From: a phage
Sequence record: PZ445442.1
DNA: 64,000 nucleotides
Reading direction: 5' to 3' (one strand)
Part shown: positions 1 to 64,000 of the stretch, piece by piece
How positions within the stretch are numbered: position 1 is the first letter of the stretch
Layout of the letters: the number at the start of each line of letters is the position of its first letter
Program-made: the position numbers and the translations under genes
Notes under the pieces: model-generated
The model's database searches: none
Seen by the model: only the letters and a program-made list of their open reading frames with translations
Told to the model about the DNA's origin: nothing

Positions 1-204
1 GTTGAAGTAGGTTTTGGTGGCAAAGGGTGTCAAAACTTGACTCAAGGTAAGGAATACGCTGTTATCTCTGGGGGTGGAGACGAAAGTATTGTGTTCGAGG
101 GCCACATCCTGGGTGCTGAAAACTTTGAAATCTTTGACGACGATGGGGACCCGATCACCTGCCTGCTGGACGGGAATTGGGGAACTTTCGAAGTGATTGG
201 CTAA
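1..204 (+). CDS. hypothetical protein, C-terminal fragment (gene begins upstream of window)
   Basis: Open frame 1 from window start to TAA at 202-204; same orientation as downstream block. Confidence 0.35.
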   Translation, partial: VEVGFGGKGCQNLTQGKEYAVISGGGDESIVFEGHILGAENFEIFDDDGDPITCLLDGNWGTFEVIG

Positions 205-287
205 CAAATACCTATTGTAATTTACAGAAGGGGATGCTAAAATAGTGTCTCCTTCTATGTTGTTCAAATAAAATCGGAGATTCCATA

Positions 288-653
288 ATGGAACAAATGA
301 ACGATCAAGCGTCGGTTGCGATGAACGAGCAAGAACAACCTCAAGAATTTTTCTTAGGGTTAAGTAAAGATCAAGTGTCTCTTCTGCTAGTGCTTTCTTC
401 TTTCATGGGAAGACTTCAGGAGCTTACACAACAGCCAGAGGCTGAACAATTATTCCAGGCTCTGCGTGAAGAAGAAAAATATCGTCGTTTGGACTATGCC
501 TTAGGTTGGGTAGCTCAACAACGAGATATGCTGATGGCCCTCTCTGGGACCACAAGTTTTGCAATGGGCCTGTTGGCTCAAGTTCAGGACAAATTAATTC
601 AAGCAGGGTTTGCACACACGGCAAACACTAACGAAGAACAAGGAGATAAATAA
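288..653 (+). CDS. hypothetical protein
   Basis: 121-aa ORF, GGAG-type RBS upstream, stop overlaps next start (TAATG). Confidence 0.5.
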   Translation: MEQMNDQASVAMNEQEQPQEFFLGLSKDQVSLLLVLSSFMGRLQELTQQPEAEQLFQALREEEKYRRLDYALGWVAQQRDMLMALSGTTSFAMGLLAQVQDKLIQAGFAHTANTNEEQGDK

Positions 654-1924
654 TGAGCGTTATTCAACAATTCGCTAACCCGATGAATCCGCGTGAAACT
701 GTTTTACTAGCTCACGGCATGATTAAACGTGTCAGCATCAAGCCTATCAAAGGTGCTGATCCTACAACAGGTATTAAAACCACTGTGTGGCAAGGTAAGA
801 AAATTGAATCCAGCCACACCATCTCTTTACTGATTTCTGAACTGGATTCCTCTGATAACCTACTTCAAGGTGGTGAAGAAGTTTGGATCAGTATGGGCGA
901 TAAGCTGCTTAAACCAGGTCATCAAGACTCTGTCTCTGTTAAAATTGATGACAAGTGGGAAACCGTAACGCCAGGATGGATCGTAAATATCCCTTTGAAG
1001 GCAAACGAGCATAACGGTAAGACCTACTACAAAGGCTCACTGGCTAAGATGGTTAAGCTGGGTGCAGGAGAGGCTCCAGCAGCGACTCAGCAGCAAAAAC
1101 AGCAACAAGGTGCACAATCACAAGGCCAGAAGCAGAAACCTCAGCAGAATGCCAATCAGGGCGTTTTACGCATCTATGGTGATGTGACTCAGATTGTTGG
1201 CAACGTGGTTACTGTTAATGACCACAAGATTGGCGAAGGTGCTATGGTTGTAACTGATGAGCAGCTTAAAGACCTAGTGGTAGGTGGTCGTGTTGCAGCC
1301 ATTGTTGACAAAGACACCGGAAACATTATCAGTGGTTTCAAGGCCTATCCTCCTAAGGCAGAGAACGGTACTCAAGGCTCCGGTGGCAAGCGTAAATCCT
1401 CTTACGACCCTATTGGTGTGGAGACGGGGCATAGCATCAATGCGTTGCAGATCATCCTGGATCGCGGGTTTAAGGTGGACGACCCACTAGGTGTGGCTAA
1501 AACACTGCACGTAGTCACCATTGAGCTTAAGAAAGAGTATGCTCAAGCCACCAACCGAACTGAAGATGAAGTAGGTGCCAGTGTCGGTAATGCGGTGTTG
1601 AACGCTTGTCGCCGTATTGACAAGAAAACGAAAGTTGATGATTTTGCAGCGGCAATTACTGCAGAAGCAAAAGATGTCTTGACTAATCTGGCTGAGCCGT
1701 TGTACGATTGGATCAAGAACGGTGCTGAGTCCACTGACCATCAAGAACCTCAAGCTGCCAAACAGGAAGCCGCTCCACAGCAAAACACTGTAGACGCACC
1801 TCCTGTAAATGATGAGGAAGATGACCCGATGGGTCAGAATCCGGCGCAGTATGACTTCTGTGATGACATACCTTTCGCTCCGGTAGGTTTGCAATATGGC
1901 AAAAGTAGAATCCACGCATTGTAA
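653..1924 (+). CDS. hypothetical protein, possibly SSB-like (Q-rich linker, acidic tail with DDIPF motif)
   Basis: 423-aa ORF; Gln-rich low-complexity linkers and acidic C-terminal region containing DDIPF, reminiscent of bacterial SSB tail; OB fold not verifiable by eye. Confidence 0.35.
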
Positions 1925-2519
1925 GAGGTGCATCAAGTGCGGAGAGGTGAAAGACATCTCCGAGTTCTACAAACACCCAAAGATGTCTGACGGTCATCTT
2001 AATAAGTGCAAAGAGTGTTGCAAGAAGGCCAGCAGGGAGGCTGACCAATTTTCCCACGACTCTTCAGAAAAAGGTGTAATACGCGTGCTGTACAAGGCTC
2101 AAAAGTGCAACAGCAAGCAAAGAGGTCACCCGCCTCCGACTTACACCAAAAAAGAGTTTAAGGAGTGGCTATACCTAAACGGTTACAAAGAGTTGTATGA
2201 TCAGTGGGTAGCCAGCGGATACGACAAAAGGAAAAAGCCTTCTTGTGACAGGATAGATGATTTCAAAGGGTACTCTTTTGATAATATCCGTTTAACGACT
2301 TGGGGAGAAAATAAAGACAAGCAGACAGAGGATATTCTGTTGCATAGAAGCACCAGCGGTAGACGGTGTAAAAATGTAAGGAGGCTGGACATGAATGGCA
2401 ACGTTCTTAAAGAATGGGTATCCCACAATTCTTGTAGAAGAGAAACCGGAATATGTGTTGATTACTACATTCATGAAAAAATTCCAGCCCCAGATGGATA
2501 CCTCTACGAATACTTTTAG
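1896..2519 (+). CDS. Zn-ribbon protein with degenerate HNH_3-like motif (putative homing-endonuclease-like)
   Basis: N-terminal CxxC...CxxC pairs; C-terminal [23 protein letters not shown] resembles HNH_3 motif (HHIDGNxxNNxxxNLxLxTxxEN) with the His pair replaced. Confidence 0.4.
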
Positions 2520-2581
2520 CACCTAACTAACATAGCCCTGCCCGAAAGGGTGGGGCATTTTTGTATAAGGAGATCTGAAAA

Positions 2582-2998
2582 ATGACATTAGAAGATATCA
2601 TTGTTAAACCTGAGAACTATGACCAATACAACCTGTCAACTCAATCTGTAGACCTTGGATGCGCCACAGTTAGTGCGTGGCTGGTTAACGGAAAAGAGCT
2701 GGACAAGTGCTTAGAAGCTCACATGTCTGTTAACAAGTTTCTGGATGAAAATACTCACTGGCTGGAAGGTGCAGGCGTATATGCTTCATGGTTGGAGAGC
2801 ATGGGCTTTGACTATCAATCTGATGAAGGGTGGTGGAGCTATCTAGCTATCTGTCCAGAAACACTGCAATGCTTCATGAAATACTCTGAAGATCTTGAGT
2901 ACCGAGCGGTGGTTGATAGTGCTATTGCCCGTTATAGCCGTAAACCTTTTTCCCACGACATTAAAACTGTGGAAGAGTTTGTTGAAGTTTTCTGTTGA
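2582..2998 (+). CDS. hypothetical protein
   Basis: 138-aa ORF with AGGAG RBS. Confidence 0.5.
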   Translation: MTLEDIIVKPENYDQYNLSTQSVDLGCATVSAWLVNGKELDKCLEAHMSVNKFLDENTHWLEGAGVYASWLESMGFDYQSDEGWWSYLAICPETLQCFMKYSEDLEYRAVVDSAIARYSRKPFSHDIKTVEEFVEVFC

Positions 2999-3093
2999 CA
3001 CAGGTTGAAAGGTGTGCAATTATAACTTCATAGACGGGAGGACGTGATGAACGAAGAAAACTGGGATGTATAACTAACAGGAGGCCACTGCCC

Positions 3094-3291
3094 ATGATTT
3101 ATCGAATCCGTGTAAGAGAAGATGCACCAGGCTGTTACTTTGACTGGCGTGGGTGGTGGTTTCTCCACCCAATGGATGGACTCACAGATAGAATGCTGGA
3201 TGCTGCCCTTTATACAGATACCGATATAGAATATAATCTCTATCTGAAGGACGGTATAGATAACGGCCTGTTTGAAGCAATTCCTGTGTAA
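3094..3291 (+). CDS. hypothetical protein
   Basis: 65-aa ORF with AGGAGG RBS. Confidence 0.45.
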   Translation: MIYRIRVREDAPGCYFDWRGWWFLHPMDGLTDRMLDAALYTDTDIEYNLYLKDGIDNGLFEAIPV

Positions 3292-3359
3292 GAGGCTGTG
3301 ATAGCTATGTTTTATGATCTTCCTGTAGCACCACCACCTGTTGAACCCGGAGAACTAAG

Positions 3360-3785
3360 ATGATCTATGAAATGCCAAAACTGATTCGCGACGATGCCCA
3401 AAACGCTCACACCATTATTATGGGCAAACGCATGGATATTATTTGTCATAGAGATTTCTGGGAAGGAAGTTACTTCACAGAGTATTTTGGTAAACTGGAC
3501 AATGGTCTGCTGATCCAGTTCTACACCGATGCGGAAAACAACATTCCCTGGGAGTTCGAAACTGAAGATGTCCATAAACTTTTCACCTTCCTCGGTATTA
3601 AGGTTAAGGCCAAGTTTGAAGAAGGTGAGTGCGACGATTGTGGATTTTATGAGGTAACAGATTTCTACCTTCCTAGCGGTAAGAACCTTTACTATGAAAG
3701 CCACTTCGGTAACTCCAATATGCCACAGTGCTGGACTGAGTTTTTTGAAATTGCGGAAGAGGAGCTGGCTTACCGTGATTATTGA
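3360..3785 (+). CDS. hypothetical protein
   Basis: 141-aa ORF, coding-strand consistent. Confidence 0.5.
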   Translation: MIYEMPKLIRDDAQNAHTIIMGKRMDIICHRDFWEGSYFTEYFGKLDNGLLIQFYTDAENNIPWEFETEDVHKLFTFLGIKVKAKFEEGECDDCGFYEVTDFYLPSGKNLYYESHFGNSNMPQCWTEFFEIAEEELAYRDY

Positions 3786-4233
3786 TACTGTAGAGGGAGA
3801 TTTAATCTCCCTTTTTAAGGGCGGTGCTGGTCACCTGATCCACGGTTGTAACTGCTTCCACACAATGGGCAAGGGTATAGCAAAACAGATTGCCCGTGAG
3901 TTTCCTCAAGCACTGTCAGCCGACAAAGAGACTAGATACGGTTGCCTAAGTAAACTGGGTGCGTTCTCCCGATGGGAGCACTTATCTCCGATAGGTATTG
4001 TCTACGGAATCAATCTATATACCCAGTTCTACCCAGGACCTAATGCTGAGTATTTCTCAATCCTGAAAGGCTTTGAGCTAGTCAATGAAGTATTCAGCGG
4101 ATCGACTTTACCATTCTACATCCCTAAGATCGGGTGCGGCATAGGCGGTTTGAAGTGGGAACACGTAGAGGACGTTATTAACCTTGCCACTTTCGACATA
4201 GATATTGTCGTGGTGGAGTACAAAAAGTGTTGA
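3775..4233 (+). CDS. hypothetical protein, possible macro-domain-like fold (low confidence)
   Basis: Probable GTG start at 3775 overlapping upstream stop; motifs GGAGHLIHGCNCFHTMGKGIA and IPKIGCGIGG loosely resemble macro/ADP-ribose-binding signatures. Confidence 0.3.
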   Translation: MIIDTVEGDLISLFKGGAGHLIHGCNCFHTMGKGIAKQIAREFPQALSADKETRYGCLSKLGAFSRWEHLSPIGIVYGINLYTQFYPGPNAEYFSILKGFELVNEVFSGSTLPFYIPKIGCGIGGLKWEHVEDVINLATFDIDIVVVEYKKC

Positions 4234-4484
4234 CGACCATCTTCTGAGGTGATATAGTTTCCACGACAACTAAGAGAGGAGAGCACTGTGGAGACTAAAA
4301 TCTTAATTCTTGCTGTGGTAGATACAACCGAAGGAGCTATATTCGAATCTGCAGGAGGGTATTTCTACCTACCATACGGAAAAAGAACTTCCGAGCCAAG
4401 TAAAGATTCAATCCTCAAAGTGTTCCCGTGTGCTTTCTGGCTGGAGATTTTGGTATAAGATTGCAGAGGATTTGGGAGAGAATT

Positions 4485-4679
4485 ATGAGAAACAAGAAAG
4501 AACTTTACTCCGGTGAGTGGATCAACGATCAACAGGTGGGAGAGGTAACCTGCTTCCGATGTTTTACCAGGTACAATCTTAAAACTGCACCAAAAAGTGT
4601 TCCAAAGACTGACGGTTACTACATAAAAGAACCTCATTGCCCAAAATGTAAATGCCGATTGTACTGGAGCAATCTGTAA
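4485..4679 (+). CDS. small Zn-ribbon protein
   Basis: ATG at 4485 preceded by GGGAGAG; CFRC ... CPKCKC cysteine pairs. Confidence 0.45.
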   Translation: MRNKKELYSGEWINDQQVGEVTCFRCFTRYNLKTAPKSVPKTDGYYIKEPHCPKCKCRLYWSNL

Positions 4680-4742
4680 GAGGTTGACATCTGAAAACTG
4701 CAGTGTATAATATACGCATAAACTAACAGAGGGTGATGTATT

Positions 4743-4934
4743 ATGGTAATTTTTAACCGGGATGGTATCATAGTTAGACAGCACCCGTTCCTTGAATACT
4801 ATCAAATTGAGCAATGGTGCTACGGGGATTGCAGTCACTCCTATGGGCAAAGTTGGGGATATCGTACAGTTTTTGAATCCACAGACCTTGACAAAGTAAA
4901 ACAGAAAGTTTTAGAACTTCTTAACAACAAGTGA
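4743..4934 (+). CDS. hypothetical protein
   Basis: 63-aa ORF, RBS GAGGG upstream. Confidence 0.4.
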   Translation: MVIFNRDGIIVRQHPFLEYYQIEQWCYGDCSHSYGQSWGYRTVFESTDLDKVKQKVLELLNNK

Positions 4935-4944
4935 GTATCGTGCC

Positions 4945-5277
4945 ATGGTAACATTGGAAAGACGTAAAGCTATTGCCGCCACACTGGCAGACATCTTTTG
5001 GGATTGTAATTTAAAATCTACCCGAAATTGTGGTGCATCTGTAGATGTATTATTCCCACGGCCTACTATTGTTGCAATGGGCAACCTGCTCGATGTGGTA
5101 TATGGAGCATGGGACAAGGAAGGTGGATTCTATATCTGGCAACCTGACTACGGGACTTGGAAAGAGGTTAGTGGTTCTTCGGACTTCACTCCTGCAGTGG
5201 CTAAAATGGATGGCTGGAAAATCTATGTCGGTAACGACATGGAACTGAAAGGCGAAATTGTTTACTGGTTACCTTAA
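4945..5277 (+). CDS. hypothetical protein
   Basis: 110-aa ORF. Confidence 0.45.
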   Translation: MVTLERRKAIAATLADIFWDCNLKSTRNCGASVDVLFPRPTIVAMGNLLDVVYGAWDKEGGFYIWQPDYGTWKEVSGSSDFTPAVAKMDGWKIYVGNDMELKGEIVYWLP

Positions 5278-5298
5278 GAAAGTCCAGGAGATAAAGTT

Positions 5299-5544
5299 AT
5301 GAACAAAGGGTGGACATTTGTAGACGGCGTTAAAAACATGCCTCTAGGAAAGTATATTGTAGCCATGGCAGATGAGAATGGCAAGGTTGATTTCGGAGTT
5401 TGCGAGGTTGTTCTTGCAGGATCTGGTGACTATGCTCACAAAACTGGGATAATTAACGGTCATTTCTACTTTGATTACAACCCTGTTGTGGCGTATATGG
5501 CTATGCCAGAGTTCGAGCTCCCAAAGGAAGGTGCAGATGTTTAA
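5299..5544 (+). CDS. hypothetical protein
   Basis: 81-aa ORF with AGGAG RBS. Confidence 0.5.
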   Translation: MNKGWTFVDGVKNMPLGKYIVAMADENGKVDFGVCEVVLAGSGDYAHKTGIINGHFYFDYNPVVAYMAMPEFELPKEGADV

Positions 5545-5734
5545 GCTTAAATCTGCATGGAACATCGCTGTGGGGGACGAGATCCGTATCCCAGGTGGAA
5601 AGACCATTATGAAAATATCTCGTATCGAGTACGAAGGTGATCGTGTATTTCATATCTTTGCAGAAGATGGTCGAGAAATTTATATACAGGCAGGCTCTCA
5701 CATCTATATTCGTAAGAAAGGGGAGGACAAATGA
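5537..5734 (+). CDS. hypothetical protein
   Basis: ATG at 5537 after AGGAAGGTG; overlaps upstream stop. Confidence 0.45.
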   Translation: MFKLKSAWNIAVGDEIRIPGGKTIMKISRIEYEGDRVFHIFAEDGREIYIQAGSHIYIRKKGEDK

Positions 5735-6060
5735 CAGAGATCATCATTTCAACTGCAGGGTATGTATTCCTGACAATCATTGCGCTGACTATTCTGGTGG
5801 CGGTGTATGGATTTGTTATCCTTCCTATTCTTGAGACATTTAGTTTGTGTCGGTGTTGGAGAAAAGCTTACGGTCCACAACCATGGAAGGACTGGCCCCA
5901 CCTGGTGCGCTTAGCGTTCTCTTATGCTTACGATCACTCCAGTAGTGCATGCATAACCGGATACCACGCCCACAACTGGAGCTGGGAAGGGTTGAGGAAA
6001 TGGAATGTTACAAAGACCATACCTCTGCGCATGTACAAACCTAAAAACAAAGACAACTGA
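5731..6060 (+). CDS. putative membrane protein
   Basis: 109-aa ORF, N-terminal hydrophobic stretch, ATGA overlap with upstream gene. Confidence 0.45.
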   Translation: MTEIIISTAGYVFLTIIALTILVAVYGFVILPILETFSLCRCWRKAYGPQPWKDWPHLVRLAFSYAYDHSSSACITGYHAHNWSWEGLRKWNVTKTIPLRMYKPKNKDN

Positions 6061-6095
6061 TACTTGAAAATTCCTGGCATATCAAGTATAAGGGG

Positions 6096-6560
6096 GATTT
6101 CTAAAATGGATTTCCTCCTTTTGATATTTCACCGGGCTGGATATTTTAAAATTCTTAGAAAATCAGAAAATGGATCGAAAACTAAAATGGATTTTTCAGA
6201 GTAGGCGCGACAAGCTGAATAGCTCATCCTATCGTTTGCACCATATTCCAGACCACCATTATAGATTTCCCACACATGCTAACCTCCCTCTACTAGAACT
6301 TCCTCCACTTACCCTTGACCTTCTATGGTAACAATCTAACCACTATCTTGAAGTTGCGGTGCAGCTTTCCAGGTACTCGATCTACTTTTCATTTCAGGGC
6401 TTGGATTTTCTGAAAATTTTTCTCGATAAATTTCTCAGTACTCGATCTGTTTTTCGTTTTCTGAATCGGATTTTCTGGAAATCGTTCCGGATCTCGACCT
6501 GAAATTTTTGGGGACGAAATCTATTTTTCGTTTTCAGAAATGGATTTTTAAAATTTCTAT
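6096..6560. repeat. non-coding island with dispersed AAATGGATTT motifs and three degenerate ~60-bp tandem units (starting about 6373, 6438, 6492)
   Basis: Direct reading; no ORF with RBS. Confidence 0.6.
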
Positions 6561-6689
6561 ATGGGAATATTTTATGGGGCACTGTTTTATAGGAAATTGT
6601 TACGGAGGGTAATTAGCATGCTAATTAAATTTATTAAATGCGAGGGATTCTTATTTAGAATTTTGAATGATAATTATTCTCGTTTGCAG

Positions 6690-7175
6690 AATAACGGGCA
6701 GGCCCGGTGATTGTCTCCCGGCCCCTGCTGCCCCGGCTTGTTATTATAGTATCACACAGGACAAAGAAGGCAAGGATTTTTTGCATAAATTTTTAAATGA
6801 TAATGATAACCGTTCTCATTTTATGAAGCGCCCATCCCCGGTGGTTGTCTCCCCCGTCACCGGTGCCTGCCGTCCTTTCGATAGGTATATTATGCCGCCT
6901 GGCGGGGCCGCTGTCAACACTTTTCAAAAAATTTTTCTAACCTGATGCGCTAACCGTTGCAACCTGGCGGGGCCAGCCTGGCAGGTCCGCACTATAAAGT
7001 AAACAGCTACAGAAGAGGTACAAAAATGAAAGGTAATGCTACTCGCCTGGGAAATGTAGTGATTAATGATACGGAAGCTATCGCCCTGGTTGAAAAGGTT
7101 ATGGCGGGAGCGTTGGAACATAAAGAAGAGTACGAAAAAAATGGTGGTTAACCTGGCGGGGGGCGGCAGGTGGAT
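6690..7175. repeat. GC-rich short repeats (CCGGTG(A/G)TTGTCTCC at 6703 and 6839; CCTGGCGGGG at 6898, 6963, 7152) in AT-rich background
   Basis: Direct reading; inverted copy of the 22-nt GGCAGGCCCGGTGATTGTCTCC occurs at about 16285-16306. Confidence 0.55.
7026..7151 (+). CDS. hypothetical small protein (41 aa)
   Basis: ATG at 7026 after AGAAGAGG RBS; flanked by CCTGGCGGGG repeats. Confidence 0.3.
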   Translation: MKGNATRLGNVVINDTEAIALVEKVMAGALEHKEEYEKNGG

Positions 7176-7282
7176 TCTATCATAAAAATAATTTAAAATA
7201 GTCGTTGACAACAAGGTTAATCATGGTATTATTACCCTACAAGGTGAACAACACCGCACTAACCAGTAAAGAGGATAAATTT

Positions 7283-7480
7283 ATGAACGCATACGGGATC
7301 AAAGTACGTCGCAACACTCGCCAGGTGGTCACCAATCAAGTGATTTGCCGGGTGGATGTAACCATCAACAACGGGCAAGGCCTTTATAAATTTCGTCGCG
7401 GCCATAGCTATACCCTGCAACAGCTTAATCGTTGCGCCCTGACAAAAGGTCAGATCAACCACTGGTTTAATAAAAAATAA
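7283..7480 (+). CDS. hypothetical protein
   Basis: ATG at 7283 after AAAGAGGA; promoter-like TTGACA-N16-TATTAT at about 7205-7232. Confidence 0.5.
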   Translation: MNAYGIKVRRNTRQVVTNQVICRVDVTINNGQGLYKFRRGHSYTLQQLNRCALTKGQINHWFNKK

Positions 7481-7544
7481 GTATTGACATACAGTCCGAC
7501 ACCAAATACACTAAAAGCACAAAAGACACTAAGAGGATAAAATC

Positions 7545-7943
7545 ATGAAAACCACTACCTTTAATTTTGATAATGCAGACTTTTCTTTTTCTGATGTCAA
7601 GAACTGCCGCCGTGATCGTGGATTTTACAAGGCTTATAATCTGGTGGGCCTGGACGATGACAATAATTTGCACGAAGTAGCTGAGATCCGGTATTATGCC
7701 GCCGCCAGCGGGAACACTCACTACTGCGTGTTTTGGATTCACGACAACAAGAACAATAAGTACGGTTATACTGGCGGCAAGGCGAGCGGTCACGGTTACG
7801 ATAAAGCTAACGCAGCACTTGAGAGCGCATTAAATGCTATGGGGATCACTGCCGACGGCTGGATCTACGAAGAAGAGTTTTTGTCGGCACTTGCTGACCA
7901 CCTGGGCTATAAAAAACACATTGTAACATGCGCCCACGAATAA
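7545..7943 (+). CDS. hypothetical protein
   Basis: 132-aa ORF, AAGAGGA RBS, upstream TTGACA-N17-TACACT. Confidence 0.55.
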   Translation: MKTTTFNFDNADFSFSDVKNCRRDRGFYKAYNLVGLDDDNNLHEVAEIRYYAAASGNTHYCVFWIHDNKNNKYGYTGGKASGHGYDKANAALESALNAMGITADGWIYEEEFLSALADHLGYKKHIVTCAHE

Positions 7944-7949
7944 AAATCA

Positions 7950-7977
7950 TTGACACGCTGCAAAATTTAAGTAAACT
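7950..7977 (+). promoter_or_regulatory. sigma70-like promoter (TTGACA-N16-TAAACT) followed by leader hairpin GGCGGGAATGTTTCCCGCC (7988-8006)
   Basis: Hexamers and spacing read directly. Confidence 0.55.
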
Positions 7978-8025
7978 AGACACAAAAGGCGGGAATGTTT
8001 CCCGCCAGCACAAAGGAAAAAGATC

Positions 8026-8421
8026 ATGAATAAGAACGTACGCCGCATCATGAACGAACTGGCAAACGATGAAAAAATTATTGATATGCATTTGGTCAAC
8101 ATTTGCCGCCGTTGTGTAACATATAACAACCGCGCCGCAAAAGCGCGTGAGATGAACGCAAAAGGCACCTTAAAGCCCTTTCAGGTGGTTGTAAAATCTA
8201 TAACTAGCGCAGCAGGCCAGGCGCAGGACCACAACAACGAGAGCGCTAATATTGATCCGTCTTACGTAATGAAACGGATCCGGACTTGCAAGAATAAAGA
8301 GCAGGTATATAACGTCATAGATTGGCTGGACTCCCTGGGCGATGTGGTTTACAATAGGTTTTCTGCAGCTATCGAGATCCAGCTTGACAGATTGGACGGG
8401 AAAGTACTAAAAACTTATTGA
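8026..8421 (+). CDS. hypothetical protein
   Basis: 131-aa ORF with promoter, leader hairpin and AAGGA RBS. Confidence 0.55.
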   Translation: MNKNVRRIMNELANDEKIIDMHLVNICRRCVTYNNRAAKAREMNAKGTLKPFQVVVKSITSAAGQAQDHNNESANIDPSYVMKRIRTCKNKEQVYNVIDWLDSLGDVVYNRFSAAIEIQLDRLDGKVLKTY

Positions 8422-8422
8422 G

Positions 8423-8467
8423 TTTATTTTTAGATGGCCTTGACACCAGGGCCATCAATAAAGTAAA
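8423..8467 (+). repeat. conserved 45-bp intergenic element copy 1 (TTATTTTTAGATGGCCTTGACACCAGGGCCATCAATAAAGTAAAC)
   Basis: Near-identical copies at 9043 and 12775; contains inverted repeat GATGGCC/GGCCATC around TTGACA. Confidence 0.7.
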
Positions 8468-8500
8468 CTAACCACAGTTGAGCGGAAAGGGGGCTTAAAG

Positions 8501-8620
8501 ATGAGCACTACACGCCAGCACACAAAGGTAACCATCATCGTTTGCATCATTGGGTACATCCTGGCGCAAATGTTGATGGGTAGCGCCAACGGTGTCGCAA
8601 AATTTTTCTTAAACTTTTAA
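8501..8620 (+). CDS. small hydrophobic peptide (39 aa)
   Basis: ATG at 8501 after AAGGGGG RBS; below track cutoff; hydrophobic core IIVCIIGYILAQMLMG. Confidence 0.35.
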   Translation: MSTTRQHTKVTIIVCIIGYILAQMLMGSANGVAKFFLNF

Positions 8621-8648
8621 TTGACAAGCTAACTTAAATCGATATAAT
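8621..8648 (+). promoter_or_regulatory. sigma70-like promoter TTGACA-N16-TATAAT
   Basis: Perfect consensus hexamers with 16-nt spacer, upstream of gene 8700. Confidence 0.65.
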
Positions 8649-8699
8649 AAGCACATAAACGGGAAAACTTCCCAGAACACACAAAAGGAGAAAAACACC

Positions 8700-9041
8700 A
8701 TGACTACTATGACCGCCTCAGAAAAAGCTATGCAGATCGCTGAACTGAAAAAACAGATCGCAGACCTTGAGAATAAGATCGATAACTTTGAAATCGACGA
8801 GGACAAGTACGACGAAAACTATGATGAATGGTTAGACGAGATCTACGGCGAAATTATGATCGGAAACATTTCTTTTCTTCCGTCGCGTATCCTCAAGGAG
8901 CTAGATCCTATCGCTTACCGCTGCGGATTTAGCGACTACATCGACAGCCTGGATATTGAGGACGATGAAGAATACCAGGAATTACAGACAGAGTTAGAAG
9001 AAGCAAAAGAAGAGCTTGCGGAGCTGGAAGAAAACGAGTAA
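8700..9041 (+). CDS. hypothetical highly acidic protein
   Basis: 113-aa ORF, AAGGAG RBS, D/E-rich. Confidence 0.55.
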   Translation: MTTMTASEKAMQIAELKKQIADLENKIDNFEIDEDKYDENYDEWLDEIYGEIMIGNISFLPSRILKELDPIAYRCGFSDYIDSLDIEDDEEYQELQTELEEAKEELAELEENE

Positions 9042-9042
9042 G

Positions 9043-9087
9043 CTTATTTTTAGATGGCCTTGACACCAGGGCCATCAATAAAGTAAA
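9043..9087 (+). repeat. conserved 45-bp intergenic element copy 2
   Basis: Identical to 8423-8467. Confidence 0.7.
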
Positions 9088-9130
9088 CTTTATACTGTTA
9101 ACACTGAACTAATGCATAGGAGTTAAAACC

Positions 9131-9376
9131 ATGGCAGCACTAATCACCAAATATTATGCCCCTACCAACACCAAAAGCGCCCGTATCATGGTAAAAGGCT
9201 TCGGACGTAAAAAGGTGTACACCTGGGATTATGCCTTAGACACGGAAGACAACTACACCAACGCAATGACCGATTTTATTAATGAACTAAATAAGCAGAT
9301 CTTGACAAGTTATAAAGTGACCGATATTGCTTATATAGGTGAAGGCGGGATCTGTTTTGTAGGCATTGTGAAATAG
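9131..9376 (+). CDS. hypothetical protein
   Basis: 81-aa ORF, RBS TAGGAGTTAAAACCATGG (same leader as gene at 13745). Confidence 0.5.
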   Translation: MAALITKYYAPTNTKSARIMVKGFGRKKVYTWDYALDTEDNYTNAMTDFINELNKQILTSYKVTDIAYIGEGGICFVGIVK

Positions 9377-9450
9377 TTATTTTTTCGGTGGTCCTGGTTG
9401 CAGGGCCATCTATAAAGATAATTTATTAACACCATGAAAGGAGAAAGTAC

Positions 9451-9990
9451 ATGATCAGCGGGGCAAGTTTTATTATTGGCGCTATTGCTACGGCTTTAAT
9501 TGTAAATAAGATCCAGGATAAAAAGGAAAGAGGAAGTACCGCCCTTGCAGAATATCCATTTTGGGCATTCAACGATAACGAAGATTATATTATAAAGTAT
9601 AAAAATAAAGAAGGTGACCAAGTAACACCGCGACCGATCCCGGCTTACAAAATGCAGGAAACACTATACCGCCTGGAGGCGGGAGGCGCAAAAATTGTAG
9701 ACTTTTGGGGATACGACCACACAGATCAGGAAGTTATAAAGCGCCGTATCCGGGCTATTCAGGCCAATATTGAAGTTAGCAAGGGGGAATATATGAAAAT
9801 TAATTTCGAGAAAATTGTAAAGCGCCCTCATGATTCCGAAGAGCTGCCAGAACGCCGCCAGCGTAACAATAAACTGAATAAGCCAAAAAGGTTTGGGAAG
9901 ATCTGGCGTAATCATTATGATCGTAAATTGCCCGGCCTACTTTTGGAACGTGAACGACAGGCAGAACGATACCGCCATAAAGACAAATAA
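9451..9990 (+). CDS. hypothetical protein with N-terminal transmembrane segment
   Basis: 179-aa ORF, AAAGGAGA RBS, N-terminal hydrophobic helix, basic C-terminus. Confidence 0.55.
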   Translation: MISGASFIIGAIATALIVNKIQDKKERGSTALAEYPFWAFNDNEDYIIKYKNKEGDQVTPRPIPAYKMQETLYRLEAGGAKIVDFWGYDHTDQEVIKRRIRAIQANIEVSKGEYMKINFEKIVKRPHDSEELPERRQRNNKLNKPKRFGKIWRNHYDRKLPGLLLERERQAERYRHKDK

Positions 9991-9998
9991 CAACCAAC

Positions 9999-10029
9999 GC
10001 CCCGCCATTGTGCGGGGCTTTTTATTTCT
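9999..10029 (+). terminator. intrinsic terminator (GCCCCGC-cattgt-GCGGGGC + T-run)
   Basis: Perfect 7-bp GC stem followed by TTTTTATTT directly after stop of gene 9451-9990. Confidence 0.8.
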
Positions 10030-10231
10030 ATCCTACGAATAGCGCCCCTGGTTGGCCCCACAAACGCCACAAAAGCCCCTACCTATGCAATCCCCTTTCT
10101 TGACCTGAAAACAACGTCTAGGGCCGTTTTATGGCGTTAAAAATATTATTGACAGTGATTTTATTCAAAGCTTGACACCTTGGAATAGTCCGGATATACT
10201 AACCACATCAAAGCAAGAAGGAGTAAACGCC

Positions 10232-10492
10232 ATGCGTAAATTAAAAAATTTTGATAAAGTAGATGTTGTCCTGAATAATTTTTACTACTGCAATAATAAA
10301 GCCGTTTGGTGGCGTGATAGCTCCACCGATAAAGTTAAAGCGCGCTTTCTCCAGGGGCACTGGCAAGGCCGCCCAGTGATTAAAATCTTAGGGCAATTGG
10401 TAGCGTTTAAAAATTGCCACCGTGTTGACGACGTTGAAGATATTTTGAACATTTTACGCCACAATAATTTAAAAAATAGTGTTGACAAGTAA
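10232..10492 (+). CDS. hypothetical protein
   Basis: ATG at 10232 after AAGGAG; promoter TTGACA-N17-TATACT at about 10170-10198. Confidence 0.5.
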   Translation: MRKLKNFDKVDVVLNNFYYCNNKAVWWRDSSTDKVKARFLQGHWQGRPVIKILGQLVAFKNCHRVDDVEDILNILRHNNLKNSVDK

Positions 10493-10566
10493 GCCTCAAT
10501 AAGTATACTTAAACACACAGGCGGGAAAACTTCCCGCCACTAACAAAGAAAATAGGAGAAAATATC

Positions 10567-11190
10567 ATGACCACCGTTAACATTACTACAGGTTACAATT
10601 TATCTTTCGACGTGCTGACCGACGAACAAAAAGAAAAAGCCGTTGAAATGGTCCGCGAAAGAGAAGAACACAGCGGGGATAATTTTTTTGCAGAAAGTGT
10701 AATTGAATACTATAAAGAATATGTTTTTCCAGAGTATGGCCTTGAAGATACCGAAGTACATTGGTCAGGCTTTTGGTGCCAGGGTGACGGCGCGTCAATC
10801 AGTGCGGAAAACGTGGATTTAGAAAAATTCTTGCGTAAAGTAAAGGCCCTGACCAAGTTCCGATCAATTCGTCACTTGTTCGGCACAATGCACGATGGCG
10901 AGCTATCCGCAAGTGTTGAGCGTGATCCATATAGCCGCTATAGTCACGAAAACACTGTAAGCGGGTACATCGATACTACATGGCTAGACCTGACCGCCAA
11001 ACAAGAAAATAAAGTGGAAGATCTGGAAGAGCTGATCACCGAGACGGTACGGGAGCTATCCCGCAAGGTTTACGTAGACCTGGAGGAGGCCTATCTTGAG
11101 CAATTTACCGCCGAAAACTTGATCGGCCTTATCGAGGCAAATGATTGGCGGTTTGATGTGGATGAGCATGGCGAGATGAGTTTTTCATAA
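10567..11190 (+). CDS. hypothetical acidic protein
   Basis: 207-aa ORF; promoter TTGACA-N16-TATACT (10482-10509), leader hairpin GGCGGGAAAACTTCCCGCC, RBS AGGAGA. Confidence 0.55.
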   Translation: MTTVNITTGYNLSFDVLTDEQKEKAVEMVREREEHSGDNFFAESVIEYYKEYVFPEYGLEDTEVHWSGFWCQGDGASISAENVDLEKFLRKVKALTKFRSIRHLFGTMHDGELSASVERDPYSRYSHENTVSGYIDTTWLDLTAKQENKVEDLEELITETVRELSRKVYVDLEEAYLEQFTAENLIGLIEANDWRFDVDEHGEMSFS

Positions 11191-11279
11191 ATAAAGTGTT
11201 GCAATAATCTAAAAACCTGCTATATTAAAACTCAAGGGGCAAGACGTTTGCCCCCACACAAAACAAAGAGGAAAACATC

Positions 11280-11660
11280 ATGAAAAACACTACTAAAGCT
11301 ATTGACACCGTCATGTTTAACCTGGTTACATTCCGTGAAGATATGAAAGATCTTCCTCGTGAAACAGTGTGCGACCATATCGAAAACTATCGCAAACTAA
11401 TCAAAGAGTTGCCTTTAAAACGTGATCAATATGCGGCTAACGCCATGCTTAATGCCATGATCAAAAAGATGATCCAGTGTGATTTAACCCTGGCCTATGA
11501 TTATGCAGGCGGTCGTTTTGCAGTATACAATCAGCCCGTGCCCGGTATGAGCACCACCGAAGAATTGCACGCGCTCAATCTAAAACAAGACGTGTGGGAT
11601 AGTATGCCTCGCGTGGTGGTATGGGTAGAAAGCGGAAAGATTTACGGCGATAATTTTTAA
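11280..11660 (+). CDS. hypothetical protein
   Basis: 126-aa ORF; promoter TTGCAA-N16-TATATT, leader hairpin GGGGCAAGACGTTTGCCCC, RBS AGAGGA. Confidence 0.55.
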   Translation: MKNTTKAIDTVMFNLVTFREDMKDLPRETVCDHIENYRKLIKELPLKRDQYAANAMLNAMIKKMIQCDLTLAYDYAGGRFAVYNQPVPGMSTTEELHALNLKQDVWDSMPRVVVWVESGKIYGDNF

Positions 11661-11724
11661 TCAGGTAGCAGGCGGCATATTTGCCGCCTTATTGTTAATC
11701 AGAACTGTAAAAGAGGTACATAGA

Positions 11725-12096
11725 ATGGAATTTATTATTTTGGCTGTATTTGTTGCCTTGTTCAACGCCTGGATCGCTGGCAAGATGGGTAGATCCGCCT
11801 TTTTATGGTTTATTATATCTATTTTCCTGGGGGTGGTTGCAACTATTGTACTTGTTATCCTTGCAATTGTTGACAAGGGGAATAATAGAAAGGGTAAAGT
11901 ATTTTCAGACCTGTACGACGCTCAAACGTTTGTCAACGCCTATTATAGTGATCTTCCAGTCTCCCTACGCTGCAGCCTGGCACAACAAGTTTTCGATGAG
12001 GCTAAAACCAGAGATCAAGCCCATGAGATATGTTTAACTGAGGCGGATCGCCTATTTGAGAGGAATAGAAAATATGTGGGCCAACCGTTTAAATAA
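11725..12096 (+). CDS. putative membrane protein (two predicted TM helices)
   Basis: ATG at 11725 after AAAGAGG; hydrophobic segments. Confidence 0.5.
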   Translation: MEFIILAVFVALFNAWIAGKMGRSAFLWFIISIFLGVVATIVLVILAIVDKGNNRKGKVFSDLYDAQTFVNAYYSDLPVSLRCSLAQQVFDEAKTRDQAHEICLTEADRLFERNRKYVGQPFK

Positions 12097-12295
12097 TGCC
12101 ACATTAATTAATCCCTTTAGTGAAGATTTGAAGCCAGCCGCCTGGCGTGATGGATTCAATAACGAACGCTTTATTTTCAAGCCTGATCTTGAGGAATTTT
12201 ATAACAATGGATCGAACAACGACAGAGATAATTTTTCTTGTGGTGTGCGTAGTGATGGTACTCCTGGGGGCCATTGTAAACCACGTCACTACTAA
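12074..12295 (+). CDS. hypothetical protein (uncertain; overlaps alternative small membrane-peptide ORFs)
   Basis: ATG at 12074 after GAGAGG; competing small ORFs at 12207-12332 and 12316-12432 each with RBS. Confidence 0.3.
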   Translation: MWANRLNNATLINPFSEDLKPAAWRDGFNNERFIFKPDLEEFYNNGSNNDRDNFSCGVRSDGTPGGHCKPRHY

Positions 12296-12438
12296 CAGGG
12301 GGAAAGGGGGAGACGATGACACCCAAGGATAAGCCCCGCACCGATAAGGCGCGCCGTGTTATGGTATGGCTTGAGATCATCGCCCTTGAAATATTGTTAG
12401 GGGTAGGGATGTACTTTATCGCTGTAAGTAACTAAGAA

Positions 12439-12467
12439 CGGCCCCCCGATCATGGGGGCCTATCTTT
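12439..12467 (+). terminator. intrinsic terminator (GGCCCCC-gatcat-GGGGGCC + T-run)
   Basis: GC stem-loop followed by TATCTTTT. Confidence 0.7.
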
Positions 12468-12572
12468 TAAAAAAATTCTTCCGGGGTGTTGCAATCCGGT
12501 CCGGAATGTGGATAATAACAATCAACGGGGAGCTAATCCCCACCACCACAAAAACCAGAAAGGAGAAACAAA

Positions 12573-12773
12573 ATGAGCAACAATATCCGCGTTATTAACT
12601 TCAAAAAAGAAGAAAAAATTGCCGTGCTGATTGACGGTCAAGAAATCTTCAAGGGCGACTATGAAGATCATCAAACGGCGATTAGTATCACTCGCGTGAT
12701 TGGTTACCATAATTTTTACCCCCAAGGCGCTGAGGCAGCGGTTAAACGAATCAAAGAGATTGTAGGCCTGTAA
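12573..12773 (+). CDS. hypothetical protein
   Basis: 66-aa ORF; promoter TTGCAA-N18-TAATAA, leader hairpin GGGGAGCTAATCCCC, RBS AAGGAGA. Confidence 0.5.
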   Translation: MSNNIRVINFKKEEKIAVLIDGQEIFKGDYEDHQTAISITRVIGYHNFYPQGAEAAVKRIKEIVGL

Positions 12774-12774
12774 A

Positions 12775-12820
12775 ATTTATTTTTAGATGGCCTTGACTCC
12801 AGGGCCATCAATAAAGTAAA
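12775..12820 (+). repeat. conserved 45-bp intergenic element copy 3 (one mismatch: TTGACT)
   Basis: Aligns to 8423-8467 and 9043-9087. Confidence 0.7.
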
Positions 12821-12867
12821 TTTAAACCCTGTTAAAAATACCACGCAGTTAACAAGGAGTGATAGAC

Positions 12868-13167
12868 ATGTTTATCCAGGCTAATAATCTTTATTTCTTT
12901 GATGGTCAGATCGTAGACGGCGTGGAGGTGGAAATCACCGGGTGCCCTAGCGGTCAGGTTATGACTTTTCGGAATAATGCCTTTGATGATTCTCATATCG
13001 TTATGAGAATGGAAGTTAGTAAGCTGGATGACAAGAAAACACTTATCGACTATTCCGTCAAAGATCATCCAGACTACCACATGATCTATGGTGATTTGTG
13101 CATTGTTGACCGTGACAAGGTTGGCGGCATTGTGATCGCTATTGTGAACGATGTTTTCTCAAACTAA
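12868..13167 (+). CDS. hypothetical protein
   Basis: ATG at 12868 after AAGGAG. Confidence 0.5.
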   Translation: MFIQANNLYFFDGQIVDGVEVEITGCPSGQVMTFRNNAFDDSHIVMRMEVSKLDDKKTLIDYSVKDHPDYHMIYGDLCIVDRDKVGGIVIAIVNDVFSN

Positions 13168-13184
13168 TTTCAGCAGGTAATTTT

Positions 13185-13535
13185 ATGAAAGTAAAACTAT
13201 ATTACCTTAATGAGCTTAACCCCCTTGCCCAGGTCCGCGCCCTGGCTAATACCTTGATTTGTGAGAAATCTGTATATTGTGTTGAGCTTAACGCCATGCG
13301 TGAACGTCTCAAAGGTGGTTACTTTGACATCCATGCTGCAATCAACGGCCTGAATATAGAATTTATCCGCTTACGTAACAGCCGCCAGAATCTGGCAAGA
13401 ATGGAACAAGATCCGGCCCACCTTCGTAAGCTGGTTATTGAAAATCATCTGATGTTTAATGCCGATGGTGATTATTACCATTTTCACCGTAAACGCTGGT
13501 ACCGTAGCGGCAATATAGGAAAGAATGCAAAATAA
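13185..13535 (+). CDS. hypothetical protein
   Basis: 116-aa ORF. Confidence 0.5.
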   Translation: MKVKLYYLNELNPLAQVRALANTLICEKSVYCVELNAMRERLKGGYFDIHAAINGLNIEFIRLRNSRQNLARMEQDPAHLRKLVIENHLMFNADGDYYHFHRKRWYRSGNIGKNAK

Positions 13536-13572
13536 GGCCCCTGGCAGGGCCTGCAGCGATATAATCACATAA

Positions 13573-13604
13573 AGGCTATGCGGTTGCATAGCCTTTATTA
13601 TTTT
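13573..13604 (+). terminator. intrinsic terminator (AGGCTATGC-ggtt-GCATAGCCT + T-run)
   Basis: 9-bp perfect stem followed by TTATTATTTT. Confidence 0.8.
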
Positions 13605-13744
13605 GGCGTTACAGCGGCCCCCAAGGCGCTTAAAAAATTTTTAAAGAAGTACTTGCATCAAGTCCTACAATATGGATAATAAAGGGTGTCGGGGGGGGGC
13701 GGTGAGGCCTCCAATCATTAACCGGATAGATAGGAGTTAAAACC

Positions 13745-14029
13745 ATGGCTATTGTTACCGTTGGCGATGTAGTGGAAATGGAAGCAAAATACTTAAAAGC
13801 GGGTATGCATATCCTACGCAACGATCTTGAACTAGTCCTGACAATGGTTGACTATAACCCAGGGCAAGATTATCCAAGCATCGACTACTTTTTTGAGTAT
13901 GTTGATGAAGAGTTGAAAGAGGATGAGGCCTATTGCGGTGAGTTCTGCAATTTCTTTTGTCCTGATGAGGTTGTAAAGGTTATCTATCAACCTGGCGTAC
14001 CTTTCCCGCTGCACGCTATCAATAAATAA
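13745..14029 (+). CDS. hypothetical acidic protein
   Basis: 94-aa ORF, RBS TAGGAGTTAAAACC. Confidence 0.5.
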   Translation: MAIVTVGDVVEMEAKYLKAGMHILRNDLELVLTMVDYNPGQDYPSIDYFFEYVDEELKEDEAYCGEFCNFFCPDEVVKVIYQPGVPFPLHAINK

Positions 14030-14092
14030 ACCTGGTGGGGCCGAAAAGGCCCCCTCCTGAAACTATGAAAAAATAAAGAGAGGTAAATCATC

Positions 14093-14326
14093 ATGATGGA
14101 ACAAATTAAACGCGCTGAGTCTATTAATGGCAATGTGATCTATTTTGTCAGCAAAAACGAAAAAGGCGTACCATATGCGGCGGTAATAGTACAACCTGAC
14201 GGCGATTATTGGTTTACTGTATACGGATCTTATTCTTTCGGGCGTCCGGTTCATGATAGAATTTTGAAAGTAGCAAATCCGACCGGGAAAAATATCACAG
14301 CAGAAAAATTTTTTGAAAATAGTTGA
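14093..14326 (+). CDS. hypothetical protein
   Basis: 77-aa ORF, RBS AGAGAGG. Confidence 0.5.
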   Translation: MMEQIKRAESINGNVIYFVSKNEKGVPYAAVIVQPDGDYWFTVYGSYSFGRPVHDRILKVANPTGKNITAEKFFENS

Positions 14327-14402
14327 CATGACCATATAAGACTGTAATATATAAATCAAAGGGGGGCAACAAGCCCCACCAACCACAAAGAGGATAAAAA
14401 TC

Positions 14403-14582
14403 ATGGCTATTATTGCAAAGACTGAGATCGTAGGCTTAGATTCTATTCTCCTCGCATATGAGGAAGCTATAGAAATGTATGTGGTTTCCTATGGTGAGTA
14501 TATTCGTGAATATAAATCTATTGATCTGGCTTTTGAATGTTATATTCGCCAGGTAAATAAAGCATATGATGATTATCGTTAA
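14403..14582 (+). CDS. hypothetical protein (59 aa, below track cutoff)
   Basis: Promoter TTGACA-N16-TAATAT (14321-14348), leader hairpin GGGGGGCAACAAGCCCC, RBS AAGAGGA, ATG 14403. Confidence 0.45.
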   Translation: MAIIAKTEIVGLDSILLAYEEAIEMYVVSYGEYIREYKSIDLAFECYIRQVNKAYDDYR

Positions 14583-14667
14583 AATAGTTTGACAACAATT
14601 ACAAATCGGGTAGAATGTATTTCGTAGGGCGGCAATGATGCCGCTCACAACTAAAAGAGAGATCATC

Positions 14668-14862
14668 ATGGCGCTTAAAAAACTAACAAGCAATACTCGT
14701 TGGGATGAAATCGACGGGGAAGTTTACATTTTTGCCCGTAAACCAGGGGATCAAAAATGGTCAAAGGCTTTTACTTGCCATCCTGCAACAATAGATCTGA
14801 TAAAAAGTCAAGGACTACGTGAAGCAGTAGCAAGAAGTTTACTGATCCCTTGTAAAAATTAG
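14668..14862 (+). CDS. hypothetical protein
   Basis: ATG at 14668 after AAAGAGAG; promoter TTGACA-N16-TAGAAT upstream. Confidence 0.5.
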   Translation: MALKKLTSNTRWDEIDGEVYIFARKPGDQKWSKAFTCHPATIDLIKSQGLREAVARSLLIPCKN

Positions 14863-14939
14863 TTTGACAACAGTCAACAATCTGGTAAAGTGTACTACAT
14901 AGCGCGGGAATACTTCCCGCCATTAATGAGGGTAATTTA

Positions 14940-15077
14940 ATGAAAACTTTCAACGCAACAGCCTCGACAATTGGTTATATTATTACAGTACAAGCCGTGG
15001 ATCTGGTAGCAGCAGCAAACAAGATTAAAAAGATGATTCCGCCAGGTAGTGAATTTTCCGTTTGGGAAGTAAAATAA
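14940..15077 (+). CDS. hypothetical small protein (45 aa)
   Basis: Promoter TTGACA at about 14866, leader hairpin GCGGGAATACTTCCCGC, RBS TGAGGGTA, ATG 14940. Confidence 0.4.
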   Translation: MKTFNATASTIGYIITVQAVDLVAAANKIKKMIPPGSEFSVWEVK

Positions 15078-15160
15078 ATCTTGACAATAGTTTATTACTT
15101 GATAGACTGTATTTCGTAGGGCGGGGCAATAAGGCAACGCCCATTAATGAGGGTAGAATC

Positions 15161-15265
15161 ATGTTAGAGAAAATTTTCACGGTTGTAGTAGTTGGCCTGG
15201 CATTATCGGTTGGAGTGGTTGCAACTATGGCTAACATGATCCTATCTTCCCACGGTATCGGTTAA
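15161..15265 (+). CDS. small hydrophobic peptide (34 aa)
   Basis: Promoter TTGACA at about 15071, conserved leader, RBS TGAGGGTAG, ATG 15161; single TM-like helix. Confidence 0.35.
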   Translation: MLEKIFTVVVVGLALSVGVVATMANMILSSHGIG

Positions 15266-15275
15266 GGTGAATCAA

Positions 15276-15491
15276 ATGATCACGAATAAGACAGGTAAAA
15301 CAGAATTTTTACGCGGCTTGCAAATAGGTAAGCCTGAGATCTGGCATTGCACTAAAACACCACGTGACGAAATGAAAGACTTCACCGCCACGCTGCAACG
15401 GGTAAAGATATCCATCACGCAGAAAAAGGCCTTGATAGTGGTGGAAGGTGAGATCCCTCAAACCGTTGTTATAGTTGAGCGTACAGCATAG
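15276..15491 (+). CDS. hypothetical protein
   Basis: ATG 15276 (track uses GTG 15267). Confidence 0.45.
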   Translation: MITNKTGKTEFLRGLQIGKPEIWHCTKTPRDEMKDFTATLQRVKISITQKKALIVVEGEIPQTVVIVERTA

Positions 15492-15582
15492 TTTAATTTA
15501 TAGCGATACCTGAAAATTAACCAATAAATCATAAACAGGCGGTTACCGCCGCCTTAAACGTAGCAGAAAGAGGCTAGACACA

Positions 15583-15867
15583 ATGAAAAAGATGATCGCA
15601 GTAGTTGCCCTGGTTGTTGGACTTAATGCGCCTGTAATGGCTAAAGAGCTGGCAAAAGAGGTTAATCTAACGGATATCCATGCCGTCAATCAAATCGGGG
15701 TTACTTATCGCTTATGCCTTGCCGCTAAAACTTTTAATGACGGCACAACAGAGTACTACGGATTCGAGGGTATCCGGTGCGGTAAGCTTGCTCGCGACCT
15801 TAAGGAAGATCCAGACCTGGAAGATCTGCCCATCACCGTAAACGGTAAAGCTTACGTAAACCGTTAA
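15583..15867 (+). CDS. putative secreted/periplasmic protein
   Basis: N-terminal signal-peptide-like MKKMIAVVALVVGLNAPVMA; RBS AAAGAGG. Confidence 0.5.
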   Translation: MKKMIAVVALVVGLNAPVMAKELAKEVNLTDIHAVNQIGVTYRLCLAAKTFNDGTTEYYGFEGIRCGKLARDLKEDPDLEDLPITVNGKAYVNR

Positions 15868-15870
15868 CCA

Positions 15871-16005
15871 TGAGAAAGATAATCATCACCTTGGGGATTG
15901 TGGCTGGATCGCTGGCGCTCTTTCCCCTTATGGTTAGGTATGTGCTGATCAGTATTGTCCTGGTAGTCAGTGATCTATTGGGAACGGTTGGCACCTTGTT
16001 TTAAA
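15871..16005 (+). CDS. small membrane peptide (44 aa)
   Basis: ATG immediately after upstream stop; two hydrophobic stretches. Confidence 0.35.
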
Positions 16006-16016
16006 GAGCGATAAAA

Positions 16017-16208
16017 ATGAATATCGAACAAGTTAGAAAGGTATTGGCGGTACTGCGTTATCATAATCATAGAAAGGTTATAGACGATCCTGATTATGTT
16101 GATTCAAGTCTGGAAGGGGATACACTGCAAGCCATAAGCAACATGCAAGAATTGCTCAAGCGCATGACAGAGAAAAACCGACCGGACTACATAGGCGAAA
16201 AAATATAA
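16017..16208 (+). CDS. hypothetical protein
   Basis: 63-aa ORF. Confidence 0.45.
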   Translation: MNIEQVRKVLAVLRYHNHRKVIDDPDYVDSSLEGDTLQAISNMQELLKRMTEKNRPDYIGEKI

Positions 16209-16224
16209 TCCTTATAAACTACAA

Positions 16225-16255
16225 AACAGGGCTTGCAATGGTCCTGTTTTTTGTT
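16225..16255 (+). terminator. intrinsic terminator (stem AACAGGG/CCTGTT + T-run)
   Basis: Hairpin followed by TTTTTTGTT after gene 16017-16208. Confidence 0.65.
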
Positions 16256-16419
16256 ATACTTGTTTCACGGCAGGCACCTGGCGACGGGTGGAGACAATCA
16301 CCGGGCCTGCCTGTCATATAAGAACTATAAAAACCGTTGACATCTGCCAGGTGGTGGGGTAACATTTATCTTGAAGGGGCAAAAGTGCCCACACAACAAC
16401 CAGAAGAGAGGAAAACATT

Positions 16420-16692
16420 ATGTCAAGCTGGATTAATCAAGAAGTCGAATCACGTTTTAATGCTATTTGGGATCTCATCGAAAAAGAGGACGGAACATCA
16501 AGCCCTTATCTCAATAATCTTGAATTCCATTTCGTGGAAGCGATGAACGCAGAACATGATCACGAAGGTGGTGCGGATGAGTTCGCTAAAGGGTATGGCT
16601 TCAACAATGCCAACGAAATGATCGAGGCGGTTGTACTCCAGGCTGAGGAAGATTATCAATTAAAAACGCTTGAATTCTGCCGCCGTAAGTAA
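16420..16692 (+). CDS. hypothetical acidic protein
   Basis: Promoter TTGACA-N17-TAACAT, leader hairpin GGGGCAAAAGTGCCC, RBS AGAGAGGA. Confidence 0.5.
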   Translation: MSSWINQEVESRFNAIWDLIEKEDGTSSPYLNNLEFHFVEAMNAEHDHEGGADEFAKGYGFNNANEMIEAVVLQAEEDYQLKTLEFCRRK

Positions 16693-16752
16693 TAAGATAA
16701 TGACACGGGCCAAAAGGCCCACTAATCAGAACCACACAAAGAGAGAAAGAAA

Positions 16753-16971
16753 ATGACAACCCGTAAAATTAAAGTTGTTTGCATTGAATCGACTGGGGGC
16801 GCTTTTGTAGTTGGTCAGGAATATAATGCGGTTTTAATGGGTACGGATTGGAAGGTTAAAGGCCTTAATGGTTACGAGTACGGCACTACTTGCGGCTTGC
16901 GTGGTCGAATCGGATACGTGAGTTTAGACAACAAAGAAAAATTTGTTTTCGACACCGTTGTGAGTAAATAG
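16753..16971 (+). CDS. hypothetical protein
   Basis: Leader hairpin GGGCCAAAAGGCCC, RBS AAAGAGAGA. Confidence 0.5.
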   Translation: MTTRKIKVVCIESTGGAFVVGQEYNAVLMGTDWKVKGLNGYEYGTTCGLRGRIGYVSLDNKEKFVFDTVVSK

Positions 16972-17049
16972 CATGAATTGCTAAAGACTGATCTGCGAAC
17001 TGCTGTATTATCAACTAATCAAAACGAACCGCATAAAGAGGAAAACATC

Positions 17050-17313
17050 ATGAAACGTCTGGATCAGCTTAAATTAGTTCAGTACATGGCCTACAGAATT
17101 CTTGAAGTCCAAAAAGGTAGCAAAAAAGAGGTTTGCGAGAAAGCTTATAAGATCTTTACTCGCAAAAAAGATGACTGGATGCTACGCCAGACCAAAAAAT
17201 CCGATATCCTGGGGTACCTGGAAGAAGAGATCCGGCTTGAAGAACAAGAAGAGATCCGCCGCAGTGAGGCAGATTATCAGGCAGCTTGGGAAAACTGGAT
17301 GAGCAACAAATAA
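17050..17313 (+). CDS. hypothetical protein
   Basis: ATG at 17050 after AAAGAGGAAAAC. Confidence 0.5.
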   Translation: MKRLDQLKLVQYMAYRILEVQKGSKKEVCEKAYKIFTRKKDDWMLRQTKKSDILGYLEEEIRLEEQEEIRRSEADYQAAWENWMSNK

Positions 17314-17457
17314 TACAACAAGTTACGGTCAGGGGGGTAATAAAGCCCCTTGATCACATAAAAATTATGCTATCCCTGGTTGACAGGGATCGGCAGTTTT
17401 GCTATATTCTTTTTTGAAGGGGAGTTGTAAGAAAATTAACTAAGAGGTAAAAACACC

Positions 17458-17877
17458 ATGAACATTAAATCTAATAATCCGGCATATAGCTTTGATAACG
17501 CTTTTTGTCACGGTCCGGCGGCGAAAGGATTCGAAATCGATGGTAAACTAATTATTGTCAATGTTGACGGGGAAGAGGTTGCAGTATATCCGGTGGCAGA
17601 CGTTAAAAGCCGTCTACAATGCCGCATGGATGTTACCGCCTATCAGCTTGATCCGGTCCGCATAGTTGCCCTGGTCCTGGAAGAAGAAATTAAAGCCATG
17701 CACCATAGCAACAGATTTATTGGTGACGCGCAGGATAATATGAAAGTATGCCGCCATAAAGTTAATGAAGTGCTTAAAGAGTACGGCTATAAAGATCTTA
17801 TGATCAAACGCGAGGAAAAATTCCGCTACCGTAACGACCTGGCAAATCGGATTTTTGAAATATACGAATCATTATAA
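17458..17877 (+). CDS. hypothetical protein
   Basis: 139-aa ORF, RBS TAAGAGG; last gene of + block. Confidence 0.5.
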   Translation: MNIKSNNPAYSFDNAFCHGPAAKGFEIDGKLIIVNVDGEEVAVYPVADVKSRLQCRMDVTAYQLDPVRIVALVLEEEIKAMHHSNRFIGDAQDNMKVCRHKVNEVLKEYGYKDLMIKREEKFRYRNDLANRIFEIYESL

Positions 17878-17895
17878 TTTTTTAACTGAATTATC

Positions 17896-17922
17896 AAGGG
17901 GCTTAGGCCCCTTTCTTTTTGT
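17896..17922 (+). terminator. intrinsic terminator closing the + strand block (AAGGGGC-ttag-GCCCCTT + TCTTTTTGT)
   Basis: 7-bp perfect stem plus U-run 20 nt after stop. Confidence 0.85.
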
Positions 17923-18409
17923 CTGCTCTTCCCCCTACCATAAACGGCCCTACCTGGCAAGTGGAATAATTGACGAGCCATCAATCCCACACACTGTACA
18001 AACATACATATAAAATAACTATTGCATAATTTTTCATTGTGTGGTAGCAGGGCCATTTTTACACATTTTTCCTTCCAAAATTGCACGTAATGCAGCATTT
18101 GCACAAAATTTAACCTGATGCATATATTCAATAGCTTGTCAACAACTAAAAATCTTTATAAGTCATACACTTACATAACTACAAAAGCGTTTTCTACGTG
18201 AAAAATCGAGTATAACTATAGCCGCCAGATCTCAGAATTTACGTACGCTCGCCATTCTATAGCCTGCTAAGCATTTATTCCAACCATAGAATAACGGAAT
18301 AGTCAATACCTGCATAAAATAATTATTCGTGTAAACTGCATAACATAAATCGGCCCAGGTGTCAACATTTTTCGTAAACAGTCTGGAATTGTCACGTTAG
18401 GTTACCATA

Positions 18410-18760
18410 AGCAGAGAAATCTTTAGTCGTCTAATGTTTACTGTACGTTACTATATTAACTGAAATCATTAGATGACTAATAGAAAGATAAGAAATAATT
18501 AACAATACAATTATTTTATCTGTAACAATAAGGCAACTATGCAAACGAATGGCATGGCGCGACGGAGTCGCGACATAATATAAAAGCAGTAACCATCACC
18601 CCCGTGATAGTTTGTCTGCAAACTATTAATCAGATCATAGTTGCCTTGTATTTAGTTAATCATGACATAACAAGCAAGGCAACTATAGATCTTCTAATAG
18701 TTGCCCTGCTTTTATATTATGTCATAAATTATTAACATGCAAACGAATGGCATGGCTTAT
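18410..18760. repeat. non-coding repeat cluster (direct repeat ATGCAAACGAATGGCATGGC at 18538 and 18728; inverted GACATAATATAAAAGCAG/CTGCTTTTATATTATGTC; AAGGCAACTAT motifs in both orientations; palindrome ATAGTTTG-TCTG-CAAACTAT)
   Basis: Direct reading; no credible ORF. Confidence 0.55.
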
Positions 18761-19329
18761 AATTTTTGAGAAAATAGTCTATACGTGAACAGTAAGGCAT
18801 GCAATAGTAACAATTGTTATTGTATCCAGTGTGTTGAGTATGCCCAGTATGTCACCATTGTGTCCAGTATGTCAGACAAGTTTTCCTCCTCTTTGTCAAG
18901 TGCTGCATGAAAAATTTACAAACTGGTATGGTAGCATTTTTGCGGCCCTGTTTACATTCAGTAATGTATGTATAATCCTTGTTGTGTGGGCGTTTAGACG
19001 TCTAGACGGTTGGAAGTCTACAGGTCAATATCTAATCTATTGGCTGCTAACTATATCCCACACAAATAGTAAGAAATATGATTGTTATATGCGTAAACTG
19101 TAACTCATGTTATCAATCCCTGTATGTATCACCAGTGGTGCGCATAATGGGTATTATGTTAAATTGCCCGTAATGATAACTATTCTCACAATGATAGGTA
19201 TTCTCATTCACCCCAACAAAATAGGTTGCAAATGTTGTGCCACTGTGTGAACGGCCTCACCTATTAATTTGCCTCACTGCCTCGATATTTGAGAATTATT
19301 ATAAAAATGAGAAGTATTCCCATTCCGTC

Positions 19330-19630
19330 CGCCTGGCAGCACTCCAGTCGCTACGGCTCCTGACAGGGCAGCACTCCTGTAGGTCAGGTCAAAATCGGGG
19401 TAGAACTGGACCTGTTCAGATATTTCTGGCTGACTCTTCAGGTCTGTGTGGGAAAAGCCAACCTCTCCGGCGGGGCAGGGGAGGTAAATTAAAAAATTTA
19501 CGTGGTGTATGAAGAGCCCTTCAGGTAAGGCATGTATTATAGGATGAAACCCTCTTCAGGCATGATATTTGTGGGTGTGATATTTGCTGGAAAGCCAGAT
19601 ATGACGGGACTCCCGGCGGGGCAGGGGTAG
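19330..19630. repeat. short GC-rich direct repeats (GGCAGCACTCC x2; C(T)CCGGCGGGGCAGGGG at 19457 and 19609)
   Basis: Direct reading. Confidence 0.45.
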
Positions 19631-20323
19631 TACAGACGGGGAAATATGGGGATGTAGTTGGGGAAATTGATCAGGCAGGTGGGGTATAGGATATGTTACA
19701 AGTATGTTAAATATGGAGGTTGAATATCTGTAGGATTTGTGTGTAAAATCAAAGACTTAAGTGGTGTTGTGGTATTTTCTATAAATAATTCAAGTTTAAT
19801 AGGTAATATTTGCCTCTATCCACTTTGTGTGGTAAACAGATTCAGATGAGATTAGTTTACAAGTGTATACATAATATACAAATTAAAGATACAGGAAACC
19901 CCCCTCCCCCTTCGGCTACCATTCACCTTTTCCTCTGACTGGTACTTAAACACTTATTCAGACTCTTCAGGTTATCACCCATATATCATATGGCAGTGAC
20001 TGGTGTCCTCCGGCCCCTCTTTCGTCACCCGTCCGCTTCGCCATGCTAATGCCATAGCCAAAGGTTCGGTTGTTCACCCTGTTCACTCAGGTGTATCTCC
20101 ATACCCCTTCAAACCGAAGAGAACAGAAAACCCGAATTACTCGGTAAAAGAAAAGAGAAGAACTTAATTTTATCAGGATAGGCAAGAATGTCAAGGCATG
20201 ACTGCTCACTAAACAAGCAAACAGTCATGTGTGGGAGGTAAGTGATTGTGGTGGTGGGAAATTTAGTTGAAAGATGTGTTATAGGTGCGCTTCCAGCACT
20301 TTAGCCGGGCAGCTAATTGTGTG

Positions 20324-20539
20324 TCAGTCCAGCGGTTCATCCTCTACTTCACTGAAATCAATGTTCATGGTCTCTTCCCAACCATCGATCTCAGCACAAG
20401 AGTGGAGTTCTTTAGGGTTTACTCCCAAAGCCTCAGCAACAGAGTCTATATTTAACACCTCTGGCAGGTATGATTCATCGAATTCAAGGTAAATCAGGCC
20501 ACGAGTGTTGTCAGCTCCACCAAATATTTCTATCTTCAT
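20324..20539 (-). CDS. hypothetical small acidic protein
   Basis: 71-aa ORF, last gene of - strand block. Confidence 0.45.
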   Translation of the reverse strand: MKIEIFGGADNTRGLIYLEFDESYLPEVLNIDSVAEALGVNPKELHSCAEIDGWEETMNIDFSEVEDEPLD

Positions 20540-20660
20540 GAAATCTCCTCTGGAAATGAGAGTGTGAACAGGGTTTTATACGTTCCAATACGCTGGAATT
20601 ATGCTCGTTTTCCTCTTCAGGCCATGCTTTAGCATGAGGAACCTGTGTGGGCTCGGTGCT

Positions 20661-21074
20661 TCATAGTCTACCACCTCTGAACTCTTCGTGCTCAGGCATA
20701 ATAGAGAACCAGATATCTACGATGTCCTCCCACGTCAGGTCATTAGCCTCAGGATCTGTCTGGGGCGAAGATGAAGAATCTTCAGAATCGAAGTTTTCCT
20801 CTTTCACTGGCTCAGTCAATGGACATATGGTCACTCCTTCAGATGTTTCTTCAGATGCATGTGTGTTGATCATGTTCCACCCGTGAGTATTCCGGCAACA
20901 GCCGCTATGGACGTAATGATCATCAGGATCACCACTAAAACTTCGGACAATGTTCTCATTGTGTATCCCATATTCTCCAAACGATGTGTGGATACTATCA
21001 CGAGAGCGGTAATGTGTCAACAGAAACGCCGCGAGGGTTTGGTTAAAATCCGAGCGTATGGTGATTTGGGTCAA
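20661..21074 (-). CDS. hypothetical protein
   Basis: 137-aa ORF. Confidence 0.45.
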   Translation of the reverse strand: MTQITIRSDFNQTLAAFLLTHYRSRDSIHTSFGEYGIHNENIVRSFSGDPDDHYVHSGCCRNTHGWNMINTHASEETSEGVTICPLTEPVKEENFDSEDSSSSPQTDPEANDLTWEDIVDIWFSIMPEHEEFRGGRL

Positions 21075-21233
21075 AACGGACGTGCGTTCTCGCTACGCTC
21101 GAAAGAGAGATTTGTTTGTAGGAAGCTCTTAAACGCTCTGTAATTAGATTATCTGTCTAAGGTAGGCAATCGTGCACCAGATAAAGAAAAGGACGCCACA
21201 GAGCGTCCTAGGTGTCTTAAATTTGATATTTTG

Positions 21234-21545
21234 CTATACCCATGAGGGCTTATCAAGGTTGGAGTAGCTGAAAGGTGTCAAAAGGTGACTGTCAAAATCT
21301 CTCAAACTATCCAAATCTTTTTCCTCGTCCTGACACCATCTGTGCCTACACTTATTGTTGTAGTGCATAGAATGCATAGCGTTCTGCAACTTAACAGGCA
21401 CAAGTGATTCAGGAGTAGATAGTATTGTCGGGTATGCCAGAACCACCTCAAACAGTGGAAACACATCGAAACTAAAGTCTACCTCTGCAGAGGTTGATGG
21501 CATGTAAGAGTATTTAGCCGCCTTTGTAGACATAATCCACCTCAC
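21234..21545 (-). CDS. hypothetical protein
   Basis: 103-aa ORF, overlaps neighbor by 4 nt. Confidence 0.45.
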   Translation of the reverse strand: MRWIMSTKAAKYSYMPSTSAEVDFSFDVFPLFEVVLAYPTILSTPESLVPVKLQNAMHSMHYNNKCRHRWCQDEEKDLDSLRDFDSHLLTPFSYSNLDKPSWV

Positions 21546-21868
21546 ACAGGTTTGATAATACCTTTACCGAATAACTCTTCGTATCTAATCTTATCCGGAT
21601 CCCACTCCTGGATAATTTCGAAGACAATATCCAACCCAGGGATAATCACTTCTCCAGTGTCAAGTTTGGCAAGAACAAAACCAGAAGGCTGAATGGTTTC
21701 CCAGTTGCGACGATTGGAATAGAAGACCTCGAAAATATCACCGACCTTGATCTGTTGATCAAGATGTTCAAGATTCTCTTTCATATAGACGCAGCGTATT
21801 TTTCGTGCAGGCCATAGACCGCCTGCATCACGTTCATTCAATTCTTTTACAGTAATCGGTATACCCAT
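21542..21868 (-). CDS. hypothetical protein
   Basis: 108-aa ORF. Confidence 0.5.
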   Translation of the reverse strand: MGIPITVKELNERDAGGLWPARKIRCVYMKENLEHLDQQIKVGDIFEVFYSNRRNWETIQPSGFVLAKLDTGEVIIPGLDIVFEIIQEWDPDKIRYEELFGKGIIKPV

Positions 21869-21923
21869 CTCAAATCTCCTTCATAGATAGTAAAAAGAGG
21901 GGCCCAAGCCCCTCTCTTTGTCA

Positions 21924-22229
21924 TTATTCTACAGAGCGTTTGAACAGAATGTCTGCCTCAGACATGTGCTCAACCTCTTCTTCGATTTTAGCTCGACGTT
22001 TTTCAGCCTCATAGCGAATATCGAACTCGGTAGCCACCAGGGATTTGATGAATTTAGGAGAATACAGGTGATCCTGCTTCTCTACGAGAATGATATCCTT
22101 AATGGCATCTTTCAGATCTTTAATCTGAAGTTGGAGTTCTACCAGTTCTTCGATTGTTTTGCGAAGGCGATCACGCTCTGCAGTGTCAGAAGGAAGAGAG
22201 GTGAACAGTTCAACTTTAGATTTAGCCAT
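21924..22229 (-). CDS. hypothetical coiled-coil protein
   Basis: 101-aa ORF. Confidence 0.5.
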   Translation of the reverse strand: MAKSKVELFTSLPSDTAERDRLRKTIEELVELQLQIKDLKDAIKDIILVEKQDHLYSPKFIKSLVATEFDIRYEAEKRRAKIEEEVEHMSEADILFKRSVE

Positions 22230-22257
22230 AGTAAGAGTCTCCTTATGTTGTTTTAAA

Positions 22258-22575
22258 TTAACGTTCTACAAAAATACCGTTCAGTTCAATAACCAGGAAT
22301 TTCTGGTCTTCGCTATCGTCTCGTGCCAGCACCTCACAGACGTATCGGTCATCCCCATCATCATCGCAGTCAAATACAAGACTGAGGACTTTATCATGAT
22401 AAACCTTCGCCACTACCGCCTCGTAAGTATTGCCGATTGTGAATCCAAGATAATCTCCAATGCATTTGACAACAACATGATCGCCAGCATTTAAGTCAAT
22501 CTTCGTCATTACTGCGCTCCTTGGGTAATAATACTGTATGTAAAACTTTAACCAGAGATGTGAATAACGCCCCAA
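22258..22575 (-). CDS. hypothetical protein
   Basis: 105-aa ORF. Confidence 0.5.
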   Translation of the reverse strand: MGRYSHLWLKFYIQYYYPRSAVMTKIDLNAGDHVVVKCIGDYLGFTIGNTYEAVVAKVYHDKVLSLVFDCDDDGDDRYVCEVLARDDSEDQKFLVIELNGIFVER

Positions 22576-22664
22576 AACACACCGATAGCGCTAAAACAGA
22601 CAAGGCCATCATTAAAGCTTCAGTAAAATCAGTCATTCCTCACCTCTTGTTAGTCACTATACTA

Positions 22665-22928
22665 TCATTTATCCTTGTCGTCAAGAACTTTTTTAAATCT
22701 TTCAGGGATATCTCCCGTTCTTAGATAGTTCATGACCTCGCAAGGTTCCCACTTGAATTTCTTACAGAGTAGGGCGGCTGAGATTGTTTCATTGCGAAAA
22801 GAAAGGATATTAATATCCCACTCTGAGAACCCCAACTTCCGAAGGGTAGCTACAGAAATCCTTACCGCAACCCAGCAGCAAAAACATGCAACAAACGCCA
22901 CTGCTACAACCCACATCAGGATGTTCAT
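22665..22928 (-). CDS. putative membrane protein
   Basis: N-terminal hydrophobic helix WVVAVAFVACFCCWVAV. Confidence 0.45.
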   Translation of the reverse strand: MNILMWVVAVAFVACFCCWVAVRISVATLRKLGFSEWDINILSFRNETISAALLCKKFKWEPCEVMNYLRTGDIPERFKKVLDDKDK

Positions 22929-23017
22929 ATAAGCACCTTACTGAAATACAAGACACAGTGTTAAGGTTACTGACCAGCAAATAATTAACAGTGCCGTTGC
23001 AACCTTGGCAAGATTTA

Positions 23018-23305
23018 TCATAGTGCCTCTAAGATTTCATATCCTTCGGGTCGGAATACAAGCCACTCCGTGGCTCCGTTTGGTCGATACGCTTTATACA
23101 GAACAACCTGGTCTCGGCACATGCACATGGCTACATAGTTTTCATCCACACCTGCAGCCTGCATTGCATCTTCTTCTCCGGCAACTGCTTTGCTTACAAC
23201 TTCCTTGGTAGGCAAGTGTGCGATCAGCTCGTCACCATCATTAATTCCAAAATGGCTGAGTTCGCCGTTGGTATCTTTAATCTTAATCTTAACCAGATCT
23301 TTCAT
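23018..23305 (-). CDS. hypothetical protein
   Basis: 95-aa ORF, abuts neighbor. Confidence 0.5.
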   Translation of the reverse strand: MKDLVKIKIKDTNGELSHFGINDGDELIAHLPTKEVVSKAVAGEEDAMQAAGVDENYVAMCMCRDQVVLYKAYRPNGATEWLVFRPEGYEILEAL

Positions 23306-23634
23306 TAGTCTTCCCCCAGGTTCAAAGGTCCTAAGATTTCATATGCCAGATTAGAAGTTACAAGAGGGTCTTCTGCGTCTTTAGTATTATACCACCCGTG
23401 AATAACCAGAGTCCCACTTTGTTTCATGTCCAACTGGAACTCTTCTGCCGTTTCCTCATCCAGCTCCAAGATTTCCATAAGGTATTTGATGTTAGGGAGG
23501 TATGCAGCTGTTACAGTCCCCTCTACCAGACCTTCAGGCCAACCTACATCTGGATGACAAGTAGGAACCAGGTTGGTCAGCTTAATGGTGTACGCTTTTT
23601 CTGCACGAGCCTTCAGTAACGGGTCAATCTTCAT
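23305..23634 (-). CDS. hypothetical protein
   Basis: 109-aa ORF, abuts neighbor. Confidence 0.5.
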   Translation of the reverse strand: MKIDPLLKARAEKAYTIKLTNLVPTCHPDVGWPEGLVEGTVTAAYLPNIKYLMEILELDEETAEEFQLDMKQSGTLVIHGWYNTKDAEDPLVTSNLAYEILGPLNLGED

Positions 23635-23984
23635 TATTCGTCCTCCTCTTCGGTACCTGCTTCCAGTAATAAGTTAAGAATATCTTCTGCACAAGGCTCA
23701 TAGAACTCTTGGCCTTCATTATCGATGATTTTATAGTCATCTCCACGAATAATCAGGGGATCACTCTCAAAATTATCGAGACCTTTAACAACGACAACAC
23801 GATCGATTGCCATCATTGTAAGAACTTTATCGACATCTTCCTCTGCTACACCATACTGCAGCAGAATGTCTTTGGTAGGAGGAACAGCATCCACCACAAC
23901 ACCGTTACCAAAACCTTCCGGGAGTTTAGCTAAAATATCTTCCGGAACCACATTCACATCAAAACCAGTAATTTCTACTTTCAT
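23634..23984 (-). CDS. small acidic protein, paralog family B
   Basis: Starts MKVEITGF, acidic C-terminus; similar to 23985-24245 and 25409-25678. Confidence 0.5.
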   Translation of the reverse strand: MKVEITGFDVNVVPEDILAKLPEGFGNGVVVDAVPPTKDILLQYGVAEEDVDKVLTMMAIDRVVVVKGLDNFESDPLIIRGDDYKIIDNEGQEFYEPCAEDILNLLLEAGTEEEDE

Positions 23985-24245
23985 TTACAGCACCTCTTCG
24001 TCAACTACTTCATAAAAATGGCTTGGGATTGCAATAGCGTTCTCACCTTCACCCAAGAACACTGTCCCACTAACGATTAACATTAGAAGAACGTCTGCGA
24101 TACCTTCCTCGGGGACGTTGCCAAAACCTTTGATCAGCTCGTAGGTTGGAATATTTACCTCTAAGATGTCACCATCTTTAGAACGGAAATCAACACCGTC
24201 CTGAATCTCTGCCGTTTCAAGGTTTTTCAATTTAATCTTCATCAA
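23985..24245 (-). CDS. small acidic protein, paralog family B
   Basis: MKIKL N-terminus, C-terminal YEVVDEEVL; paralog of 25409-25678. Confidence 0.5.
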   Translation of the reverse strand: MMKIKLKNLETAEIQDGVDFRSKDGDILEVNIPTYELIKGFGNVPEEGIADVLLMLIVSGTVFLGEGENAIAIPSHFYEVVDEEVL

Positions 24246-24321
24246 TCGGTCTCCTGTCTTGTTAAGATGAAGGTATTATTTCACACAGGGTTGGCGTTGT
24301 CAACACCTGTGTGCAAGAAAA

Positions 24322-24717
24322 TTACTGAAACAGTGCAGATAAATTACCTTCTGGTGGGAACTTATCTGCCAAAAACGGTGTTAGCACAGTAGCCTTCTGA
24401 AGATCTGGGGTCCACTCGTTGTTCAGAACATCCCAGTAGTACGCAATATTGCTGTGTGGGTGCCGCATTACGAACTTTTTCCCTTCGTAGTCATCTGAAA
24501 CCTCTACAGAAGAAATAACAACAGAATCTTCAAGGGTTTCTTCATAGAAAGATCCACCTTCAAATTTCCAACGAGATGCAAGAGCCCCTGCCTTGAACGC
24601 TGCAGATAACGGACTGTCGGCAAGAACATACATTTCTTGCACTCTGTCGCTGCGATCTTTGCTTCTTACGTTGTATACAGTATCTGAACTATACTCAACA
24701 CGGTATAGGCTTACCAT
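24322..24717 (-). CDS. hypothetical protein, paralog family C
   Basis: Shares FVMRHPHSNIAYYWDVLNNEWTP with FVIVHPDSRVKHYWNARTKTWTP of 26524-26922. Confidence 0.5.
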   Translation of the reverse strand: MVSLYRVEYSSDTVYNVRSKDRSDRVQEMYVLADSPLSAAFKAGALASRWKFEGGSFYEETLEDSVVISSVEVSDDYEGKKFVMRHPHSNIAYYWDVLNNEWTPDLQKATVLTPFLADKFPPEGNLSALFQ

Positions 24718-25076
24718 TACCGCACCTCCTCAATAACTTCCACATCTGAACCTACCACAAATGCAAAAGGGCAGGTTTCATGAAAGACATCCGGATCGCC
24801 GCCAAGCTTGCTAACAATCTCTCCACCACTAATAAACACAAGCTCACCGATATTCATCAAATTGCTGAAATAGTACCCATAATGATTAAAGAATGCAGCA
24901 GGGTCAGGTAGACTGGTAGCCTCAAGCACTACATCGGTTAAGGTTACTTTCTTATCATAACCTCTCGCCTTTTGAGATGCAAGATCTGCAGAATCCTCAG
25001 GCGACCGGAGATGCACAGGGATTGTTTCACCAATAAAGCGTACTTTCATATTATCACCCAACAACCATAGCTTCAA
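24717..25076 (-). CDS. small acidic protein, paralog family A-like
   Basis: Internal MKVRFIG start likely; C-terminal VEVIEEV. Confidence 0.45.
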   Translation of the reverse strand: MKLWLLGDNMKVRFIGETIPVHLRSPEDSADLASQKARGYDKKVTLTDVVLEATSLPDPAAFFNHYGYYFSNLMNIGELVFISGGEIVSKLGGDPDVFHETCPFAFVVGSDVEVIEEVR

Positions 25077-25317
25077 AAGGAGTCATGAACGAATAAACGG
25101 CATCATCATCAGCTTCAGGGAATGCTCCCAAAGACTTCATGTCTGAGCCCTTGACAAATACAAGGTTTTGATCAAAAGCTTCTTGGGGATCAATCCGATA
25201 CATATTACGTAGAATATCGCTTACCTCCTCATCAAGAGGTGAGTATGCTGTGCACGTTTTTCCGATCAAGCTTTGAGAATCAGGGTATCCACCTGAAGTT
25301 TTAAAATAAACAATCAT
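25054..25317 (-). CDS. hypothetical small protein
   Basis: 87-aa ORF. Confidence 0.45.
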   Translation of the reverse strand: MIVYFKTSGGYPDSQSLIGKTCTAYSPLDEEVSDILRNMYRIDPQEAFDQNLVFVKGSDMKSLGAFPEADDDAVYSFMTPFEAMVVG

Positions 25318-25408
25318 ATAGTATCACCTCTGGCAAGAGATTGGGATTCCTTTCCCACAAATAATTACAAACCTTCCTTATCGAGGAAGTATGCTAATCT
25401 AAGCAGGA

Positions 25409-25678
25409 TTATTCCTCTACAATCTCATACACATCAGGAGTTACAATCAACTCTTCTCCGTTACCAGGTGCAACAAACACCACCAAACCTTCAGGTGTGT
25501 GCTTTTTAGCCATCTCGATAACATCTTCCCGCAGAGCTGGCTCCATCAGATCAAAACCTTCACCCAGGGCATCACGAACCACCTTCATATAGTCCACTGG
25601 TTGTGCTTCAACAATCATGCCTTCAACCAGACCACAATTTTTGTCTGCCAGCTCAGTTTTGAATAATTTAATTTTCAT
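25409..25678 (-). CDS. small acidic protein, paralog family B
   Basis: MKIKLFKTELA... YEIVEE. Confidence 0.5.
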   Translation of the reverse strand: MKIKLFKTELADKNCGLVEGMIVEAQPVDYMKVVRDALGEGFDLMEPALREDVIEMAKKHTPEGLVVFVAPGNGEELIVTPDVYEIVEE

Positions 25679-25815
25679 TTGGAGGTCTCCTCAATTATTT
25701 GATATTAATAGCCGTAACCTAACACATTAACTACAACTGCGATTGCAAACATAATTTCAAAGCATGCAATCTCTACATTTGGGACTAATTTCTTAATCAC
25801 ACCCATTGTAGCACC

Positions 25816-26133
25816 TCATTCTCCAAAGTCAATCTTTACTTTGCCTTTCCCCTTACCTTTCTTTCCACCGCATTTAGCCAGCTGACGTGCTGCAACATCT
25901 ACCATACGGTCAGTTGCCTCGTAAGCATCACTGCCTTTAGCCTTGGCAATAACTTCTTTTCCAGAATTGTCAAAAATGAACGCCATAACTTCCTGGTGAT
26001 CATTTTCAACTTTTACACTCACACGTGCATAGTTGGCAGAGGGGTGCAAACGCTCCAGCTTAGACATTTTGTGGGAAATGAAAGACACCATACCTTCAGT
26101 GATTTCTACGTTGCCAGTGATTTCAATTTGCAT
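25816..26133 (-). CDS. hpf: ribosome hibernation promoting factor / RaiA-family homolog
   Basis: Aligns by eye along its length to E. coli HPF (I.G.NVEIT...KLE...AxI...G...DxYxA...RQLxK); K/G-rich C-terminal tail. Confidence 0.7.
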   Translation of the reverse strand: MQIEITGNVEITEGMVSFISHKMSKLERLHPSANYARVSVKVENDHQEVMAFIFDNSGKEVIAKAKGSDAYEATDRMVDVAARQLAKCGGKKGKGKGKVKIDFGE

Positions 26134-26215
26134 AACGTGTTCCTTTTAAAGAAGAGGGAACCAAACCCTCTTTGAAAACAATGATACTAAATCTGAAGCG
26201 TTGTGTCAACAGTTT

Positions 26216-26506
26216 TTACAGCTTGTTGTCGATAGTTCTTAAAATATCTACAGCAAGATCTGCCATTTTTCGAACATACTCTGCAAACTCAACAGGATCC
26301 TTGATCGAAGAATTCACAGGGTCGTACCCTAGAGCGTTCAAAATGGCTGCAGCATCTACAACCTTCTCATCATTTGCGAAGATCTCTCCGTCAAACTTGT
26401 AGGTCCATTTTGAGTCAACCTTAGCAGAGCAGGGTTTGTCCATGCTTGTTACACCATCGTCTTTAAACTCTCCTGCGTTATCAATATTTAGAATTAAATC
26501 CATCAT
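26216..26506 (-). CDS. hypothetical protein
   Basis: 96-aa ORF. Confidence 0.45.
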   Translation of the reverse strand: MMDLILNIDNAGEFKDDGVTSMDKPCSAKVDSKWTYKFDGEIFANDEKVVDAAAILNALGYDPVNSSIKDPVEFAEYVRKMADLAVDILRTIDNKL

Positions 26507-26523
26507 AGTGACACCTCACTGTT

Positions 26524-26922
26524 TCAGTTTAGCTTTTCTTCAACAACCCCATAGCTCGGGGCAGAGTCAAGAGCTTTTTGGTTTAAAAGTGGTGTAGCAG
26601 AATCTGCAAACGGTGTCCAAGTTTTTGTTCTGGCATTCCAGTAATGCTTCACTCTGGAATCTGGATGCACTATAACAAAAACTTTTTCACTTGTCAACAC
26701 ATTAATTTCTTCTACACCCTTGCTGATAATTTCTCCGTCATAGCCTCCAGTCTGGTATCCTTCGTACCAGGTTCTTGCATAGGCATAGCCAGCCTGCCAG
26801 CATGCAGCCTCCTCCGAGGTGGAGACTACGTAGAAGTCTTTCTCAAATTCCGGAATACGCCCTTGCTTTACGCTCCAAGCTCCGCGAATTTTCATTGTAA
26901 CTTTGAATAGTTTATTTTTCAC
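26524..26922 (-). CDS. hypothetical protein, paralog family C
   Basis: Paralog of 24322-24717. Confidence 0.5.
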   Translation of the reverse strand: MKNKLFKVTMKIRGAWSVKQGRIPEFEKDFYVVSTSEEAACWQAGYAYARTWYEGYQTGGYDGEIISKGVEEINVLTSEKVFVIVHPDSRVKHYWNARTKTWTPFADSATPLLNQKALDSAPSYGVVEEKLN

Positions 26923-26934
26923 AACGGTTACCCA

Positions 26935-27219
26935 TCACAGCTCTACAATATCTGCATCTGACCCTGCCCCAAAGGCATAATAGGACTCTTCCCCGAAATA
27001 ATATTCCGGTGCACCAGCAGCGATCAGGTCTGATCCCAAAATAAACACCACGTTGTGGCCTACATAGCTGTGATGTTGCCGCACAGGATCATCCCACGGC
27101 AACCCTTCAAAGTATACCGCAGGAACGACCTTTCCTTTCAGGAAGGATTGCCCCAAGTAGACGTTAGAATCAAGAATTTTAACCTTCATGATCGTCCTCC
27201 ACGATCTCCACATCCTCAC
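26935..27219 (-). CDS. small protein, paralog family A (likely starts at internal MKVKILD, about 27189)
   Basis: MKVKILDSN...DLIAAGA...DADIVEL. Confidence 0.5.
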   Translation of the reverse strand: MRMWRSWRTIMKVKILDSNVYLGQSFLKGKVVPAVYFEGLPWDDPVRQHHSYVGHNVVFILGSDLIAAGAPEYYFGEESYYAFGAGSDADIVEL

Positions 27220-27406
27220 CTAGGGCAAAGTTGTAGGTCCACTGACTGTCAAAGCAGTCCTGAGATGCACCAGCGGCAATAAGATCTGCCCCTTTTATTT
27301 TTAAAAGGTCAGGGTAATCTTCGTTAGGTACAGCAGTAAACACTTTCCCTACTAAAGGCTCCTGACCAATATAGAAGCTTGAATCTAAAACTTTAACTTT
27401 CATCAA
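27179..27406 (-). CDS. small protein, paralog family A
   Basis: MMKVKVLDSS...GADLIAAGASQD...EDVEIVEDD. Confidence 0.5.
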   Translation of the reverse strand: MMKVKVLDSSFYIGQEPLVGKVFTAVPNEDYPDLLKIKGADLIAAGASQDCFDSQWTYNFALGEDVEIVEDDHEG

Positions 27407-27690
27407 CGGTCTCCATCAGGTGGTTGTGGGACGTAAACACTGTTACGAATATCGTCCGCAGTATAGTAATAAGTGTCTCCAACCCTATCTCTGGCTGCAA
27501 TGTACTCTGCTATACCAATAAGTGCCATTGATTTGGTGGCGTATCTTCCCAACTCGTTAGCTCCCCAGTAGAATTTAGACCAGTAGGGAATAAGACCGAA
27601 CAAATATACCTTTTGACGAACTTCCCAGTAAGTGCCTTTTCCGACAAGTTTAAACTCGACTTCACTACTGTTAATCTTTTTCATTATCAA
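27403..27690 (-). CDS. hypothetical protein
   Basis: 95-aa ORF. Confidence 0.45.
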   Translation of the reverse strand: MIMKKINSSEVEFKLVGKGTYWEVRQKVYLFGLIPYWSKFYWGANELGRYATKSMALIGIAEYIAARDRVGDTYYYTADDIRNSVYVPQPPDGDR

Positions 27691-27983
27691 TCTCCCTCTA
27701 CCGTGGTCGGATTGTCAGTAAGAAATTGAGCATTGGCTGGAGGCACGCCTGACATTTTCCACACAACCATAAGTTTGTAACCCGGCACCCTGTTAAGTGC
27801 AGATCGAGTAGAGTTTGTGCACGTATACTTTCGCTTTCCAAACCCGTTCTCCATCATAATCCAGTACCCAGTATCTTTGTCACCAGGTATCGGTAGACCA
27901 CCTTCATCAACCCACTGAATGGACCACGGCACGATGGCTACAGCTTTATATTTAAACTTTTTAAACCACTCAAAAAGTTTCAT
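27687..27983 (-). CDS. hypothetical protein
   Basis: 98-aa ORF. Confidence 0.45.
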   Translation of the reverse strand: MKLFEWFKKFKYKAVAIVPWSIQWVDEGGLPIPGDKDTGYWIMMENGFGKRKYTCTNSTRSALNRVPGYKLMVVWKMSGVPPANAQFLTDNPTTVEGD

Positions 27984-27986
27984 AAT

Positions 27987-28076
27987 TCAGCCTCGCATAG
28001 ACATAATCACTATAAACAGGCAAACAATGAATCCGAATGCCACGCCACCCATAAACGTTAATATTGATGCAATCAT
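27987..28076 (-). CDS. 29-aa hydrophobic peptide (MIASILTFMGGVAFGFIVCLFIVIMSMRG), copy 1 of tandem duplication
   Basis: Encoded on - strand within 96-bp tandem unit; fits exactly between flanking ORFs; GAGG 10 nt upstream. Confidence 0.4.
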   Translation of the reverse strand: MIASILTFMGGVAFGFIVCLFIVIMSMRG

Positions 28077-28188
28077 AGTCAATCAGCCTCGCATAGACAT
28101 AATCACTATAAACAGGCAAACAATGAATCCGAATGCCACGCCACCCATAAACGTTAATATTGATGCAATCATAGTCAATCAGCCTCGC
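27988..28188. repeat. perfect tandem direct repeat, 96-bp unit, about 2.1 copies
   Basis: Unit CAGCCTCGCATAGACATAATCACTATAAACAGGCAAACAATGAATCCGAATGCCACGCCACCCATAAACGTTAATATTGATGCAATCATAGTCAAT repeats at 27988 and 28084. Confidence 0.9.
28083..28172 (-). CDS. 29-aa hydrophobic peptide, copy 2 (identical)
   Basis: Second 96-bp unit. Confidence 0.4.
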   Translation of the reverse strand: MIASILTFMGGVAFGFIVCLFIVIMSMRG

Positions 28189-28360
28189 TTGGCAACTCTT
28201 CTACCTTAACATGCCGAAAAGTGTTACCGTAATGGTTGATCCATGACATCAGCTCGCTTTCTTGCTCTTCCTCTGGGATGAACTCTCGAATGCTGACAAG
28301 TTTTAAGAAAACCCAATCACAATCTGCACCCATTCTACCAGACAGGCAATAGTGCTTCAT
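28175..28360 (-). CDS. hypothetical protein
   Basis: 61-aa ORF. Confidence 0.4.
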   Translation of the reverse strand: MKHYCLSGRMGADCDWVFLKLVSIREFIPEEEQESELMSWINHYGNTFRHVKVEELPSEAD

Positions 28361-28378
28361 AAAACCCTCCCGCCTGGT

Positions 28379-28573
28379 TTAGAATATTGCTTCTTCCATT
28401 GCGCCTGAGAGCAACAAAGAGGTGATCTGGCTAACATTCATCTCAGACTCTACTTCCTCCCCTTTGAAAGGTTCGCGGCAGAATAGGACTGTTTCAGGAC
28501 TTTTACTTCGAACAATATAATACAAATCATTCAATGTGTTGTAGTAATAAGTGTTAAAATGTAAGTTTTTCAT
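28379..28573 (-). CDS. hypothetical protein
   Basis: 64-aa ORF. Confidence 0.4.
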   Translation of the reverse strand: MKNLHFNTYYYNTLNDLYYIVRSKSPETVLFCREPFKGEEVESEMNVSQITSLLLSGAMEEAIF

Positions 28574-28857
28574 TTTCTAGTCCTCTTCTTAGATTTTTGT
28601 GCAGAAACGCTTTCTGCAATACGAGACAGGCGTTCTTCTGAAGCTTTACCTATCCCAGGTTTCTTGAGCGGGTTATCTTTATGACCGCAATCCAATTGGA
28701 TATTGGATACCTCCCCAACCTTGTAAGTCAATTCTAGCAAAAGGTTGTCGTCCTTGTCAAATGTTCTTACGATAAATTTTTTATCGTTCTCCTGAACTTC
28801 ATATCTGGTACCTGCAGTATACAACATGGTACCATCAGCATAGGATATCCAGATCAT
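28570..28857 (-). CDS. hypothetical protein
   Basis: 95-aa ORF. Confidence 0.45.
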   Translation of the reverse strand: MIWISYADGTMLYTAGTRYEVQENDKKFIVRTFDKDDNLLLELTYKVGEVSNIQLDCGHKDNPLKKPGIGKASEERLSRIAESVSAQKSKKRTRK

Positions 28858-29201
28858 TGAGCCTCCTTCTGCTGCAACAGCATTAACTCTTTGTTAGAGA
28901 TCTTTACTGCTGTTTTTATTGTTCCATCTTTACGGAACCACGACCAGAACTCTACAGTGTCCCCACTATCAAGCAAAGCATACCCGTGGTAGAAGTCTTT
29001 GTCCTTAGACAGTTTCTCATCTATGTCTGCATCGACACATTCATGATCCATAGCATTTTGCCTGAATGCATCGGTTATGCCAATGCACGCCTTGCTCTCA
29101 AGACTGGTATATCCGATATCTTTTAATTCAGTTTCCCAAGTCCAGTACCCTATAAAAGCTAAAACAGCTACCCACAGTAATAACGTTTTAATCTTTGGCA
29201 T
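28854..29201 (-). CDS. putative membrane-anchored/exported protein
   Basis: N-terminal signal-anchor LLLWVAVLAFIGYWTW. Confidence 0.45.
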   Translation of the reverse strand: MPKIKTLLLWVAVLAFIGYWTWETELKDIGYTSLESKACIGITDAFRQNAMDHECVDADIDEKLSKDKDFYHGYALLDSGDTVEFWSWFRKDGTIKTAVKISNKELMLLQQKEAQ

Positions 29202-29263
29202 TCTCTCTACCTCTTTCTTAGTTTATTTCACTATGGCACATCCTTTGTGCCATATCTCAACTA

Positions 29264-29734
29264 CTACTTAAATAGTAGTTCAAAATAGTGCAAAATTAAC
29301 AGAAGTTGAACTACACCTAGTGCAACGGCAAGTATGTTAATCTTAGAATCGAAAAACTTCTTAACTTTTACTCTAAAAGGTTCCTTAATGTCCTTTACGA
29401 TCCTATCTATAGATGACCTCATATCTCTGATTACCATCCTGAACATTAAAGACGGATGCTCCCCCATCTCTGTAACGGAATCGAAAACATACTCTCTTCG
29501 GTCATAAGGGCCGCCAGCTCTGCGTATTAACCTCTCCACAGAGACCTCGAACGTCACACCTGTAACGTAATCATCTATAACAAGTCGTGACGGGTCTTTA
29601 CCTTTACTATCAAGAGGTATCAAAGTTATCTTTCCAGATTTTGTTAAAATTTCCCCTTTTTCAAGCAAGGTGTACCAATGCTCTCTGCCAAGACTGTTGA
29701 GGCACGTTTTTACATATTTAACAAACATCGTCAC
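29264..29734 (-). CDS. hypothetical protein with C-terminal TM helix
   Basis: 156-aa ORF, C-terminal ILAVALGVVQLLLILHYF. Confidence 0.45.
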   Translation of the reverse strand: MTMFVKYVKTCLNSLGREHWYTLLEKGEILTKSGKITLIPLDSKGKDPSRLVIDDYVTGVTFEVSVERLIRRAGGPYDRREYVFDSVTEMGEHPSLMFRMVIRDMRSSIDRIVKDIKEPFRVKVKKFFDSKINILAVALGVVQLLLILHYFELLFK

Positions 29735-29934
29735 CCCTCATCGCACGTCTGATATAACCACTCTATAAAATCTTGATACCATTCTCCCTCTGAGCGCTCC
29801 GTAGGCCAATAATCTTCACCCTCTCGTGCATTAAAATCTGAGTATTCAACTTTCCACTCCTTTACCAGCTCGTGGAGAAGGTTTTCAGCCTGCTCTAAAG
29901 ATTTATTTTTTACCATTGCTGTCTCCTTTTTCAA
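29731..29934 (-). CDS. hypothetical protein
   Basis: 67-aa ORF. Confidence 0.4.
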   Translation of the reverse strand: MKKETAMVKNKSLEQAENLLHELVKEWKVEYSDFNAREGEDYWPTERSEGEWYQDFIEWLYQTCDEG

Positions 29935-30135
29935 GATAGTTATACATCAGAACTGCACCACCTAAGATGGCTACCAGTAACAATACCCCAGATAGCATCT
30001 CAATAAACATGGCTTGAAACACTGGAAGGCCTCCCTAAATTAACGCACCATTTTAAATACATGCTCTTTTCCCATAAAGGTGCCTGGCTAAGATCTGCGT
30101 AGAACGCAATCTCTTTAAGAACAGTATAAACAGTT

Positions 30136-30372
30136 TTAGGTGCGGTCTCCATCCCTACCCTCCTTTTTCTCCTTACGGATATTCTTGTAGTAATCAACCA
30201 GGCACATTATCACGATGAAGATAACAACAGGCCAAAAAGGTGCAGCAGTGATGATGGTGATAAAATCATCAAACTTCACCCTTCGTCTGGACACGATGCA
30301 TACACCTGTCAAGAATACCGCTGTTATAACGGACATTACCAGGTAACCTATTAGCACAACATTTATACTCAT
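30136..30372 (-). CDS. putative membrane protein (two TM helices)
   Basis: 78-aa ORF, two hydrophobic segments. Confidence 0.45.
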   Translation of the reverse strand: MSINVVLIGYLVMSVITAVFLTGVCIVSRRRVKFDDFITIITAAPFWPVVIFIVIMCLVDYYKNIRKEKKEGRDGDRT

Positions 30373-30402
30373 TGGTCCTCCCTTTGTAGGTTAAATTGTA
30401 TA

Positions 30403-30936
30403 CTACGGATGGTTGCTGATGGTGTTAAGAAAATTATCCCGTTCTTTCTCAGAGTTTTCACGAGTGTAGCTGAAAAACATGTCTAGAATAACCTTATTGA
30501 TATATTCCAGCTCCTCTGTGTTCAGGTACTTAGCAGGATCTGCAATGACATCCCAAGTCTCATACAGACCGCACTCATGATACCCCCAACGCTGCTCAAT
30601 TGTCAAGCTGAGTGGCAAATCTTTACCGTCACAAACAACCTTCCATCTACAAATGCTGGTATCTGGGCGTATCTGTGCACGGTATATCTGTACAAAATCC
30701 AATTTGAATTTGAGGTACTCGTCATACAATTTAAGCACAAAGCTCTCGATTTGTGGAGACACTTTTGCAGCAAACTGTGCGTATTTGTACTTGCACTGGA
30801 TGATCTTTCTGCGTTTTGCAGTTAAATTTTTTGCCGCCAGTTGTTCTTCAGTGTATCTCCACCTACGATCAACAAACGCAACAGGGTCTTTGTCCCCATA
30901 GAGGTCTTCCCAGTTAATCAGAAGCATACCTGTCAC
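30403..30936 (-). CDS. hypothetical protein
   Basis: 177-aa ORF. Confidence 0.5.
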   Translation of the reverse strand: MTGMLLINWEDLYGDKDPVAFVDRRWRYTEEQLAAKNLTAKRRKIIQCKYKYAQFAAKVSPQIESFVLKLYDEYLKFKLDFVQIYRAQIRPDTSICRWKVVCDGKDLPLSLTIEQRWGYHECGLYETWDVIADPAKYLNTEELEYINKVILDMFFSYTRENSEKERDNFLNTISNHP

Positions 30937-31166
30937 TCCTCCACAACTTCAAGGCCTTTACCGCCTCGCTCTGGCAGATTACTTAAAGATAGGTAATACA
31001 TATAATCAGGAGAGATCCTGCCAGACTCTGCACCTGCAGCTAGTAAATCCTTCCCTTTAACCAGGACAACATTCTCGTTTGCAGATAGCCGTTTTGCTTC
31101 CACAATTTTACCAACACAGTCAACCAAGGAAGGGTACCCTAAATCTGTAAGAAATTTAACTTTCAT
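30933..31166 (-). CDS. small protein, paralog family A
   Basis: MKVKFLTDLG...GKDLLAAGAESG...LEVVEE. Confidence 0.5.
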   Translation of the reverse strand: MKVKFLTDLGYPSLVDCVGKIVEAKRLSANENVVLVKGKDLLAAGAESGRISPDYMYYLSLSNLPERGGKGLEVVEE

Positions 31167-31205
31167 GCTACCTCCTGCTTCTACCGTCCCTGGTAAGATA
31201 AATTA

Positions 31206-31604
31206 TTACTGAACAGAGCGCGGGGCTGGGAAGGATAACTCTTCTAAAGAGAAGATTTCATTTCCTACCACCCAAGTTGCTGGATCATCTGGGTTGACGG
31301 GATAGATAATCATCACCTCGTCAGTGTTACATACCCGCTTTTTACCTGTGGAGTCATCAGCAACCAGCATGCGCGGTTCTTCAGAAATGCACAGGTAGCC
31401 TCCTCGGCCCACTGTTCCTTCCACAGGGTCTTGCCCTTTGATCACGATGATTATCTTCTCTCCTGAGGCGATATTACCTTGCACACTCACCGTTTGACCA
31501 ACCTTGGATGTGCCAATCTTAGTGACTTCGAACATTACATCCCGAATTACTGTTGCATAATCGCCAGACACTTTCTTACCTTCTTTAGTGATCTCAATCT
31601 TCAT
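31206..31604 (-). CDS. hypothetical protein
   Basis: 132-aa ORF. Confidence 0.5.
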   Translation of the reverse strand: MKIEITKEGKKVSGDYATVIRDVMFEVTKIGTSKVGQTVSVQGNIASGEKIIIVIKGQDPVEGTVGRGGYLCISEEPRMLVADDSTGKKRVCNTDEVMIIYPVNPDDPATWVVGNEIFSLEELSFPAPRSVQ

Positions 31605-31867
31605 ACACTGGGCTCCTTAAATGAATCTATGTAATCAATTAAATCCCAAGCATCGCGATGGGCTGTCAGAGGGTATACTTCCCCAAGAGGGATCATGGCA
31701 ATAAGTCTATCAAAAACCCAATCTGGACGCAACATTTTATGGTGATATTCCCACTCACCTTCTACAGATTTTTTCTGAGTAATCAGGATCTCTGTGTAGT
31801 GTTTCGCCTGTCTTGAGTAAATTGAGAATGACTTGTACATAAATGACCCCCTTGTTGAGAACAACAA
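31601..31867 (-). CDS. hypothetical protein
   Basis: 88-aa ORF. Confidence 0.45.
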   Translation of the reverse strand: MLFSTRGSFMYKSFSIYSRQAKHYTEILITQKKSVEGEWEYHHKMLRPDWVFDRLIAMIPLGEVYPLTAHRDAWDLIDYIDSFKEPSV

Positions 31868-31874
31868 TACACAA

Positions 31875-32189
31875 CTACCAGGTTACTGTCAAGTAGGCAA
31901 CCGTGTTATTTTTCTCTGGAGAGATGCCGACAACATCTACCTGCAAACCTCCTGCCCTTAAATCTCCAACAATGTGCGGGAAGTAATCTGAGAGATGCGA
32001 CGGTAGATTTATCGAAAATCCGCATCCCAGAAAGCCTGCTAACGCTTTATTTTGTATCTCCCCTACAATCGCATCATAAATGGAGTTAAGCTCGTCAGGG
32101 AGCGTTACAGGACGTTTTAGCGCTAACTGGTGTAATTTGTCCTTAGCACTCATTTTCATTTCAGGTCTACCTCTGGGGGTGCCAACCAC
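31875..32189 (-). CDS. hypothetical protein
   Basis: 104-aa ORF. Confidence 0.45.
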   Translation of the reverse strand: MVGTPRGRPEMKMSAKDKLHQLALKRPVTLPDELNSIYDAIVGEIQNKALAGFLGCGFSINLPSHLSDYFPHIVGDLRAGGLQVDVVGISPEKNNTVAYLTVTW

Positions 32190-32689
32190 ATAAATGGCGG
32201 CAAGTCTAAACGGTTTTTCTTATCCCACACAAAATATGCATATGCTTGCCCGTCAGTTCTACCATTTGATTGAAATGATGGACGCTTAGATATTGTGATC
32301 ACAGTAGTAGGTGCATTATCAAGCCACCATTCAAATCTGGCTTTGCTTTCCAGAAAATTAAGACGCAAAAGCATAATAACTACGTCAGCATCTTTCAACG
32401 CCTTGTCTACGAACTCACGGGCCAGACTGTATGGTGGGTTGGTGATAATACAGTCAACATGGTTGTATTCTGTATTCAGATAGTCAACACCTTCTTGGAT
32501 TTCTCCCCATGCAGATCCTAACGGCATACGGGAGTAGAACACACCTGAGGCACTATTCCTGCAAGGCTCTAAGTAGGTCCAGTCTTCTGGGAACGGAATA
32601 AGGTCATACAGCCCTTCTGCACACCACTCCGGTGTCACATACTCATCGTAGGCGTTACGTTGTTCATCAGGTTTTCTAGCACAAGTCAT
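32156..32689 (-). CDS. putative DNA N6-adenine methyltransferase (small phage Dam-like)
   Basis: Catalytic motif IV DCIITNPPY; 177 aa, no obvious separate target-recognition domain. Confidence 0.5.
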   Translation of the reverse strand: MTCARKPDEQRNAYDEYVTPEWCAEGLYDLIPFPEDWTYLEPCRNSASGVFYSRMPLGSAWGEIQEGVDYLNTEYNHVDCIITNPPYSLAREFVDKALKDADVVIMLLRLNFLESKARFEWWLDNAPTTVITISKRPSFQSNGRTDGQAYAYFVWDKKNRLDLPPFMWLAPPEVDLK

Positions 32690-32740
32690 GCAAATCTCCA
32701 GATCATAAAAGCCCTCCGAAGAGGGCTTTAGAATTAATGT

Positions 32741-33790
32741 TTAAGCTTCTTCGACAATTCCTGCACCCAGGATTTTTTCATTGAGCTCTTTTGCTGTTTT
32801 AATAATATTGTCCACCAGGCGCTTGCGAGTCTTATCTTTCACCTTAACCTCTTCACCGCCGTTCAGAGTAGTCTTCAATTGAGACAGAATATCCTGAAGT
32901 TCAACGACAGAGAATCTCTGCAGATCTTCTGAAGTAATCTCACCCAGGGCAATTCTGATGGTCTCGCCACTTTCCATCTGCAGATTCAGGAACACAGTGT
33001 GAACATCACCTTTCGAACCACCCGCTTTTGCAGATTCAACAGCATGAACTAACTCATCTAAAGATGTGCACTGGTGAATCTCCGGGAGACCTGCTTCACC
33101 TAACACGCCTTCTTCATCACCTTTTGCCAGAAGCTTTTTCGGTTTTTGTCCGTTCTGGATGCGTTGTATGTTGCCTTCATCCAGAATAATAGCTCCAGTG
33201 CGTGCTGCCAGCTCTTCTCCGTCCAACCACACTTCGCCACCAGCTGTGATGGATGCGATCTCATCTTCTGTCAGCACCCCACCGTAGTATTTTTCAATCA
33301 GGCGTTCAAAACGTTTTTTCCAGTAGCTGACCTGAGTATTCATGTTCACACCGTTACCATAAGTGCCACCTTGATAGTAGTGGAACATAAACTCTGTGTC
33401 CGGAGCCACAGTGCGTTCTTTGCAACCCAGCCATAAGATTGTTCCCGCAGAGCAGCACATTCCTTCAGCATGTGCAACAACGCTTGCCTGAGACTCGCGG
33501 AATGCCTGCAGATAAGCCATCGCAATGTGCACGCAACCACCAGGGCTGTTAATGATCACTCGAATGCTTTCTTCAGGCTGAGCCATACGGATCGTCTGCA
33601 GGCGAGACATATGATCCTGCAGGTCTTCCAAATCGTCGATATAAAGAACGTGGTCAACAACAGGTGTTGGGTAGCTGTATGTTTCCATGATACCGCCCGG
33701 CATACCAAACATTTTATTACTCATAGGTTCGAAACCGTTCTGTTTCTCTTTCATGCCGTGTACCATGGTGCTGCGAGGTGTTAAATTCAT
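32741..33790 (-). CDS. ClpP-like serine peptidase (S14/S49 fold) with C-terminal extension
   Basis: VINSPGG, AEGMCCSAGTILWLG (Ser region) and FMFHYYQGG (His region) resemble the ClpP catalytic core. Confidence 0.55.
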   Translation of the reverse strand: MNLTPRSTMVHGMKEKQNGFEPMSNKMFGMPGGIMETYSYPTPVVDHVLYIDDLEDLQDHMSRLQTIRMAQPEESIRVIINSPGGCVHIAMAYLQAFRESQASVVAHAEGMCCSAGTILWLGCKERTVAPDTEFMFHYYQGGTYGNGVNMNTQVSYWKKRFERLIEKYYGGVLTEDEIASITAGGEVWLDGEELAARTGAIILDEGNIQRIQNGQKPKKLLAKGDEEGVLGEAGLPEIHQCTSLDELVHAVESAKAGGSKGDVHTVFLNLQMESGETIRIALGEITSEDLQRFSVVELQDILSQLKTTLNGGEEVKVKDKTRKRLVDNIIKTAKELNEKILGAGIVEEA

Positions 33791-33850
33791 GAGAAATCCT
33801 TAATATTGGAAGTTGAAAGCTATTTATTTAAACCTGATTCACATTTACCT

Positions 33851-34162
33851 TTATTTAGCAATCACTATGGAATACTTACGATTGTCAGAAGCATCACAAC
33901 TCAATGATTGCCAGTCTACCACATACCACGTATCATTGTCAACAATTACTTTATCGCCTGTTCTGTAGCAAGTGCTGCTTTCAATAATTCGAGACTCGAT
34001 AAAGAATCTGTGTCGGCGCTCACGTAGCAACGCTAAGTTAATTATATTACCACCGCTGTCCTTGGTCCACACATTCTTGGATCCTTTATTTGCCAAAATT
34101 GTCTCGCCGTTATAGACAAACAGGCAGTATATTTTATTCAGTTTCTCTTGTATTGTAGCCAT
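33851..34162 (-). CDS. hypothetical protein
   Basis: 103-aa ORF. Confidence 0.45.
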   Translation of the reverse strand: MATIQEKLNKIYCLFVYNGETILANKGSKNVWTKDSGGNIINLALLRERRHRFFIESRIIESSTCYRTGDKVIVDNDTWYVVDWQSLSCDASDNRKYSIVIAK

Positions 34163-34263
34163 ACTGTCCTTCTCTCTGTTTTGTCCGATAATAATATCTA
34201 AAGCTTACCTATTTGTCAACAACTGTTTTAGATATTTAAGGGTGGAATAACCACCCTTCTGTA

Positions 34264-35052
34264 TTACTCGGAAACAGGGGTCCAAATATGATTTGCACGA
34301 TCCTCAATAAGATTGAGTGCGATCTGACGGCCCAACCCGGAACGAACGACATCGTCTGGACTATCAAAGCTGATCATTCCAACCTCAGGATCTGGATGAC
34401 GAGTAAAGAAATCCGTCACCCACGCAAGGCCAGATTTACCAGGGATGTCACGTTGGCTATTATCACCCATAATTACAAGGGTGGCTTGATCAGAGATCCT
34501 TGTGATAATTGACAACATTTCTTCAGGGTTAGTTTGCTGTGCCTCGTCAATCAGGACAAAGCATCGCTCATCGAAACTACGACCACGAATGCTTTCAACC
34601 TCACAAATCTCGATACGACTGTTCTGACCGTCTCCCAGCATTGCGGCAAAAGCACCTTTGCCAACACGACGACAAATCGTGTCCATCATGCTTCGAAGAT
34701 AGGGCCACAGTTTCTGCATTGCATTTCCGGGTTTAAATCCTGAAGTCTTTCCTGTCTGGACGTAAGGACGTGCAACAATGATCTTATCAATCTCGTTCTT
34801 ACGCAGAAGATCACCTGCATATGCAGATGCCATAAATGTCTTACCGGATCCAAACACACCGTTTACAATAATAATCTTACGTGACCCTAGATAATCAAGA
34901 TACTTTTGCTGCTTCTTATTCATTGGTCGGAGAGCTGGAGCGGTGTGCTCTCTTTCGTCAGCAAATTTCTCAGCAGCCTTACGCAAGCGATCAGATTTGC
35001 GAGCCTCTCTAGCTTCATCACGCATGCGTTTTGTTTCTTTAGCTCGACCCAT
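34264..35052 (-). CDS. phoH: PhoH-like ATPase
   Basis: Walker A VFGSGKTF, RPYVQTGKTSGFKPG, IRGRSF, Walker B/DEAQQ, MGDNSQRD - PhoH family pattern. Confidence 0.8.
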   Translation of the reverse strand: MGRAKETKRMRDEAREARKSDRLRKAAEKFADEREHTAPALRPMNKKQQKYLDYLGSRKIIIVNGVFGSGKTFMASAYAGDLLRKNEIDKIIVARPYVQTGKTSGFKPGNAMQKLWPYLRSMMDTICRRVGKGAFAAMLGDGQNSRIEICEVESIRGRSFDERCFVLIDEAQQTNPEEMLSIITRISDQATLVIMGDNSQRDIPGKSGLAWVTDFFTRHPDPEVGMISFDSPDDVVRSGLGRQIALNLIEDRANHIWTPVSE

Positions 35053-35090
35053 GTTGGGACTCCTTTCAGATTGAGATGTGCCAAGTACTT

Positions 35091-35441
35091 TTACTGCAAC
35101 AGTTTTTCAATAGCCGCTTCCATGCTGCTTGCAACAGCCTGAACTCGGATATTCATCTCTTCTTGGTGGATCAGCTCCTTAAGCTCTTTAATGGTAAATT
35201 CTTTAGAGAAACCTTCCACCATAATCTTGTGCAAGGCTTCTTGCGTGTCTACTTGCAAGAACTTTTCCAGTTTGTTGGCAGAGGCTTCTAAATCAGCCCG
35301 AATACGAGGGTCATCTGTGCGATTCAGCATTAGGCGTAAGCCATCAAGATTAGTAGAAATAGCATCTGCATGTTGAGTAACTAACCGTGGCAAAATGAGA
35401 TCTACAAACTTATTAGCCAAATCGATACGTTCTTGTGTCAC
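35091..35441 (-). CDS. hypothetical protein
   Basis: 116-aa ORF, GTG start. Confidence 0.45.
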   Translation of the reverse strand: MTQERIDLANKFVDLILPRLVTQHADAISTNLDGLRLMLNRTDDPRIRADLEASANKLEKFLQVDTQEALHKIMVEGFSKEFTIKELKELIHQEEMNIRVQAVASSMEAAIEKLLQ

Positions 35442-35551
35442 TGTTGCACCCCCTCTTCATCTCCATGATGTTTCTTTTCACGCTTGTGTTTTTTCTTAAG
35501 CTCAAGCGCAATCTCTTTCTTGTACGCCTTCTTCAAGGCTTTTTTAGCCAT
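35438..35551 (-). CDS. small lysine-rich basic protein (37 aa)
   Basis: ATG 35551 with GGAGGTG RBS; below track cutoff. Confidence 0.35.
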   Translation of the reverse strand: MAKKALKKAYKKEIALELKKKHKREKKHHGDEEGVQQ

Positions 35552-35615
35552 TTGGCACCTCCTCTGCTTTCATTTTACGATAATTATACCTATCTAAACA
35601 AAGCTTTGTCAACAA

Positions 35616-36089
35616 CTAGTCTACCTGAACCCAACCGCCTGATACTTTTTTAAACATTCTTTGGTTATCACTGCCTCGGAACGGTTTCTTGGTTGGTAAA
35701 TCTTTTACATACTTACCGTCAATGATGATATCAGCCAGTTTAAGAACATCACTAGAGATATGGTCAAATGTGAACCCAGTATATACAAGAATAGTTTTCT
35801 TGTCACCAAATTTTTCCTTAATTTTCTCCATCAGGCTAATAATATCTGGCTCATTATAGTATGCTAAGGGTTCTCCACCCAGCAGAGAGATACCGCACAC
35901 AGACGGGTTATCTAAATCTGACAAGATTTTTTGCAAGTCTTCTTCAGTGAACTCCCTCCCCTTATCTTTTGACCAAAATGCCTGATTAAAGCAACCAGGG
36001 CAAGCGTGTGGGCACCCAGATACCCACAAGGCAGTTCTAATACCTGGCCCTTCGGTGTAAGATATTTCTGTGTATCCGACAATGTTCAT
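35616..36089 (-). CDS. nrdG: anaerobic ribonucleotide reductase activating protein (radical SAM)
   Basis: GPGIRTALWVSGCPHACPGCFN with CxxxCxxC cluster. Confidence 0.85.
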   Translation of the reverse strand: MNIVGYTEISYTEGPGIRTALWVSGCPHACPGCFNQAFWSKDKGREFTEEDLQKILSDLDNPSVCGISLLGGEPLAYYNEPDIISLMEKIKEKFGDKKTILVYTGFTFDHISSDVLKLADIIIDGKYVKDLPTKKPFRGSDNQRMFKKVSGGWVQVD

Positions 36090-36202
36090 AGATACTCCGC
36101 ATCACATTTAGGGCAATGCCAAATAAAATCGTCTAGTGCCTTGCACCAACGAAGATTGCAACTACAGCCGCACTTGCAAATTTTATAAATACCTGATGAC
36201 AT
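36086..36202 (-). CDS. small Cys-rich Zn-ribbon-like protein (38 aa)
   Basis: MSSGIYKICKCGCSCNLRWCKALDDFIWHCPKCDAEYL; AGGAGG RBS; ATGA overlap with nrdG; below track cutoff. Confidence 0.4.
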   Translation of the reverse strand: MSSGIYKICKCGCSCNLRWCKALDDFIWHCPKCDAEYL

Positions 36203-36265
36203 ACTGCACCTCCTAGCTCACTGTGTGTCAATAATATGCCACATCCTTGTGGCTTTTGTCAAGAA

Positions 36266-37534
36266 TCAGCAACCACAACTTCCGTAGTGCTTAACTCGCT
36301 CGATAACTTCCGCTTGCTTACCTTTATTGTAAGGACGGGAGTTAGGACTGGAAAGATATCCAGACACTCTTCGGATCACTGAGATATATTGTTCATCGTG
36401 GCATCCGCACGCAGGGCAGCAGAACCCTTTAGCTGTTGCACTGAACTCACCAGAGAAACCACACTTGAGACATTTATCCACAGGTTGGTTAATACCAAAA
36501 TACATAATGTGTTTATACCCGAAGTCAACAAGAGCCTCTAAAGCATCCAGGTTGTTTTTCAGGTTAGGTGTCTCTACGTATCCGATGTTGCCACCAGAGG
36601 AGATCATAGCAAAACCTTCCTCATACTCCCACTTATCAAAAGGAGAGCTATTTATCCATACTGGCTGATGGAAACTGTTGGTGAGATATTCATGCTCGTG
36701 CTTCAACACTTCCGGATATTCACGATCCAGACAGGTTGCAGCTTTATAGCATAGACTCTCAGAAGGAGTGCCGTACAAGCTAAATGCTAGTCTACTTTCC
36801 TTCTTGTATCGCTCACAAGCATCTCTCATGTGCTGAAGGATTCTAAGAGCTAAAGCCTTGTCACCCTCTCTACCCAAAATCTGACAGGTTTCATACACAC
36901 CAATATACCCAATACTGATGGAAGCGTACCCGTCATAGAAGAGTTTATCAATACTCTCTTCAGGACCCAGGCGAGCAAGAGCGCCTTCACACCACATGAT
37001 AGGGTTCTGCCCTGCCTTGGTGCCTTTCAGACGGTTAACCCTTACAAGGTGAGCTTCATATGCCAAATCCAGATACTCGTCAAGAACGGCAAAGAAATCA
37101 ACACCTTCCGTCTTAGCTTTTGCCGCAATCATTGGTAGGTTAAGGCTAACAACACCCAAGTTGAATCTGCCGAGGTATTTCTCCTCACCTGTTTCCAAGT
37201 CATTGTATTTGCTAAGAAAACTCCGGCAACCCATGCTCGTTACTTTGCCATCTGTCGATCCTGTTACTTTACGATTTAGTGGAACAGAAACAAAGTCAGG
37301 ATAAATCCGCTCTGCAGAGCATTCCAGAGCTAATCGTTTCAAATCATAGTTAGGATCTCCAGGGTTCATGTTGACACCCTCTTCTAGGAAGAACAACACT
37401 TTAGGGAACACAGGTGTGATACGTTCTTCACCAAGACCCATTTTGTGGACTTTCAAGTAGTTTTTGGTAATCATTCTACCAAAGACTGAGGTGTCCAGAC
37501 CTAAACTTAATGTGATGAATGGAGTCTGCTGTCT
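36266..37534 (-). CDS. nrdD: anaerobic ribonucleotide reductase NrdD, exon 2 (C-terminal part; 5' boundary approximate)
   Basis: C-terminal Zn-binding cysteines and glycyl-radical motif RVSGY; frame stays open 93 nt upstream of annotated ATG to the HEG stop. Confidence 0.8.
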   Translation of the reverse strand, partial: RQQTPFITLSLGLDTSVFGRMITKNYLKVHKMGLGEERITPVFPKVLFFLEEGVNMNPGDPNYDLKRLALECSAERIYPDFVSVPLNRKVTGSTDGKVTSMGCRSFLSKYNDLETGEEKYLGRFNLGVVSLNLPMIAAKAKTEGVDFFAVLDEYLDLAYEAHLVRVNRLKGTKAGQNPIMWCEGALARLGPEESIDKLFYDGYASISIGYIGVYETCQILGREGDKALALRILQHMRDACERYKKESRLAFSLYGTPSESLCYKAATCLDREYPEVLKHEHEYLTNSFHQPVWINSSPFDKWEYEEGFAMISSGGNIGYVETPNLKNNLDALEALVDFGYKHIMYFGINQPVDKCLKCGFSGEFSATAKGFCCPACGCHDEQYISVIRRVSGYLSSPNSRPYNKGKQAEVIERVKHYGSCGC

Positions 37535-38325
37535 CCTCCCTGTGTTTCCACAGGGCCAGACTATCTCTTACTCTACTTCAATAAGATAATAACCCTTTAT
37601 TGTGAGATGCTTACCTTCGGCATTTCCTTCGATAGCCCTATGAACGTTACCTACGTTCAAGTTTAAGGCTTTTGCACAGGCATAGAGTGAAGGATATTCA
37701 CCCACCAAGGTTTTCCCTTTGTATGCCTGCACTTTCCTATAGCACTTACCTGGACAAAGTCCTGTTCGGAAAGCATGTCTCTTATTATCTTCCGGCAAAA
37801 CCCACTCTAGGTTAGACGGATGATCATTCAATGTATTGCCATCTTTATGATTCACTTCCCAGTTTTCAGGGTCTTCTGGGACATCCGGCAAACAATACAA
37901 GGCAACAACCCTTGAGGTTTGGATTCGAATCTTTTTACCTTTGTGGTTGAAAGAGTACATATAACGGCGTTTAACATGCTTGTTACCTTTTCCATAACCT
38001 CCCCACAATATTGGGTGTAGCATTCCACGTTTCCCGTATACGTTTCCAACCTCATCAATCACATAGTTTGATTCTTCACCATTAAGAATGATCTTTTTCA
38101 TAGAGCCTCTCCATTTCGAAGTTAGTATTTCAACTAACCCCTACACTACTTGGTTCAGAAATGTTTGTCAAGCATCTCTGCCTTTCGTTAGTCGTTACAA
38201 CCGTTCCAACTCCTGTAAGAACTAGTCACGGGATTGGCATAGCTTTCGCCTTAGCGTTCCCCGTTAGCCGGATTTACCGACCCCTCTTATGAGGTTAGGA
38301 GAGTTTTACAACGGCCAGTTTGTTA
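37535..38325 (-). mobile_element. putative group I intron in nrdD carrying an HNH homing endonuclease (boundaries approximate)
   Basis: Splits NrdD into two ORFs in the same orientation; GACUA (R-like, around 38223-38227), AAGAGAUAGUCU (S-like) right after HEG stop, CCCUGUG-GAAA-CACAGGG hairpin (P9-like), G before exon 2. Confidence 0.65.
37568..38101 (-). CDS. HNH homing endonuclease (HNH_3 type with NUMOD-like N-terminus and C-terminal HTH)
   Basis: WEVNHKDGNTLNDHPSNLEWVLPEDNKRH matches HNH_3 consensus; own RBS GGAGAGG. Confidence 0.85.
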   Translation of the reverse strand: MKKIILNGEESNYVIDEVGNVYGKRGMLHPILWGGYGKGNKHVKRRYMYSFNHKGKKIRIQTSRVVALYCLPDVPEDPENWEVNHKDGNTLNDHPSNLEWVLPEDNKRHAFRTGLCPGKCYRKVQAYKGKTLVGEYPSLYACAKALNLNVGNVHRAIEGNAEGKHLTIKGYYLIEVE

Positions 38326-39186
38326 ACCGTTGACAGAGGTTAACGTATTGATTTGATAGAGCAAAGTCTGCATGCTGTCAAATACATCTTTATCTGTCAT
38401 TTGCATTGCAACAGTTTCAGCATCCGGCAACCAATGTTCCTGGCAAAATTTAAGGTTCTTCTCATAGGTCGCTCCAGCATACTGTGCCAGATAATGATCA
38501 ATATGGCTCATAGTCTGACCTCCATATTGAGCACTAGCTACAGCACTAGAGATTTGGCTAAGGATTGTTGTTGCAACCCCTATTGACTTCGGCTTACTGA
38601 CATGGGCGTTACCAATGTTGAATCCGTTTTCCAACATATCTGGATAATTTACCAAACAACAGTTTGTTAACGGACTGATCAAGTAGTCAAGATCATGCAC
38701 ATGGATGAAGCCTTTATTGTGCTCTTCTGAAACACGGTCTGGCAGGATCTGTGTTGATGCAAGGTGTTTGCTAAGGATGCCTGCAAGCAGGTCACGATGA
38801 GTGTGTACATGATTAGTAGGCTTATTTGCGTTTTCTTTTGTAAATTCATCACAAGTTCGATCCAAGAAGCCACTAATATCTGCAAGCAGTTTTCCACCTG
38901 CCTCTCTGTTATTATCTCTTGTCTGTCTATACTGGATGTATTCTCTGGCTGCACATTTTAAACCCATATCCATAAGAGCATCTTCAACAAGGATATGGAT
39001 ATTTTTTACAGAGATCGTGCACTGGTCGGTTGGTAGATTGTTAGCCACAACTTCATTAACCGCGCAGGCGATCCGGTAAGCTTCTTCTTCAGTATGTCCA
39101 GACTCAAGTAAGGCGGACTCTGCCGCCTTGATCACCTTAATTCCGTTATAGAACTCTTCTCTACCGTCCCGTTTTACAACTTTCAC
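38323..39186 (-). CDS. nrdD: anaerobic ribonucleotide reductase NrdD, exon 1 (N-terminal ATP-cone part)
   Basis: MKVVKRDGREE ATP-cone start, HVHDLDY motif; stop lies just inside intron. Confidence 0.8.
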   Translation of the reverse strand: MKVVKRDGREEFYNGIKVIKAAESALLESGHTEEEAYRIACAVNEVVANNLPTDQCTISVKNIHILVEDALMDMGLKCAAREYIQYRQTRDNNREAGGKLLADISGFLDRTCDEFTKENANKPTNHVHTHRDLLAGILSKHLASTQILPDRVSEEHNKGFIHVHDLDYLISPLTNCCLVNYPDMLENGFNIGNAHVSKPKSIGVATTILSQISSAVASAQYGGQTMSHIDHYLAQYAGATYEKNLKFCQEHWLPDAETVAMQMTDKDVFDSMQTLLYQINTLTSVNG

Positions 39187-39461
39187 TTTTTCTCTCCAAA
39201 ACCATTCTTAACAAAAGAGATGAAATCGTCGGCACCGCCTATATGGACACTGTCAAGATCGCTTTCTAAGAAGATCTGCGGCAACGTTCTGGGGACAATT
39301 GGACTGCACTTCTCAATAAGCTCTTCTTTTGTGTAGCCCTCGCCAAGTGTCTTATATACAAAAGGCAGACCTTTGCTGATTGCAAATTCTTTTGCTCTGA
39401 CACAATGTGGGCAGTTATCCTTACCGTAAATGATGATGAAAAAAGATTTTTCGCAGCTCAT
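39183..39461 (-). CDS. glutaredoxin/NrdH-like redoxin
   Basis: Active site YGKDNCPHC (CPxC); 92 aa; between nrdB and nrdD. Confidence 0.7.
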   Translation of the reverse strand: MSCEKSFFIIIYGKDNCPHCVRAKEFAISKGLPFVYKTLGEGYTKEELIEKCSPIVPRTLPQIFLESDLDSVHIGGADDFISFVKNGFGEKK

Positions 39462-39464
39462 ATA

Positions 39465-40553
39465 TTAAAACTCCCAAATTTCTTCTTCAGCGTCGTTAAC
39501 AGTTGTGTTGACGCGGTAGTCAGTGTTCGACATTTCTTGGTTCGCCGTCTGTTGTAATGAAGGTTTCATCCACACCTGCATAAACGGTAGCGGGTCCTTT
39601 GTTGGCGGCACAAAGTCTTTGTCGATGTCGTAGTAATCATAAATCGGTGAGCAGTTATAGTCAACCCACTCTTTAAGCAACGGTGAGTTAAGACCTATAA
39701 TCGCTCTTCCTTCGCTGAAAATATAGTCACTCCAACCGTACTCTTTGGTTCGTACTTCATCAAGAATCTCTTTTAACTCCCCCTTTATCTCAAGGAAGCT
39801 TTTCTCCCATGCGGGATCATTAAGCAAGATATCAATGATGGCAAAATCACCTTTCGAATGTAGCATTTCGTCAAGCATGATTTTTTGAACAAGCTGCGCC
39901 ACCTGAACAAAGATACCCTGTTCAGCTACTGCGAAAGTGCATGCAAAACTTGCAATAAACTCAATACTTTCCAGAGCTAAAAGTGCAAAAAGCGCTCTAA
40001 GAATGCATTTCCGCACAACATCTTCTTCAACACTAGAAGGATCCAGGCGGTATTTTGCACCAATAACCTCAAGCTCTTGCATGTATTTGACAATAACGCC
40101 GGATCTGCTCAGAACGTTTTGGTTTTCCTGAATCTCTTCTATAATCTCACGGGCATTGGGGAGGCATTGTCTAACAATCTCTGAGTAAGTTAGTGCGTGA
40201 AGAACTTCAATCTCTGACTGTTTCATCAATAGAGTGAAAAGCTCACTATTAGTGATGAATGGTGAAAAGAGGCAGATGATCGATCTTGCCGCAACGCTAT
40301 CAGCCTCCCATTGCCACATCAAGGTCTGCACCATCACGTCATAAGTTGACTTTGAGCATGTTACAAAATCTGAAATAGATTGCGACAAATCCACTTCATC
40401 CTCTGCCCAATCTTGCTCTTTTTGTTTTTTGTATAGTTCAAACAGTTGTGGATATTTTTTGTTGATAGAGTCGTACATACCCATTTGCTGTCCCAGAAAC
40501 AGCGGATAGTCACCAGTTTTATGAGCGGTGTTCTCAGCATTAAATACAGCCAT
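39465..40553 (-). CDS. nrdB: ribonucleotide reductase class Ia small subunit
   Basis: Di-iron ligand motifs (EVLHA, ESIEFIASF, DEMLHS), C-terminal acidic tail; start moved to MAVFNAENT with GAGGTAG RBS. Confidence 0.85.
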   Translation of the reverse strand: MAVFNAENTAHKTGDYPLFLGQQMGMYDSINKKYPQLFELYKKQKEQDWAEDEVDLSQSISDFVTCSKSTYDVMVQTLMWQWEADSVAARSIICLFSPFITNSELFTLLMKQSEIEVLHALTYSEIVRQCLPNAREIIEEIQENQNVLSRSGVIVKYMQELEVIGAKYRLDPSSVEEDVVRKCILRALFALLALESIEFIASFACTFAVAEQGIFVQVAQLVQKIMLDEMLHSKGDFAIIDILLNDPAWEKSFLEIKGELKEILDEVRTKEYGWSDYIFSEGRAIIGLNSPLLKEWVDYNCSPIYDYYDIDKDFVPPTKDPLPFMQVWMKPSLQQTANQEMSNTDYRVNTTVNDAEEEIWEF

Positions 40554-40591
40554 TATTCTACCTCTAAAATGGGGCCGAAGCCCCTTTAAAA

Positions 40592-42907
40592 TTATAGTGC
40601 ACAGCTTTCGCAATACGGATCTTCAACTGAACTATCTGCAATCAAAGGATAGTTCTTTCTGGTTTCATCTTCAGCCTGTTTCTTGGCATGAAGTTCCTCT
40701 GCCAAGGAGTCACCAGCACCAACCCTAGAGTTTAAATAATACCATGTCTTCATCCCGAATTTAGTGGCACGGATAAGGTACCCTAACTGCTCCTTCATTG
40801 AAATTTTACCATCTTTCAACTTGGTGTAGTCTATGTATAAATCCGCGCTGATTGCCTGACCTGTGAATTTTTGAATCACGGCATACATATCGATCATGTC
40901 GTTAGTATCAACGTCCCAAGCCGAGGTGTAATACTCTTTCAACTCATCATAGTCAGGAACGATAAACAGCACCTGCCCTTGTGGCGACTTTTTAAAGATA
41001 ATGTGCTCACGGACAGGATAAACCCCGTTAGTGGTGTTTGTTGCCAGCGAAGAGCTTTCATTAGGCATATATGCTTCAAGAACGCTATTACGTAGCCCAC
41101 CATTCTCAATGATTTCTTTACGTAACCCTTCCCAATCCTGTTTAAGAGAAGGATCTTTCACCACGCTATCGACCTCTTTGTTATAGGTGTCGATTGGTAA
41201 CCAACCTTCTGGATATTTTGTTTTATGCATCCACTCGCAGACACCACGCTCTTTTGCCAACCGTAAACTTGCCTTATGCAAGCTGTAGCTGTGAAGTTCT
41301 GCAAGATCGTGAACGAGCTGTTTACTTTCAGGAGACCCGTAAGTAACCTTGTGGCTGGCAATAAAATGTGCAACATTGGTAAGGCCAACCCCGATGGATC
41401 TGCGTTTTTTAACTGTGCTTTCCATATTTTCATACGGATATGTCATGATTTCCATAACATTGTCAATCATAAGCACCGTATAGTATGCAACATCCTCATA
41501 CTCCTCTGGAGTAACCCTCCCAGCTACAAGAGATGACAGGAAGCACAATGCAACCTCTCCATCATCAGCATCGTACTTGAAGATATTACGCATATCTGAA
41601 TAGCCTTTTGTCGGGAGGGCTATTTCTGCACACAGGTTGCTTGAATAGATCACATCTTTAAAAGGTGTATGTCTATTCATCTCATCTGTCCAGTATACGT
41701 ACAGCCTTCCCACCTCAGTGCGCTGCGTGATCAGTTCAACAGCAAGATCTCTGGCTCGGATCCATGTTTTAGGAATACTGTCATCTTTAGCAATACGATC
41801 AACCTCTGCATCAAACTCCTCCATAGACATGGTGAAGATACCCTCATGCAGTTGAGGCGCGTGCTTATAAGAAACAAGCATCCAATCTAAATTCTTAGCC
41901 ACACGGTTGATAAACGACCTATTAATACCGATGGAGTAGTCCATGGTGTTGATTCTTTTTGAAGCAACAGTCATAGGGTTTCTCAAACGGATTAGCTCAT
42001 CAATCTGCGGGTCCAGTGCAAGGAATGATACTGTTGCAGAACCACCACGTGATTGTTGTCTGTTCTCCTTAACCCCAGCATCAATACCTCGATAATATGG
42101 AATCTTACCCATATGTTTAATAGTGTTACCACGAACACCATCGCCTGCAGATCTTGAGGATAAGTAGTAGCCGATACCTGCTTGATTAACCGTCATTGTG
42201 TACGCAACTTCACGTGCCACACCAATAGATTTTGCTGTATCGTCAGCTTTTATTACACAACAAGATGCATATCCTGTCTTACCTGTGCGCAGCCCGTTTA
42301 AGTACGGTGTCGGGGCATTGATCTTTAAGTCGGACAGATAAGTGTATAATTTTACAACATCGTTGATACGACGTTCTTTCGGCATATTCTTCATGACAGC
42401 CATTGCTATCCCCATAAACATCATCTGGGGAGATTCAAACAAGGTGTCTTTAAGAGTATCCTTGATCCCATATTTGTCGCGAAACTGTTTAAGGACTGCA
42501 TAGCCATAACCGAGATCTTTACTGTGGTCAATAACAGCGTCTAAAGTGTTTAGCTCGGTAAAGCTATAACCCATATCCTCCCAATAACCTTTCTCAACCA
42601 TGTCATTGTAAAATGATGGTAAGGAAGGGATCTTTGTAAACCCTCCAAAAGCCTCTTTATAGATCTGACCAATAAGAACACGACCAGCCATACAGGAATG
42701 TGCTTCGTCTTTACGGCTAACACAAGAGTCTATAATAGCTTGGTTAACTTCTTTGGTTGTACATCCATCATACAACCGCTTGTAGGCATCCAGTGCAATA
42801 TGTGACCAATTGCCGTTACCATCGTCACCGAAAATAGCTGCCTTATTTAAACGTTCTGGATCGAATGCCACTTCACATCCGTTGCTTTTAATTACCTTGG
42901 TGATCAA
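40592..42907 (-). CDS. nrdA: ribonucleotide reductase class Ia large subunit
   Basis: ATP-cone N-terminus, NLCAEIALPT active-site motif, C-terminal CESCAL. Confidence 0.9.
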   Translation of the reverse strand: MITKVIKSNGCEVAFDPERLNKAAIFGDDGNGNWSHIALDAYKRLYDGCTTKEVNQAIIDSCVSRKDEAHSCMAGRVLIGQIYKEAFGGFTKIPSLPSFYNDMVEKGYWEDMGYSFTELNTLDAVIDHSKDLGYGYAVLKQFRDKYGIKDTLKDTLFESPQMMFMGIAMAVMKNMPKERRINDVVKLYTYLSDLKINAPTPYLNGLRTGKTGYASCCVIKADDTAKSIGVAREVAYTMTVNQAGIGYYLSSRSAGDGVRGNTIKHMGKIPYYRGIDAGVKENRQQSRGGSATVSFLALDPQIDELIRLRNPMTVASKRINTMDYSIGINRSFINRVAKNLDWMLVSYKHAPQLHEGIFTMSMEEFDAEVDRIAKDDSIPKTWIRARDLAVELITQRTEVGRLYVYWTDEMNRHTPFKDVIYSSNLCAEIALPTKGYSDMRNIFKYDADDGEVALCFLSSLVAGRVTPEEYEDVAYYTVLMIDNVMEIMTYPYENMESTVKKRRSIGVGLTNVAHFIASHKVTYGSPESKQLVHDLAELHSYSLHKASLRLAKERGVCEWMHKTKYPEGWLPIDTYNKEVDSVVKDPSLKQDWEGLRKEIIENGGLRNSVLEAYMPNESSSLATNTTNGVYPVREHIIFKKSPQGQVLFIVPDYDELKEYYTSAWDVDTNDMIDMYAVIQKFTGQAISADLYIDYTKLKDGKISMKEQLGYLIRATKFGMKTWYYLNSRVGAGDSLAEELHAKKQAEDETRKNYPLIADSSVEDPYCESCAL

Positions 42908-43212
42908 TTTGCTTCCTCCACTTCACTAACGTATTTATCAAGGCAGGTATCAGTATCTTGCTGGATAAAAGTATCCTCTTCTACAGAGATATTTATAATT
43001 TTACCTGTATACTCGTCATAATAGACATCATCATACATTTTAATATCGTTTGTCAGGCCATTGAACCAAAGCCAACCAACATACTCTGCCCGACTTGCAA
43101 AACCAAGATCCTTCCACTTGGAGTTATGACTCATCTTCACCACCTTAGCTTTCAATACCGAATAATTTTTCCAGGCGATGCAGATCTTCAAAATTGAAAG
43201 GTTCATCAACAA
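42904..43212 (-). CDS. hypothetical protein
   Basis: 102-aa ORF overlapping nrdA start. Confidence 0.45.
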   Translation of the reverse strand: MLMNLSILKICIAWKNYSVLKAKVVKMSHNSKWKDLGFASRAEYVGWLWFNGLTNDIKMYDDVYYDEYTGKIINISVEEDTFIQQDTDTCLDKYVSEVEEAN

Positions 43213-43645
43213 TATGAATATCTTCAGCCTTTTCAGATTGTTTTGTATACTTTCTTACATTAACACGATCCTCTACAGGGATATCATACGGGAGATCTTG
43301 AACAAGCATTGCCTCACCAGGTGCTTTATCTACATCTAAAATATCTACACCGTTATACATTTGTGGGTATCTAAAGTCTGCACGCATGACACCAGCAAAT
43401 ACATCTGCCTTTCGATAATGTGTTGGCTTATTTTTGCATCGAACGTTTTTTCCACGAAGAACATCAATACTTTTTAAATCAAACCCTACGGCAAAGAGTG
43501 CAGCTCGGAGACCGTTTCGTGTGCGAACGTTAAACCCGGGGACGGTAGATAGAAAATCTAAAGTAACTGAAATAAATGTCTTTTTAGGAATCATAACATT
43601 ACTCATATCTGTCTCCATTTCTGGCTCACCAACAAAGTGAGCCAT
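43145..43645 (-). CDS. hypothetical protein
   Basis: 166-aa ORF. Confidence 0.45.
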   Translation of the reverse strand: MAHFVGEPEMETDMSNVMIPKKTFISVTLDFLSTVPGFNVRTRNGLRAALFAVGFDLKSIDVLRGKNVRCKNKPTHYRKADVFAGVMRADFRYPQMYNGVDILDVDKAPGEAMLVQDLPYDIPVEDRVNVRKYTKQSEKAEDIHIVDEPFNFEDLHRLEKLFGIES

Positions 43646-43704
43646 TATTATAGATTATCTAATACTATTAGTCAACACAAAAGTTACCTATCGCTGTGAT
43701 AGGA

Positions 43705-44688
43705 TTAACCTTTCACGAAGTGGTTATTAAGCAGTTGTCTGTGCTGAACCCACCCACAAAAGTTGGCAGACCAGAATTTACCATCACGGTCTTGATGGGT
43801 TACACCTTCCTGCCAAGTACTGATGTCTTGTGTGATTTCACATGAAGACAGGTAGTAGTTTAAACGTTCCATTGCGTTATCGTGATCCATAGGTGTTGCC
43901 TGGTGCTCGTAAGGGCTTGCATGAATACGATCCCCACCAATCAATTTTTTAGCCACACTATCTGCCTTTTCAAACGTGCTGTCAATATTTCGATAAGATA
44001 CTTGTGCACAGCAACTAGCACTGATAGACAGAGCTTCTTTAGTATCGAGAATGCAGAGCTTTCCTTCTGTGTCACGTACAGCGTAGTTAAACTCTCCGTC
44101 CAAATAAACGTGCTCTACATATGGGGTGTGCCATTGACCCGGTTTAAGGATTTCAGGAGTGCTATTCTCAAGAGCCTCCCACATACAATTAGCTAACATC
44201 TGAATCGTAGGATCCGCATCGTGCCAGCAACGGAGGTGGAAAAAATTATTCCACTCGGTGCTTGTTACAACTGTTTTCATGCGCTGGAACGGCTCCACTA
44301 AGCGGTTACATACTTGCTTATGGTAACCAGCAAGGGCGAACTTCTCTGCATGCCAAGCGGCGTTTTTTGCAGCTTCTTTCCAAAACTCTTCAGGAGTTAG
44401 CTCCATGTCAGTGTACTCTACACGGATCTTTTGATCGTGTTCCCCACCATCTTCCATTCCTCGCTTATTTACACCGAAGCGAACTGGCATTGCCGGATTC
44501 TCCACAATCTGTTGCAGCATCTTGCCGACAGGTACTGCACGGGAAGACATGGCGTTTCGGCTGAACACTCGGTGCGTCATAAGCTCTGAGTGAATAATTC
44601 GAGGATACTCTAGTTCAAAAGTGGTGATACGCTTACCTTTCTCGGAAATGCTGTCAGCAATAATCTTTGCAGTGCACAGTTTTAGCAT
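43705..44688 (-). CDS. thyX: ThyX-like (flavin-dependent thymidylate synthase family) protein
   Basis: SELMTHRVFSRNAMSSRAV aligns with ThyX signature HELVRHRHASYSQQSQRYV (first Arg replaced by Thr). Confidence 0.55.
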   Translation of the reverse strand: MLKLCTAKIIADSISEKGKRITTFELEYPRIIHSELMTHRVFSRNAMSSRAVPVGKMLQQIVENPAMPVRFGVNKRGMEDGGEHDQKIRVEYTDMELTPEEFWKEAAKNAAWHAEKFALAGYHKQVCNRLVEPFQRMKTVVTSTEWNNFFHLRCWHDADPTIQMLANCMWEALENSTPEILKPGQWHTPYVEHVYLDGEFNYAVRDTEGKLCILDTKEALSISASCCAQVSYRNIDSTFEKADSVAKKLIGGDRIHASPYEHQATPMDHDNAMERLNYYLSSCEITQDISTWQEGVTHQDRDGKFWSANFCGWVQHRQLLNNHFVKG

Positions 44689-44888
44689 TATTTAGCTCTC
44701 CTTGTTTTAATTTTGGAAATTTCGTCTGGGTTTATGTTGGCCTTAAATGCAAGGTATCTGTTGAACATGTCAGAGCACATATCTTGGGTGATCCTAGAGG
44801 CATACACTAGCTTACCTCCTAGATCATACACCTCTAGCCAGTCACCGTATCTGACTACAGGATCGCCACCTTTAGAACATCTGCCCAT
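44688..44888 (-). CDS. hypothetical small protein
   Basis: 66-aa ORF. Confidence 0.4.
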   Translation of the reverse strand: MGRCSKGGDPVVRYGDWLEVYDLGGKLVYASRITQDMCSDMFNRYLAFKANINPDEISKIKTRRAK

Positions 44889-44889
44889 T

Positions 44890-45483
44890 TCAAATACCTT
44901 CTAAAAATTTTCCTATTTTATACCAGCTATTAGCGGTATAGTCAACACTGACCTTTAACTCCTCGAATTGCTCATAAGGCGTATCTTTTAGGATTTTAAT
45001 AACTTCAGGTCGTGAAGCGAATTGGTTCAGGTATTCATGCCTGTCGTCAATTATAACATCTACAGCCACATTCCCTTTGAAATGTGTGGCGTAGAAGCCG
45101 TGGCCCTGGGTGTGATCGTCCAGATCCATAAAATCACTGGTCCAACGCTTTAAGAACCTTGATTTAGATGCAAGGTGACCTTTCTTGCATACCGAGATAA
45201 ATGCAAGCTTGTGACCACGAGCCACCAAATCTTTCATAACCTCAATAGCCCCCTCTTCAGGCTTAAGGAAGTCGTAGAGGAACGGATCACTCCAGAAATC
45301 AAAAGGTCCTATGATGTTTTCTTTGGGACGATCAGGCCAATACTTTGACAGATCGTAATACATTAGCCCATTAGATGGTTTAGCCACTGTCTTACTGGCT
45401 GGACCATACAAACGCTCCAACCACTCCCACCATGCTGTTCCTGAATCTACCAGTGTCAGATCTACATCAATTCCGATTAACAT
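44890..45483 (-). CDS. HAD-family 5'(3')-deoxyribonucleotidase-like phosphatase
   Basis: N-terminal HAD motif I IGIDVDLTL (DxDxT), later IIDDR. Confidence 0.5.
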   Translation of the reverse strand: MLIGIDVDLTLVDSGTAWWEWLERLYGPASKTVAKPSNGLMYYDLSKYWPDRPKENIIGPFDFWSDPFLYDFLKPEEGAIEVMKDLVARGHKLAFISVCKKGHLASKSRFLKRWTSDFMDLDDHTQGHGFYATHFKGNVAVDVIIDDRHEYLNQFASRPEVIKILKDTPYEQFEELKVSVDYTANSWYKIGKFLEGI

Positions 45484-46091
45484 TCTTCTTGGGCCTCTTT
45501 AGCATCAATATACTTGCACACAATCTCCGATGCACACTCCCAAGGTGCACCTTCAGGGTTTACAACATCAAACTCAACCCCTTTTATTCCGTTCTTTTCC
45601 AGACTTAGATAGGTTCTGGAATCATTTCCCCAGTCATATCCTACACGGTGAATACGGAACAACAACAGATCTCCACCTGTGCTGTATGCGTACTCGCTAA
45701 GGCATGCCAGCTCCTCTTTGAATCCCCCATCGGAGTAAACAATAACCCCTTTACCTTCAGGGAAATCTTTCTTCAAAGATGCGACTGCGGCTTTACCGAA
45801 AGCATCTTCACCAAAGATAGGTTTAATCAGATTTTCACTACAATGGATCATCCATTCTCGCGGAGAAACATGCTTGCCGTCTATCATTAAGAAAGGGCAA
45901 GGCTCTTCTTTGTAGTGGCGGTCATAAAGTGCATTCCAGAGTTGAGGAGTTACACCAGCTGCCTTAATTGCCACACTGAAGAGCATTTCCTTAACCTCAC
46001 GGTGGTGTGAGTTAGGAATAGCTTCCAACAAGAGATCTGCAATGTGATCCTTACCACTGCTGGGTGGGGCGTTAAGAACAATAATATCCAT
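45477..46091 (-). CDS. deoxynucleoside monophosphate kinase-like P-loop protein
   Basis: MDIIVLNAPPSSGKD resembles T4 gp1 dNMP kinase N-terminus (LSGVKRSGKD). Confidence 0.5.
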   Translation of the reverse strand: MDIIVLNAPPSSGKDHIADLLLEAIPNSHHREVKEMLFSVAIKAAGVTPQLWNALYDRHYKEEPCPFLMIDGKHVSPREWMIHCSENLIKPIFGEDAFGKAAVASLKKDFPEGKGVIVYSDGGFKEELACLSEYAYSTGGDLLLFRIHRVGYDWGNDSRTYLSLEKNGIKGVEFDVVNPEGAPWECASEIVCKYIDAKEAQEEC

Positions 46092-46294
46092 TAAAAACCT
46101 CCGTGGTATTCTTCAACTGCATCAATAATACTTTTACACTTATCTACCAGCTCGTTAGCCACTACAGCATCGTCTTCCCAAACAGCTTCCTCGATCTGAT
46201 CAAGCAATGATCGCATCTTACCCATCATTTCTGGGATAAAGTCTTCTGAAAAGCTGTCTGGAATTGTTAACTTTAGTGTCATTGCGTTCTCCAA
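46091..46294 (-). CDS. hypothetical small protein
   Basis: 67-aa ORF. Confidence 0.4.
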   Translation of the reverse strand: MENAMTLKLTIPDSFSEDFIPEMMGKMRSLLDQIEEAVWEDDAVVANELVDKCKSIIDAVEEYHGGF

Positions 46295-46309
46295 TCATAC
46301 TATGCGTTA

Positions 46310-46768
46310 TTAGAAGTTTGTTTTTACACGTCCCTTTTCATCAACCTCGTTGTTGGCTAGAAGCGTTACAAAGTCTGTGAAACGGACATGAAGAACTCTT
46401 TTCTTATCAAGGTATCCTAAAGCCACCCCTGAGAAATTTAGCATCAAAGGGGCTAAAGAAGCTCTGGCACTGAAATGCTGTTGTTCTACCCTTCCAACAC
46501 CCTTAGTGTAGGATGGGTTAAGATTGTAAGTTCTGAATCCCAGTTTTGTTGGAGCTTTAGAATTAAAAACAACTTTATAGCGTTTCTTACTCAACTTATG
46601 CTCCAGGATAAGCATTCCCTTATCACCCTTGATAAGTTGAAAATCTGTAAAGTGCTCTTTTAATACGAAAGGTAGTGCCAGTCCCATCGCCTGCCCCCTT
46701 TGTACCGCTGTCTCACCAAAAGCTTTTGCATCAGTAAGTTCTTTGGTCAAGTCTATGCTTTTGATCAT
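46310..46768 (-). CDS. hypothetical protein
   Basis: 152-aa ORF. Confidence 0.45.
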   Translation of the reverse strand: MIKSIDLTKELTDAKAFGETAVQRGQAMGLALPFVLKEHFTDFQLIKGDKGMLILEHKLSKKRYKVVFNSKAPTKLGFRTYNLNPSYTKGVGRVEQQHFSARASLAPLMLNFSGVALGYLDKKRVLHVRFTDFVTLLANNEVDEKGRVKTNF

Positions 46769-56795: not shown

Positions 56796-57146
56796 TCAGT
56801 AGATGTTTTGTTTAATCTCTATTCCAAACTTCTTGAATGAGTCAGCAGCAAGCATAAATTTACGAGCTGCCGATGGATTAGAAGTATGCACGAAAATAAT
56901 CACGTTGTCAATAAGTGGTGGCTTTCCGAATACAAGTTTCTCCTCTAGCGCAGAGAAGCAGTCGTACCCTTCAAGCACTTCACCTAGATCATTGTCAAAA
57001 TACCACTCAGATACGCGTCTGTAGAGCTTTCTCTTATCATTAAGAAAATCCATAAACTCAGAAGAATTCTTTAGCCACAGAGCGTCTGGGAGTCCATAAT
57101 CTGACGGATCTCTAAAATCATCAAGCCACACAATCCACTTCTTCAT
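56796..57146 (-). CDS. hypothetical protein
   Basis: 116-aa ORF between RNA ligase and Sir2, 4-nt overlap with ligase. Confidence 0.45.
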   Translation of the reverse strand: MKKWIVWLDDFRDPSDYGLPDALWLKNSSEFMDFLNDKRKLYRRVSEWYFDNDLGEVLEGYDCFSALEEKLVFGKPPLIDNVIIFVHTSNPSAARKFMLAADSFKKFGIEIKQNIY

Positions 57147-58078
57147 TGCATATAGTCCTCGTTGTGGAAATAGTAGTCCAGTATCTCACGACGCTCCTGC
57201 TCTAATAAGCAATTCCACACATCTTCTGTATAGTTGCTACGAATAAATTTTACCATACCGTAAAACTCTTCGTCAACACGTTTAAAGATATCATCATCCC
57301 AAATCTTCCAAGCTTTACCCCTCATTACTGCCTTCCGTGCCAGATAGTATGGAGACTTGATCTTCAGCTGCAGATCATAAGGGTAGTAAGGCTTACGAAT
57401 CATATACCCTTCACCTCTTGTTTCTGCAGCTAATTCTTTTGCATAGCTGAACGGAATTTCACGCACAGTGTTAGGACGTTTTGCACCAAGGTATTTGGCA
57501 ATCCCATCTAAAGCTGCTTCTGGTAGCATTATTCCAGAATCATTATATCTGCAACCTATCAAATATGCGCCATGATCTTCCTGAACAATATGCGGATCTG
57601 AAGGGTGGCAAATTTCAAACATGAATGTCATGTTTTCATTGCCCATAACCTTCTTGATAAGATCTAAATTACCACATTGCTCCCTGATGGTTTCTTTTGC
57701 GAGGTTACAATATGGGGAATCAAGAGACCCGGTTGTTGAGAACAATAGTTCACCTTTATGAGATGATACCACACCGAGGAATCCGTTCTTTTTCTCTACC
57801 GCAGTAACAAGTTTACTGTCCGGTAGGTTGGTGGAGTTTTCTCCTAAGTTGAATACTTTTGTGAAAGGCCATGCCACAACATTCCCCTCATTGCCAACAA
57901 CAATACCTCGGCACTCCAGTAAACGCGGAGACAAATGCCACAGATTGTTGTAGAATACTTTTCTGGCATATTTATAGATCTTTAATCCAAGATCTGGATA
58001 ATACCGACTGGTTACAAGACCTTTGTCAACCAGGTCGTCTGCATTAAAATACTTCATTATACGTTCCTCATTTGTCAT
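57143..58078 (-). CDS. polynucleotide (RNA) ligase, Rnl1/Trl1-like
   Basis: Nucleotidyltransferase motifs I EKKNGF (KxNG), IV GEGYMIRK, V LQLKIKSP. Confidence 0.6.
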   Translation of the reverse strand: MTNEERIMKYFNADDLVDKGLVTSRYYPDLGLKIYKYARKVFYNNLWHLSPRLLECRGIVVGNEGNVVAWPFTKVFNLGENSTNLPDSKLVTAVEKKNGFLGVVSSHKGELLFSTTGSLDSPYCNLAKETIREQCGNLDLIKKVMGNENMTFMFEICHPSDPHIVQEDHGAYLIGCRYNDSGIMLPEAALDGIAKYLGAKRPNTVREIPFSYAKELAAETRGEGYMIRKPYYPYDLQLKIKSPYYLARKAVMRGKAWKIWDDDIFKRVDEEFYGMVKFIRSNYTEDVWNCLLEQERREILDYYFHNEDYMQ

Positions 58079-58121
58079 TTTGTCAGTCTATCCTGCCACA
58101 CAAATAACCTAGTGTCAACAC

Positions 58122-58150
58122 TTGAAATTAACAAAACAGTTAGGTATACT
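58122..58150 (+). promoter_or_regulatory. sigma70-like promoter TTGAAA-N17-TATACT for kinase/phosphatase operon
   Basis: Hexamers and spacing read directly. Confidence 0.5.
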
Positions 58151-58178
58151 ACCGTTGAAATTAAAACGGAGGGTCACT

Positions 58179-58589
58179 ATGTTTAAAATGCTATATATCG
58201 TGCGTGGTCTACCAGGGTCTGGCAAATCAACACTGGCAAATGCGCTATCTTTAGAGGGTCTGTATCCACATTTTGAGAACGACATGTTCTGGTATGACGA
58301 TGACGGCAATTACAACTGGGATGCAAGTAAAGTAACACTCGCAGCAAAATGGTGCAAAGATAACGTAGAAGATATGATGCGTATGGGATACGACCGTATC
58401 GTGGTAAGTAATACGTTTACAAAAGAAAAACATGTGCAGGAATATGTTGACATGGCAATCAGTCATGGGTATAGTTATACCGTGATCGTGGTTGAAAACC
58501 GCCACGGTAATAAAAGCATTCATGATGTTCCAGACAAGGTTGTGGATCGTATGGAACGCCAGCTTAAAAACTGCATTAAACTTAAATGA
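58179..58589 (+). CDS. P-loop polynucleotide kinase-like protein
   Basis: Walker A GLPGSGKST; ATG 58179 with ACGGAGGG RBS; about 136 aa. Confidence 0.55.
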   Translation: MFKMLYIVRGLPGSGKSTLANALSLEGLYPHFENDMFWYDDDGNYNWDASKVTLAAKWCKDNVEDMMRMGYDRIVVSNTFTKEKHVQEYVDMAISHGYSYTVIVVENRHGNKSIHDVPDKVVDRMERQLKNCIKLK

Positions 58590-58596
58590 GGAATGT

Positions 58597-59151
58597 ATGA
58601 AATACTTTGTAACAAGCGACACACACTTTCTCCACCAGCAGGTCATGGAGTTTGATTCATGTCAAAAACACAGATCTCAGTATGATCACAATCTTGACAG
58701 TATGAATGCGGGAATCATCGCCGAGTGGAACTCTGTTGTGTCACCTGCAGACACTGTGTTCCACTTGGGAGATATTGCGTGCACTAATGATAAGAATATC
58801 AACAACTTACTTCCAGATATTCTAAATATGTTGAACGGACATATTATTCTTGTTCGTGGCAACCATGACACAAGGACGACTGTCAGAATTATGAAAGAGT
58901 TCGGTCATGAGGTTGTAGATTATTACGAGCTTCGCCACAACAAGAATTTGATCTGTATGAGCCATTACCAGTTTGCAAAGTGGAACAGAAAGCCTCACGG
59001 ATCAGTCCAACTGTTCGGTCATGCTCACGGAACCACACAACAGTTGTTTGGCAGGCAGCTTGATGTCGGTTGGGATGTGTGGGGGAGACTCTTACCATTA
59101 GAAGAGGCATACCGTATTGCAATGAGTTTTGATATTGACAGCAGGGAGTAA
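58597..59151 (+). CDS. calcineurin-like metallophosphoesterase
   Basis: Motifs DTHF, GDIA, GNHD, GHAHG; ATG 58597. Confidence 0.7.
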   Translation: MKYFVTSDTHFLHQQVMEFDSCQKHRSQYDHNLDSMNAGIIAEWNSVVSPADTVFHLGDIACTNDKNINNLLPDILNMLNGHIILVRGNHDTRTTVRIMKEFGHEVVDYYELRHNKNLICMSHYQFAKWNRKPHGSVQLFGHAHGTTQQLFGRQLDVGWDVWGRLLPLEEAYRIAMSFDIDSRE

Positions 59152-59198
59152 TCCCTGCTATTTTAAAGAAAATTGCCACACAAGGAGAATCAGGAGAT

Positions 59199-59549
59199 AT
59201 GAAAGATGGGGATAAGCTGCTATATCTTAAAGTCCCCCTTGAAATACTATCTATGTCAAAAGTTTTGAATGACACAACTGGGGAGGTTGTTGTTCTTGAC
59301 TTGTATGACAAGATCGTATACTGCTACCTGCACAACTGGTATAAGCTTGGAGGAAATTCACGCTTCACACCAAGCACAAGGAAAATTGCAGCAGATGTTG
59401 GGATAAAGAAAACAAAAGCAGCAGCGTGCGTTAAAACTTTAGAATGTGCAGGAGTGGTTGAAACATCCACACAAGGGAGAGGTAAAAGATGCACATTTTC
59501 CAAAGTTTTGCCACCAGAAGAAGTTATTCGGATGTCAACAACTGGTTAG
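59199..59549 (+). CDS. putative DNA-binding protein (winged-helix/HTH-like)
   Basis: 116-aa ORF, AAGGAGAATCAGGAG RBS; followed by iteron array. Confidence 0.4.
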   Translation: MKDGDKLLYLKVPLEILSMSKVLNDTTGEVVVLDLYDKIVYCYLHNWYKLGGNSRFTPSTRKIAADVGIKKTKAAACVKTLECAGVVETSTQGRGKRCTFSKVLPPEEVIRMSTTG

Positions 59550-59624
59550 ACCAGTAAAAACTTAAATATCTGTACTATAAGGATTCGTATGTTTTATGTT
59601 CGCCATGGAACGGATACTATTAAC

Positions 59625-59705
59625 TGTCCGTGATACGGACACTACTGTCCGTCACGCGGACACATCTGCCCGTAATACGGACACTAACTGTCCGTGATAC
59701 GGACA
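59625..59705. repeat. four direct copies (about 22-bp phasing) of palindromic site GTCCGTGATACGGACAC (GTCCGT-N3-ACGGAC), then AT-rich tract
   Basis: Copies at 59625, 59645, 59667, 59689. Confidence 0.8.
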
Positions 59706-60209
59706 CATAAAGAATATAACTAAAATAACTAAATAATAAAAAATAAAAGATCTAGTACTTATGGTACTAAGTACATATACTTAACTTATGTAGAATATAC
59801 TAGATCCCAAGTACCATGTTTTAAATTTATTACTTACTATGGGCAGTGTCGGCCCTTCATTGGCACTCGCCTACGAGGGGCGAGATGCCGGGCCTCCTTG
59901 GTGCACACAATAACAGAAGTGCATACATGCAGGTCTGTTAACATGTGTGGGAGCGAAGCTATAGCGCAGGCCAAAGGCCGAGCAATGATGTGGACCACCG
60001 ACGAAAGCTTGCCAGCGCCGTAAGGAGTCGGTTGAGAGTCTCCCGCGCGAGCTTGGATGAAGTTTATGTGTGGAAACTGACAAGAAGGCCCCTAAATCGC
60101 TCCACAGCTATATAAACTATACCAGGTAATGCAATCGCACCAGTTTGATAGAAAAGCTCGTTACAAAGCGATACAGTGAGTTTTTCTATAACTTGAAGAG
60201 GAGGCAGCT

Positions 60210-60788
60210 ATGGGTTCACGCAAAGATGACCGTGAAAAGATTGCAAAACGTTATCAGAATGAAGAACAGATGGAGAAAACTTTCAAGTGGAAGCCCGGTT
60301 TCCAGCGTAATCATTCTAACGCCCGTGATCGTAAGCATCCGGATAAGTGGCTAACACCGCCAAATGATGTCATGCAGGTTGGGGATGAGAAGGAGATGTC
60401 GCCTGGAAAAGATGGCAACTACATTCGCACTAAGGACGCTGGTCCAAAGGATGACAGCTATCTTGTAGATAAGGTTCTTGATGGTATCAATGTAGATGTT
60501 GACACTGCACGAAACCTTTTTCTTGGGTGGTATCGCACAGGTTTTTTCGACATCAAGGCTATTCGTCGTGTTTGTGATATTAAAAAGTCTGCATATGATG
60601 ACGACTCGTTACATCGCACCCTGAGACAATATTCAGAAAGATATGGTCATCCGGTTATCACTCTTGACGATGTTAACGAAGTGATGTATCATGCAGAGGT
60701 TGTTGCAGGAAGATTTGGTGATGCATATCTTGATATCCTTTCTGCAAAGGATGAGGTAATGTTAAATAAGATTTACTATGAACGCTGA
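60210..60788 (+). CDS. hypothetical protein
   Basis: 192-aa ORF with GAGGAGG RBS. Confidence 0.55.
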   Translation: MGSRKDDREKIAKRYQNEEQMEKTFKWKPGFQRNHSNARDRKHPDKWLTPPNDVMQVGDEKEMSPGKDGNYIRTKDAGPKDDSYLVDKVLDGINVDVDTARNLFLGWYRTGFFDIKAIRRVCDIKKSAYDDDSLHRTLRQYSERYGHPVITLDDVNEVMYHAEVVAGRFGDAYLDILSAKDEVMLNKIYYER

Positions 60789-60987
60789 GGAGCGCTTAAT
60801 GAACAACCCGGTAGCAAAGAACTGTAATAAGTTCAACAAGTCTGCAATTCACACTGACAGGAAAAAGAGCTGGTCTCCTGACATTGACGAGGAGCTTGAG
60901 AGTTACTTTGAAGACCTGGTCACTAATGCAGATGAGGTTGCGATTAAAGAATACGCAGACAGGAAGGATAAGGCCGGAATCTGTTGA
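60778..60987 (+). CDS. hypothetical protein
   Basis: 69-aa ORF overlapping upstream stop. Confidence 0.45.
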   Translation: MNAEERLMNNPVAKNCNKFNKSAIHTDRKKSWSPDIDEELESYFEDLVTNADEVAIKEYADRKDKAGIC

Positions 60988-61063
60988 CAAAAATAGTGTT
61001 ACCTGATAAGATCTGCAATATGATGTGATGCAATTTTAACTTACGAGGTCTACAGGTAATGCT

Positions 61064-61306
61064 ATGTTTAAGGTTAAGCTCGTTTTTCGTTCCATGAATG
61101 AGGATTATTTAGAAGATGAAGGTGAATTTCGTGCACTGGATGATGCAATAGATTTTGCCAACGACTTAGCTTGTATGAATACGGGTTATGGGCTATGCTG
61201 TTGGGATGGTGGTGTTCAGATCGGTGATAGCAAGATCTTCTACTTCTACCCTGAGCCTGATAACAAACAAATTAAGTATGTTTTATTTATTTGTGCTTTA
61301 CAATGA
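61064..61306 (+). CDS. hypothetical acidic protein
   Basis: 80-aa ORF. Confidence 0.45.
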   Translation: MFKVKLVFRSMNEDYLEDEGEFRALDDAIDFANDLACMNTGYGLCCWDGGVQIGDSKIFYFYPEPDNKQIKYVLFICALQ

Positions 61307-61593
61307 GGTTGTTTTCGTGTATCATGATGAATATCCAATTTAAAGATGAATTTGATGGCTTTATCTCCGGATGCTTTGAAACAGGGTTCGGAGAAGGCTG
61401 AGTTCCCCTTAGAGGGCTTGATAGTGCACCACACTTAAAATGGTAGGGGCAGCCAGCACATGACGATGTGACCCCAGCCAACCTGTAATAAGGTCGAGCC
61501 AAAGTGCGGTAATGGGCTCTGGTAACCCACTTGTTGGGTCTTGCTGGTCCAGGACGCTGGACAAGTCGCAGGGAATACCACCCTGCGGCGAAC

Positions 61594-61622
61594 TTGACAA
61601 TCAGTATTTGCTATGATAAAAT
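61594..61622 (+). promoter_or_regulatory. sigma70-like promoter TTGACA-N17-TAAAAT with downstream palindrome TATCACGTGATA
   Basis: Read directly; palindrome 61627-61638 could be an operator. Confidence 0.55.
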
Positions 61623-61650
61623 CCACCTATCACGTGATAATGGAGGAAAC

Positions 61651-61989
61651 ATGGCGGATACAACTAAAAAGCGTCGCCGTAGAGGCAGACCTCTGAAAGA
61701 GGAGTCCAACGCCATTCAGCTAGAGAAGAACATCCTTGATATGAAGGAATCTTTTATAGCGATGGTTCCAGAAGCTCACAAAGTTTTAAGAGAGCTGATG
61801 TTGGACCCGAAAACCAAACAAAATATTCGTCAAAGCATTGCAGAGTATGTTCTTGATAAGGCAGACCGAATGCAGGAAGAATATGATGAGATGTTTGGTG
61901 AAGAGGAAGAGGTGGTAGTAGAAGAGGCTGAAAAACCAGCACCTTTTATGCCATTTACCACAGAAATACAACCTGTTAGCAATAGCTAA
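61651..61989 (+). CDS. hypothetical basic/acidic protein with AT-hook-like KKRRRRGRP N-terminus
   Basis: ATG 61651 after GGAGGAA. Confidence 0.5.
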   Translation: MADTTKKRRRRGRPLKEESNAIQLEKNILDMKESFIAMVPEAHKVLRELMLDPKTKQNIRQSIAEYVLDKADRMQEEYDEMFGEEEEVVVEEAEKPAPFMPFTTEIQPVSNS

Positions 61990-61998
61990 AATATTTTC

Positions 61999-62027
61999 TT
62001 GACAAACTTTGCTTAACAGTGTAATAT
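61999..62027 (+). promoter_or_regulatory. sigma70-like promoter TTGACA-N17-TAATAT upstream of tRNA cluster
   Basis: Consensus hexamers about 60 nt upstream of first tRNA. Confidence 0.6.
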
Positions 62028-62086
62028 TGTAAACATGGTCTCCCACCTTTTCTGGCGGCTAAGGTGTAAAAGAAAGCCACCCAGTG

Positions 62087-62161
62087 CCCTGTTAGCTTAG
62101 TGGATAAAGCAGCGGCCTTCTAAGCCGTTGACACTGGTTCGAGTCCAGTACGGGGTGCCAA
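62087..62161 (+). tRNA. tRNA-Arg (anticodon UCU)
   Basis: Manual cloverleaf: acceptor GCCCTGT/ACGGGGT, D-arm GCTT/AAGC, anticodon loop CTTCTAA, T-arm ACTGG-TTCGAGT-CCAGT, CCA encoded. Confidence 0.8.
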
Positions 62162-62165
62162 ATTG

Positions 62166-62252
62166 GGGAGTTATCCCGTAGGGGTAGCGGTGTAGACTGT
62201 AAATCTATTGTCATTGCGACTCGGGTGGTTCGACTCCACCACTCCCCACCAA
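62166..62252 (+). tRNA. tRNA-Tyr (anticodon GUA), type II with long variable arm
   Basis: Acceptor GGGGAGT/ACTCCCC, anticodon stem GTAGA/TCTAT, loop CTGTAAA, variable arm hairpin, T-arm GGTGG-TTCGACT-CCACC, CCA encoded. Confidence 0.75.
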
Positions 62253-62366
62253 ATTTATATTTTTAAATGCATAAATCATACAGATAATGACATTGATATT
62301 TATCGTCGTTTATACTAGTCACTAACTGCTCGAAAATCAGTGTCATTATCAGTGTAATTTATAAAG

Positions 62367-62457
62367 GAGGGTAGGGAGCAATGGTGCTCAAGCGGTCTTG
62401 AAAACCGTCCCGTTGAGGATGACTCGATGATGGTTCGATTCCATTACTCTCCGCCAC
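62367..62457 (+). tRNA. tRNA-Ser (anticodon UGA), type II
   Basis: Acceptor GGAGGGT/ACTCTCC, anticodon stem GCGGT/ACCGT, loop CTTGAAA, long variable arm, T-arm GATGG-TTCGATT-CCATT, CCA encoded. Confidence 0.7.
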
Positions 62458-62554
62458 ATTGTTGACCTTGTAATTAAGCGAAAGCCGGAAGCAGAACCGG
62501 ATTATCAAATGTTACAGTCGTCATCGCCGACTAGCCACATGGTCAACATATTGC

Positions 62555-62653
62555 GCTAGGTAAGCCCTTTGGCAAGGGCGAGGATTTTTAATCCTGAAAA
62601 TAGACGAGGTAGTCGTTGAATACATAGGTGGTTCGATTCCATCACCTAGCACC
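62555..62653 (+). tRNA. atypical tRNA-like element (possible tRNA-Lys UUU with about 30-nt insertion in variable region; may be non-functional)
   Basis: Acceptor GCTAGGT/ACCTAGC 7/7, D-arm GCCC-TTTGGCAA-GGGC, T-arm GGTGG-TTCGATT-CCATC, but the anticodon arm is irregular and the element is about 97 nt. Confidence 0.4.
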
Positions 62654-62657
62654 TTTT

Positions 62658-62733
62658 GCTGATGTAGCACAATTGGCAGTGCAATTGATTTGTAATCAAT
62701 AGGTTGCAGGTTCAAGTCCTGCCATCAGCACCA
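62658..62733 (+). tRNA. tRNA-Thr (anticodon UGU)
   Basis: Acceptor GCTGATG/CATCAGC, D-arm GCAC/GTGC, anticodon stem ATTGA/TCAAT, loop TTTGTAA, T-arm GCAGG-TTCAAGT-CCTGC, CCA. Confidence 0.8.
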
Positions 62734-62734
62734 T

Positions 62735-62809
62735 GGCCCTGTAGCTGGAAGGTTCAAGCAAGCGACTCATAATCGCCAGACGGTGGTTCAATTCCACCCA
62801 GGGCCACCA
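62735..62809 (+). tRNA. tRNA-Met or tRNA-Ile2 (anticodon CAU)
   Basis: Acceptor GGCCCTG/CAGGGCC, anticodon loop CTCATAA, T-arm GGTGG-TTCAATT-CCACC, CCA. Confidence 0.75.
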
Positions 62810-62820
62810 AATAATAAATA

Positions 62821-62897
62821 CTCCGCGTAGCTCAGCTTGGTAGAGCGCCTGATTTGGGATCAGGAGGTCGAGTGTTCGAATCACTCCGTGGAGACCA
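62821..62897 (+). tRNA. tRNA-Pro (anticodon UGG)
   Basis: Acceptor CTCCGCG/CGTGGAG (C1-G72), D-arm GCTC/GAGC, anticodon stem CCTGA/TCAGG, loop TTTGGGA, T-arm GAGTG-TTCGAAT-CACTC, CCA. Confidence 0.8.
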
Positions 62898-62943
62898 CCT
62901 TTAGTTATACTTTAAATATATATACACAAAAGGAACCTTTAAA

Positions 62944-63213
62944 ATGTATACACTTAAAATTGTAGAACGTGTAAATCCAACCCATACTGTAGATTTTCGT
63001 GACGATTTCAACCCTCTTGCTGTAAATCTTCGAGAGTCGTATCATGAACTAAGCTGCGATGCAGTTGTGGTCTTCTTTGAAGACAACTCTGAAGGGGCAG
63101 TAGCTTGTGTTGTTGATAGCGAGCAGAAGTTTTATATTTACAGAGATGTGGATGCTTACTTGATGAATGAGAATGCGGTTACTGTCAGAATCATCCACCG
63201 AGTGCCTCGATAA
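62944..63213 (+). CDS. hypothetical protein
   Basis: 89-aa ORF with AAGGAA RBS. Confidence 0.5.
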   Translation: MYTLKIVERVNPTHTVDFRDDFNPLAVNLRESYHELSCDAVVVFFEDNSEGAVACVVDSEQKFYIYRDVDAYLMNENAVTVRIIHRVPR

Positions 63214-63269
63214 GTATTAGTCTCCTTTTAGTTAGTTTCGATCTATTTAGGTTACTCAATTTTAACCCG

Positions 63270-63303
63270 CCCCGTTAGCTGTATAGCTGCGGGGTTTTTT
63301 CGT
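63270..63303 (+). terminator. intrinsic terminator (CCCCG...CGGGG hairpin + TTTTTTCGTTT)
   Basis: GC-rich nested hairpin followed by T-run after gene 62944-63213. Confidence 0.75.
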
Positions 63304-63318
63304 TTCTGGAGCCTTAAA

Positions 63319-63717
63319 ATGATTTCAGTTTTAACATTGATGAGTAAATACAGAGGGATCATAAAAGGTTTAGTTTTTGCAGCGGCTATAGGTATGGCTT
63401 ATCTTGGGGCCGTGTATTGGTTTAACTCTAAGCTCAATGATGCTTATCAGGAAGGTGTGTCAGCAACAGAGTTAAAGTGGGAACGGATCCTTGATCAGCA
63501 ACAAAAGCAGGCTGACAAAATTAAAATGGGCCACGCAGAGGAGGTTAAAAACCTTGAAAAATCTCTTTCTGACCTACAGGATAAATTAAATATGGCTGAG
63601 AAGGCAGGTAAAGAAAAGCAGATTATCTACCTCCAATCACCTGAAGGTAAGAAGTCAACACTCCCTGATCAGCTTATAGATATTTATAATGAGAGTATCA
63701 ATCAGGAGGGTCGATGA
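63319..63717 (+). CDS. putative i-spanin (Rz-like)
   Basis: N-terminal TM helix then coiled-coil periplasmic domain; directly followed by overlapping lipoprotein gene. Confidence 0.55.
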   Translation: MISVLTLMSKYRGIIKGLVFAAAIGMAYLGAVYWFNSKLNDAYQEGVSATELKWERILDQQQKQADKIKMGHAEEVKNLEKSLSDLQDKLNMAEKAGKEKQIIYLQSPEGKKSTLPDQLIDIYNESINQEGR

Positions 63718-64000
63718 GAGTTGCTACACTGTTTATTGTGTGCTTGTTATTATGTGGGTGTGCAACAAGCGTTGAGAGAGAATACAAGATTGACCCTCCG
63801 GATGTAGGAAGGTTGATTGTTAAACCCCCGGAAGGTGCCATGAAACCACCTGCTAAAGCTATGCCTTTGAAGAAAGGTGCGCCAGATGCAGTGAATTCTG
63901 GCATTATGAGGGATAATAATCTGTCTTGTAGCAATGATAGAGCTAAATTGATCATTTTGCAAGACTATATTAGAACACTGTTTCCAAAGGAGAGAGGTTA
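63714..64000 (+). CDS. putative o-spanin (Rz1-like lipoprotein), 3' end beyond window
   Basis: MRVATLFIVCLLLCGCATS lipobox, Pro-rich mature region; ATGA overlap with i-spanin stop; AGGAGGG RBS. Confidence 0.55.
   Translation, partial: MRVATLFIVCLLLCGCATSVEREYKIDPPDVGRLIVKPPEGAMKPPAKAMPLKKGAPDAVNSGIMRDNNLSCSNDRAKLIILQDYIRTLFPKERG

What the first reader, a model, noticed from the sequence alone, without database searches (positions are those of the whole stretch)
17880..20320. 2.4 kb non-coding convergence zone with nested direct and inverted repeats
Both transcription blocks terminate into this region. It contains a 14-bp inverted repeat (TTAGTCGTCTAATG / CATTAGATGACTAA, about 18413-18478), a direct repeat ATGCAAACGAATGGCATGGC (18538, 18728), an inverted pair GACATAATATAAAAGCAG / CTGCTTTTATATTATGTC, AAGGCAACTAT motifs in both orientations, and GC-rich repeats CCGGCGGGGCAGGGG (19457, 19609). 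Candidate functions are a replication origin, packaging site or small RNA locus.
Basis: seen in the sequence. Interest (0 to 1): 0.5.

Follow-up and report, generated by a model that had tools for sequence, protein, structure and literature searches.

The report
Phage genome ends carrying a dif site
The 2.4 kb gene-free zone is where the two physical ends of this E. coli phage's chromosome are joined in the database record, and the 459-bp repeat found at both ends contains a near-copy of dif, the host site where XerC/XerD untangle chromosomes, which suggests the phage borrows that host enzyme to close its DNA into a circle.

Summary
The window is Escherichia phage EmilHeitz (Bas49, Vequintavirus, rV5-like). 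Positions 17878-20323 have no ORF conserved in relatives, both flanking gene blocks run into the zone, and the listed repeats exist, with small coordinate errors.

The zone is the concatemer junction of a genome with direct terminal repeats (DTR). By homology to the exact 459-bp terminal repeats of Gotham and EdH4, and to the record ends of about ten other vequintaviruses, the DTR is 18875-19333. About 1 kb of non-coding DNA lies on each side. Both boundaries abut hypervariable short-repeat stretches. The terminal sequences (RACA...TGTCAAG at the left, GTCCGYC at the right) match those of Hena1 and KPP-1, whose DTRs were determined independently.

New here: mid-DTR (19137-19164) lies GGTGCGCATAA-TGGGTA-TTATGTTAAAT. 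Both 11-bp arms are identical to E. coli dif, and the central 6 bp differ. Six Vequintavirinae genera carry such a site in the same place. The XerD arm never varies, and the centre varies but never equals the host's.

Best reading: host XerCD recombines the two repeats to circularise or monomerise the genome, as Cre-lox does for P1. This step is inferred, not shown. The origin and small-RNA readings found no support. I found no prior report of the site.

The parts
17896..17913 (+). Intrinsic terminator (AAGGGGCTTAGGCCCCTT followed by a T-run) that ends the + strand gene block
   Evidence: It is conserved in relatives and annotated as a terminator in Murica, EdH4 and Schickermooser.
17878..18874 (.). 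Non-coding unique DNA just inside the right chromosome end. It is AT-rich (35% GC) and 87-96% conserved.
18423..18480 (.). 14-nt inverted repeat (13 of 14) with a 30-nt spacer. The arms are invariant in 14 genomes while the spacer varies.
18523..18756 (.). Nested palindromic module. It holds four AAGGCAACTAT sites in alternating orientation and an 18-nt perfect inverted repeat (18572/18706), and is bracketed by 20-nt direct repeats (18539/18737).
   Evidence: The single-strand fold has z = -8.2, with equal scores on both strands. The module is present in 118 records at mostly 95% identity or more. It is deleted between the direct repeats in FV3.
18740..18874 (.). Hypervariable short-repeat stretch that abuts the left DTR boundary. 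In EmilHeitz it holds TG(C/T)CCAGTATGTCA twice; in rV5 and Murica it holds 15-16-bp GTAAAC arrays.
   Evidence: Identity falls to 0.57 with many indels. Tandem arrays are shown.
18875..19333 (.). Direct terminal repeat (459 bp), present once in this permuted record. Position 18875 is the left chromosome end and 19333 is the right chromosome end.
   Evidence: Gotham and EdH4 carry exact 459-bp repeats at both record ends that map here. Other records break at 18875 or 19333. Korf 2019 reports 458 bp. The terminal sequences are conserved in KPP-1 and Hena1.
19137..19164 (+). dif-like XerC/XerD core site: GGTGCGCATAA (XerC arm), TGGGTA (centre), TTATGTTAAAT (XerD arm)
   Evidence: Both arms match a real E. 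coli dif 22 of 22 (L032). The site is present in all 16 vequintaviruses checked and in five other genera.
19172..19322 (.). Copies of a 17-nt motif, AATGAKARSTATTCYCA, at 19172, 19190 and 19306 (+). A related copy lies at 19290 (-). The first copy starts 8 nt after the XerD arm.
   Evidence: The 11-mer TATTCTCATTC is also found inside the DTRs of Schickermooser and KPP-1.
19334..19400 (.). Hypervariable stretch that abuts the right DTR boundary. GGCAGCACTCC(A/T)GT occurs once or twice depending on the phage.
19467..19632 (+). Two GC-rich repeats, CCGGCGGGGCAGGGG. Each contains GGGCAGGG, which fits the KOPS consensus GGGNAGGG, and each points away from the dif-like site.
19600..19760 (-). The most G-rich, C-poor stretch of the 64-kb window. 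On the - strand RNA it is C-rich, G-poor and unstructured, so it is a candidate Rho-utilisation site for the - strand block.
   Evidence: The function is an inference only.
19880..20240 (.). Ultra-conserved block (97.5% identity or more in 118 records). It contains a strong sigma-70-like promoter on the - strand (-35 at 20194-20189, -10 at 20172-20167). Function unknown.
   Evidence: There is no significant RNA structure.
19334..20323 (.). Non-coding unique DNA just inside the left chromosome end

Best explanation
The zone is the junction of the two physical ends of a linear chromosome that has a 459-bp direct terminal repeat (18875-19333). The record was assembled as a circle and opened elsewhere, so the right-end non-coding kilobase, one repeat copy and the left-end non-coding kilobase appear as one internal gap.

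Terminase cuts concatemers at the two conserved boundaries: left end RACA...TGTCAAG, right end GTCCGYC. The repeat must then be duplicated, as in T7-type packaging.

In the middle of the repeat sits a site (19137-19164) with the exact XerC and XerD binding arms of the host dif and a private 6-bp centre. Every virion therefore carries two identical Xer sites in direct orientation.

I propose that host XerC/XerD synapse and recombine these two sites after injection. This would turn the linear DNA into a circle with one repeat, and would resolve multimers later. It would be the same job Cre-lox does for phage P1, but done with a host enzyme. The non-host centre would prevent exchange with the chromosomal dif.

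Shown: the termini (through relatives), the identity of the site to dif, its position, and its conservation pattern. Inferred: XerCD binding, recombination, and its purpose.

My confidence by step: about 0.9 that the zone is the terminal-repeat junction, about 0.75 that the dif-like site is a functional XerCD target, and about 0.4 that its job is circularisation or monomerisation. The overall figure given is for the whole statement.
For: Termini:
- Gotham and EdH4 have exact 459-bp repeats at both record ends, and these map to 18875-19333.
- HdK5, ECP2309, ECP2303, Pr121LW and EcoIv14a_Aya break at 18875. Four bov phages break at 19333.
- Korf 2019 reports terminal redundancies of 458 bp.
- BASEL genomes were assembled as circles and re-opened.
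- The only two poorly conserved stretches of the zone abut the two boundaries.
- KPP-1 (DTR from PhageTerm) and Hena1 (annotated DTR) share the terminal sequences at homologous positions. The flipped KPP-1 junction aligns with z = 5.6, against 0.7 unflipped.

Xer site:
- All 22 arm bases equal E. coli dif. This was checked against a real chromosomal dif that has an integrated filamentous prophage beside it.
- There is only one such site in the 64 kb.
- In seven phages of six genera the XerD arm is invariant, the XerC arm is RGTGCGYATAA, the centre varies and is never TGTATA, and the flanks are unalignable.
- The site always lies in the ORF-free convergence zone. Where the repeat is known, the site is mid-repeat: 263 of 459, 274 of 514 and 289 of 519.
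- In IMG/VR, 36 of 50 perfect-arm sites have the host centre and sit on small contigs. All contigs of 120 kb or more have a non-host centre.
Against: - EmilHeitz's own termini were not measured. Some papers call rV5-like genomes circularly permuted or headful-packaged.
- From established knowledge, recombination at dif-type cores normally needs FtsK at the closing septum, or accessory sequences as at cer and psi. I recognised no accessory sites, and no FtsK-gamma or XafT-like domain in 24 neighbouring small proteins.
- The KOPS-consensus motifs next to the XerD arm point away from the site. This would hinder FtsK activation rather than help it.
- T7-type DTR phages replicate without circularising, so a circle is not required by the packaging mode.
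- Schickermooser, a related DTR myovirus of another subfamily, has no such site within the tolerance of up to 5 arm mismatches.
Confidence: 0.5

Rival explanations
1. The dif-like site binds XerCD but is not used for recombination. It would act as a protein landmark or roadblock inside the terminal repeat, for example to pause the packaging motor before the terminal cut or to hold the two ends together. Alternatively it would act as a decoy: hundreds of phage copies would titrate XerCD and block host chromosome dimer resolution and division.
For: The arms are perfectly conserved while the centre is free to vary. The site sits mid-repeat, 169-262 bp from both cut sites, in three genera. The KOPS-like motifs are oriented so as to keep FtsK, the activator, away. 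From established knowledge, XerCD bound at dif stops a translocating FtsK.
Against: A pure binding site has no reason to avoid the host central sequence in every genus. That avoidance argues that strand exchange does occur and must be kept private. Nothing links terminase to XerCD.
Confidence: 0.2
2. The site lets the phage genome integrate into the host dif, or lets dif-exploiting elements integrate into the phage. This is the IMEX lifestyle of filamentous phages and gokushoviruses, and it would give a hidden carrier state.
For: All known phage dif-like sites are of this kind. The centre shares 4 of 6 bases with dif, 2 of 3 on each side.
Against: None of 5,426 complete E. coli genomes holds any part of the 2.4-kb terminal region beyond the 47-49-nt dif match itself. 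The subfamily is strictly virulent. No insertions are seen at the site in 16 genomes.
Confidence: 0.05
3. The zone is a replication origin. The AT-rich DNA and the module with four AAGGCAACTAT sites and nested palindromes would be iterons plus an unwinding element.
For: GC content is 35% at 18001-19000. The site cluster is significant. The module is 95% or more identical in 108 of 118 records and strongly palindromic. GC skew changes sign here.
Against: FV3 lacks the module and is a viable isolate. There are no good DnaA boxes. The skew change coincides with the switch in gene orientation and with the chromosome ends. No initiator gene lies nearby.
Confidence: 0.12
4. The zone encodes one or more small or long non-coding RNAs, for example a transcript from the strong - strand promoter at 20194-20167 that runs towards the repeat.
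For: The promoter matches 11 of 12 with an extended -10, and it lies inside a 360-bp block that is 97.5% or more identical in 118 records.
Against: No Rfam family matches even at E <= 5. The fold z-score is -0.83 for 20162-19880, and no strand-specific structure appears anywhere in the zone. No homologue exists outside the genus to test covariation.
Confidence: 0.15
5. The zone contains missed small protein genes. One example is the 47-aa ORF at 19107-19250, which one record annotates as a membrane protein.
For: The ORF is intact in 13 of 13 relatives, and codon position 2 changes least. A51.2 annotates a 'putative membrane protein' there.
Against: The ORF overlaps the dif-like site and the 17-nt motifs, and their conservation explains why it stays intact. 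Codon position 1 changes as often as position 3 (39 against 32), unlike the control genes. No Shine-Dalgarno sequence precedes it (read). All larger ORFs are broken in relatives.
Confidence: 0.05

Closest known systems
T7-type short direct terminal repeats and their concatemer junction
   Same: A fixed repeat of a few hundred bp lies at both chromosome ends. There is one copy per junction in replicating DNA. The cut positions are sequence-specific. Arrays of short repeats lie just outside the repeat on both sides (T7 SRL and SRR, from my own knowledge of Dunn and Studier 1983).
   Different: This is a 140-kb myovirus with no phage RNA polymerase. About 1 kb of gene-free DNA lies on each side. 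Genes at both ends are transcribed outward, towards the termini. The repeat carries a host recombination site, which T7 lacks.
E. coli dif and the XerC/XerD-FtsK chromosome dimer resolution system
   Same: The 28-bp layout is identical, and both 11-bp arms are identical.
   Different: The central 6 bp are TGGGTA, not TGTATA. The site lies on a virulent phage, as two direct copies per virion. The neighbouring KOPS-consensus motifs point away from the site instead of towards it.
Plasmid Xer sites cer (ColE1) and psi (pSC101)
   Same: These are private Xer sites on an extrachromosomal replicon, with a non-dif centre and a less conserved XerC arm. The T at arm position 7 of KPP-1, PVP-SE1 and phiTE matches cer. 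They are used to turn multimers into monomers.
   Different: cer and psi need about 180 bp of accessory sequence that binds PepA with ArgR or ArcA. I recognised none here. The phage arms are dif-like rather than plasmid-like.
Phage P1 Cre-loxP
   Same: Site-specific recombination occurs between two direct copies of a site that lie in the terminal redundancy of injected linear DNA. It gives a circle and later resolves dimers.
   Different: P1 encodes its own recombinase and packages by headful, so only some virions carry two lox sites. Here the recombinase would be the host's, and every virion carries two sites.
IMEX elements (CTXphi, TLCphi, VGJphi, XacF1, gokushovirus prophages)
   Same: These are phages that carry a dif-like site recognised by host XerCD.
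   Different: They are small temperate or chronic ssDNA phages that integrate at the host dif. Vequintaviruses are large virulent dsDNA phages, and no integrated copy was found in 5,426 E. coli genomes.

Membership tests
Direct-terminal-repeat (T7-type) genome ends | The same sequence is present at both ends of virion DNA | tested here: met
   This was tested on close relatives only. Exact 459-bp repeats lie at both record ends of Gotham and EdH4, which are 87-96% identical to the window here, and they map to 18875-19333. EmilHeitz's own record holds one copy, because it is a circular assembly that was re-opened.
Direct-terminal-repeat (T7-type) genome ends | Fixed, sequence-specific termini shared by independent isolates | tested here: met
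   Eleven or more records from different laboratories break at 18875 or 19333. The terminal sequences are conserved in KPP-1 and Hena1.
Direct-terminal-repeat (T7-type) genome ends | Two-fold read coverage over the repeat and sharp read starts at both boundaries in virion DNA | not testable with these tools
   No reads are available. This was reported for the relative KPP-1. One paper infers headful packaging for another rV5-like phage.
Xer recombination core site (dif/cer/psi class) | An 11-bp XerC arm, a 6-8-bp central region and an 11-bp XerD arm that match the consensus | tested here: met
   All 22 arm bases match E. coli dif, with a 6-bp centre.
Xer recombination core site (dif/cer/psi class) | Conservation pattern of a working site: XerD arm most conserved, XerC arm less conserved, centre free | tested here: met
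   Seven phages of six genera show this pattern.
Xer recombination core site (dif/cer/psi class) | Bound and recombined by XerC/XerD | not testable with these tools
   This needs gel-shift assays, in vitro recombination, or xerC/xerD hosts.
Xer recombination core site (dif/cer/psi class) | An activation route: FtsK directed by permissive KOPS, accessory PepA/ArgR/ArcA sequences, or a phage factor such as XafT | tested here: inconclusive
   The KOPS-consensus motifs are in the non-permissive orientation. No FtsK-gamma or XafT-like domain was found in 24 neighbouring proteins by Pfam. Accessory sites were not searched systematically.
IMEX (integrative element exploiting Xer) | Found integrated at the host dif | tested here: not met
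   No E. coli genome out of 5,426 holds the phage terminal region.
Replication origin with iterons | Repeated initiator sites next to an AT-rich unwinding element, and required for replication | tested here: inconclusive
   Repeated sites and AT-rich DNA are present. However, the module is deleted in FV3, and no DnaA boxes or initiator gene were found.
Structured non-coding RNA | A match to a known family, or strand-specific structure beyond shuffled controls | tested here: not met

The most novel reading that the evidence does not exclude
A whole subfamily of large virulent myoviruses (Vequintavirinae, six genera tested) has domesticated the host XerC/XerD recombinase. A private dif-like site in each terminal repeat would make XerCD circularise the injected chromosome. 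This would be a host-enzyme version of P1 Cre-lox, and the first Xer-exploiting strategy known in tailed lytic phages. The KOPS-like motifs set against the site may uncouple this reaction from FtsK and from cell division.
Probability: 0.35. Interest if true: 0.85.

Novelty: new variant of a known kind. Interest (0 to 1): 0.72.

Why it matters
rV5-like phages are common in phage-therapy and biocontrol collections. Their records are still deposited as 'circularly permuted', with a 2.4-kb blank. Placing the true ends fixes annotation and genome comparison, and it tells engineers where the cis-acting packaging signals are.

The dif-like site is the more important point. If host XerCD acts on it, this is a new way for a virulent tailed phage to convert linear DNA into a replicative form. 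It would also reveal a new host dependency. xerC and xerD are non-essential genes, so the idea is directly testable with existing knockout strains and BASEL phages. It would extend Xer exploitation beyond small integrating ssDNA phages.

The site also gives a simple sequence marker for locating the terminal repeat in unannotated Vequintavirinae genomes. The marker is RGTGCGYATAA-N6-TTATGTTAAAT in the gene-free convergence zone.

Tried and rejected
- Rfam, at gathering score and at E <= 5, found nothing in the zone.
- A sliding RNA-fold z-score scan on both strands flagged only the DNA palindrome. The ultra-conserved block folds no better than shuffles.
- In the coding test, the large ORFs are broken in relatives.
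- nhmmer profiles of the zone against the KPP-1 locus found nothing. Homology appeared only after flipping KPP-1 and aligning around the known repeat.
- An IMG/VR scan with an 18-mer from the ultra-conserved block gave 7 chance hits in high-GC contigs and one true relative.
- Motif scans for DnaA box, IHF, Chi and late-promoter sequences found nothing notable. GATC is depleted in the zone.
- The 'DNA translocase FtsK' label on the neighbouring 87-aa gene in navn, naswa and isim has no support. It shows no BLASTP similarity to E. coli FtsK-gamma, no PDB hit and no Pfam hit.
- Pfam on 24 flanking small proteins found no recombinase, XafT (DUF3653) or FtsK-gamma domain. PHROGs places the four nearest in families of unknown function.
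- The 17-nt repeat motif resembles the 7-1-7 Fur-box unit (11-13 of 14 across the copies examined). Its right half is invariant and non-palindromic, so I do not call it a Fur box.
- The KOPS reading of GGGCAGGG is uncertain. The motif also forms part of a GC hairpin that could be a terminator.
- Literature searches for Xer or dif together with Vequintavirinae, or with terminal repeats of lytic phages, found no prior report. The phi92 and PVP-SE1 papers are not held in the library.
Full report
**Identity of the window.** The region is 100% identical to Escherichia phage EmilHeitz (Bas49, MZ501062.1), a Vequintavirus (rV5-like myovirus) of the BASEL collection. About 120 related records match at 80-99% identity.

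**The observation.**
- No CDS is annotated between 17877 and 20324 in EmilHeitz or in most relatives.
- The rV5 paper already shows a 'non-coding' box and states that there are no ORFs at 104013-106618. It also notes that the expected bidirectional terminator was not found, and it calls the genome circularly permuted.
- The three largest ORFs in the gap are intact in only 0-1 of 13 relatives.

**What the zone is.**
- Several GenBank records of close relatives begin or end inside the zone, always at one of two positions.
- Gotham annotates a 459-bp repeat_region at both record ends. EdH4 has the same exact 459-bp repeat. Korf et al. report 'short terminal redundancies of 458 bp' for EdH4 and HdK5.
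- The repeat maps to window 18875-19333. HdK5, ECP2309, ECP2303, Pr121LW and EcoIv14a_Aya break at 18875. Four 'bov' phages start at 19333.
[quoted passage not shown] This is why EmilHeitz shows one repeat copy in the middle of its record.
- The zone therefore has three pieces. The first is the last ~1 kb of the right chromosome arm (17878-18874). The second is one copy of the direct terminal repeat. The third is the first ~1 kb of the left arm (19334-20323).

**Independent support from sequence variation.** I aligned 14 vequintaviruses. The zone is as conserved as, or more conserved than, the flanking genes (mostly 0.87-1.00 identity per 60 bp). There are exactly two exceptions, and both abut the repeat boundaries: 18740-18860 (0.57-0.78) and 19340-19400 (0.69). 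Both are full of indels and of short repeats with variable copy number. T7 has similar short-repeat arrays outside its terminal repeat (my own knowledge).

**The termini are conserved beyond the genus.**
- KPP-1 (Mydovirus) has a 514-bp DTR determined by PhageTerm. Hena1 (Henunavirus) has an annotated 519-bp DTR.
- Both share the end sequences with EmilHeitz at homologous positions. The left ends read GACAAG.../AACACA.../AACACT..., each with TGTCAAG at +19. The right ends read GTCCGCC|, GTCCGTC| and GTCCGTC|.
- The KPP-1 junction aligns colinearly with EmilHeitz only when flipped (z = 5.6 against 0.7).
- Schickermooser (Phapecoctavirus) has an 83%-identical homologue of the last + strand gene (17458-17877). 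That gene is followed, as in EmilHeitz, by a terminator, about 0.9 kb of non-coding DNA and a 329-bp repeat.

**The dif-like site.**
- A search of the zone against 5,426 E. coli genomes gave only a 47-49-nt match. The match is the chromosomal dif site, here next to an integrated filamentous prophage.
- Window 19137-19164 reads GGTGCGCATAA TGGGTA TTATGTTAAAT. E. coli dif reads GGTGCGCATAA TGTATA TTATGTTAAAT. Both 11-bp arms are identical, and the centre differs at two positions.
- This is the only such site in the 64 kb. It occurs with no arm mismatch in all 16 vequintaviruses checked; rV5 has TAGGTA as its centre.
- A short-query search found the core in Klebsiella, Cronobacter, Salmonella, Pectobacterium, Erwinia, Enterobacter and other phages of 120-150 kb.
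- I examined one representative per genus:
  - KPP-1: AGTGCGTATAA CGTGTT TTATGTTAAAT
  - Hena1: GGTGCGCATAA GGTGTA TTATGTTAAAT
  - PVP-SE1: GGTGCGTATAA CGTGTA TTATGTTAAAT
  - phiTE: AGTGCGTATAA GGTGTA TTATGTTAAAT
  - Av-05: GGTGCGCATAA CGTGTA TTATGTTAAAT
- The XerD arm never changes. The XerC arm varies at two positions. The centre varies freely but never equals the host's. The flanks cannot be aligned. This is the pattern expected of a working Xer core, not of a relic.
- In each genome the site lies in the middle of a 1.8-2.3-kb ORF-poor zone between converging blocks. Where the repeat is known, the site is mid-repeat: 263 of 459, 274 of 514 and 289 of 519.
- In IMG/VR, 36 of 50 perfect-arm sites have the host centre and sit on small contigs (prophage or integrating-element context). 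Every contig of 120 kb or more has a non-host centre, and several of those sites lie close to contig ends.

**Mechanism proposed.**
- Each virion DNA carries two identical Xer sites in direct orientation, 139.5 kb apart. Recombination between them gives a circle with one repeat plus a repeat-length linear by-product. This is the same product as homologous recombination between the repeats.
- That is what Cre-lox does for injected P1 DNA. Here the recombinase would be the constitutive host XerCD.
- A private centre would block productive exchange with the chromosomal dif. Consistent with that, no E. coli genome contains an integrated copy of the terminal region.
- The circle could then replicate, and rolling-circle or recombinational concatemers would be cut at the conserved boundaries with duplication of the repeat.
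- Weak points:
  - dif-type cores normally need FtsK, or accessory sequences (established knowledge).
  - I found no phage FtsK-gamma or XafT-like protein among the 24 nearest small genes.
  - The GGGNAGGG motifs lie 300-480 bp beyond the XerD arm in Vequintavirus, Mydovirus, Seunavirus and Avunavirus. All point away from the site, which is the non-permissive orientation for FtsK. They could be an anti-FtsK device, or merely GC hairpins.
- Binding-only roles (roadblock, end-synapsis, XerCD decoy) therefore remain live rivals.

**The rest of the zone.**
- The + block ends at a good intrinsic terminator (17896-17913).
- The - block has none. Its RNA would instead cross the most C-rich, G-poor, unstructured stretch of the window (19600-19760) and another just after the last gene (20200-20320). 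Both are Rho-utilisation-like; this is inference.
- The nested palindromic module (18523-18756) is present in 118 records, mostly at 95% identity or more. It folds with z = -8 as single-stranded DNA, equally on both strands. Yet it is cleanly deleted between its 20-nt direct repeats in FV3. It is therefore a constrained but dispensable protein-binding or cruciform element, not an essential origin.
- The 14-nt inverted repeat at 18423/18467 has invariant arms and a variable spacer.
- A 17-nt motif occurs three to four times in the right half of the repeat, starting 8 nt after the XerD arm. Its 11-mer core also occurs inside the repeats of Schickermooser and KPP-1.
- The 360-bp block 19880-20240 is 97.5% or more identical in 118 records, and it contains a near-consensus sigma-70 promoter pointing at the repeat. 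It has no RNA structure signal and no convincing ORF. Its function is open.

**Novelty.** The gene-free region has been noted since 2013, and short terminal repeats in the genus since 2019. The dif-like site in the repeat, its subfamily-wide conservation and the conserved terminal sequences are, as far as three full-text searches show, unreported. The library lacks most subscription journals, and the phi92 and PVP-SE1 papers could not be read.

**Verdict.** The zone contains an unexpected host-recombinase site that is directly testable with existing strains.

Noticed in passing
window 19472-19481 and 19618-19627; L007, L083, L085: GGGNAGGG, the consensus of the FtsK-orienting KOPS motif, lies 300-480 bp beyond the XerD arm of the dif-like site in four genera. 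It always points away from the site. In Vequintavirus, Seunavirus and Mydovirus it is embedded in a CCCTCC...GGAGGG-type hairpin, so it may be a terminator instead.
   Followed up: partly
window 19172-19322; L031 254-270; L007 4216-4232: A 17-nt motif, AATGATAAYTATTCTCA, recurs inside the terminal repeats of three genera from two subfamilies whose repeats are otherwise not similar. It resembles the 7-1-7 Fur-box unit, but its non-palindromic right half is invariant.
   Followed up: partly
window 19880-20240: This 360-bp non-coding block is 97.5-100% identical in 118 phage records, more conserved than most neighbouring genes. It holds a near-consensus sigma-70 promoter on the - strand. It has no structure signal, no convincing ORF, and no counterpart outside the genus.
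   Followed up: partly
window 19606-19685: Six GGGG runs lie within 68 bp. This is the densest cluster and the highest G/C ratio in the 64 kb, and it fits a G-quadruplex pattern on the + strand. Most relatives keep G3 or longer runs here.
   Followed up: partly
window 18559-18756 versus L009 (FV3): Phage FV3 has lost exactly the 198 bp between the two 20-nt direct repeats, which removes the conserved palindromic module. This is a natural deletion mutant that could be used for functional tests.
   Followed up: partly
window 18724 (insertion point); L002, L008, L011, L015, L017: navn, rV5, Murica, JEP1 and phiWec191 carry an extra ~60-bp insert with two GC hairpins (CACCCGAAGGGGTG and GGTGACCAAAGGTCACC), immediately after the 18-nt inverted repeat.
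   Followed up: no
window 17458-17877: The last + strand gene (139 aa, PHROG 12277, function unknown) is 83% identical at the DNA level in Phapecoctavirus phages of another subfamily. There it is again the last gene before the right terminal region. Records label it variously as 'DNA translocase' or 'contains Rel homology domain', and I found no support for either label.
   Followed up: partly
window 17878-20323: GATC sites are about three-fold depleted in the zone: 4 sites where about 14 are expected from the window's density.
   Followed up: no
window 62555-62653: Within the cluster of seven tRNA genes (62086-62897), ARAGORN calls one 99-nt tRNA-like gene with a four-base anticodon (atcc) and no assigned amino acid. 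Rfam scores it weakly as a tRNA (35.5 bits).
   Followed up: no
GenBank records MG0656xx: About 19 records named 'Campylobacter phage' with host C. jejuni are 90-95% identical to E. coli vequintaviruses over this region. They are unannotated, so they are probably mislabelled or contaminant assemblies.
   Followed up: no
L035 (155-kb contig) and L043 (262-kb contig), IMG/VR: Two other large viral contigs carry perfect-arm dif-like sites with non-host centres (GACATA and TGTGTA) within 0.3-1.3 kb of a contig end. The feature may therefore extend beyond Vequintavirinae.
   Followed up: no

What the first reader, a model, noticed from the sequence alone, without database searches (positions are those of the whole stretch)
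23305..31166. Interleaved tandem expansions of three small-protein paralog families
Family A (30933-31166, 27179-27406, 26935-27219, probably 24717-25076) shares MKVK(I/V/F)LD ... DL(I/L)AAGA ... E(I/V)VE. Family B (23985-24245, 25409-25678, 23634-23984) shares MKIKL/MKVEI starts and acidic YE(V/I)V(D/E)EE ends. Family C (24322-24717, 26524-26922) shares F(V)HP...YW...WTP. Repeated local duplication of small acidic proteins is typical of rapidly evolving host-interaction or anti-defence loci; none shows a recognisable known domain.
Basis: seen in the sequence. Interest (0 to 1): 0.65.

Follow-up and report, generated by a model that had tools for sequence, protein, structure and literature searches.

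The report
Old small-protein paralogue families, rV5-like phage
A block of probable early genes in a known E. coli phage (EmilHeitz, an rV5 relative) really does contain several families of duplicated small proteins of unknown function, but the copies are old, conserved and partly dispensable rather than fast-evolving, so this is a useful catalogue entry rather than a new kind of system.

Summary
The window is Escherichia phage EmilHeitz (Bas49, Vequintavirus), 100% identical apart from one 96-bp duplication. The reported families are largely real, with corrected membership. Family A has five members, not four. It has a confidently modelled SH3-like beta-barrel and belongs to a wider phage family (PHROG 5009 group; no Pfam, NCBIfam or PDB relative) that is usually single-copy elsewhere. 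Family C is a solid pair. Family B fails as the claimed trio but becomes significant as a very divergent five-member family once 23018-23305 and 23305-23634 are added. A fourth pair (26216-26506 / 30403-30936) was missed. In all, 14 of 28 annotated genes fall into four families, and the gene order A-A-C occurs twice. The "rapidly evolving anti-defence" reading is not supported. dN/dS is 0.03-0.20, the tandem A pair is intact in 116 of 118 isolate records, and no anti-defence homology was found. Phage Bas59 is a viable natural deletion of two A genes and one C gene, and it plates like its full-array siblings on 11 defence systems. Rare in-frame deletion chimeras do occur. Function remains unknown; the best guess is small non-virion protein-binding modules made early in infection.

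The parts
30933..31166 (-). Family A member A1 (77 aa; rV5 ORF127). Sits in the position of the only A gene in the distant gut lineage L009.
   Evidence: phrog_5009 E 8e-36; 49% identical to the L009 gene that follows the 31206 homologue
27179..27403 (-). Family A member A2 (74 aa; rV5 ORF140). Upstream gene of the tandem pair; this is the protein that was modelled.
   Evidence: phrog_5009 E 1e-38; AlphaFold2 pLDDT 91.4, SH3-like barrel
26935..27189 (-). Family A member A3 (84 aa; rV5 ORF141). Downstream gene of the tandem pair; overlaps A2 by 11 nt.
   Evidence: 42% identical to A2, E 8e-15, z 21.7; ATG at 27189 fits the family N-terminus MKVKIL
25054..25317 (-). Family A member A4 (87 aa; rV5 ORF147).
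   Evidence: phrog_5009 E 1.2e-4; non-circular profile E 9e-9; recovered by iterative search
24717..25049 (-). Family A member A5 (110 aa from the ATG at 25049; rV5 ORF148). Carries two inserts.
   Evidence: blastp E 2e-4 and 1e-3 to A2 and A3; non-circular profile E 4e-7
26524..26922 (-). Family C member C1 (132 aa from the GTG at 26922; rV5 ORF142). Follows the A2-A3 pair.
   Evidence: 28% identical to C2 over 119 aa, E 6e-10, z 16.6; phrog_7379. The paralogue alignment begins at residue 4-5, which favours the long start.
24322..24717 (-). Family C member C2 (131 aa; rV5 ORF149). Follows the A4-A5 pair.
   Evidence: phrog_7379 E 2e-66; shares FV..HP...YW....WTP with C1
25409..25678 (-). Family B (regrouped) member (89 aa; rV5 ORF146).
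   Evidence: leave-one-out E 2.5e-3; top hit (E 3e-4) of a profile built from three of the other four B genes
23985..24242 (-). Family B member (85 aa; rV5 ORF150). The weakest member.
   Evidence: leave-one-out E 0.48; pairwise z 4.4 to 23018 and 3.9 to 23634
23634..23984 (-). Family B member (116 aa; rV5 ORF151). Hub of the family; has an extra acidic C-terminal tail.
   Evidence: leave-one-out E 6.6e-3; blastp E 0.004 to 23018 and 0.019 to 23305
23305..23634 (-). Family B member (109 aa; rV5 ORF152).
   Evidence: leave-one-out E 9.6e-3; alignment A5
23018..23305 (-). Family B member (95 aa; rV5 ORF153/154). Not named; lies outside the reported range.
   Evidence: leave-one-out E 1.9e-4; z 6.5 to 23634
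30403..30936 (-). Pair D member D1 (annotated 'putative glycosidase'; rV5 ORF128). Its C-terminal 70 aa resemble D2.
   Evidence: blastp E 6e-5, z 9.2-9.3; phrog_13467, unknown function
26216..26506 (-). Pair D member D2 (96 aa; rV5 ORF143).
   Evidence: phrog_12029, unknown function
24275..24303 (-). Sigma70-like promoter (TTGACA-17-AATAAT, extended -10) upstream of the four tandem B genes.
   Evidence: coincides with promoter P150 annotated in the rV5 record
26181..26209 (-). Sigma70-like promoter (TTGACA-17-TATCAT) upstream of the HPF gene, inside the array.
   Evidence: coincides with rV5 promoter P144

Best explanation
SHOWN: this is the small-gene accessory block of a Vequintavirus (rV5-like) genome, and 14 of its 28 annotated genes fall into four old paralogue families. 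Family A (5 copies) is an SH3-like beta-barrel domain of about 70 aa that occurs widely, usually once per genome, in unrelated phages. Families B (5 copies), C (2) and D (2) were found only in the rV5 lineage, plus one C-like gene in the distant gut lineage. All A, B and C copies are under purifying selection, and the one locus counted (the tandem A pair) is intact in nearly all isolates. INFERRED: the array grew from a state with one A and one C gene, by duplication of a three-gene A-A-C module plus tandem duplications, long enough ago that copies share only 25-42% identity. Short homologies occasionally collapse neighbouring genes into in-frame chimeras. MOST LIKELY MECHANISM (inferred, about 40%): the proteins are soluble, mostly acidic, non-virion proteins made from host sigma70-type promoters early in infection. 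Each paralogue acts as a small protein-binding module with its own host or phage partner, and the conserved strand3-helix motif G.(D/E)L(I/L)..GA of family A is the probable contact face. Their benefit is conditional, because at least A2, A3 and C1 are dispensable on E. coli K-12.
Confidence: 0.55

Rival explanations
1. One reading: a fast-turnover arms-race locus of anti-defence proteins, possibly acidic DNA mimics that block restriction or other defences.
For: The proteins are small and acidic and sit in an accessory block with sigma70-like promoters. The core A genes are among the most divergent alleles in the region (79-86% aa identity, dS 0.75-1.4). Copy-number variants exist in metagenomes. 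These phages carry 15-17 EcoKI sites yet plate at EOP 0.06-0.8 on EcoKI.
Against: dN/dS is 0.03-0.20 and the tandem pair is intact in 116 of 118 records. The A fold is an all-beta barrel, with no Pfam, NCBIfam or PDB relative. Full-array phages Bas57 and Bas58 are still strongly restricted by EcoRI (about 1e-4) and give no plaques on EcoRV, EcoCFT_II or Fun/Z. Bas59, which lacks A2, A3 and C1, has the same profile. The BASEL authors attribute weak type I restriction to rare sites in general.
Confidence: 0.15
2. Serial horizontal acquisition: the A copies (and perhaps the B copies) were captured separately from other phages, not duplicated in place.
For: The A family is widespread and patchy. 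The nearest neighbours of A1, A3 and A5 are subtype-specific homologues from other lineages (P0026/P0016, P0018, P0017), and the five copies never cluster.
Against: P0017-like and P0018-like proteins sit six locus tags apart on one 136.8-kb contig, so they come from a related phage with a similar arrangement, not from foreign donors. A-A-C occurs twice. A2 and A3 are adjacent and are each other's closest copy within the genome. The tree has too few columns to decide.
Confidence: 0.2
3. RNA- or ribosome-directed role: the SH3/KOW-like A barrels act on translation or transcription together with the neighbouring phage ribosome hibernation factor.
For: Structural neighbours include Spt5 KOW domains and ribosomal proteins of the L24/L21e/L14e type. 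An HPF/RaiA gene (25816-26133, PF02482) lies inside the array.
Against: Four of five A proteins are acidic (pI 4.05-4.66; A1 is 5.42), which is unfavourable for direct nucleic-acid binding. The structural scores are generic for the fold. In other phages the domain occurs without any noted HPF neighbour (contexts not examined in detail).
Confidence: 0.1
4. The similarity is chance or compositional (shared MK-I/V-K-L starts and acidic ends), and there are no real families.
For: Unrelated neighbours also start MKIEI/MQIEI (31206, 20324, HPF). The three named B pairs are marginal.
Against: Excluded for A, C and D. For B, both the random null and the selection-matched null give no leave-one-out score below E 0.1, against four scores below 0.01 for the B set.
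Confidence: 0.03

Closest known systems
PHROG families phrog_5009, phrog_13367, phrog_8603 and phrog_7345 (phage proteins of unknown function)
   Same: A1-A3 match phrog_5009 end to end. 40 of 42 members of the wider alignment hit phrog_5009 and 25 hit phrog_13367.
   Different: PHROGs puts A4 and A5 in separate families (13920, 13661) and gives no function, fold or paralogy. The five-copy array is not described in the papers I could search, including the rV5 genome paper.
SH3-like small beta-barrels: PsaE, Spt5/NusG KOW domains, eukaryotic SH3, ribosomal L24/L21e
Ocr (T7 gp0.3) and ArdA DNA-mimic anti-restriction proteins
   Same: Small, acidic, probably early phage proteins.
   Different: No Pfam match of any kind. 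Family A is modelled as an all-beta barrel, whereas Ocr and ArdA are elongated, largely helical dimers (my own knowledge). Full-array phages remain strongly restricted by type II and III systems.
phrog_7379 (family C) and single-genus PHROGs 12359, 11868, 12155, 12794, 12457 (family B members)
   Same: C1 and C2 both match phrog_7379 end to end. Each B gene matches its own PHROG end to end.
   Different: PHROGs does not link the five B genes to each other; that link is new here and weak. At BLAST level C occurs only in Vequintavirus, plus a copy about 26% identical to C2 in the gut lineage.
Host-takeover blocks of many small early genes in large lytic phages, such as the Bacillus phage SPO1 host-takeover module and T4 early accessory genes (my own knowledge, not tested here)
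   Same: Dense runs of short genes behind host-type promoters, mostly dispensable in the laboratory and mostly of unknown function.
   Different: Here half of the genes belong to four paralogue families, and one of those families is shared with many unrelated phages.

Membership tests
PHROG phrog_5009 group (family A) | Significant full-length match to the family HMM | tested here: met
   A1, A2, A3: E 8e-36, 1e-38, 7e-32. A4: E 1.2e-4. A5 is linked only through the wider profile (E 4e-7).
PHROG phrog_7379 (family C) | Significant full-length match to the family HMM | tested here: met
   C2 E 2e-66 and C1 E 4e-74, both over 131 of 131 profile positions
SH3-like beta-barrel fold class | Five-stranded small barrel with structural superposition on known members | tested here: inconclusive
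KOW / ribosomal L24-type domains | KOW sequence motif and binding to nucleic acid or the ribosome | not tested
   No Pfam KOW hit at E up to 1. Binding cannot be tested with these tools. The acidic pI argues against it.
Ocr / ArdA DNA mimics | Sequence membership in the Ocr or ArdA Pfam families | tested here: not met
   No Pfam family at E up to 1 for any of the ten A, B and C proteins scanned
Ocr / ArdA DNA mimics | Elongated helical dimer displaying DNA-like rows of carboxylates | tested here: not met
   The family A model is a compact all-beta barrel with one short helix. B and C were not modelled usably.
Ocr / ArdA DNA mimics | Protection of the phage from type I restriction | tested here: inconclusive
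   Published EOP on EcoKI and EcoCFT_I is 0.06-1 despite 15 EcoKI sites in Bas59, and is unchanged in the Bas59 deletion. The authors attribute weak type I restriction to rare sites generally. The retained copies remain untested.
Rapidly evolving arms-race gene family | Elevated dN/dS and frequent copy-number change among close relatives | tested here: not met
   dN/dS 0.03-0.20. Tandem pair intact in 116 of 118 records. Only rare collapses were seen: three metagenome contigs, L012 and Bas59.
Virion structural proteins | Detection in purified virions | tested here: not met
   No peptide fragment from A, B or C in the rV5 virion MS table. The text lists gp52, 53, 60, 61, 64 and 133 only. Small proteins can escape MS.

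The most novel reading that the evidence does not exclude
Families A and B are one superfamily: the same SH3-like barrel, with B (like A4 and A5) carrying a helical insert between strands 2 and 3. Ten of the 28 genes in this block would then descend from one widespread phage domain and form a diversified set of binders. These might assemble as hetero-oligomers, as the natural two- and three-domain fusions in other phages hint, and might be aimed at different host targets.
Probability: 0.2. Interest if true: 0.55.

Novelty: new member of a known kind. Interest (0 to 1): 0.3.

Why it matters
The genome is a well-used reference phage of the BASEL collection, and rV5-like phages are common therapy and biocontrol candidates, yet half of this 8-kb block was annotated only as unrelated hypothetical proteins. 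The work here reduces 14 genes to four families and gives one of them a confident fold and a wide phage distribution with no Pfam entry. It also identifies a ready-made natural deletion mutant (Bas59) and natural chimeras. Together these turn an unannotated stretch into a small set of testable questions. It also corrects the tempting inference that duplicated small acidic phage proteins must be fast-evolving anti-defence genes.

Tried and rejected
1. Family B as the claimed trio: rejected by leave-one-out.
2. A link between families A and B: the broad A profile does not detect any B gene (best E 2.5), and hhalign gives 27% probability over the N-terminal 29 columns only. Left open.
3. A shared tail motif between C and D, suggested by two chimeras joining at 'AD.A': rejected, since the tails are not similar (z 0.4-2.1) and the joins are nucleotide microhomologies.
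4. Function from fused domains: ten longer family members have no Pfam domain.
5. Family C structure: pLDDT 52, unusable.
6. AFDB50 fold search: library unavailable.
One locus, L009, was then recovered from IMG/VR with P0087.
8. Genome-wide fitness data for the Vequintavirus EdH4: not available; only capsid and rII genes were targeted.
9. The 'sigma 54 modulation factor' label on 25409 orthologues: no basis (E 46 against the true HPF).
10. Monophyly of the five A copies: not resolvable with 70 columns.
Full report
IDENTITY AND CONTEXT. Window 23000-31500 matches Escherichia phage EmilHeitz (Bas49, MZ501062.1; Vequintavirus, the rV5-like phages) at 100% identity, and about 120 other records at 90-98%. 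All genes from about 20 to 58 kb lie on the minus strand. In the record, every gene in the reported range is 'hypothetical' except a ribosome hibernation factor (25816-26133) and a 'putative glycosidase' (30403-30936). Upstream neighbours are a methyltransferase, a ClpP-like protease and PhoH. Consensus sigma70-like promoters lie in minus-strand intergenic gaps. Two of them (26209-26181 and 24303-24275) coincide with promoters P144 and P150 annotated in rV5. The rV5 genome paper puts this block in the gene 82-163 transcription unit and never mentions paralogues or duplications.

CHECKING THE OBSERVATION. I compared 34 minus-strand ORFs all against all, with shuffled controls.

Family A is solid. 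26935/27179 score z 21.7, 27179/30933 z 14.1, and 24717 against 26935 and 27179 z about 9. PHROGs already groups three of them in phrog_5009. A fifth member, 25054-25317, was missed. It hits phrog_5009 at E 1.2e-4. With a profile that excludes it, 24717 and their orthologues, it scores E 9e-9 and 24717 scores E 4e-7, while the best of 1700 shuffled decoys scores 0.14. Iterative searches seeded from 26935, 27179 or 30933 each recover all five and nothing else. No further member exists in the 64-kb window.

Family C (24322-24717 and 26524-26922) is a clear pair: E 6e-10, z 16.6, both in phrog_7379. The alignment favours the GTG start at 26922 over the annotated ATG.

Family B as claimed is not supported on its own. 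The pairwise z values are 3.4, 3.9 and 1.7, and leave-one-out ranks are 5, 86 and 39. The three genes do, however, belong to a real, very divergent family once 23018-23305 and 23305-23634 are added. Leave-one-out E-values are then 1.9e-4, 9.6e-3, 6.6e-3, 0.48 and 2.5e-3. In contrast, 1075 tests on random 5-sets of other small proteins from this block never went below 0.41, and 110 tests on sets chosen the same way as B (a hub plus its four best partners) never went below 0.13. The alignment shows an MK..IKL strand, (D/E/N)G.....A..P, an acidic helical stretch, a hydrophobic strand, and an invariant Tyr in a terminal YE(I/V)(I/V/L).

A fourth pair was missed. The C-terminal 70 residues of 30403-30936 resemble 26216-26506 (E 6e-5, z 9.3).

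In transcription order the block reads A1 D1 [unrelated genes] A2 A3 C1 D2 HPF x B A4 A5 C2 B B B B. A-A-C occurs twice, which has P about 2.5e-4 under random order. In all, 14 of the 28 annotated genes fall into four families.

An exhaustive profile search of 1.84 billion representatives finds 55 clusters. They share the consensus MKVKLL..GGY.G...V.GKVV.A...I.G..L...GA....F.....Y.F..G.E.E.VE. They map to PHROGs 5009, 13367, 8603 and 7345, all of unknown function. There is no Pfam, NCBIfam or PDB sequence relative. In the phage collection, relatives of one such member occur in one place per genome in Krischvirus RB49-like phages, Iodobacter PhiPLPE, and Proteus, Salmonella and E. coli siphophages. 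A few metagenomic proteins carry two or three copies of the domain in one chain (P0022, P0035, P0064, P0065), with no known fused domain. The family C model failed (pLDDT 52), so no fold was assigned.

EVOLUTION.
- Distribution: at BLAST level A and C are confined to Vequintavirus. The syntenic 40 kb of a Seunavirus and a Mydovirus has neither.
- Polarity: a distant gut-metagenome lineage (L009, 136-kb contig, ClpP-like protein 45% identical) has exactly one A gene, in the position of A1 right after the 31206 homologue. It also has one C-like gene, and no B within 10 kb downstream.
- An intermediate lineage: subtype-specific homologues of A5 and A3 (P0082 and P0085, about 44% identical to the rV5 versions) sit six locus tags apart on one 136.8-kb contig in E. 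coli assemblies. So a second, divergent lineage carries a similar arrangement.
- Limits of the tree: a neighbour-joining analysis on 70 columns supports only those subtype pairs (100% and 97%) and never groups the five window copies. Duplication in place is therefore inferred from gene order and from the single-copy outgroup, not shown by the tree.
- Selection: dN/dS against the two most divergent Vequintavirus genomes is 0.03-0.20 for every A, B and C gene, similar to HPF (0.04) and the methyltransferase (0.04). A1-A3 are nevertheless among the most divergent alleles (79-86% identity, dS 0.75-1.4).
- Copy number: the tandem A2-A3 pair is intact in 116 of 118 isolate records, and the other two are fragments.

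RARE COLLAPSES AND A NATURAL KNOCKOUT. Three independent in-frame deletion chimeras exist.
(i) In three metagenome contigs, one 70-aa hybrid gene replaces A2 and A3. The join lies inside the shared GC(C/T)GCTGGTGCA that encodes AAGA.
(ii) Contig L012 has lost window 26362-26596, fusing C1 to the tail of D2 with a 13-bp overlap. It also has an upstream frameshift.
(iii) The cultured BASEL phage EduardKellenberger (Bas59, 131.5 kb) has lost about 26610-30530, fusing D1 to the last 33 residues of C1 at GCAGAT(C/T)CTGCTA.
The C and D tails are not significantly similar, so (ii) and (iii) are microhomology events.

A tblastn of all block proteins against the complete Bas59 genome finds no copy of A2, A3, the first 99 residues of C1, or nine other listed genes. 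Published raw plating data show that Bas59 behaves like the full-array siblings Bas57 and Bas58 on all 11 defence systems tested. EcoKI and EcoCFT_I give EOP about 0.06-1. EcoRI gives about 1e-4. EcoRV, EcoCFT_II and Fun/Z give no plaques. RexAB, PifA, Old and Tin give about 1. EcoPI varies among siblings whether or not the array is intact (array status).

INTERPRETATION. The duplications are real and partly lineage-specific, but the locus is not fast-evolving and nothing ties it to anti-defence. DNA mimicry is unlikely for family A, because it is a compact beta barrel and full-array phages are still heavily restricted by type II and III systems. The weak effect of type I systems despite 15 EcoKI sites is what an Ocr-like activity would produce. 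However, the BASEL authors see weak type I restriction for most phages, and the Bas59 deletion does not change it, so this is not evidence for such a role. The retained copies remain untested.

The proteins were not detected in rV5 virions. My best reading is that they are conserved, individually dispensable, soluble binding modules made early in infection, with partners still to be found. The natural multi-domain fusions hint that A domains work together. Function remains unknown, and that part of the explanation is inference.

NOVELTY. The genome and the PHROG groupings are public. New here are the fifth A member, the regrouped B family, the D pair, the repeated A-A-C module, the fold assignment, the wide single-copy distribution of the A domain, the selection and copy-number data, and the natural chimeras and knockout. 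This is a new, better-defined member of a known kind: paralogous accessory small-protein families in large lytic phages.

Noticed in passing
window 27987-28188: A perfect 96-bp tandem duplication (2.1 copies, 100% identical) that is absent from the deposited EmilHeitz record. That record and phage naswa have one copy; phage Aya has none. The unit is bounded by the 10-bp direct repeat TCAGCCTCGC, and on the minus strand it carries the whole mini-gene bas49_0162 (a 29-aa hydrophobic peptide). This is the only difference from MZ501062.1 found in window 23000-31500, and it shifts coordinates above about 28082 by +96.
   Followed up: partly
window 26216-26506 and 30403-30936: A fourth paralogue pair, not in the finding. 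The C-terminal 70 aa of the 'putative glycosidase' resemble the 96-aa protein (E 6e-5, z 9.3). Both fall in PHROGs of unknown function, and I did not verify the 'glycosidase' label.
   Followed up: partly
window ~26610-30530; locus L011 and L013-L015 (MZ501061.1): BASEL phage EduardKellenberger (Bas59) has a 3.9-kb in-frame deletion. Among other genes it removes the orthologues of rV5 gp129 (30136-30372), which the rV5 paper proposed as the holin, and of gp133 (29264-29734), reported there as a predominant virion protein. Neither gene is found elsewhere in the Bas59 genome, so both are dispensable for plaque formation on K-12.
   Followed up: yes
window 25409-25678: Several GenBank records label the orthologue of this gene 'sigma 54 modulation factor'. 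That name belongs to the true HPF/RaiA gene next door (25816-26133). There is no similarity between the two (E 46) and no Pfam hit, so it looks like a propagated mis-annotation.
   Followed up: yes
phage collection hits (MG0656xx records): Eighteen records named 'Campylobacter phage', with host given as Campylobacter jejuni, are about 96-97% identical to these E. coli rV5-like phages across the region. The host label looks doubtful.
   Followed up: no
L012:5855-6330 (Logan ERR11566688 contig, 120.6 kb): Besides the C1-D2 fusion, this assembly has a one-base frameshift in the N-terminal part of C1. The gene may be a pseudogene there, or it may be an assembly error.
   Followed up: partly
L010:8526-8796 (rV5 record DQ832317, ORF153/154): The rV5 orthologue of 23018-23305 is annotated as two overlapping short ORFs instead of one 95-aa gene. 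This suggests a frameshift or sequencing error in the original rV5 record.
   Followed up: no
proteins P0022, P0035, P0064, P0065 (metagenomic): The family A domain occurs two or three times in tandem within single polypeptides in other, unidentified phages, sometimes with an extra C-terminal region that has no Pfam match.
   Followed up: partly
window 25816-26133: The phage-encoded ribosome hibernation factor (PF02482) sits in the middle of the paralogue array, behind its own strong sigma70-like promoter (26209-26181). It is under strong purifying selection (dN/dS 0.04-0.06 against the two divergent genomes).
   Followed up: no

What the first reader, a model, noticed from the sequence alone, without database searches (positions are those of the whole stretch)
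25816..26133. Phage-encoded ribosome hibernation factor (HPF/RaiA) homolog
The 105-aa protein aligns by eye across its length with E. coli HPF (NVEIT, KLE, A.I, D.Y.A, RQL.K) and carries a Lys/Gly-rich tail. It sits among small early-type genes, which suggests the phage modulates host ribosome state (100S dimer formation or stalled-ribosome stabilisation) during infection.
Basis: partly seen in the sequence, partly recalled or inferred. Interest (0 to 1): 0.65.

Follow-up and report, generated by a model that had tools for sequence, protein, structure and literature searches.

The report
Known rV5-type phage HPF homolog
The gene is real and is a true relative of the bacterial ribosome hibernation factor HPF, but it is already annotated in this phage (EmilHeitz, an rV5-like coliphage) and was published in 2019, and what it does during infection is still unknown.

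Summary
The ORF at 25816-26133 (minus strand, 105 aa) is real. It passes the curated thresholds of Pfam PF02482 (48.3 bits against 23.7) and TIGR00741. Its AlphaFold model superposes on E. coli HPF from the 100S ribosome (rmsd 1.1 A over 89 residues).

The window is Escherichia phage EmilHeitz (Bas49, Vequintavirus). There the gene is already annotated as 'ribosome hibernation factor'. The protein is 100% identical to rV5 ABI79209. Mizuno et al. 2019 described that protein, expressed it in E. coli and did not find it in 70S or 100S fractions, with no change in 100S. Those ribosomes had been washed in 500 mM NH4Cl, so the negative result is weak.

New here:
- The family is an isolated phage clade, at most about 45% identical to any cellular HPF.
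- It is under strong purifying selection (dN/dS about 0.05).
- It has its own conserved sigma-70-type promoter.
- It keeps R83, K87, K26 and K23.
- It has replaced K80, K89, T53, H55 and H62, which contact the ribosome in enterobacterial HPF.
- It carries a disordered, lysine-rich tail.

Verdict: the homology is confirmed, the function is unproven, and the finding is already known.

The parts
25816..26133 (-). Complete hpf-like CDS: 105 codons plus a TGA stop. It equals bas49_0155 / QXV78057.1 of phage EmilHeitz and is 100% identical in protein to rV5 ABI79209.
   Evidence: ORF list; 100% nucleotide match and annotation; protein identity to rV5; dN/dS of 0.04-0.05 in this frame.
25867..26133 (-). 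[quoted passage not shown]
   Evidence: PF02482 matches residues 3-88. AlphaFold2 pLDDT is about 90 over residues 1-89, with elements E2-7, H13-29, E33-43, E46-55, E60-67 and H70-89. Foldseek gives rmsd 1.0-1.1 A to V. cholerae and E. coli HPF.
25819..25866 (-). Lys/Gly-rich C-terminal tail, residues 90-105 (GKKGKGKGKVKIDFGE), predicted to be disordered.
   Evidence: pLDDT is below 50 for residues 91-105. Residues 89-105 have net charge +4. The tail is conserved across the genus, with occasional frameshift truncations in a G/A run (Murica, APCEc02). The divergent lineage P0004 has a different but also basic tail.
26181..26209 (-). Sigma-70-type promoter-like site, TTGACA-17 nt-TATCAT, 48 nt upstream of the ATG.
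   Evidence: 11 of 12 consensus matches; sequence read directly. The -35 region AAACTGTTGACAC is invariant in five Vequintavirus genomes and in the divergent lineage whose protein is only 64% identical. Function is inferred, because no transcript data exist.
26140..26145 (-). Shine-Dalgarno-like AAGGAA, 6-7 nt before the ATG.
   Evidence: Read directly from the sequence; annotated as an RBS in phage Murica.
26152..26172 (-). Small 5'-UTR hairpin, AAGAGGG-7 nt-CCCTCTT. It is not statistically distinctive and is listed only for completeness.
   Evidence: Minimum free energy -9.9 kcal/mol, but z = -0.97 against shuffles. It is absent from the divergent lineage, where GAGGG serves as the SD.

Best explanation
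Shown: this is the hpf-like gene that nearly all phages of the genus Vequintavirus (rV5-like) carry. It is a diverged member of the short, single-domain HPF/YfiA family (PF02482). It has been held in the same syntenic position, under strong purifying selection, since before the genus split from an uncultivated sister lineage. It has its own conserved host-type promoter.

Inferred mechanism (about 40-60% likely): host RNA polymerase makes the protein early in infection. The protein docks, like HPF and RaiA, in the tRNA/mRNA channel of the 30S subunit of vacant host ribosomes. It would do so through the basic face that it retains: K22 and K25 on helix 1 (E. coli HPF K23 and K26), R28 (Q29), and R83 and K87 on helix 2.

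Three features suggest it behaves more like RaiA than like canonical HPF. The head-side contacts are rebuilt (T53 to F, H55 to F, H62 to I). K80 and K89 are lost. A flexible poly-lysine tail about as long as the RaiA tail has been added. I therefore expect it to park or protect 70S monomers with reversible, salt-sensitive binding, rather than to drive RMF-dependent 100S dimers.
For: Family membership:
- PF02482 48.3 bits against 23.7; TIGR00741 45.9 bits against 40.9.
- Best PDB sequence hits are E. coli HPF chains, E about 5e-12.
- AlphaFold2 model pLDDT 82.7, matching 4hei and 6h4n_x at rmsd 1.0-1.1 A.

A real, functional gene:
- dN/dS of 0.042 and 0.054 against the two most diverged Vequintavirus copies.
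- Present in 118 phage records, all Vequintavirus.
- A 64%-identical ortholog in the same gene order in an uncultivated relative.
- GC 43.1%, the same as the phage at 42.7%.

Own promoter: TTGACA-17-TATCAT, with the -35 region invariant across lineages. rV5 promoters are reported to be E. coli-consensus-like (PMC3606486).

Retained contact residues: K23, K26, R83, K87, K91 and, in this phage, E60. The contact list comes from bioRxiv 10.1101/2025.10.07.680626 and was mapped.

Tail: the RaiA tail runs towards the RMF site. The phage tail is of similar length.

Consistent with no 100S effect: Mizuno et al. saw no change in 100S.
Against: - The identical rV5 protein, expressed from pBAD24 in E. 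coli NM522, was found in crude extract but not in 70S or 100S fractions by mass spectrometry.
- Only 29 of the 62 columns that are at least 90% conserved in 44 Enterobacterales HPFs are kept.
- Of 14 reported contact positions, 6 are kept in this phage (K23, K26, E60, R83, K87, K91) and one is a conservative change (Q29 to R). The other 7 are replaced or deleted: position 8, T53, H55, H62, K80, N/T86 and K89.
- E60 is deleted in P0004 and P0002.
- The protein fails the HPF and RaiA equivalog cut-offs.
- The phage tail is basic (+4), whereas the RaiA tail is acidic (-4), so the analogy rests on length only.
- No expression-timing or infection data exist.
Confidence: 0.5

Rival explanations
1. 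Anti-hibernation factor. The phage protein is a weak, easily displaced competitor of host HPF, RaiA and RMF. It keeps or returns ribosomes to a translatable state in starved or stationary-phase hosts, so that phage mRNAs can be translated. This is the hypothesis of Mizuno et al. 2019.
For: Proposed in PMC6375957. Loss of K80, K89, T53 and H55 would be expected to weaken binding. A tail the length of the RaiA tail could occlude the RMF site. No increase in 100S was seen on expression.
Against: No decrease in 100S was reported either, and no binding was detected. A competitor still has to bind. There are no data from stationary-phase infection.
Confidence: 0.2
2. Repurposed fold. The protein no longer binds ribosomes. 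It uses the beta-alpha-beta-beta-beta-alpha scaffold for another ligand, either a different RNA or a nucleotide signal. SPO1 Acb4 sponges have a dsRBD/HPF-like fold and bind nucleotide signals in this way.
For: It is absent from purified 70S and 100S. About half of the contact residues and 33 of 62 conserved columns are changed. It forms an isolated clade with no cellular relative above about 45% identity among 1.84 billion representatives. Acb4 is structurally similar to V. cholerae HPF 4HEI, which is also the best Foldseek hit of this model.
Against: The strongest rRNA contacts are kept in both phage lineages: R83 to m4Cm1402, plus K87, K26 and K23. No Acb4 entry is among the 50 best PDB fold matches; the best 35 are all HPF, RaiA or pY chains. 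The salt wash used in the negative experiment is harsh.
Confidence: 0.2
3. Canonical short HPF. It works with host RMF to convert 70S ribosomes into 100S dimers and so shuts down host translation.
For: It is closer to HPF than to RaiA: NF007780 55.8 bits against NF007654 17.6 bits, and 40% against 22% identity.
Against: No discernible effect on 100S when expressed. It fails the HPF equivalog cut-off of 125 bits. No RMF homolog is present in the window. Global shut-off of ribosomes would also block phage translation (inference).
Confidence: 0.08
4. A decaying or neutral passenger gene picked up recently from the host.
For: Mizuno et al. suggested a relatively recent transfer.
Against: dN/dS is about 0.05. 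The gene is retained in essentially every Vequintavirus genome and in a sister lineage at 64% identity. No close cellular donor exists, the best being about 45% identical. Its composition matches the phage.
Confidence: 0.02

Closest known systems
Phage rV5 HPF (ABI79209; 'sigma 54 modulation factor', DQ832317), described by Mizuno et al. 2019, Nat Commun 10:752
   Same: 100% identical protein, same locus and same genus. It is already reported as a Ribosomal_S30AE/HPF homolog.
   Different: Nothing. This is the same gene in another isolate.
E. coli short HPF (YhbH; PDB 2RQL, 6H4N chain x)
   Same: [quoted passage not shown] K23, K26, E60, R83, K87 and K91 are kept.
   Different: It scores below the HPF equivalog cut-off (55.8 against 125 bits). 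K80 to V, K89 to G, T53 to F, H55 to F and H62 to I. One residue is deleted in the beta1-alpha1 loop. It has 10 extra C-terminal residues that are Lys/Gly-rich. Its pI is 8.7 against 6.5. It showed no 100S effect.
E. coli RaiA / YfiA / protein Y
   Same: Same fold and the same expected binding site. RaiA also has a C-terminal extension beyond helix 2, which in RaiA runs towards the RMF site.
   Different: Only 22% identity and 17.6 bits against the 158-bit equivalog cut-off. The tails are unrelated in sequence and opposite in charge, +4 against -4.
HPF-like proteins of jumbo phages GAP32 (K4F6Q6) and PBECO4 (L7TII8); PHROG 8990
   Same: Phage-encoded S30AE-fold proteins.
   Different: Only 22-24% identity, placed in a different PHROG and not found by tblastn, so probably independent acquisitions. 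Mizuno et al. place GAP32 elsewhere in the tree.
SPO1 Acb4 viral sponge family
   Same: Small phage proteins with a dsRBD/HPF-like alpha/beta fold. Their structural neighbours include V. cholerae HPF 4HEI.
   Different: No sequence link was found. Acb4 lacks the N-terminal strand and works as an oligomeric nucleotide sponge. No Acb4 entry is among the top 50 fold matches.

Membership tests
HPF/YfiA family (Pfam PF02482 Ribosomal_S30AE; TIGR00741) | Profile match above the curated threshold across the whole domain | tested here: met
   PF02482 48.3 bits against 23.7, residues 3-88 on profile positions 1-83 of 88. TIGR00741 45.9 bits against 40.9.
HPF/YfiA family (Pfam PF02482 Ribosomal_S30AE; TIGR00741) | [quoted passage not shown] | tested here: met
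   The AlphaFold2 model has elements E2-7, H13-29, E33-43, E46-55, E60-67 and H70-89. The 35 best PDB matches are all HPF, RaiA or pY chains. This is a prediction, not a solved structure.
HPF/YfiA family (Pfam PF02482 Ribosomal_S30AE; TIGR00741) | Conserved basic residues of helix 2 that contact 16S rRNA (K80, R83, K87, K89, K91) | tested here: inconclusive
   R83, K87 and K91 are kept. K80 becomes V and K89 becomes G, and in P0004 these become T and S. All five are invariant or nearly so in 44 Enterobacterales HPFs.
HPF/YfiA family (Pfam PF02482 Ribosomal_S30AE; TIGR00741) | Binding in the 30S decoding channel of vacant ribosomes | not testable with these tools
   The only experiment found the identical rV5 protein absent from 70S and 100S after a 500 mM NH4Cl cushion (PMC6375957). 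The authors themselves list salt stripping and growth phase as caveats.
Short HPF equivalog (NCBIfam NF007780; E. coli YhbH type) | Score above the equivalog cut-off | tested here: not met
   55.8 bits against a cut-off of 125.
Short HPF equivalog (NCBIfam NF007780; E. coli YhbH type) | Contact motif T53/H62 with m2G966, and H55/E60 with the uS9 C-terminus | tested here: not met
   T53 becomes F, H62 becomes I and H55 becomes F. E60 is kept here but deleted in P0004 and P0002.
Short HPF equivalog (NCBIfam NF007780; E. coli YhbH type) | Promotes maturation of RMF-dependent 90S into 100S dimers | not testable with these tools
   Mizuno et al. saw no discernible effect on 100S. No RMF homolog was found in the window.
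RaiA/YfiA equivalog (NCBIfam NF007654) | Score above the equivalog cut-off | tested here: not met
   17.6 bits against 158; 22% identity.
RaiA/YfiA equivalog (NCBIfam NF007654) | Extended C-terminal tail directed at the RMF site | tested here: inconclusive
   A tail of similar length exists (residues 89-105). It is unrelated in sequence, basic rather than acidic, and predicted to be disordered.
Long HPF (Firmicutes type, with a C-terminal dimerisation domain) | Second, C-terminal dimerisation domain of about 60 residues | tested here: not met
   The protein has 105 aa, PF02482 is the only Pfam hit, and residues 91-105 are disordered.

The most novel reading that the evidence does not exclude
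The Vequintavirus HPF is not a hibernation promoter. It would be a phage-adapted derivative with a new job. One possibility is a reversible placeholder whose poly-lysine tail blocks RMF. That would keep host ribosomes as protected, quickly reusable 70S monomers, shielding the decoding centre from host nucleases, toxins or hibernation during takeover. The other possibility is a protein that has left the ribosome altogether for another RNA or nucleotide ligand. Either would explain four observations together: the rebuilt head-side contacts, the lost K80 and K89, strong purifying selection, and absence from salt-washed ribosomes.
Probability: 0.3. Interest if true: 0.6.

Novelty: already known. 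Interest (0 to 1): 0.25.

Why it matters
Phage genes that touch ribosome hibernation could bear on how lytic phages cope with starved or dormant hosts. That question matters for phage therapy. Here, however, the gene and its family assignment are already in GenBank and in a 2019 paper.

What stays open is function. The one published assay was negative, but it used conditions that may strip hibernation factors.

The residue-level comparison made here gives concrete mutants and a concrete hypothesis for anyone repeating the test at low salt or during infection. It shows kept R83, K87 and K26; lost K80, K89, T53 and H55; and an added Lys tail.

Tried and rejected
- A second 'sigma 54 modulation factor' is annotated two genes downstream in phages pangalan and nomo (window 25409-25678, minus strand). 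It has no Pfam hit at E up to 0.1 and belongs to its own PHROG of unknown function, so it is a misannotation and not a second HPF.
- P0006 was the second-best hit of the representative search. It is a 1160-aa repeat protein that matches residues 35-81 eight times, so it is a repeat-summed artefact and not an HPF.
- The 5'-UTR hairpin is not better than shuffled sequence (z = -0.97) and is absent from the sister lineage, so no regulatory role is claimed.
- Overlapping plus-strand ORFs (25996-26175 and 26033-26149) were rejected, because the substitution pattern fits the minus-strand frame.
- A search for an RMF partner in the window found nothing.
- dN/dS against the sister lineage could not be computed because synonymous sites are saturated. 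Ungapped comparisons with nomo and Murica are invalid because they have one extra codon.
- Polikanov et al. 2012 could not be read because it is not held. The contact residues were taken from a 2025 preprint instead.
- Literature searches for any functional study newer than 2019 found none in the held library.

Full report
**1. Observation**

On the minus strand a Shine-Dalgarno-like AAGGAA lies 6-7 nt upstream of the ATG.

The similarity to HPF is statistically solid:
- Pfam PF02482 (Ribosomal_S30AE): E = 1.8e-12, 48.3 bits against a gathering score of 23.7, covering profile positions 1-83 of 88.
- NCBIfam TIGR00741 (HPF/YfiA family): 45.9 bits against 40.9.
- The best PDB sequence matches are E. 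coli HPF chains 2rql, 4v8h and 6h4n, with E about 5e-12 over residues 1-89.
- Identity to E. coli HPF is 40% in a multiple alignment and 43% over 88 aa by tblastn. Identity to E. coli RaiA is 22%.

The motifs seen by eye (NVEITE, KLE, D.Y.A, ARQL.K) are in the printed alignment. The Lys/Gly tail is real (GGKKGKGKGKVKIDFGE, net charge +4).

**2. What the window is, and prior knowledge**

Positions 24000-28000 are 100% identical to Escherichia phage EmilHeitz (Bas49, MZ501062.1; Vequintavirinae, Vequintavirus). In that record the ORF is bas49_0155 / QXV78057.1 and is already annotated 'ribosome hibernation factor'.

The protein is 100% identical to that of the type phage rV5/V5 (DQ832317, 'sigma 54 modulation factor') and of many other isolates.

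Mizuno et al. 2019 (Nat Commun 10:752, PMC6375957) did the following:
- They listed rV5 ABI79209 and its relatives as virus-encoded HPF.
- They placed them among gammaproteobacterial HPFs in a tree.
- They proposed that viral HPF might compete with the cellular factor to prevent ribosome dimers.
- They expressed the rV5 protein in E. coli. It was detected in crude extract but not in 70S or 100S fractions, and 100S formation did not change.

Their ribosomes were pelleted for 20 h through 500 mM NH4Cl from late-exponential cells. The authors name salt stripping, growth phase or true loss of binding as possible reasons. From my own knowledge, E. coli RMF, HPF and YfiA were originally found in crude ribosomes and not in high-salt-washed ones, so I regard this negative result as weak.

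Mathieu et al. 2020 also note the hpf gene in five rV5-like gut isolates 'as already described' (PMC6969025). I found no later functional study in the held library. The finding is therefore already known. Only the function is open.

**3. Anatomy and evolution (new here)**

*Fold.* An AlphaFold2 model was built on 47 aligned sequences. Mean pLDDT is 82.7, and about 90 over residues 1-89. The fold is beta-alpha-beta-beta-beta-alpha, and the tail (residues 91-105) has pLDDT below 50. The model superposes on V. cholerae HPF (4hei, rmsd 1.0 A over 90 residues) and on E. coli HPF in the 100S ribosome (6h4n_x, rmsd 1.1 A over 89). The 35 best PDB matches are all HPF, RaiA or pY chains.

*Distribution.*
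- tblastn finds the protein in 118 phage records, all Vequintavirus and all at least 94% identical.
- This count includes 18 'UNVERIFIED Campylobacter phage' records that are in fact this genus.
- Nothing is found in other phages at E up to 1e-3. At E up to 10 only weak 25-30% matches appear.
- A 64%-identical ortholog (P0004, 103 aa) sits in the same gene order on uncultivated contigs up to about 136 kb. Those contigs share only about 73-76% nucleotide identity with Vequintavirus, over one third of the region.

*Isolation from cellular HPFs.* In an exhaustive phmmer search of 1.84 billion representatives, only 22 proteins reach E of 1e-3 or better. After the family's own cluster, the best true HPFs are gammaproteobacterial short HPFs at about 45% identity or less. 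There is no recognisable recent donor, which qualifies the 'relatively recent' transfer suggested in 2019. The gene's GC content (43.1%) equals that of the phage (42.7%).

*Selection.* Nei-Gojobori dN/dS is 0.042 against EcoIv14a_Aya (dS 0.59) and 0.054 against A142 (dS 0.32). This is strong purifying selection in the minus-strand frame.

*Expression signals.*
- A sigma-70-type promoter-like site, TTGACA-17-TATCAT (11 of 12 matches), lies at 26209-26181.
- Its -35 block AAACTGTTGACAC is invariant in five Vequintavirus genomes and in the divergent lineage.
- Kropinski et al. 2013 report that rV5 promoters are E. coli-consensus-like, and that the gene lies in a block of 88 mainly small ORFs (PMC3606486).
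- Early expression by host RNA polymerase is thus plausible but inferred.
- A short hairpin in the 5' UTR is not significant (z = -0.97) and is missing in the sister lineage.

*Neighbours.* They have no Pfam hits and fall into paralogous PHROGs of unknown function. Nothing nearby is linked to translation, and no RMF homolog is present in the window.

**4. Contact residues**

A 2025 preprint with cryo-EM structures of HPF- and YfiA-bound ribosomes (bioRxiv 10.1101/2025.10.07.680626) lists the key contacts of enterobacterial HPF:
- K80, R83, K87, K89 and K91 on helix 2, with R83 on m4Cm1402.
- T53 and H62 on m2G966.
- H55 and E60 on the uS9 C-terminus.
- K26 and Q29 on the phosphates next to m3U1498.
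- N86 on m3U1498.

In 44 Enterobacterales HPFs these positions are invariant or nearly so. The phage protein compares as follows (E. coli HPF numbering):

| Status | Positions |
|---|---|
| Kept | K23, K26, E60, R83, K87, K91 |
| Conservative change | Q29 to R |
| Replaced | K80 to V, K89 to G, T53 to F, H55 to F, H62 to I, N/T86 to A |
| Deleted | one residue of the beta1-alpha1 loop |

The sister lineage shares the losses (K80 to T, K89 to S, T53 to R, H55 to F) and also lacks E60. Overall, 29 of the 62 columns that are at least 90% conserved in the bacterial proteins are kept.

So the contacts with h44 and the body side look preserved, while the contacts with the 30S head (m2G966, uS9) are rebuilt. 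The protein is also more basic than its cellular relatives: pI 8.7, against 6.5 for HPF and 5.95 for RaiA.

The tail is conserved within the genus, with occasional frameshift truncations in a G/A run (Murica, APCEc02). It is as long as the RaiA tail, which runs towards the RMF site. However, it is basic where the RaiA tail is acidic.

**5. Mechanism**

Shown: a conserved, selected PF02482-family protein with an HPF-like predicted fold and its own host-type promoter-like site.

Inferred (about 50%): it still docks in the 30S tRNA/mRNA channel of vacant host ribosomes, using K23, K26, R83 and K87. Its binding is probably weaker or more salt-sensitive than that of host HPF. With its tail, it acts more like RaiA, parking or protecting 70S monomers, than like a promoter of 100S dimers.

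Rivals:
- A competitive anti-hibernation factor, the 2019 hypothesis (about 0.2).
- A repurposed fold that no longer binds ribosomes (about 0.2). The Acb4 sponge family shows that an HPF/dsRBD-like fold can be turned to nucleotide binding, although no Acb4 entry is among the top fold matches.
- Canonical 100S promotion (about 0.08).
- Neutral passenger gene (refuted by selection and distribution).

**6. Membership**

- Member of the HPF/YfiA family (PF02482, TIGR00741): yes.
- Equivalog of E. coli HPF (NF007780, 55.8 against 125 bits): no.
- Equivalog of RaiA (NF007654, 17.6 against 158 bits): no.
- Long HPF: no, because there is no second domain.
- Ribosome binding and 100S activity, the functional hallmarks, cannot be tested here. 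They were not seen in the single published assay.

**7. Verdict**

Novelty: already known, both as an annotation in this genome and from the 2019 paper. Interest is low (0.25).

What this analysis adds:
- A residue-level picture of what has and has not been kept.
- Evidence for long residence and strong selection in an isolated phage clade.
- A conserved dedicated promoter.
- A clear reason to repeat the ribosome-binding test at low salt and during infection.

Noticed in passing
window 27987-28188: An exact 96-bp tandem duplication (2.1 copies, 100% identical) that duplicates a small membrane-like ORF. GenBank record MZ501062.1 has only one copy. The window is otherwise base-for-base identical to the record wherever it was compared: window 18000-34000 apart from this duplication, and window 33338-63318.
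   Followed up: partly
window 63319-64000: The window runs 682 nt beyond the end of the linear EmilHeitz record. It therefore comes from a differently permuted or different copy of the genome.
   Followed up: no
window 62555-62653 (+): An unusually long tRNA of 97-99 nt in the tRNA cluster. Its anticodon loop reads UUU (Lys), and a roughly 26-nt insertion sits in the variable region. ARAGORN miscalls a 4-base anticodon, and the Rfam tRNA score is only 35.5 bits. GenBank annotates it as tRNA-Lys.
   Followed up: partly
window 62366-62456 (+): ARAGORN finds a tRNA-Ser(UGA) that is not annotated in MZ501062.1. In Rfam it scores best against the tRNA-Sec model, at 41.5 bits and below the gathering score, because of its long variable arm.
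   Followed up: partly
window 24322-27406 (-): The genes around hpf belong to paralogous families of small proteins of unknown function. phrog_7379 occurs twice (24322-24717 and 26524-26922). phrog_5009 occurs two or three times (26935-27219, 27179-27406 and, weakly, 25054-25317). None has a Pfam hit.
   Followed up: partly
window 25409-25678 (-) and GenBank records of related phages: Annotation errors are propagating in GenBank. The unrelated 89-aa neighbour is called 'sigma 54 modulation factor' in pangalan, nomo and others. The HPF gene itself is called 'ATP-dependent protease La type I' in OR062525, OR062530 and MT884008, and 'hypothetical protein' in many records. Its PHROG (12469) is labelled 'unknown function'.
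   Followed up: yes
phage collection records MG0656xx (e.g. L010): Eighteen 'UNVERIFIED Campylobacter phage' records are more than 97% identical to E. coli Vequintavirus genomes across this region. They are probably misassigned hosts or contaminants.
   Followed up: no
window 59623-59708: A short array of 21/43-bp imperfect direct repeats (ACTGTCCGTGATACGGACACT, each unit itself palindromic) lies upstream of the tRNA cluster.
   Followed up: no
L003 / L004 / L005 (Logan contigs ERR6997038_58 etc.): An uncultivated rV5-like phage lineage, on contigs up to about 126-137 kb. It shares only about 73-76% nucleotide identity with Vequintavirus over one third of this region and keeps the same gene order around hpf. 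It is not represented in the phage collection that was searched.
   Followed up: partly

Follow-up and report, generated by a model that had tools for sequence, protein, structure and literature searches.

A membrane-peptide mini-gene found in zero, one or two copies between 10-bp junction repeats in rV5-like phages

The DNA analysed here, a stretch of 64,000 nucleotides from a phage (sequence record PZ445442.1; referred to simply as the window), carries a perfect tandem duplication of a 96-bp unit that contains a gene for a hydrophobic peptide of 29 residues. Taken as a whole, the best explanation is one that we regard as probable: the duplication arose by misalignment between short direct repeats, the unit encodes an accessory, translated membrane peptide, and the same unit has been exchanged between rV5-like phages and temperate phages of the mEpimmI group. 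What the analysis adds is a defined series of zero, one and two copies, along with a junction motif that bounds both the insertions and deletions and the transfer between phages.

Tandem Repeats Finder placed the repeat at 27987..28188 (period 96, 2.1 copies, 100% matches, no indels, score 404), and a repeat search resolved it into two 96-nt units, 27987-28082 and 28083-28178, that were 100% identical. A perfect repeat of 96 bp cannot be a product of chance. The two units are accompanied by a third copy of a 10-bp boundary motif, GCGAGGCTGA (minus strand), exact copies of which occur three times at 96-bp spacing and nowhere else in the 64-kb window. Each unit contains, in minus-strand orientation, a 90-nt ORF (ATG to TGA) for the peptide MIASILTFMGGVAFGFIVCLFIVIMSMRG, at 28172..28083 for the promoter-proximal copy and at 28076..27987 for the identical distal copy, with a GAGG element 10 nt 5' of each ATG. 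The motif itself contains both a Shine–Dalgarno GAGG and a stop TGA. Its first copy (28179..28188, minus strand) lies in the end of the upstream 61-aa gene (..SEAD*) and is the source of the Shine–Dalgarno element for the proximal peptide copy. The second (28083..28092, minus strand) ends the proximal peptide ORF (..MRG*) and marks the novel junction. The third (27987..27996, minus strand) ends the distal ORF and gives the Shine–Dalgarno element of the downstream 98-aa gene.

Both units fit flush between the 61-aa gene (28360..28175, minus strand; bas49_0163, phrog_2381) and the 98-aa gene (27983..27687, minus strand; bas49_0161, phrog_8932), as named from record annotation and PHROGs. The first-pass annotation had described a perfect 96-bp tandem duplication with two identical hydrophobic 29-aa peptides on the minus strand, each unit consisting of a complete ORF with an upstream GAGG and packed tightly between its neighbours. 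The two repeat analyses and the ORF coordinates agree with that description throughout, and the duplication is confirmed as real at the level of the sequence. Absent from the description were the 10-bp boundary repeat, which accounts for the exact limits of the units, and, as shown below, the copy-number series, the dispensability of the cassette, and its presence in temperate prophages. The same annotation had called a plus-strand ORF across the repeat spurious. This ORF (96 aa, 27919..28209), seen in the ORF scan and lengthened by the repeat, is annotated in no relative, and codon-phase analysis bore the earlier judgement out, since natural variants track the codon phase of the minus strand.

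After removal of one unit, the window showed 0 mismatches over 64 kb to Escherichia phage EmilHeitz, which is Bas49 of the BASEL collection and an rV5-like member of the genus Vequintavirus. Its record MZ501062.1, the only public genome of EmilHeitz, has a single copy of the cassette, annotated as bas49_0162, 'hypothetical protein', the equivalent of the proximal copy. The window maps to 76759..139980 of that record and then to 1..682. It crosses the end and start of the linear record (139980 to 1) unbroken at 63318/63319, for which reason the source was taken to be circular or circularly permuted. In this single-copy progenitor, GCGAGGCTGA occurs twice, at the end of the 61-aa gene and at the end of the peptide gene.

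Copy number was then compared among relatives by the span of the locus, one copy being 96 bp and zero copies 192 bp below the window. In the 117 Vequintavirus records that matched the locus, 91 had one copy and 26 had none, as against two in the window. Zero-copy genomes read ..CCAAGCGAGGCTGAATTATG.. and hold exactly one motif; in the alignment (..TTGCCAAGCGAGGCTGAATTATGAAA..) the unit is cleanly missing and a single motif is kept. The phages navn, slur16, Aya, HMD-6, and YP-6 all have the form of the precise deletion product, with one motif left. The adjacent flanks of navn and slur16 are the same as those of the one-copy EmilHeitz, and HMD-6 and YP-6 differ by about 5% from the one-copy phages ECP26, NHEP1, and BP9 and by 20% from EmilHeitz. 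The zero- and one-copy states are mixed in two clades whose flanks differ by 20%, and the same indel must therefore have arisen, or been exchanged, more than once. In a divergent Vequintavirus lineage (IMG/VR UViG 3300010279_000001, L005 ~1480..1500), the site is empty, the motif is degenerate (GTGAGGACGAGTAATG) and ..SEDE* is the end of the upstream protein; such a site may represent an ancestral state in which the slot was never occupied.

Two observations on the records themselves may be noted. Phage EI-SP-GF (L014) combines a 61-aa gene of the ECP26 type with a downstream gene the same as that of EmilHeitz, and these mixed flanks imply a mosaic recombination breakpoint at or in the cassette; the record is marked UNVERIFIED, and the 5' end of its 61-aa gene looks disrupted. 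About 18 'Campylobacter phage' records, several of them UNVERIFIED, are 93–99% identical to E. coli rV5-like phages at the locus, and their host labels look doubtful.

The arrangement in the window is that of a tandem duplication between repeats: the copies are head-to-tail and identical with nothing between them, the progenitor has two boundary repeats where the window has three, and the reciprocal precise deletion exists. To judge from these features, the duplication is microhomology-mediated, and the same process gives the deletion in relatives. At the level of the sequence, the window carries the gain product of misalignment between the GCGAGGCTGA direct repeats that bracket the 96-bp mini-gene, presumably by replication slippage or unequal exchange, and the precise loss in many relatives is a product of the same misalignment. 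As each unit ends with its own GAGG and TGA, any copy number keeps the flanking genes and their translational coupling intact. The identity of the motif at the boundaries could be partly a matter of functional constraint on the Shine–Dalgarno element and stop codon, and some of it could be convergent.

Slipped-strand mispairing or unequal exchange at short direct repeats is a well-established mechanism. Misalignment of this kind has reportedly been described for lacI deletions and for deletions and duplications in phages T7 and T4 (Albertini et al. 1982; Studier et al. 1979; Pierce, Kong and Masker 1991; Bzymek and Lovett 2001). The locus resembles such slippage products in its head-to-tail copies, in the progenitor repeat at both ends, in the n+1 repeats, and in the reciprocal deletion in relatives. 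It differs from them in that the repeat is the Shine–Dalgarno/stop junction of a translationally coupled operon, so that the products stay expression-ready, and in that the motif also bounds a segment common to an unrelated phage group. The duplication alone is an ordinary, textbook slippage product in one phage stock and matters little, beyond the caution that the reference Bas49 genome and this sequence are not the same.

The junction created by the duplication was searched for in five collections. A 40-bp query that seeds only at the true junction gave no match in 50,697 phage records and none in 5,426 complete E. coli genomes, and exact and degenerate junction patterns gave none in IMG/VR, JGI metagenomes, or GTDB genomes. 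A pattern for the 5' end of the gene found 26 further metagenomic and viral loci, with one match apiece, and no allele of more than two copies was present among them. A search with the 98-aa neighbour protein returned one IMG/VR locus only. A Micavibrio MAG and three contigs from JGI also gave pattern matches (L024, L031, L034, L037, L038), but these lay in unrelated ORFs and were discarded as chance. Hence, among the collections searched, the two-copy allele is private to this sequence. Since the one-copy record is otherwise identical, the event must be very recent, as had been proposed from the perfect identity of the copies.

The same two results, that MZ501062.1 is identical over the full window yet has one copy and that the junction is in no other record, would also be obtained if the second unit were an artefact of assembly, of the consensus or of sequence handling, or an in silico edit of the one-copy EmilHeitz genome. 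We consider this unlikely. The main argument against a random artefact is the exact coincidence of the boundaries with a 10-bp direct repeat that was already there and that also bounds the natural deletions; the chance that a 96-bp duplication placed at random would do the same is about 1e-5 at most. Moreover, the 10-bp repeat is shorter than assembler k-mers and ordinary reads span a 96-bp unit, which leaves an assembly error with no obvious mechanism.

The status of the 29-aa ORF as a gene was assessed from its natural variation. The full-length ORF is kept in all 91 one-copy records. In 12 sampled alleles, the 17 variant sites split 6/0/11 by codon position; there are 10 synonymous variants, the other seven being conservative hydrophobic exchanges (I2V, M9I, A13S, F14V, V18I/L, S26A). 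The dN/dS ratio was ~0.15–0.3 in the most diverged pairs and rose to ~0.6 where only three sites differ. Because the ORF is intact throughout, its variants follow the codon pattern and its dN/dS is low, it is very probably a translated gene. A 29-codon gene that is left out of most annotations evolves like real coding sequence. The reading of the unit as an RNA element was rejected: Rfam gave no match in 27000-29500 at E<=1, miRNA noise aside, and the unit folded no better than shuffled controls (z = +0.56). A 'younger' age for the cassette than for its flanks was considered but is not claimed, there being too few sites (dS 0.16–0.23, as compared with 0.38–0.44 for the upstream gene).

The predicted product (GRAVY 2.04) has one hydrophobic helix of 25 residues, a GVAFG (GxxxG) motif, and Arg-Gly at its C terminus, and would be an accessory single-pass membrane peptide. 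With the cassette missing from 26 of the 117 relatives (22%), the gene is accessory and dispensable. In size, and in having one hydrophobic helix, the peptide is like several E. coli products, among them KdpF (29 aa), AcrZ, Ibs, and TisB, which belong to the small single-pass membrane proteins and type I toxins. The peptide differs from them in having no sequence similarity to them, Pfam giving sub-threshold noise only, and differs from type I toxins in that no antisense RNA family was detected by Rfam in 27000-29500.

Pfam, NCBIfam, and PADLOC returned nothing for the peptide, its neighbours, or the members of the prophage array described below. PHROGs likewise assigned none of them a function and gave the peptide a weak match only, to phrog_6302 (function unknown), and HMMER against 1.84 billion representatives found only the peptide's own cluster. 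The peptide matched no holin family in Pfam or PHROGs, whereas the real holin of the prophage does match PF16080, and it fell in none of the described superinfection-exclusion or anti-defence families covered by PADLOC, NCBIfam, Pfam, and PHROGs. In EmilHeitz, the gene lies away from the lysis genes, with the endolysin at record position 129457 and the spanins at 1-683. No mention of the gene came up in literature searches, whether on EmilHeitz/Bas49 or on the sequences of the peptides. At a guess, the peptide may modulate a membrane process in infection, such as exclusion, defence evasion, or the timing of lysis, and the duplication would then merely double its dose. The membrane toxin, holin-like modulator, or superinfection-exclusion factor suggested in the first-pass annotation is a guess as well.

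A sigma-70-like consensus match, TTGCCA-N16-TATGAT (28195..28168, minus strand), lies at the start of the proximal copy and is not duplicated; its -10 element overlaps the proximal ATG, and PhagePromoter predicted the same site in phage Gotham. If it is real, one may speculate that the distal copy alone is fully inside its transcript. This bears on the idea, raised in the first-pass annotation as selection for dosage, of an adaptive dosage amplification, a small 'gene accordion' in which more peptide was favoured on the propagation host. That idea, which we hold to be distinctly improbable, would account for a variant expected to be very rare having reached consensus level at a locus where copy number is naturally variable; in its favour, too, the distal copy would lie downstream of a site whose transcript would cut off the proximal start. 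However, passage through a single plaque would fix a neutral variant just as well, the gene is missing from 22% of relatives, alleles of more than two copies were absent from the 26 metagenomic and viral loci, and the promoter is a consensus match only. Poxvirus 'genomic accordions' (Elde et al. 2012) reportedly offer a parallel, in that the tandem copy number of a viral gene varies through recombination; unlike these, the present locus shows zero, one, and two copies only.

A mobile element with a target-site duplication, the peptide ORF being incidental or untranslated, is very hard to credit: although direct repeats flank the unit, its presence is polymorphic and it occurs in two unrelated phage backgrounds, the repeat search found no terminal inverted repeats, folding and Rfam were negative as described above, each genome has one locus and always in the same slot, and the substitutions, with codon position 2 unchanged, fit a translated hydrophobic ORF. 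A transposable element or MITE was rejected likewise, in view of the lack of terminal inverted repeats and of multiple insertion sites.

The evidence for exchange came from temperate prophages. By exact look-up, the peptide belongs to a cluster at 90% identity of which E. coli chromosomal proteins are also members, and the cassette was found in 10 of the 5,426 complete E. coli genomes at 77–89% nucleotide identity. In those genomes it is part of prophages and lies two genes downstream of Rz, with an Sf6-type small terminase beyond it; the lysis module that precedes it comprises a holin of the HP1 family, a lysozyme, Rz, and a 180-aa ORF (phrog_1365). The host prophages match the mEpimmI group (mEp010, mEp013, mEp021, mEp044, mEp515, mEp554, MagusPhagus), which is a group of temperate gut coliphages (PMC11893012). 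The homology between the prophages and the rV5-like phages begins exactly at (A/G)CGAGGCTGA and stops at the next GCGAGGCTGA, and one prophage sub-lineage is 96–97% identical to the rV5-like cassette over the ORF. As far as sequence comparison can tell, an exchange of the cassette between mEpimmI-group and rV5-like phages, with recombination taking place at this shared junction motif, is strongly indicated.

The temperate alleles are about 2.5 times as diverse as those of Vequintavirus (means of 12.5 and 5.2 differences per 90 nt, respectively), and all Vequintavirus alleles group with one temperate sub-lineage. Such a distribution suggests that the home of the family is the temperate array and that there was one recent exchange. 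The direction of transfer is ambiguous, because the closest temperate allele nests within the Vequintavirus diversity. Less ordinary than the duplication is the behaviour of the mini-gene as a whole: one defined 10-bp junction is the site of its gain, its loss, and its duplication, and it has apparently passed between a virulent myovirus and a group of temperate gut coliphages.

The prophage version of the peptide gene stands first in an array of 8–11 or more back-to-back mini-ORFs of 20–47 aa, each with a single hydrophobic helix. These arrays, which are unannotated, lie between the lysis module and the small terminase (L022 6012..6963; L042 5902..6858; L023 6012..6751); they hold paralogues and differ by whole units between prophages. 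A coding signature was evident here too: of 59 alleles, 58 are intact, and variable columns number 46/34/99 over the three codon positions. The 180-aa ORF upstream of the array (L022 5467..6009, phrog_1365) has a HEVAH (HExxH-like) motif and ends ..FKRG*, via the CGAGGCTGA motif that it shares with the peptide.

The first slot of the array is itself variable. In prophage MLI107, it is a precise empty site, AAACGAGGCTGATT|ATGGAT, with one motif left. A different mini-gene occupies it in MagusPhagus and GF66.2 (MFTFLLGVFIGAAG.. / MFTFLLGVFIGAAGTAIVMFSPKWPVG), and another one in STEC308 (MVTFLLGLFIGMAAAVILLVGE). All of these first-slot variants (L050 ~285..300; L051 1418..1507; L052 ~300..390; L053 ~290..360) are bounded by ..TGATTATG junctions. 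Judged by these alleles, the first slot is a swappable position that can be empty, filled, or swapped, as in rV5-like phages. Prophage M1/5 has an extra 20-aa unit, MDAYLFIGMAAAVILFLLWK (L023 6098..6185), bracketed by a 16-bp direct repeat, TGATTATGGACGCTTA, and is another junction-repeat indel, inside the array. The array peptides had no match in family libraries or in the searchable literature, and the array is unmentioned in the mEpimmI paper (PMC11893012). The array of mini membrane-peptide genes in mEpimmI prophages thus appears to be undescribed.

It is possible, though rather doubtful, that the Shine–Dalgarno/stop/start junction (..CGAGGCTGA(T)TATG) serves more generally as a portable recombination linker for plug-in cassettes, each a single-helix mini-gene. 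Cassettes would then grow, shrink, and swap inside the hypervariable array of temperate mEpimmI coliphages, virulent rV5-like phages infecting such lysogens could capture them, and the two-copy allele would be the first step of array growth. If this were true, the array would be a so far undescribed locus in an arms race, its membrane peptides being concerned with exclusion, defence evasion, or lysis control. The locus, with its zero, one, and two copies and alternative cassettes, offers a tractable natural system for the roles of phage micro-membrane-proteins, and could show how translational-coupling junctions channel illegitimate recombination.

Two kinds of exchanged phage segment invite comparison. 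Phage morons (Juhala et al. 2000; Hendrix et al. 2000) are said to be dispensable, horizontally acquired cassettes lying between genes that are adjacent in relatives, and the present cassette has these properties. Unlike morons, it has no terminator and no promoter able to serve its own start codon: no terminator-like site was present at the 96-bp unit, and the sole promoter-like site falls partly inside the upstream gene and extends over the start codon. It also differs in depending on translational coupling and in being far smaller. The 'linkers' of Botstein's modular theory (Botstein 1980) and the boundary sequences of lambdoid phages (Clark et al. 2001) are reportedly short, conserved gene-boundary sequences that form the limit of an exchanged segment, as is the case here. 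In contrast to them, the present locus involves a single 29-codon gene, a linker of 10–14 bp, and a virulent myovirus together with a temperate group.

Some features of the neighbourhood may be recorded. The peptide gene falls in a block of the rV5 genome described as '88 mainly small ORFs' (PMC3606486). In the same block, bas49_0154 (33 aa, 25705..25806, minus strand) and bas49_0169 (35 aa, 29903..30010, minus strand) each have a hydrophobic helix, which makes them further candidate micro-membrane-proteins. The adjacent genes at 26935..27189 and 27179..27403 (minus strand) both matched phrog_5009 (E 5e-32 and 1e-38) and have the look of an old tandem duplication; they lie about 600 bp downstream of the new one. 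The gene for the class III anaerobic NTP reductase, at ~36266..38973 (minus strand; record 112928..115635), is annotated as two joined pieces and has a homing endonuclease gene inside it, which suggests an intron or an intein-like interruption.

What the first reader, a model, noticed from the sequence alone, without database searches (positions are those of the whole stretch)
37535..38325. nrdD interrupted by a group I intron carrying an HNH homing endonuclease
The anaerobic RNR catalytic subunit is encoded as two same-strand ORFs (ATP-cone half 38323-39186; glycyl-radical half 36266-37474) separated by about 790 nt containing an HNH_3 endonuclease with its own RBS. The intervening RNA has GACUA (R-like) about 100 nt into the insert, AAGAGAUAGUCU (S-like, complementary to R) immediately after the endonuclease stop, then a CCCUGUG-GAAA-CACAGGG hairpin (P9-like) and G residues before the downstream exon. 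The downstream reading frame is open through the last about 30 codons before the annotated ATG (…RQQTPFITLSLGLD…), consistent with splicing that restores one NrdD. T4 nrdD is a known intron-containing gene, but this intron/endonuclease combination needs verification.
Basis: partly seen in the sequence, partly recalled or inferred. Interest (0 to 1): 0.7.

Follow-up and report, generated by a model that had tools for sequence, protein, structure and literature searches.

The report
Mobile group I intron in nrdD
The anaerobic ribonucleotide reductase gene of this rV5-like E. coli phage is interrupted by a self-splicing-type (group I) intron that carries its own HNH homing-endonuclease gene; it is real, but it is an ordinary mobile element whose boundaries are already annotated in the public record.

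Summary
The window is Escherichia phage EmilHeitz (Vequintavirus, MZ501062.1). Its nrdD gene on the minus strand is split by a 797-nt group I intron, window 38325..37529. A 177-aa I-HmuI-family HNH endonuclease ORF (38101..37568) fills the P8 loop.

Evidence:
- Related phages have an intronless allele (about 76 records), a 257-nt ORF-less intron (14) or this intron with the endonuclease (28), all at the same site.
- The conceptual spliced protein (…SVNG|QTPF…) is exactly GenBank QXV78087.1.
- A complete P1–P9 fold has U·G at the 5' splice site and a terminal G.
- RNAfold recovers that fold on its own (z −3.7 and −7.8).
- Covariation across 35 related phage introns supports it: 94% of cells paired against about 41% for slid controls, and 65 of 71 pairs with compensatory changes.

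Rfam's group I model scores only 27–30 bits (gathering score 50). The likely reason is two extra hairpins between P3 and P4, which the classical SPO1 DNA-polymerase intron also has.

The T4 nrdD intron sits 32 nt upstream and carries a different (GIY-YIG) endonuclease.

Splicing and nuclease activity are inferred, not shown.

The parts
38326..39186 (-). nrdD exon 1 (GTG start overlapping the glutaredoxin stop; ATP-cone plus the N-terminal part of NrdD; ends ...AAC GGU)
   Evidence: ORF. Pfam ATP-cone matches residues 2-91. The boundary comes from alignment to intronless rV5.
37529..38325 (-). Group I intron, 797 nt. It begins UAACAAACUGG, so an in-frame UAA is its first codon. It ends ...GGAGACAG with the terminal G at 37529.
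   Evidence: Searches give the boundaries. Searches give the covariance-model matches. Searches give the fold and covariation.
36266..37528 (-). nrdD exon 2 (starts CAG ACU CCA = QTP...; glycyl-radical domain and C-terminal Zn-ribbon; stop codon included)
37568..38101 (-). Homing-endonuclease ORF, 177 aa, I-HmuI family HNH. It occupies the whole P8 loop.
   Evidence: Pfam HNH_3. A profile of the homologues matches PDB 1U3E at E 5e-11 over residues 8-161. PHROG 59. The HNH residues are invariant among homologues.
38309..38332 (-). P1. Exon CAACGGU (38332-38326) pairs with the intron guide GCCGUUG (38315-38309), with U38326·G38315 at the splice site. CUG 38318-38316 can pair with exon-2 CAG 37528-37526 (P10, 3 bp).
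   Evidence: Read from the sequence. There is a compensatory change against AlexBoehm (exon C->A with guide G->U). P1 covaries in the family (helix 1).
38298..38303 (-). P3 5' strand, CUCUCC
   Evidence: It pairs with GGAGAG 38112-38107. AlexBoehm has CUCUGC/GCAGGG, a double change. Helix 2 is 97% paired, with 6 of 6 pairs showing compensatory changes.
38267..38294 (-). Two small hairpins between P3 and J3/4-P4: CCUC-AUAA-GAGG, then GUCGG-UAAAU-CCGGC
   Evidence: Helices 3 and 4. They are absent from the T4 nrdD intron and present in the SPO1 intron.
38199..38264 (-). P4-P5-P6 domain. P4 is ACGGGG/UCCCGU. P5 carries a GAAA-tetraloop-receptor-like motif, GCUAAG...UAUGC. P6/P6a follow.
38189..38193 (-). 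P7 5' strand, GACUA (the 'R' element)
   Evidence: It pairs with UAGUC 37563-37559. 94% of cells are paired in the family.
38118..38180 (-). P7.1 (38180-38156) and P7.2 (38141-38118), the IA-type peripheral hairpins
38107..38112 (-). P3 3' strand, GGAGAG. It also serves as the Shine-Dalgarno sequence of the endonuclease ORF (AUG at 38101).
   Evidence: The same arrangement is found in relatives whose endonuclease is 62-65% identical.
38100..38105 (-). P8 5' strand, CUCUAU (includes the AU of the start codon). Its partner is GUAGAG 37576-37571, the last two sense codons.
37559..37570 (-). J8/7 and P7 3' strand, UAAGAGAUAGUC (the 'S' element; the UAA is the endonuclease stop codon)
37538..37555 (-). 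P9 hairpin, CCCUGUG-GAAA-CACAGGG
   Evidence: (helix 14). U-A changes to C-G relative to AlexBoehm.

Best explanation
This is a mobile, IA2-type group I intron of the SPO1-like structural variety. It sits between codons Gly287 and Gln288 of phage nrdD.

Inferred from the RNA anatomy: the nrdD pre-mRNA folds into the P1-P9 ribozyme. An external guanosine attacks after U38326, which is held in P1 by a U·G pair with the intron's guide sequence. The freed exon-1 3'-OH then attacks after the terminal G37529, joining ...AAC GGU to CAG ACU... and restoring one 707-aa NrdD.

Shown directly by the sequence: unspliced RNA cannot give full-length protein, because the intron starts with an in-frame UAA.

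Inferred by homology to I-HmuI: the 177-aa ORF in the P8 loop encodes an HNH endonuclease that probably nicks intronless nrdD alleles close to the insertion site during mixed infection. Recombinational repair would then copy the intron and the adjacent exon bases into the recipient.

The ORF's ribosome-binding site is the 3' strand of P3, and its AUG lies in P8. Ribozyme folding and endonuclease translation therefore probably compete. This is an inference.
For: The window is 100% identical to phage EmilHeitz.

Presence/absence at one site: 28 records have the intron with the endonuclease, 14 have a 257-nt ORF-less intron, and about 76 are intronless.

Boundaries are fixed by alignment to rV5 and by an exact match of the spliced product to QXV78087.1.

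Rfam RF00028 gives a full-length match to the ORF-less copy (29.8 bits, E 1.4e-4) and a match to the 3' half in the window (27.1 bits, E 1.2e-4).

The RNAfold minimum-energy structure of the ORF-less copy reproduces P1, P3, P4-P6, P7.1, P7.2, P8 and P9 (z -3.7). So does the structure of the window's intron with the ORF interior removed (z -7.8).

A covariance model built on that fold finds the proven T4 nrdD intron (E 2e-10), the SPO1 intron (E 1.5e-7) and dozens of phage introns. In 35 of these, 94% of cells pair against about 41% for slid controls, and 65 of 71 pairs show compensatory changes. P7 is 94% paired.

All intron-bearing alleles examined (4 of 4) have U at position -1 (GGT). All 7 intronless alleles have GGG.

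The intron with its endonuclease is 97-100% identical across records whose whole nrdD region (exons plus intron) is 94-98% identical.

The endonuclease matches Pfam HNH_3. A profile of its homologues matches I-HmuI 1U3E at E 5e-11, nearly end to end.

Endonuclease homologues of 62-65% identity sit in the same intron at the same nrdD site in other phage contigs.

I-HmuI-type enzymes are nicking homing endonucleases of phage introns (PMC3428280).
Against: No experimental evidence of splicing or nuclease activity was found for this or any Vequintavirus intron.

Rfam scores are below the gathering score: 27-30 bits against 50.

P10 is only 3 bp.

The covariation alignment was fitted to the model, so pair counts lean towards the structure.

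The comparison of intron identity with regional identity comes from BLAST summaries, not from a phylogeny, and the regional figure includes the intron.

A search of metagenome contigs for the spliced junction found nothing, but that test had little power because only 2 related contigs were present.
Confidence: 0.9

Rival explanations
1. The gene is split and never spliced. A free-standing HNH endonuclease gene has inserted into nrdD, and the two halves are translated separately and assemble after translation, as reported for Aeromonas phage Aeh1 nrdA split by mobE.
For: Two separately callable ORFs exist, and the downstream one has an ATG at 37474. Many GenBank records annotate two nrdD CDSs. 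An unspliced HNH insertion and the Aeh1 precedent are described in PMC7344957.
Against: The insert has a complete, covarying group I fold.

A 257-nt version with no endonuclease ORF occupies the same site in 14 phages and keeps that fold.

Starting at ATG 37474 would drop 18 conserved residues (QTPFITLSLGLDTSVFGR) that align with T4 NrdD.

U at -1 and the terminal G are exactly where splicing needs them.
Confidence: 0.04
2. The intron is a decaying or cofactor-dependent ribozyme. It no longer self-splices efficiently, so nrdD is a pseudogene or poorly expressed in intron-bearing phages.
For: The Rfam score is sub-threshold. A 534-nt ORF is inserted in P8. P10 is weak. nrdD may be dispensable under aerobic laboratory growth (my assumption).
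Against: The core helices are intact, and the HEG-plus and ORF-less lineages differ by compensatory changes.

Both exons remain open and about 95% identical to intronless alleles.

The low Rfam score has another explanation: the two hairpins between P3 and P4. All relatives tested that have those hairpins score below 50 bits, while canonical relatives and the T4 intron pass.

The SPO1 intron shares this architecture and is known to self-splice (my knowledge of Goodrich-Blair et al. 1990; not checked here).
Confidence: 0.05
3. The insert is an intein or another protein-level insertion.
For: Inteins are common in ribonucleotide reductase genes (general knowledge).
Against: The insert begins with an in-frame stop codon. 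The endonuclease ORF has its own start and ribosome-binding site. No Hint/intein domain was found.
Confidence: 0.005

Closest known systems
Bacillus phage SPO1 gene 31 (DNA polymerase) group I intron encoding I-HmuI (and its SP82/I-HmuII and Bastille/I-BasI relatives)
   Same: The endonuclease family and size are the same: a profile match to 1U3E at E 5e-11, 177 aa against 174 aa. In both, the ORF starts just after the 3' strand of P3, in the region that would form P8. The ribozyme layout matches too: no P2, P3 followed by extra hairpins before J3/4-P4, then P7.1 and P7.2.
   Different: The host gene differs (nrdD, not DNA polymerase), and so does the host (an E. coli myovirus). RNA similarity is only 21 bits with my model, and protein identity is low. 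Target specificity must therefore differ. SPO1's second hairpin region is much larger.
Phage T4 nrdD (sunY) group I intron encoding I-TevII
   Same: The host gene is the same, and so is the conserved region of the protein. Both have an IA2-type core with P7.1/P7.2 and no P2. The intron 5' ends are similar (U|UAAC...) and so is the J1/3 UAAAA.
   Different: The insertion site is 32 nt upstream, inside a Tyr codon. The T4 endonuclease is GIY-YIG and, from the annotated coordinates, lies downstream of the 212-nt ribozyme core that my model matches, not in P8. T4 lacks the two hairpins between P3 and P4 and scores 105 bits in Rfam against 27-30 here.
ORF-less nrdD intron of Vequintavirus phages such as AlexBoehm (MZ501048)
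   Same: The insertion site and fold are identical. The first 139 nt are 86% identical.
   Different: It is 257 nt and has no endonuclease. P7.1 is short, and P8 is a plain 30-nt hairpin. The guide sequence and exon differ by a compensatory pair. Exon 2 starts CAA rather than CAG.
Second nrdD intron of phages JEP1, C2 and phita32
   Same: The host gene is the same, and it also carries an HNH endonuclease ORF.
   Different: It sits at a different site (ATG GGT | TGC, window 37229|37228, which is empty in this window). It has the canonical layout with P3 next to J3/4. The ORF-less copy scores 70.5 bits in Rfam.

Membership tests
Group I intron (Rfam RF00028) | P1 pairs the 5' exon end with an internal guide sequence, with a U·G wobble at the splice site | tested here: met
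   Exon CAACGGU pairs with intron GCCGUUG, with U38326·G38315. There is a compensatory change in AlexBoehm. Helix 1 covaries. All intron-bearing alleles examined have T at -1, and 7 of 7 intronless alleles have G.
Group I intron (Rfam RF00028) | The intron ends in a guanosine (omega-G) just before exon 2 | tested here: met
   G37529. The boundary is fixed by the intronless allele and by the GenBank product. The ORF-less copy also ends in G.
Group I intron (Rfam RF00028) | A conserved core: the P3/P7 pseudoknot, the P4-P6 domain, P8 and P9, in the canonical order | tested here: met
   All elements were located and recovered by minimum-energy folding. 94% of cells pair, and 65 of 71 pairs show compensatory changes, in 35 relatives. 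P7 is 94% paired. The alignment was fitted to the model, which favours the structure.
Group I intron (Rfam RF00028) | The score reaches Rfam's gathering threshold (50 bits) | tested here: not met
   There is no hit at the gathering score in the window. Scores are 27.1 bits in the window and 29.8 bits for the ORF-less copy. Relatives with the same two extra hairpins score at most 45 bits or are missed, while canonical introns and T4 pass. The shortfall therefore reflects this structural variety and the ORF in P8.
Group I intron (Rfam RF00028) | Guanosine-dependent self-splicing | not testable with these tools
   This needs RT-PCR or in-vitro splicing. No report was found.
Subgroup IA2 (T4 td/nrdD, Twort, SPO1 type) | P7.1 and P7.2 hairpins lie between P7 and the 3' strand of P3 | tested here: met
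   They are at 38180-38156 and 38141-38118. Helices 10 and 11 covary. They align to the T4 nrdD intron. That these hairpins define the subgroup is from my knowledge of Michel and Westhof 1990.
Subgroup IA2 (T4 td/nrdD, Twort, SPO1 type) | The 5' strand of P3 is directly followed by J3/4 and P4 | tested here: not met
   Two hairpins (38294-38267) intervene. They are deleted in the alignment to T4, present in SPO1, and present in 94 of the 124 loci held at that point that carry the P4-P5 motif. I could not find what the literature calls them.
HNH homing endonuclease, I-HmuI type | An HNH (beta-beta-alpha-metal) nuclease motif with conserved His/Asn residues | tested here: met
   Pfam HNH_3 scores 29.4 bits against a cut-off of 24.8. 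N84, H85, N97, N106 and H109 are invariant in 8 homologues.
HNH homing endonuclease, I-HmuI type | The whole-protein architecture matches I-HmuI: an N-terminal DNA-binding sheet, the HNH motif, and a C-terminal helix-turn-helix/NUMOD-like domain | tested here: met
   The profile against PDB 1U3E gives E 5e-11, covering residues 8-161 of 178 against 8-159 of 174. Pfam I-HmuI_NUMOD-like alone scores 18.4 bits, below its cut-off of 27.
HNH homing endonuclease, I-HmuI type | Site-specific single-strand nicking near the intron insertion site | not testable with these tools
   This is a property of I-HmuI, I-HmuII, I-BasI and I-TwoI (PMC3428280). It is inferred here by homology only.
Mobile (homing) intron | Presence/absence polymorphism at one precise site among close relatives, with the element less diverged than its host gene | tested here: met
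   There are 28 HEG-plus, 14 ORF-less and about 76 intronless records. The intron is 97-100% identical where the whole nrdD region is 94-98% identical. Exon bases next to the intron (GGT, CAG) travel with it.
NrdD (class III ribonucleotide reductase, catalytic subunit) | A continuous match to the family model across the exon junction, with ATP-cone and glycyl-radical domains | tested here: met
   Pfam NRDD positions 1-562 match in one stretch over residues 118-701 (E 5e-160), together with Gly_radical and ATP-cone. The product is 45% identical to T4 NrdD across the site.

The most novel reading that the evidence does not exclude
Translation of the endonuclease may be gated by ribozyme folding. 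Its Shine-Dalgarno sequence (GGAG) is the 3' strand of P3, and its AUG and last codons form the P8 stem. The enzyme could then be made only from RNA that has not formed, or has lost, the catalytic core. This arrangement is kept in relatives whose endonuclease is only 62-65% identical.

A second, weaker reading: the 'two hairpins between P3 and P4' layout (SPO1-like, and the majority of the IMG/VR loci I fetched) may be a distinct, under-catalogued structural subclass that Rfam's model misses at its gathering score.
Probability: 0.35. Interest if true: 0.3.

Novelty: already known. Interest (0 to 1): 0.15.

Why it matters
It matters mainly for correct annotation. Many Vequintavirus records list nrdD as two or three separate genes plus a 'hypothetical protein'. 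The gene is in fact one, interrupted by one or two mobile introns.

Such elements and the exon bases they drag along distort phage phylogenies, a point the BASEL authors make.

There are two practical by-products. Rfam's group I model at its gathering score misses this SPO1-like variety of phage introns. And the endonuclease is an uncharacterised I-HmuI-family enzyme that presumably has a new target sequence in nrdD.

Tried and rejected
- An Rfam search of the whole window at gathering score found only tRNAs.
- Literature searches for an rV5/Vequintavirus nrdD intron found nothing specific. The rV5 paper mentions only terminase introns.
- An automatic test of P3 complementarity, comparing each sequence with itself and with the others, was uninformative. 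My hairpin segmentation failed for several sequences and the A/U-rich background was high: diagonal mean 5.4 against 4.3 off the diagonal. I replaced it with the covariance-model alignment and the count of structure pairs.
- MAFFT misaligned the P7.1-P8 region of the ORF-deleted intron, so that alignment was not used.
- I searched for a published name for the two hairpins between P3 and P4 ('P3.1/P3.2', and reviews). Nothing was found.
- An IMG/VR scan for intronless alleles gave 0 hits.
- A metagenome scan for the spliced junction (GGT|CAR) gave 0 hits. A relaxed control pattern found only two related contigs, both intronless with GGG|CAA, so the negative has little weight.
- My first guess at the T4 nrdD coordinates was wrong.
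- The intein reading was rejected because of the in-frame stop codon.

Full report
**Identity of the window.** The nrdD region is 100% identical to Escherichia phage EmilHeitz (MZ501062.1; Vequintavirus, BASEL collection). It is 94-98% identical to about 120 other rV5-like phage records.

**Check of the observation.** On the minus strand there are three ORFs:
- a 287-codon ORF (39186..38323, GTG start) with an ATP-cone;
- a 177-codon ORF (38101..37568);
- a 402-codon ORF (37474..36266) with the glycyl-radical domain.

The middle ORF matches Pfam HNH_3 above its cut-off. AAGAGAUAGUCU overlaps the ORF's UAA stop, and CCCUGUG-GAAA-CACAGGG is at 37555-37538.

Two details needed correction. First, the 3' splice site is after G37529, not 37535:
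- The intronless rV5 gene reads AAC GGG CAA ACT CCA at this point.
- The conceptual product with SVNG|QTPF is exactly GenBank QXV78087.1, whereas SVNG|RQQTPF is not on record.

Second, the GACUA about 100 nt into the insert belongs to P6. The P7 strand is the GACUA at intron nt 133-137.

**What it is.** Three allele classes occupy the same site among Vequintavirus records:
- the intron with the endonuclease gene (28 records);
- a 257-nt intron without any ORF (14 records, for example AlexBoehm);
- no insert (about 76 records).

Rfam's group I model matches the ORF-less copy over its full length (29.8 bits, E 1.4e-4). It also matches the 3' half of the window's intron (27.1 bits, E 1.2e-4). Both are below the gathering score of 50.

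I derived a complete secondary structure for the RNA:
- P1 has U38326·G38315 at the splice site.
- P3 is CUCUCC/GGAGAG.
- Two small hairpins follow P3.
- Then come P4, P5 (which carries a GAAA-receptor-like GCUAAG/UAUGC motif) and P6.
- P7 is GACUA/UAGUC.
- P7.1 and P7.2 follow P7.
- P8 has a loop that is the entire endonuclease ORF.
- P9 has a GAAA loop.
- The intron ends in G37529.

RNAfold recovers nearly all of these helices without constraints. It does so for the ORF-less intron (z -3.7) and for the window's intron with the ORF interior removed (z -7.8).

The EmilHeitz and AlexBoehm versions differ by compensatory changes in P1, P3, the second hairpin, P6a and P9.

A scan of IMG/VR for the P4-P5 motif returned more than 120 phage loci. 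A covariance model built on the fold matched dozens of them. In 35 full-length relatives, 94% of cells form standard pairs against about 41% when partners are slid. In that set, 65 of 71 pairs show changes on both sides, and no shuffle out of 500 reaches the observed values. P7, tested separately as the pseudoknot, is 94% paired. That alignment was fitted to the model, which favours the structure, but the margin over the controls is large.

**Why Rfam under-scores it.** The proven T4 nrdD intron scores 105 bits. Relatives that share the two hairpins between P3 and P4 score 27-45 bits or are not reported. Canonical relatives in the same loci score 61-98 bits. In the alignment of T4 to my model, the two hairpins are simply deleted. 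The classical SPO1 DNA-polymerase intron has the same layout: P3, then GAA, a hairpin, GUGU, one or more hairpins, GCUAA and P4. So this is a known variety of intron and not a new one. I could not find how the literature names those hairpins.

**The endonuclease.** A profile of the eight homologues found matches I-HmuI (PDB 1U3E) at E 5e-11, nearly end to end. The His and Asn residues of the HNH motif are invariant. I-HmuI and its relatives are nicking enzymes of phage introns that cut within a few nucleotides of the insertion site (PMC3428280).

Homologues that are 62-65% identical lie in the same intron at the same nrdD site in other phage contigs. Those contigs have the nrdA-nrdB-grx-nrdD-nrdG gene order.

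**Evidence for mobility.**
- The intron with its endonuclease is 97-100% identical in records whose whole nrdD region is 94-98% identical.
- All seven intronless alleles examined read AACGGG|CAAAC.
- Alleles with the intron and endonuclease read AACGGT|CAGAC, and ORF-less alleles read AACGGT|CAAAC.
- The T at -1 is what P1 needs for the U·G pair. CAG extends P10 to 3 bp. These flanking bases travel with the intron.

**Mechanism.** The fold, the boundaries, the in-frame UAA at the start of the intron and the presence/absence polymorphism are shown. Two-step guanosine-initiated splicing, nicking of intronless alleles, and repair-mediated copying are inferred from the families involved.

The endonuclease's Shine-Dalgarno sequence is the 3' strand of P3, and its AUG lies in P8. 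Translation and ribozyme folding therefore probably compete, which is also an inference.

**Rivals.**
- A never-spliced split gene, as in Aeh1 nrdA/mobE, is unlikely. The ORF-less 257-nt version keeps the covarying fold, and independent initiation at ATG 37474 would drop 18 conserved residues.
- A decayed ribozyme is unlikely for the reasons given above about Rfam scores.
- An intein is excluded by the in-frame stop codon.

It interrupts the same gene, but the site is 32 nt upstream, inside a Tyr codon. It carries a GIY-YIG endonuclease (I-TevII), and its ORF lies outside P8. The closest known composite element is SPO1's intron with I-HmuI.

**Novelty.** The depositors annotated this CDS as a two-piece join with exactly these boundaries, and the ORF as a 'putative homing endonuclease'. 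Their paper says intron boundaries were set by comparative genomics. The finding is therefore correct but already known at the annotation level. The ribozyme structure and any activity remain undescribed, as far as I could find. Interest is low.

Noticed in passing
window 62555-62653 (+), within the tRNA cluster at 62086-62897: This is an odd tRNA-like gene. Rfam tRNA scores 35.5 bits, with a 26-nt insertion at the variable-arm position and an anticodon loop reading UUUUUAA, which gives UUU (Lys) in Rfam's register. ARAGORN calls it 'tRNA-???' of 99 nt with a 4-base anticodon. A long variable arm on a Lys-type anticodon would be unusual.
   Followed up: partly
window 38974-39186 (-): The GenBank record starts nrdD at an internal ATG (636 aa). 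The ORF from GTG 39186, which overlaps the glutaredoxin stop, gives 707 aa with a complete ATP-cone (Pfam residues 2-91), as annotated in rV5. The deposited start is probably too far downstream.
   Followed up: partly
window 37228-37229 (-); L003 about 2468-3217; L119 2246-2485: JEP1, C2 and phita32 carry a second nrdD intron with another HNH ORF. It is canonical IA2, and the ORF-less copy in L119 scores 70.5 bits in Rfam. It is inserted at ATG GGT | TGC, just before the Cys codon of the MGCRS stretch. That site is empty in this window.
   Followed up: partly
L133 1653-2273, L134 1002-1622 (Logan contigs): In more distant phages, nrdD has a further HNH-containing insertion after about codon 171. 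Counting the T4 site 32 nt upstream of this one, phage nrdD has at least four distinct intron or endonuclease insertion sites.
   Followed up: no
loci L005-L124 (IMG/VR): Of the 124 loci held at that point that carry the P4-P5 motif ACGGGGAA...AAUCCCGU, 94 have the 'GCUA|ACGGGG' context that goes with two hairpins between P3 and P4. Several contigs hold 3-5 such introns (for example L046 and L071). Members of this variety fall below Rfam's gathering score.
   Followed up: partly
phage records MG0656xx: Nineteen INPHARED records named 'Campylobacter phage', with host given as C. jejuni, match this nrdD region at 90% identity or more (megablast). They look like Vequintavirus genomes, so the host labels look doubtful.
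   Followed up: no
window 36086-36202 (-): A 38-aa Cys-rich ORF (KICKCGCSC...WHCPKC) lies between nrdD and the nrdG activase gene (35616-36089). It is annotated as hypothetical in the relatives. It may be a small zinc-ribbon protein.
   Followed up: no
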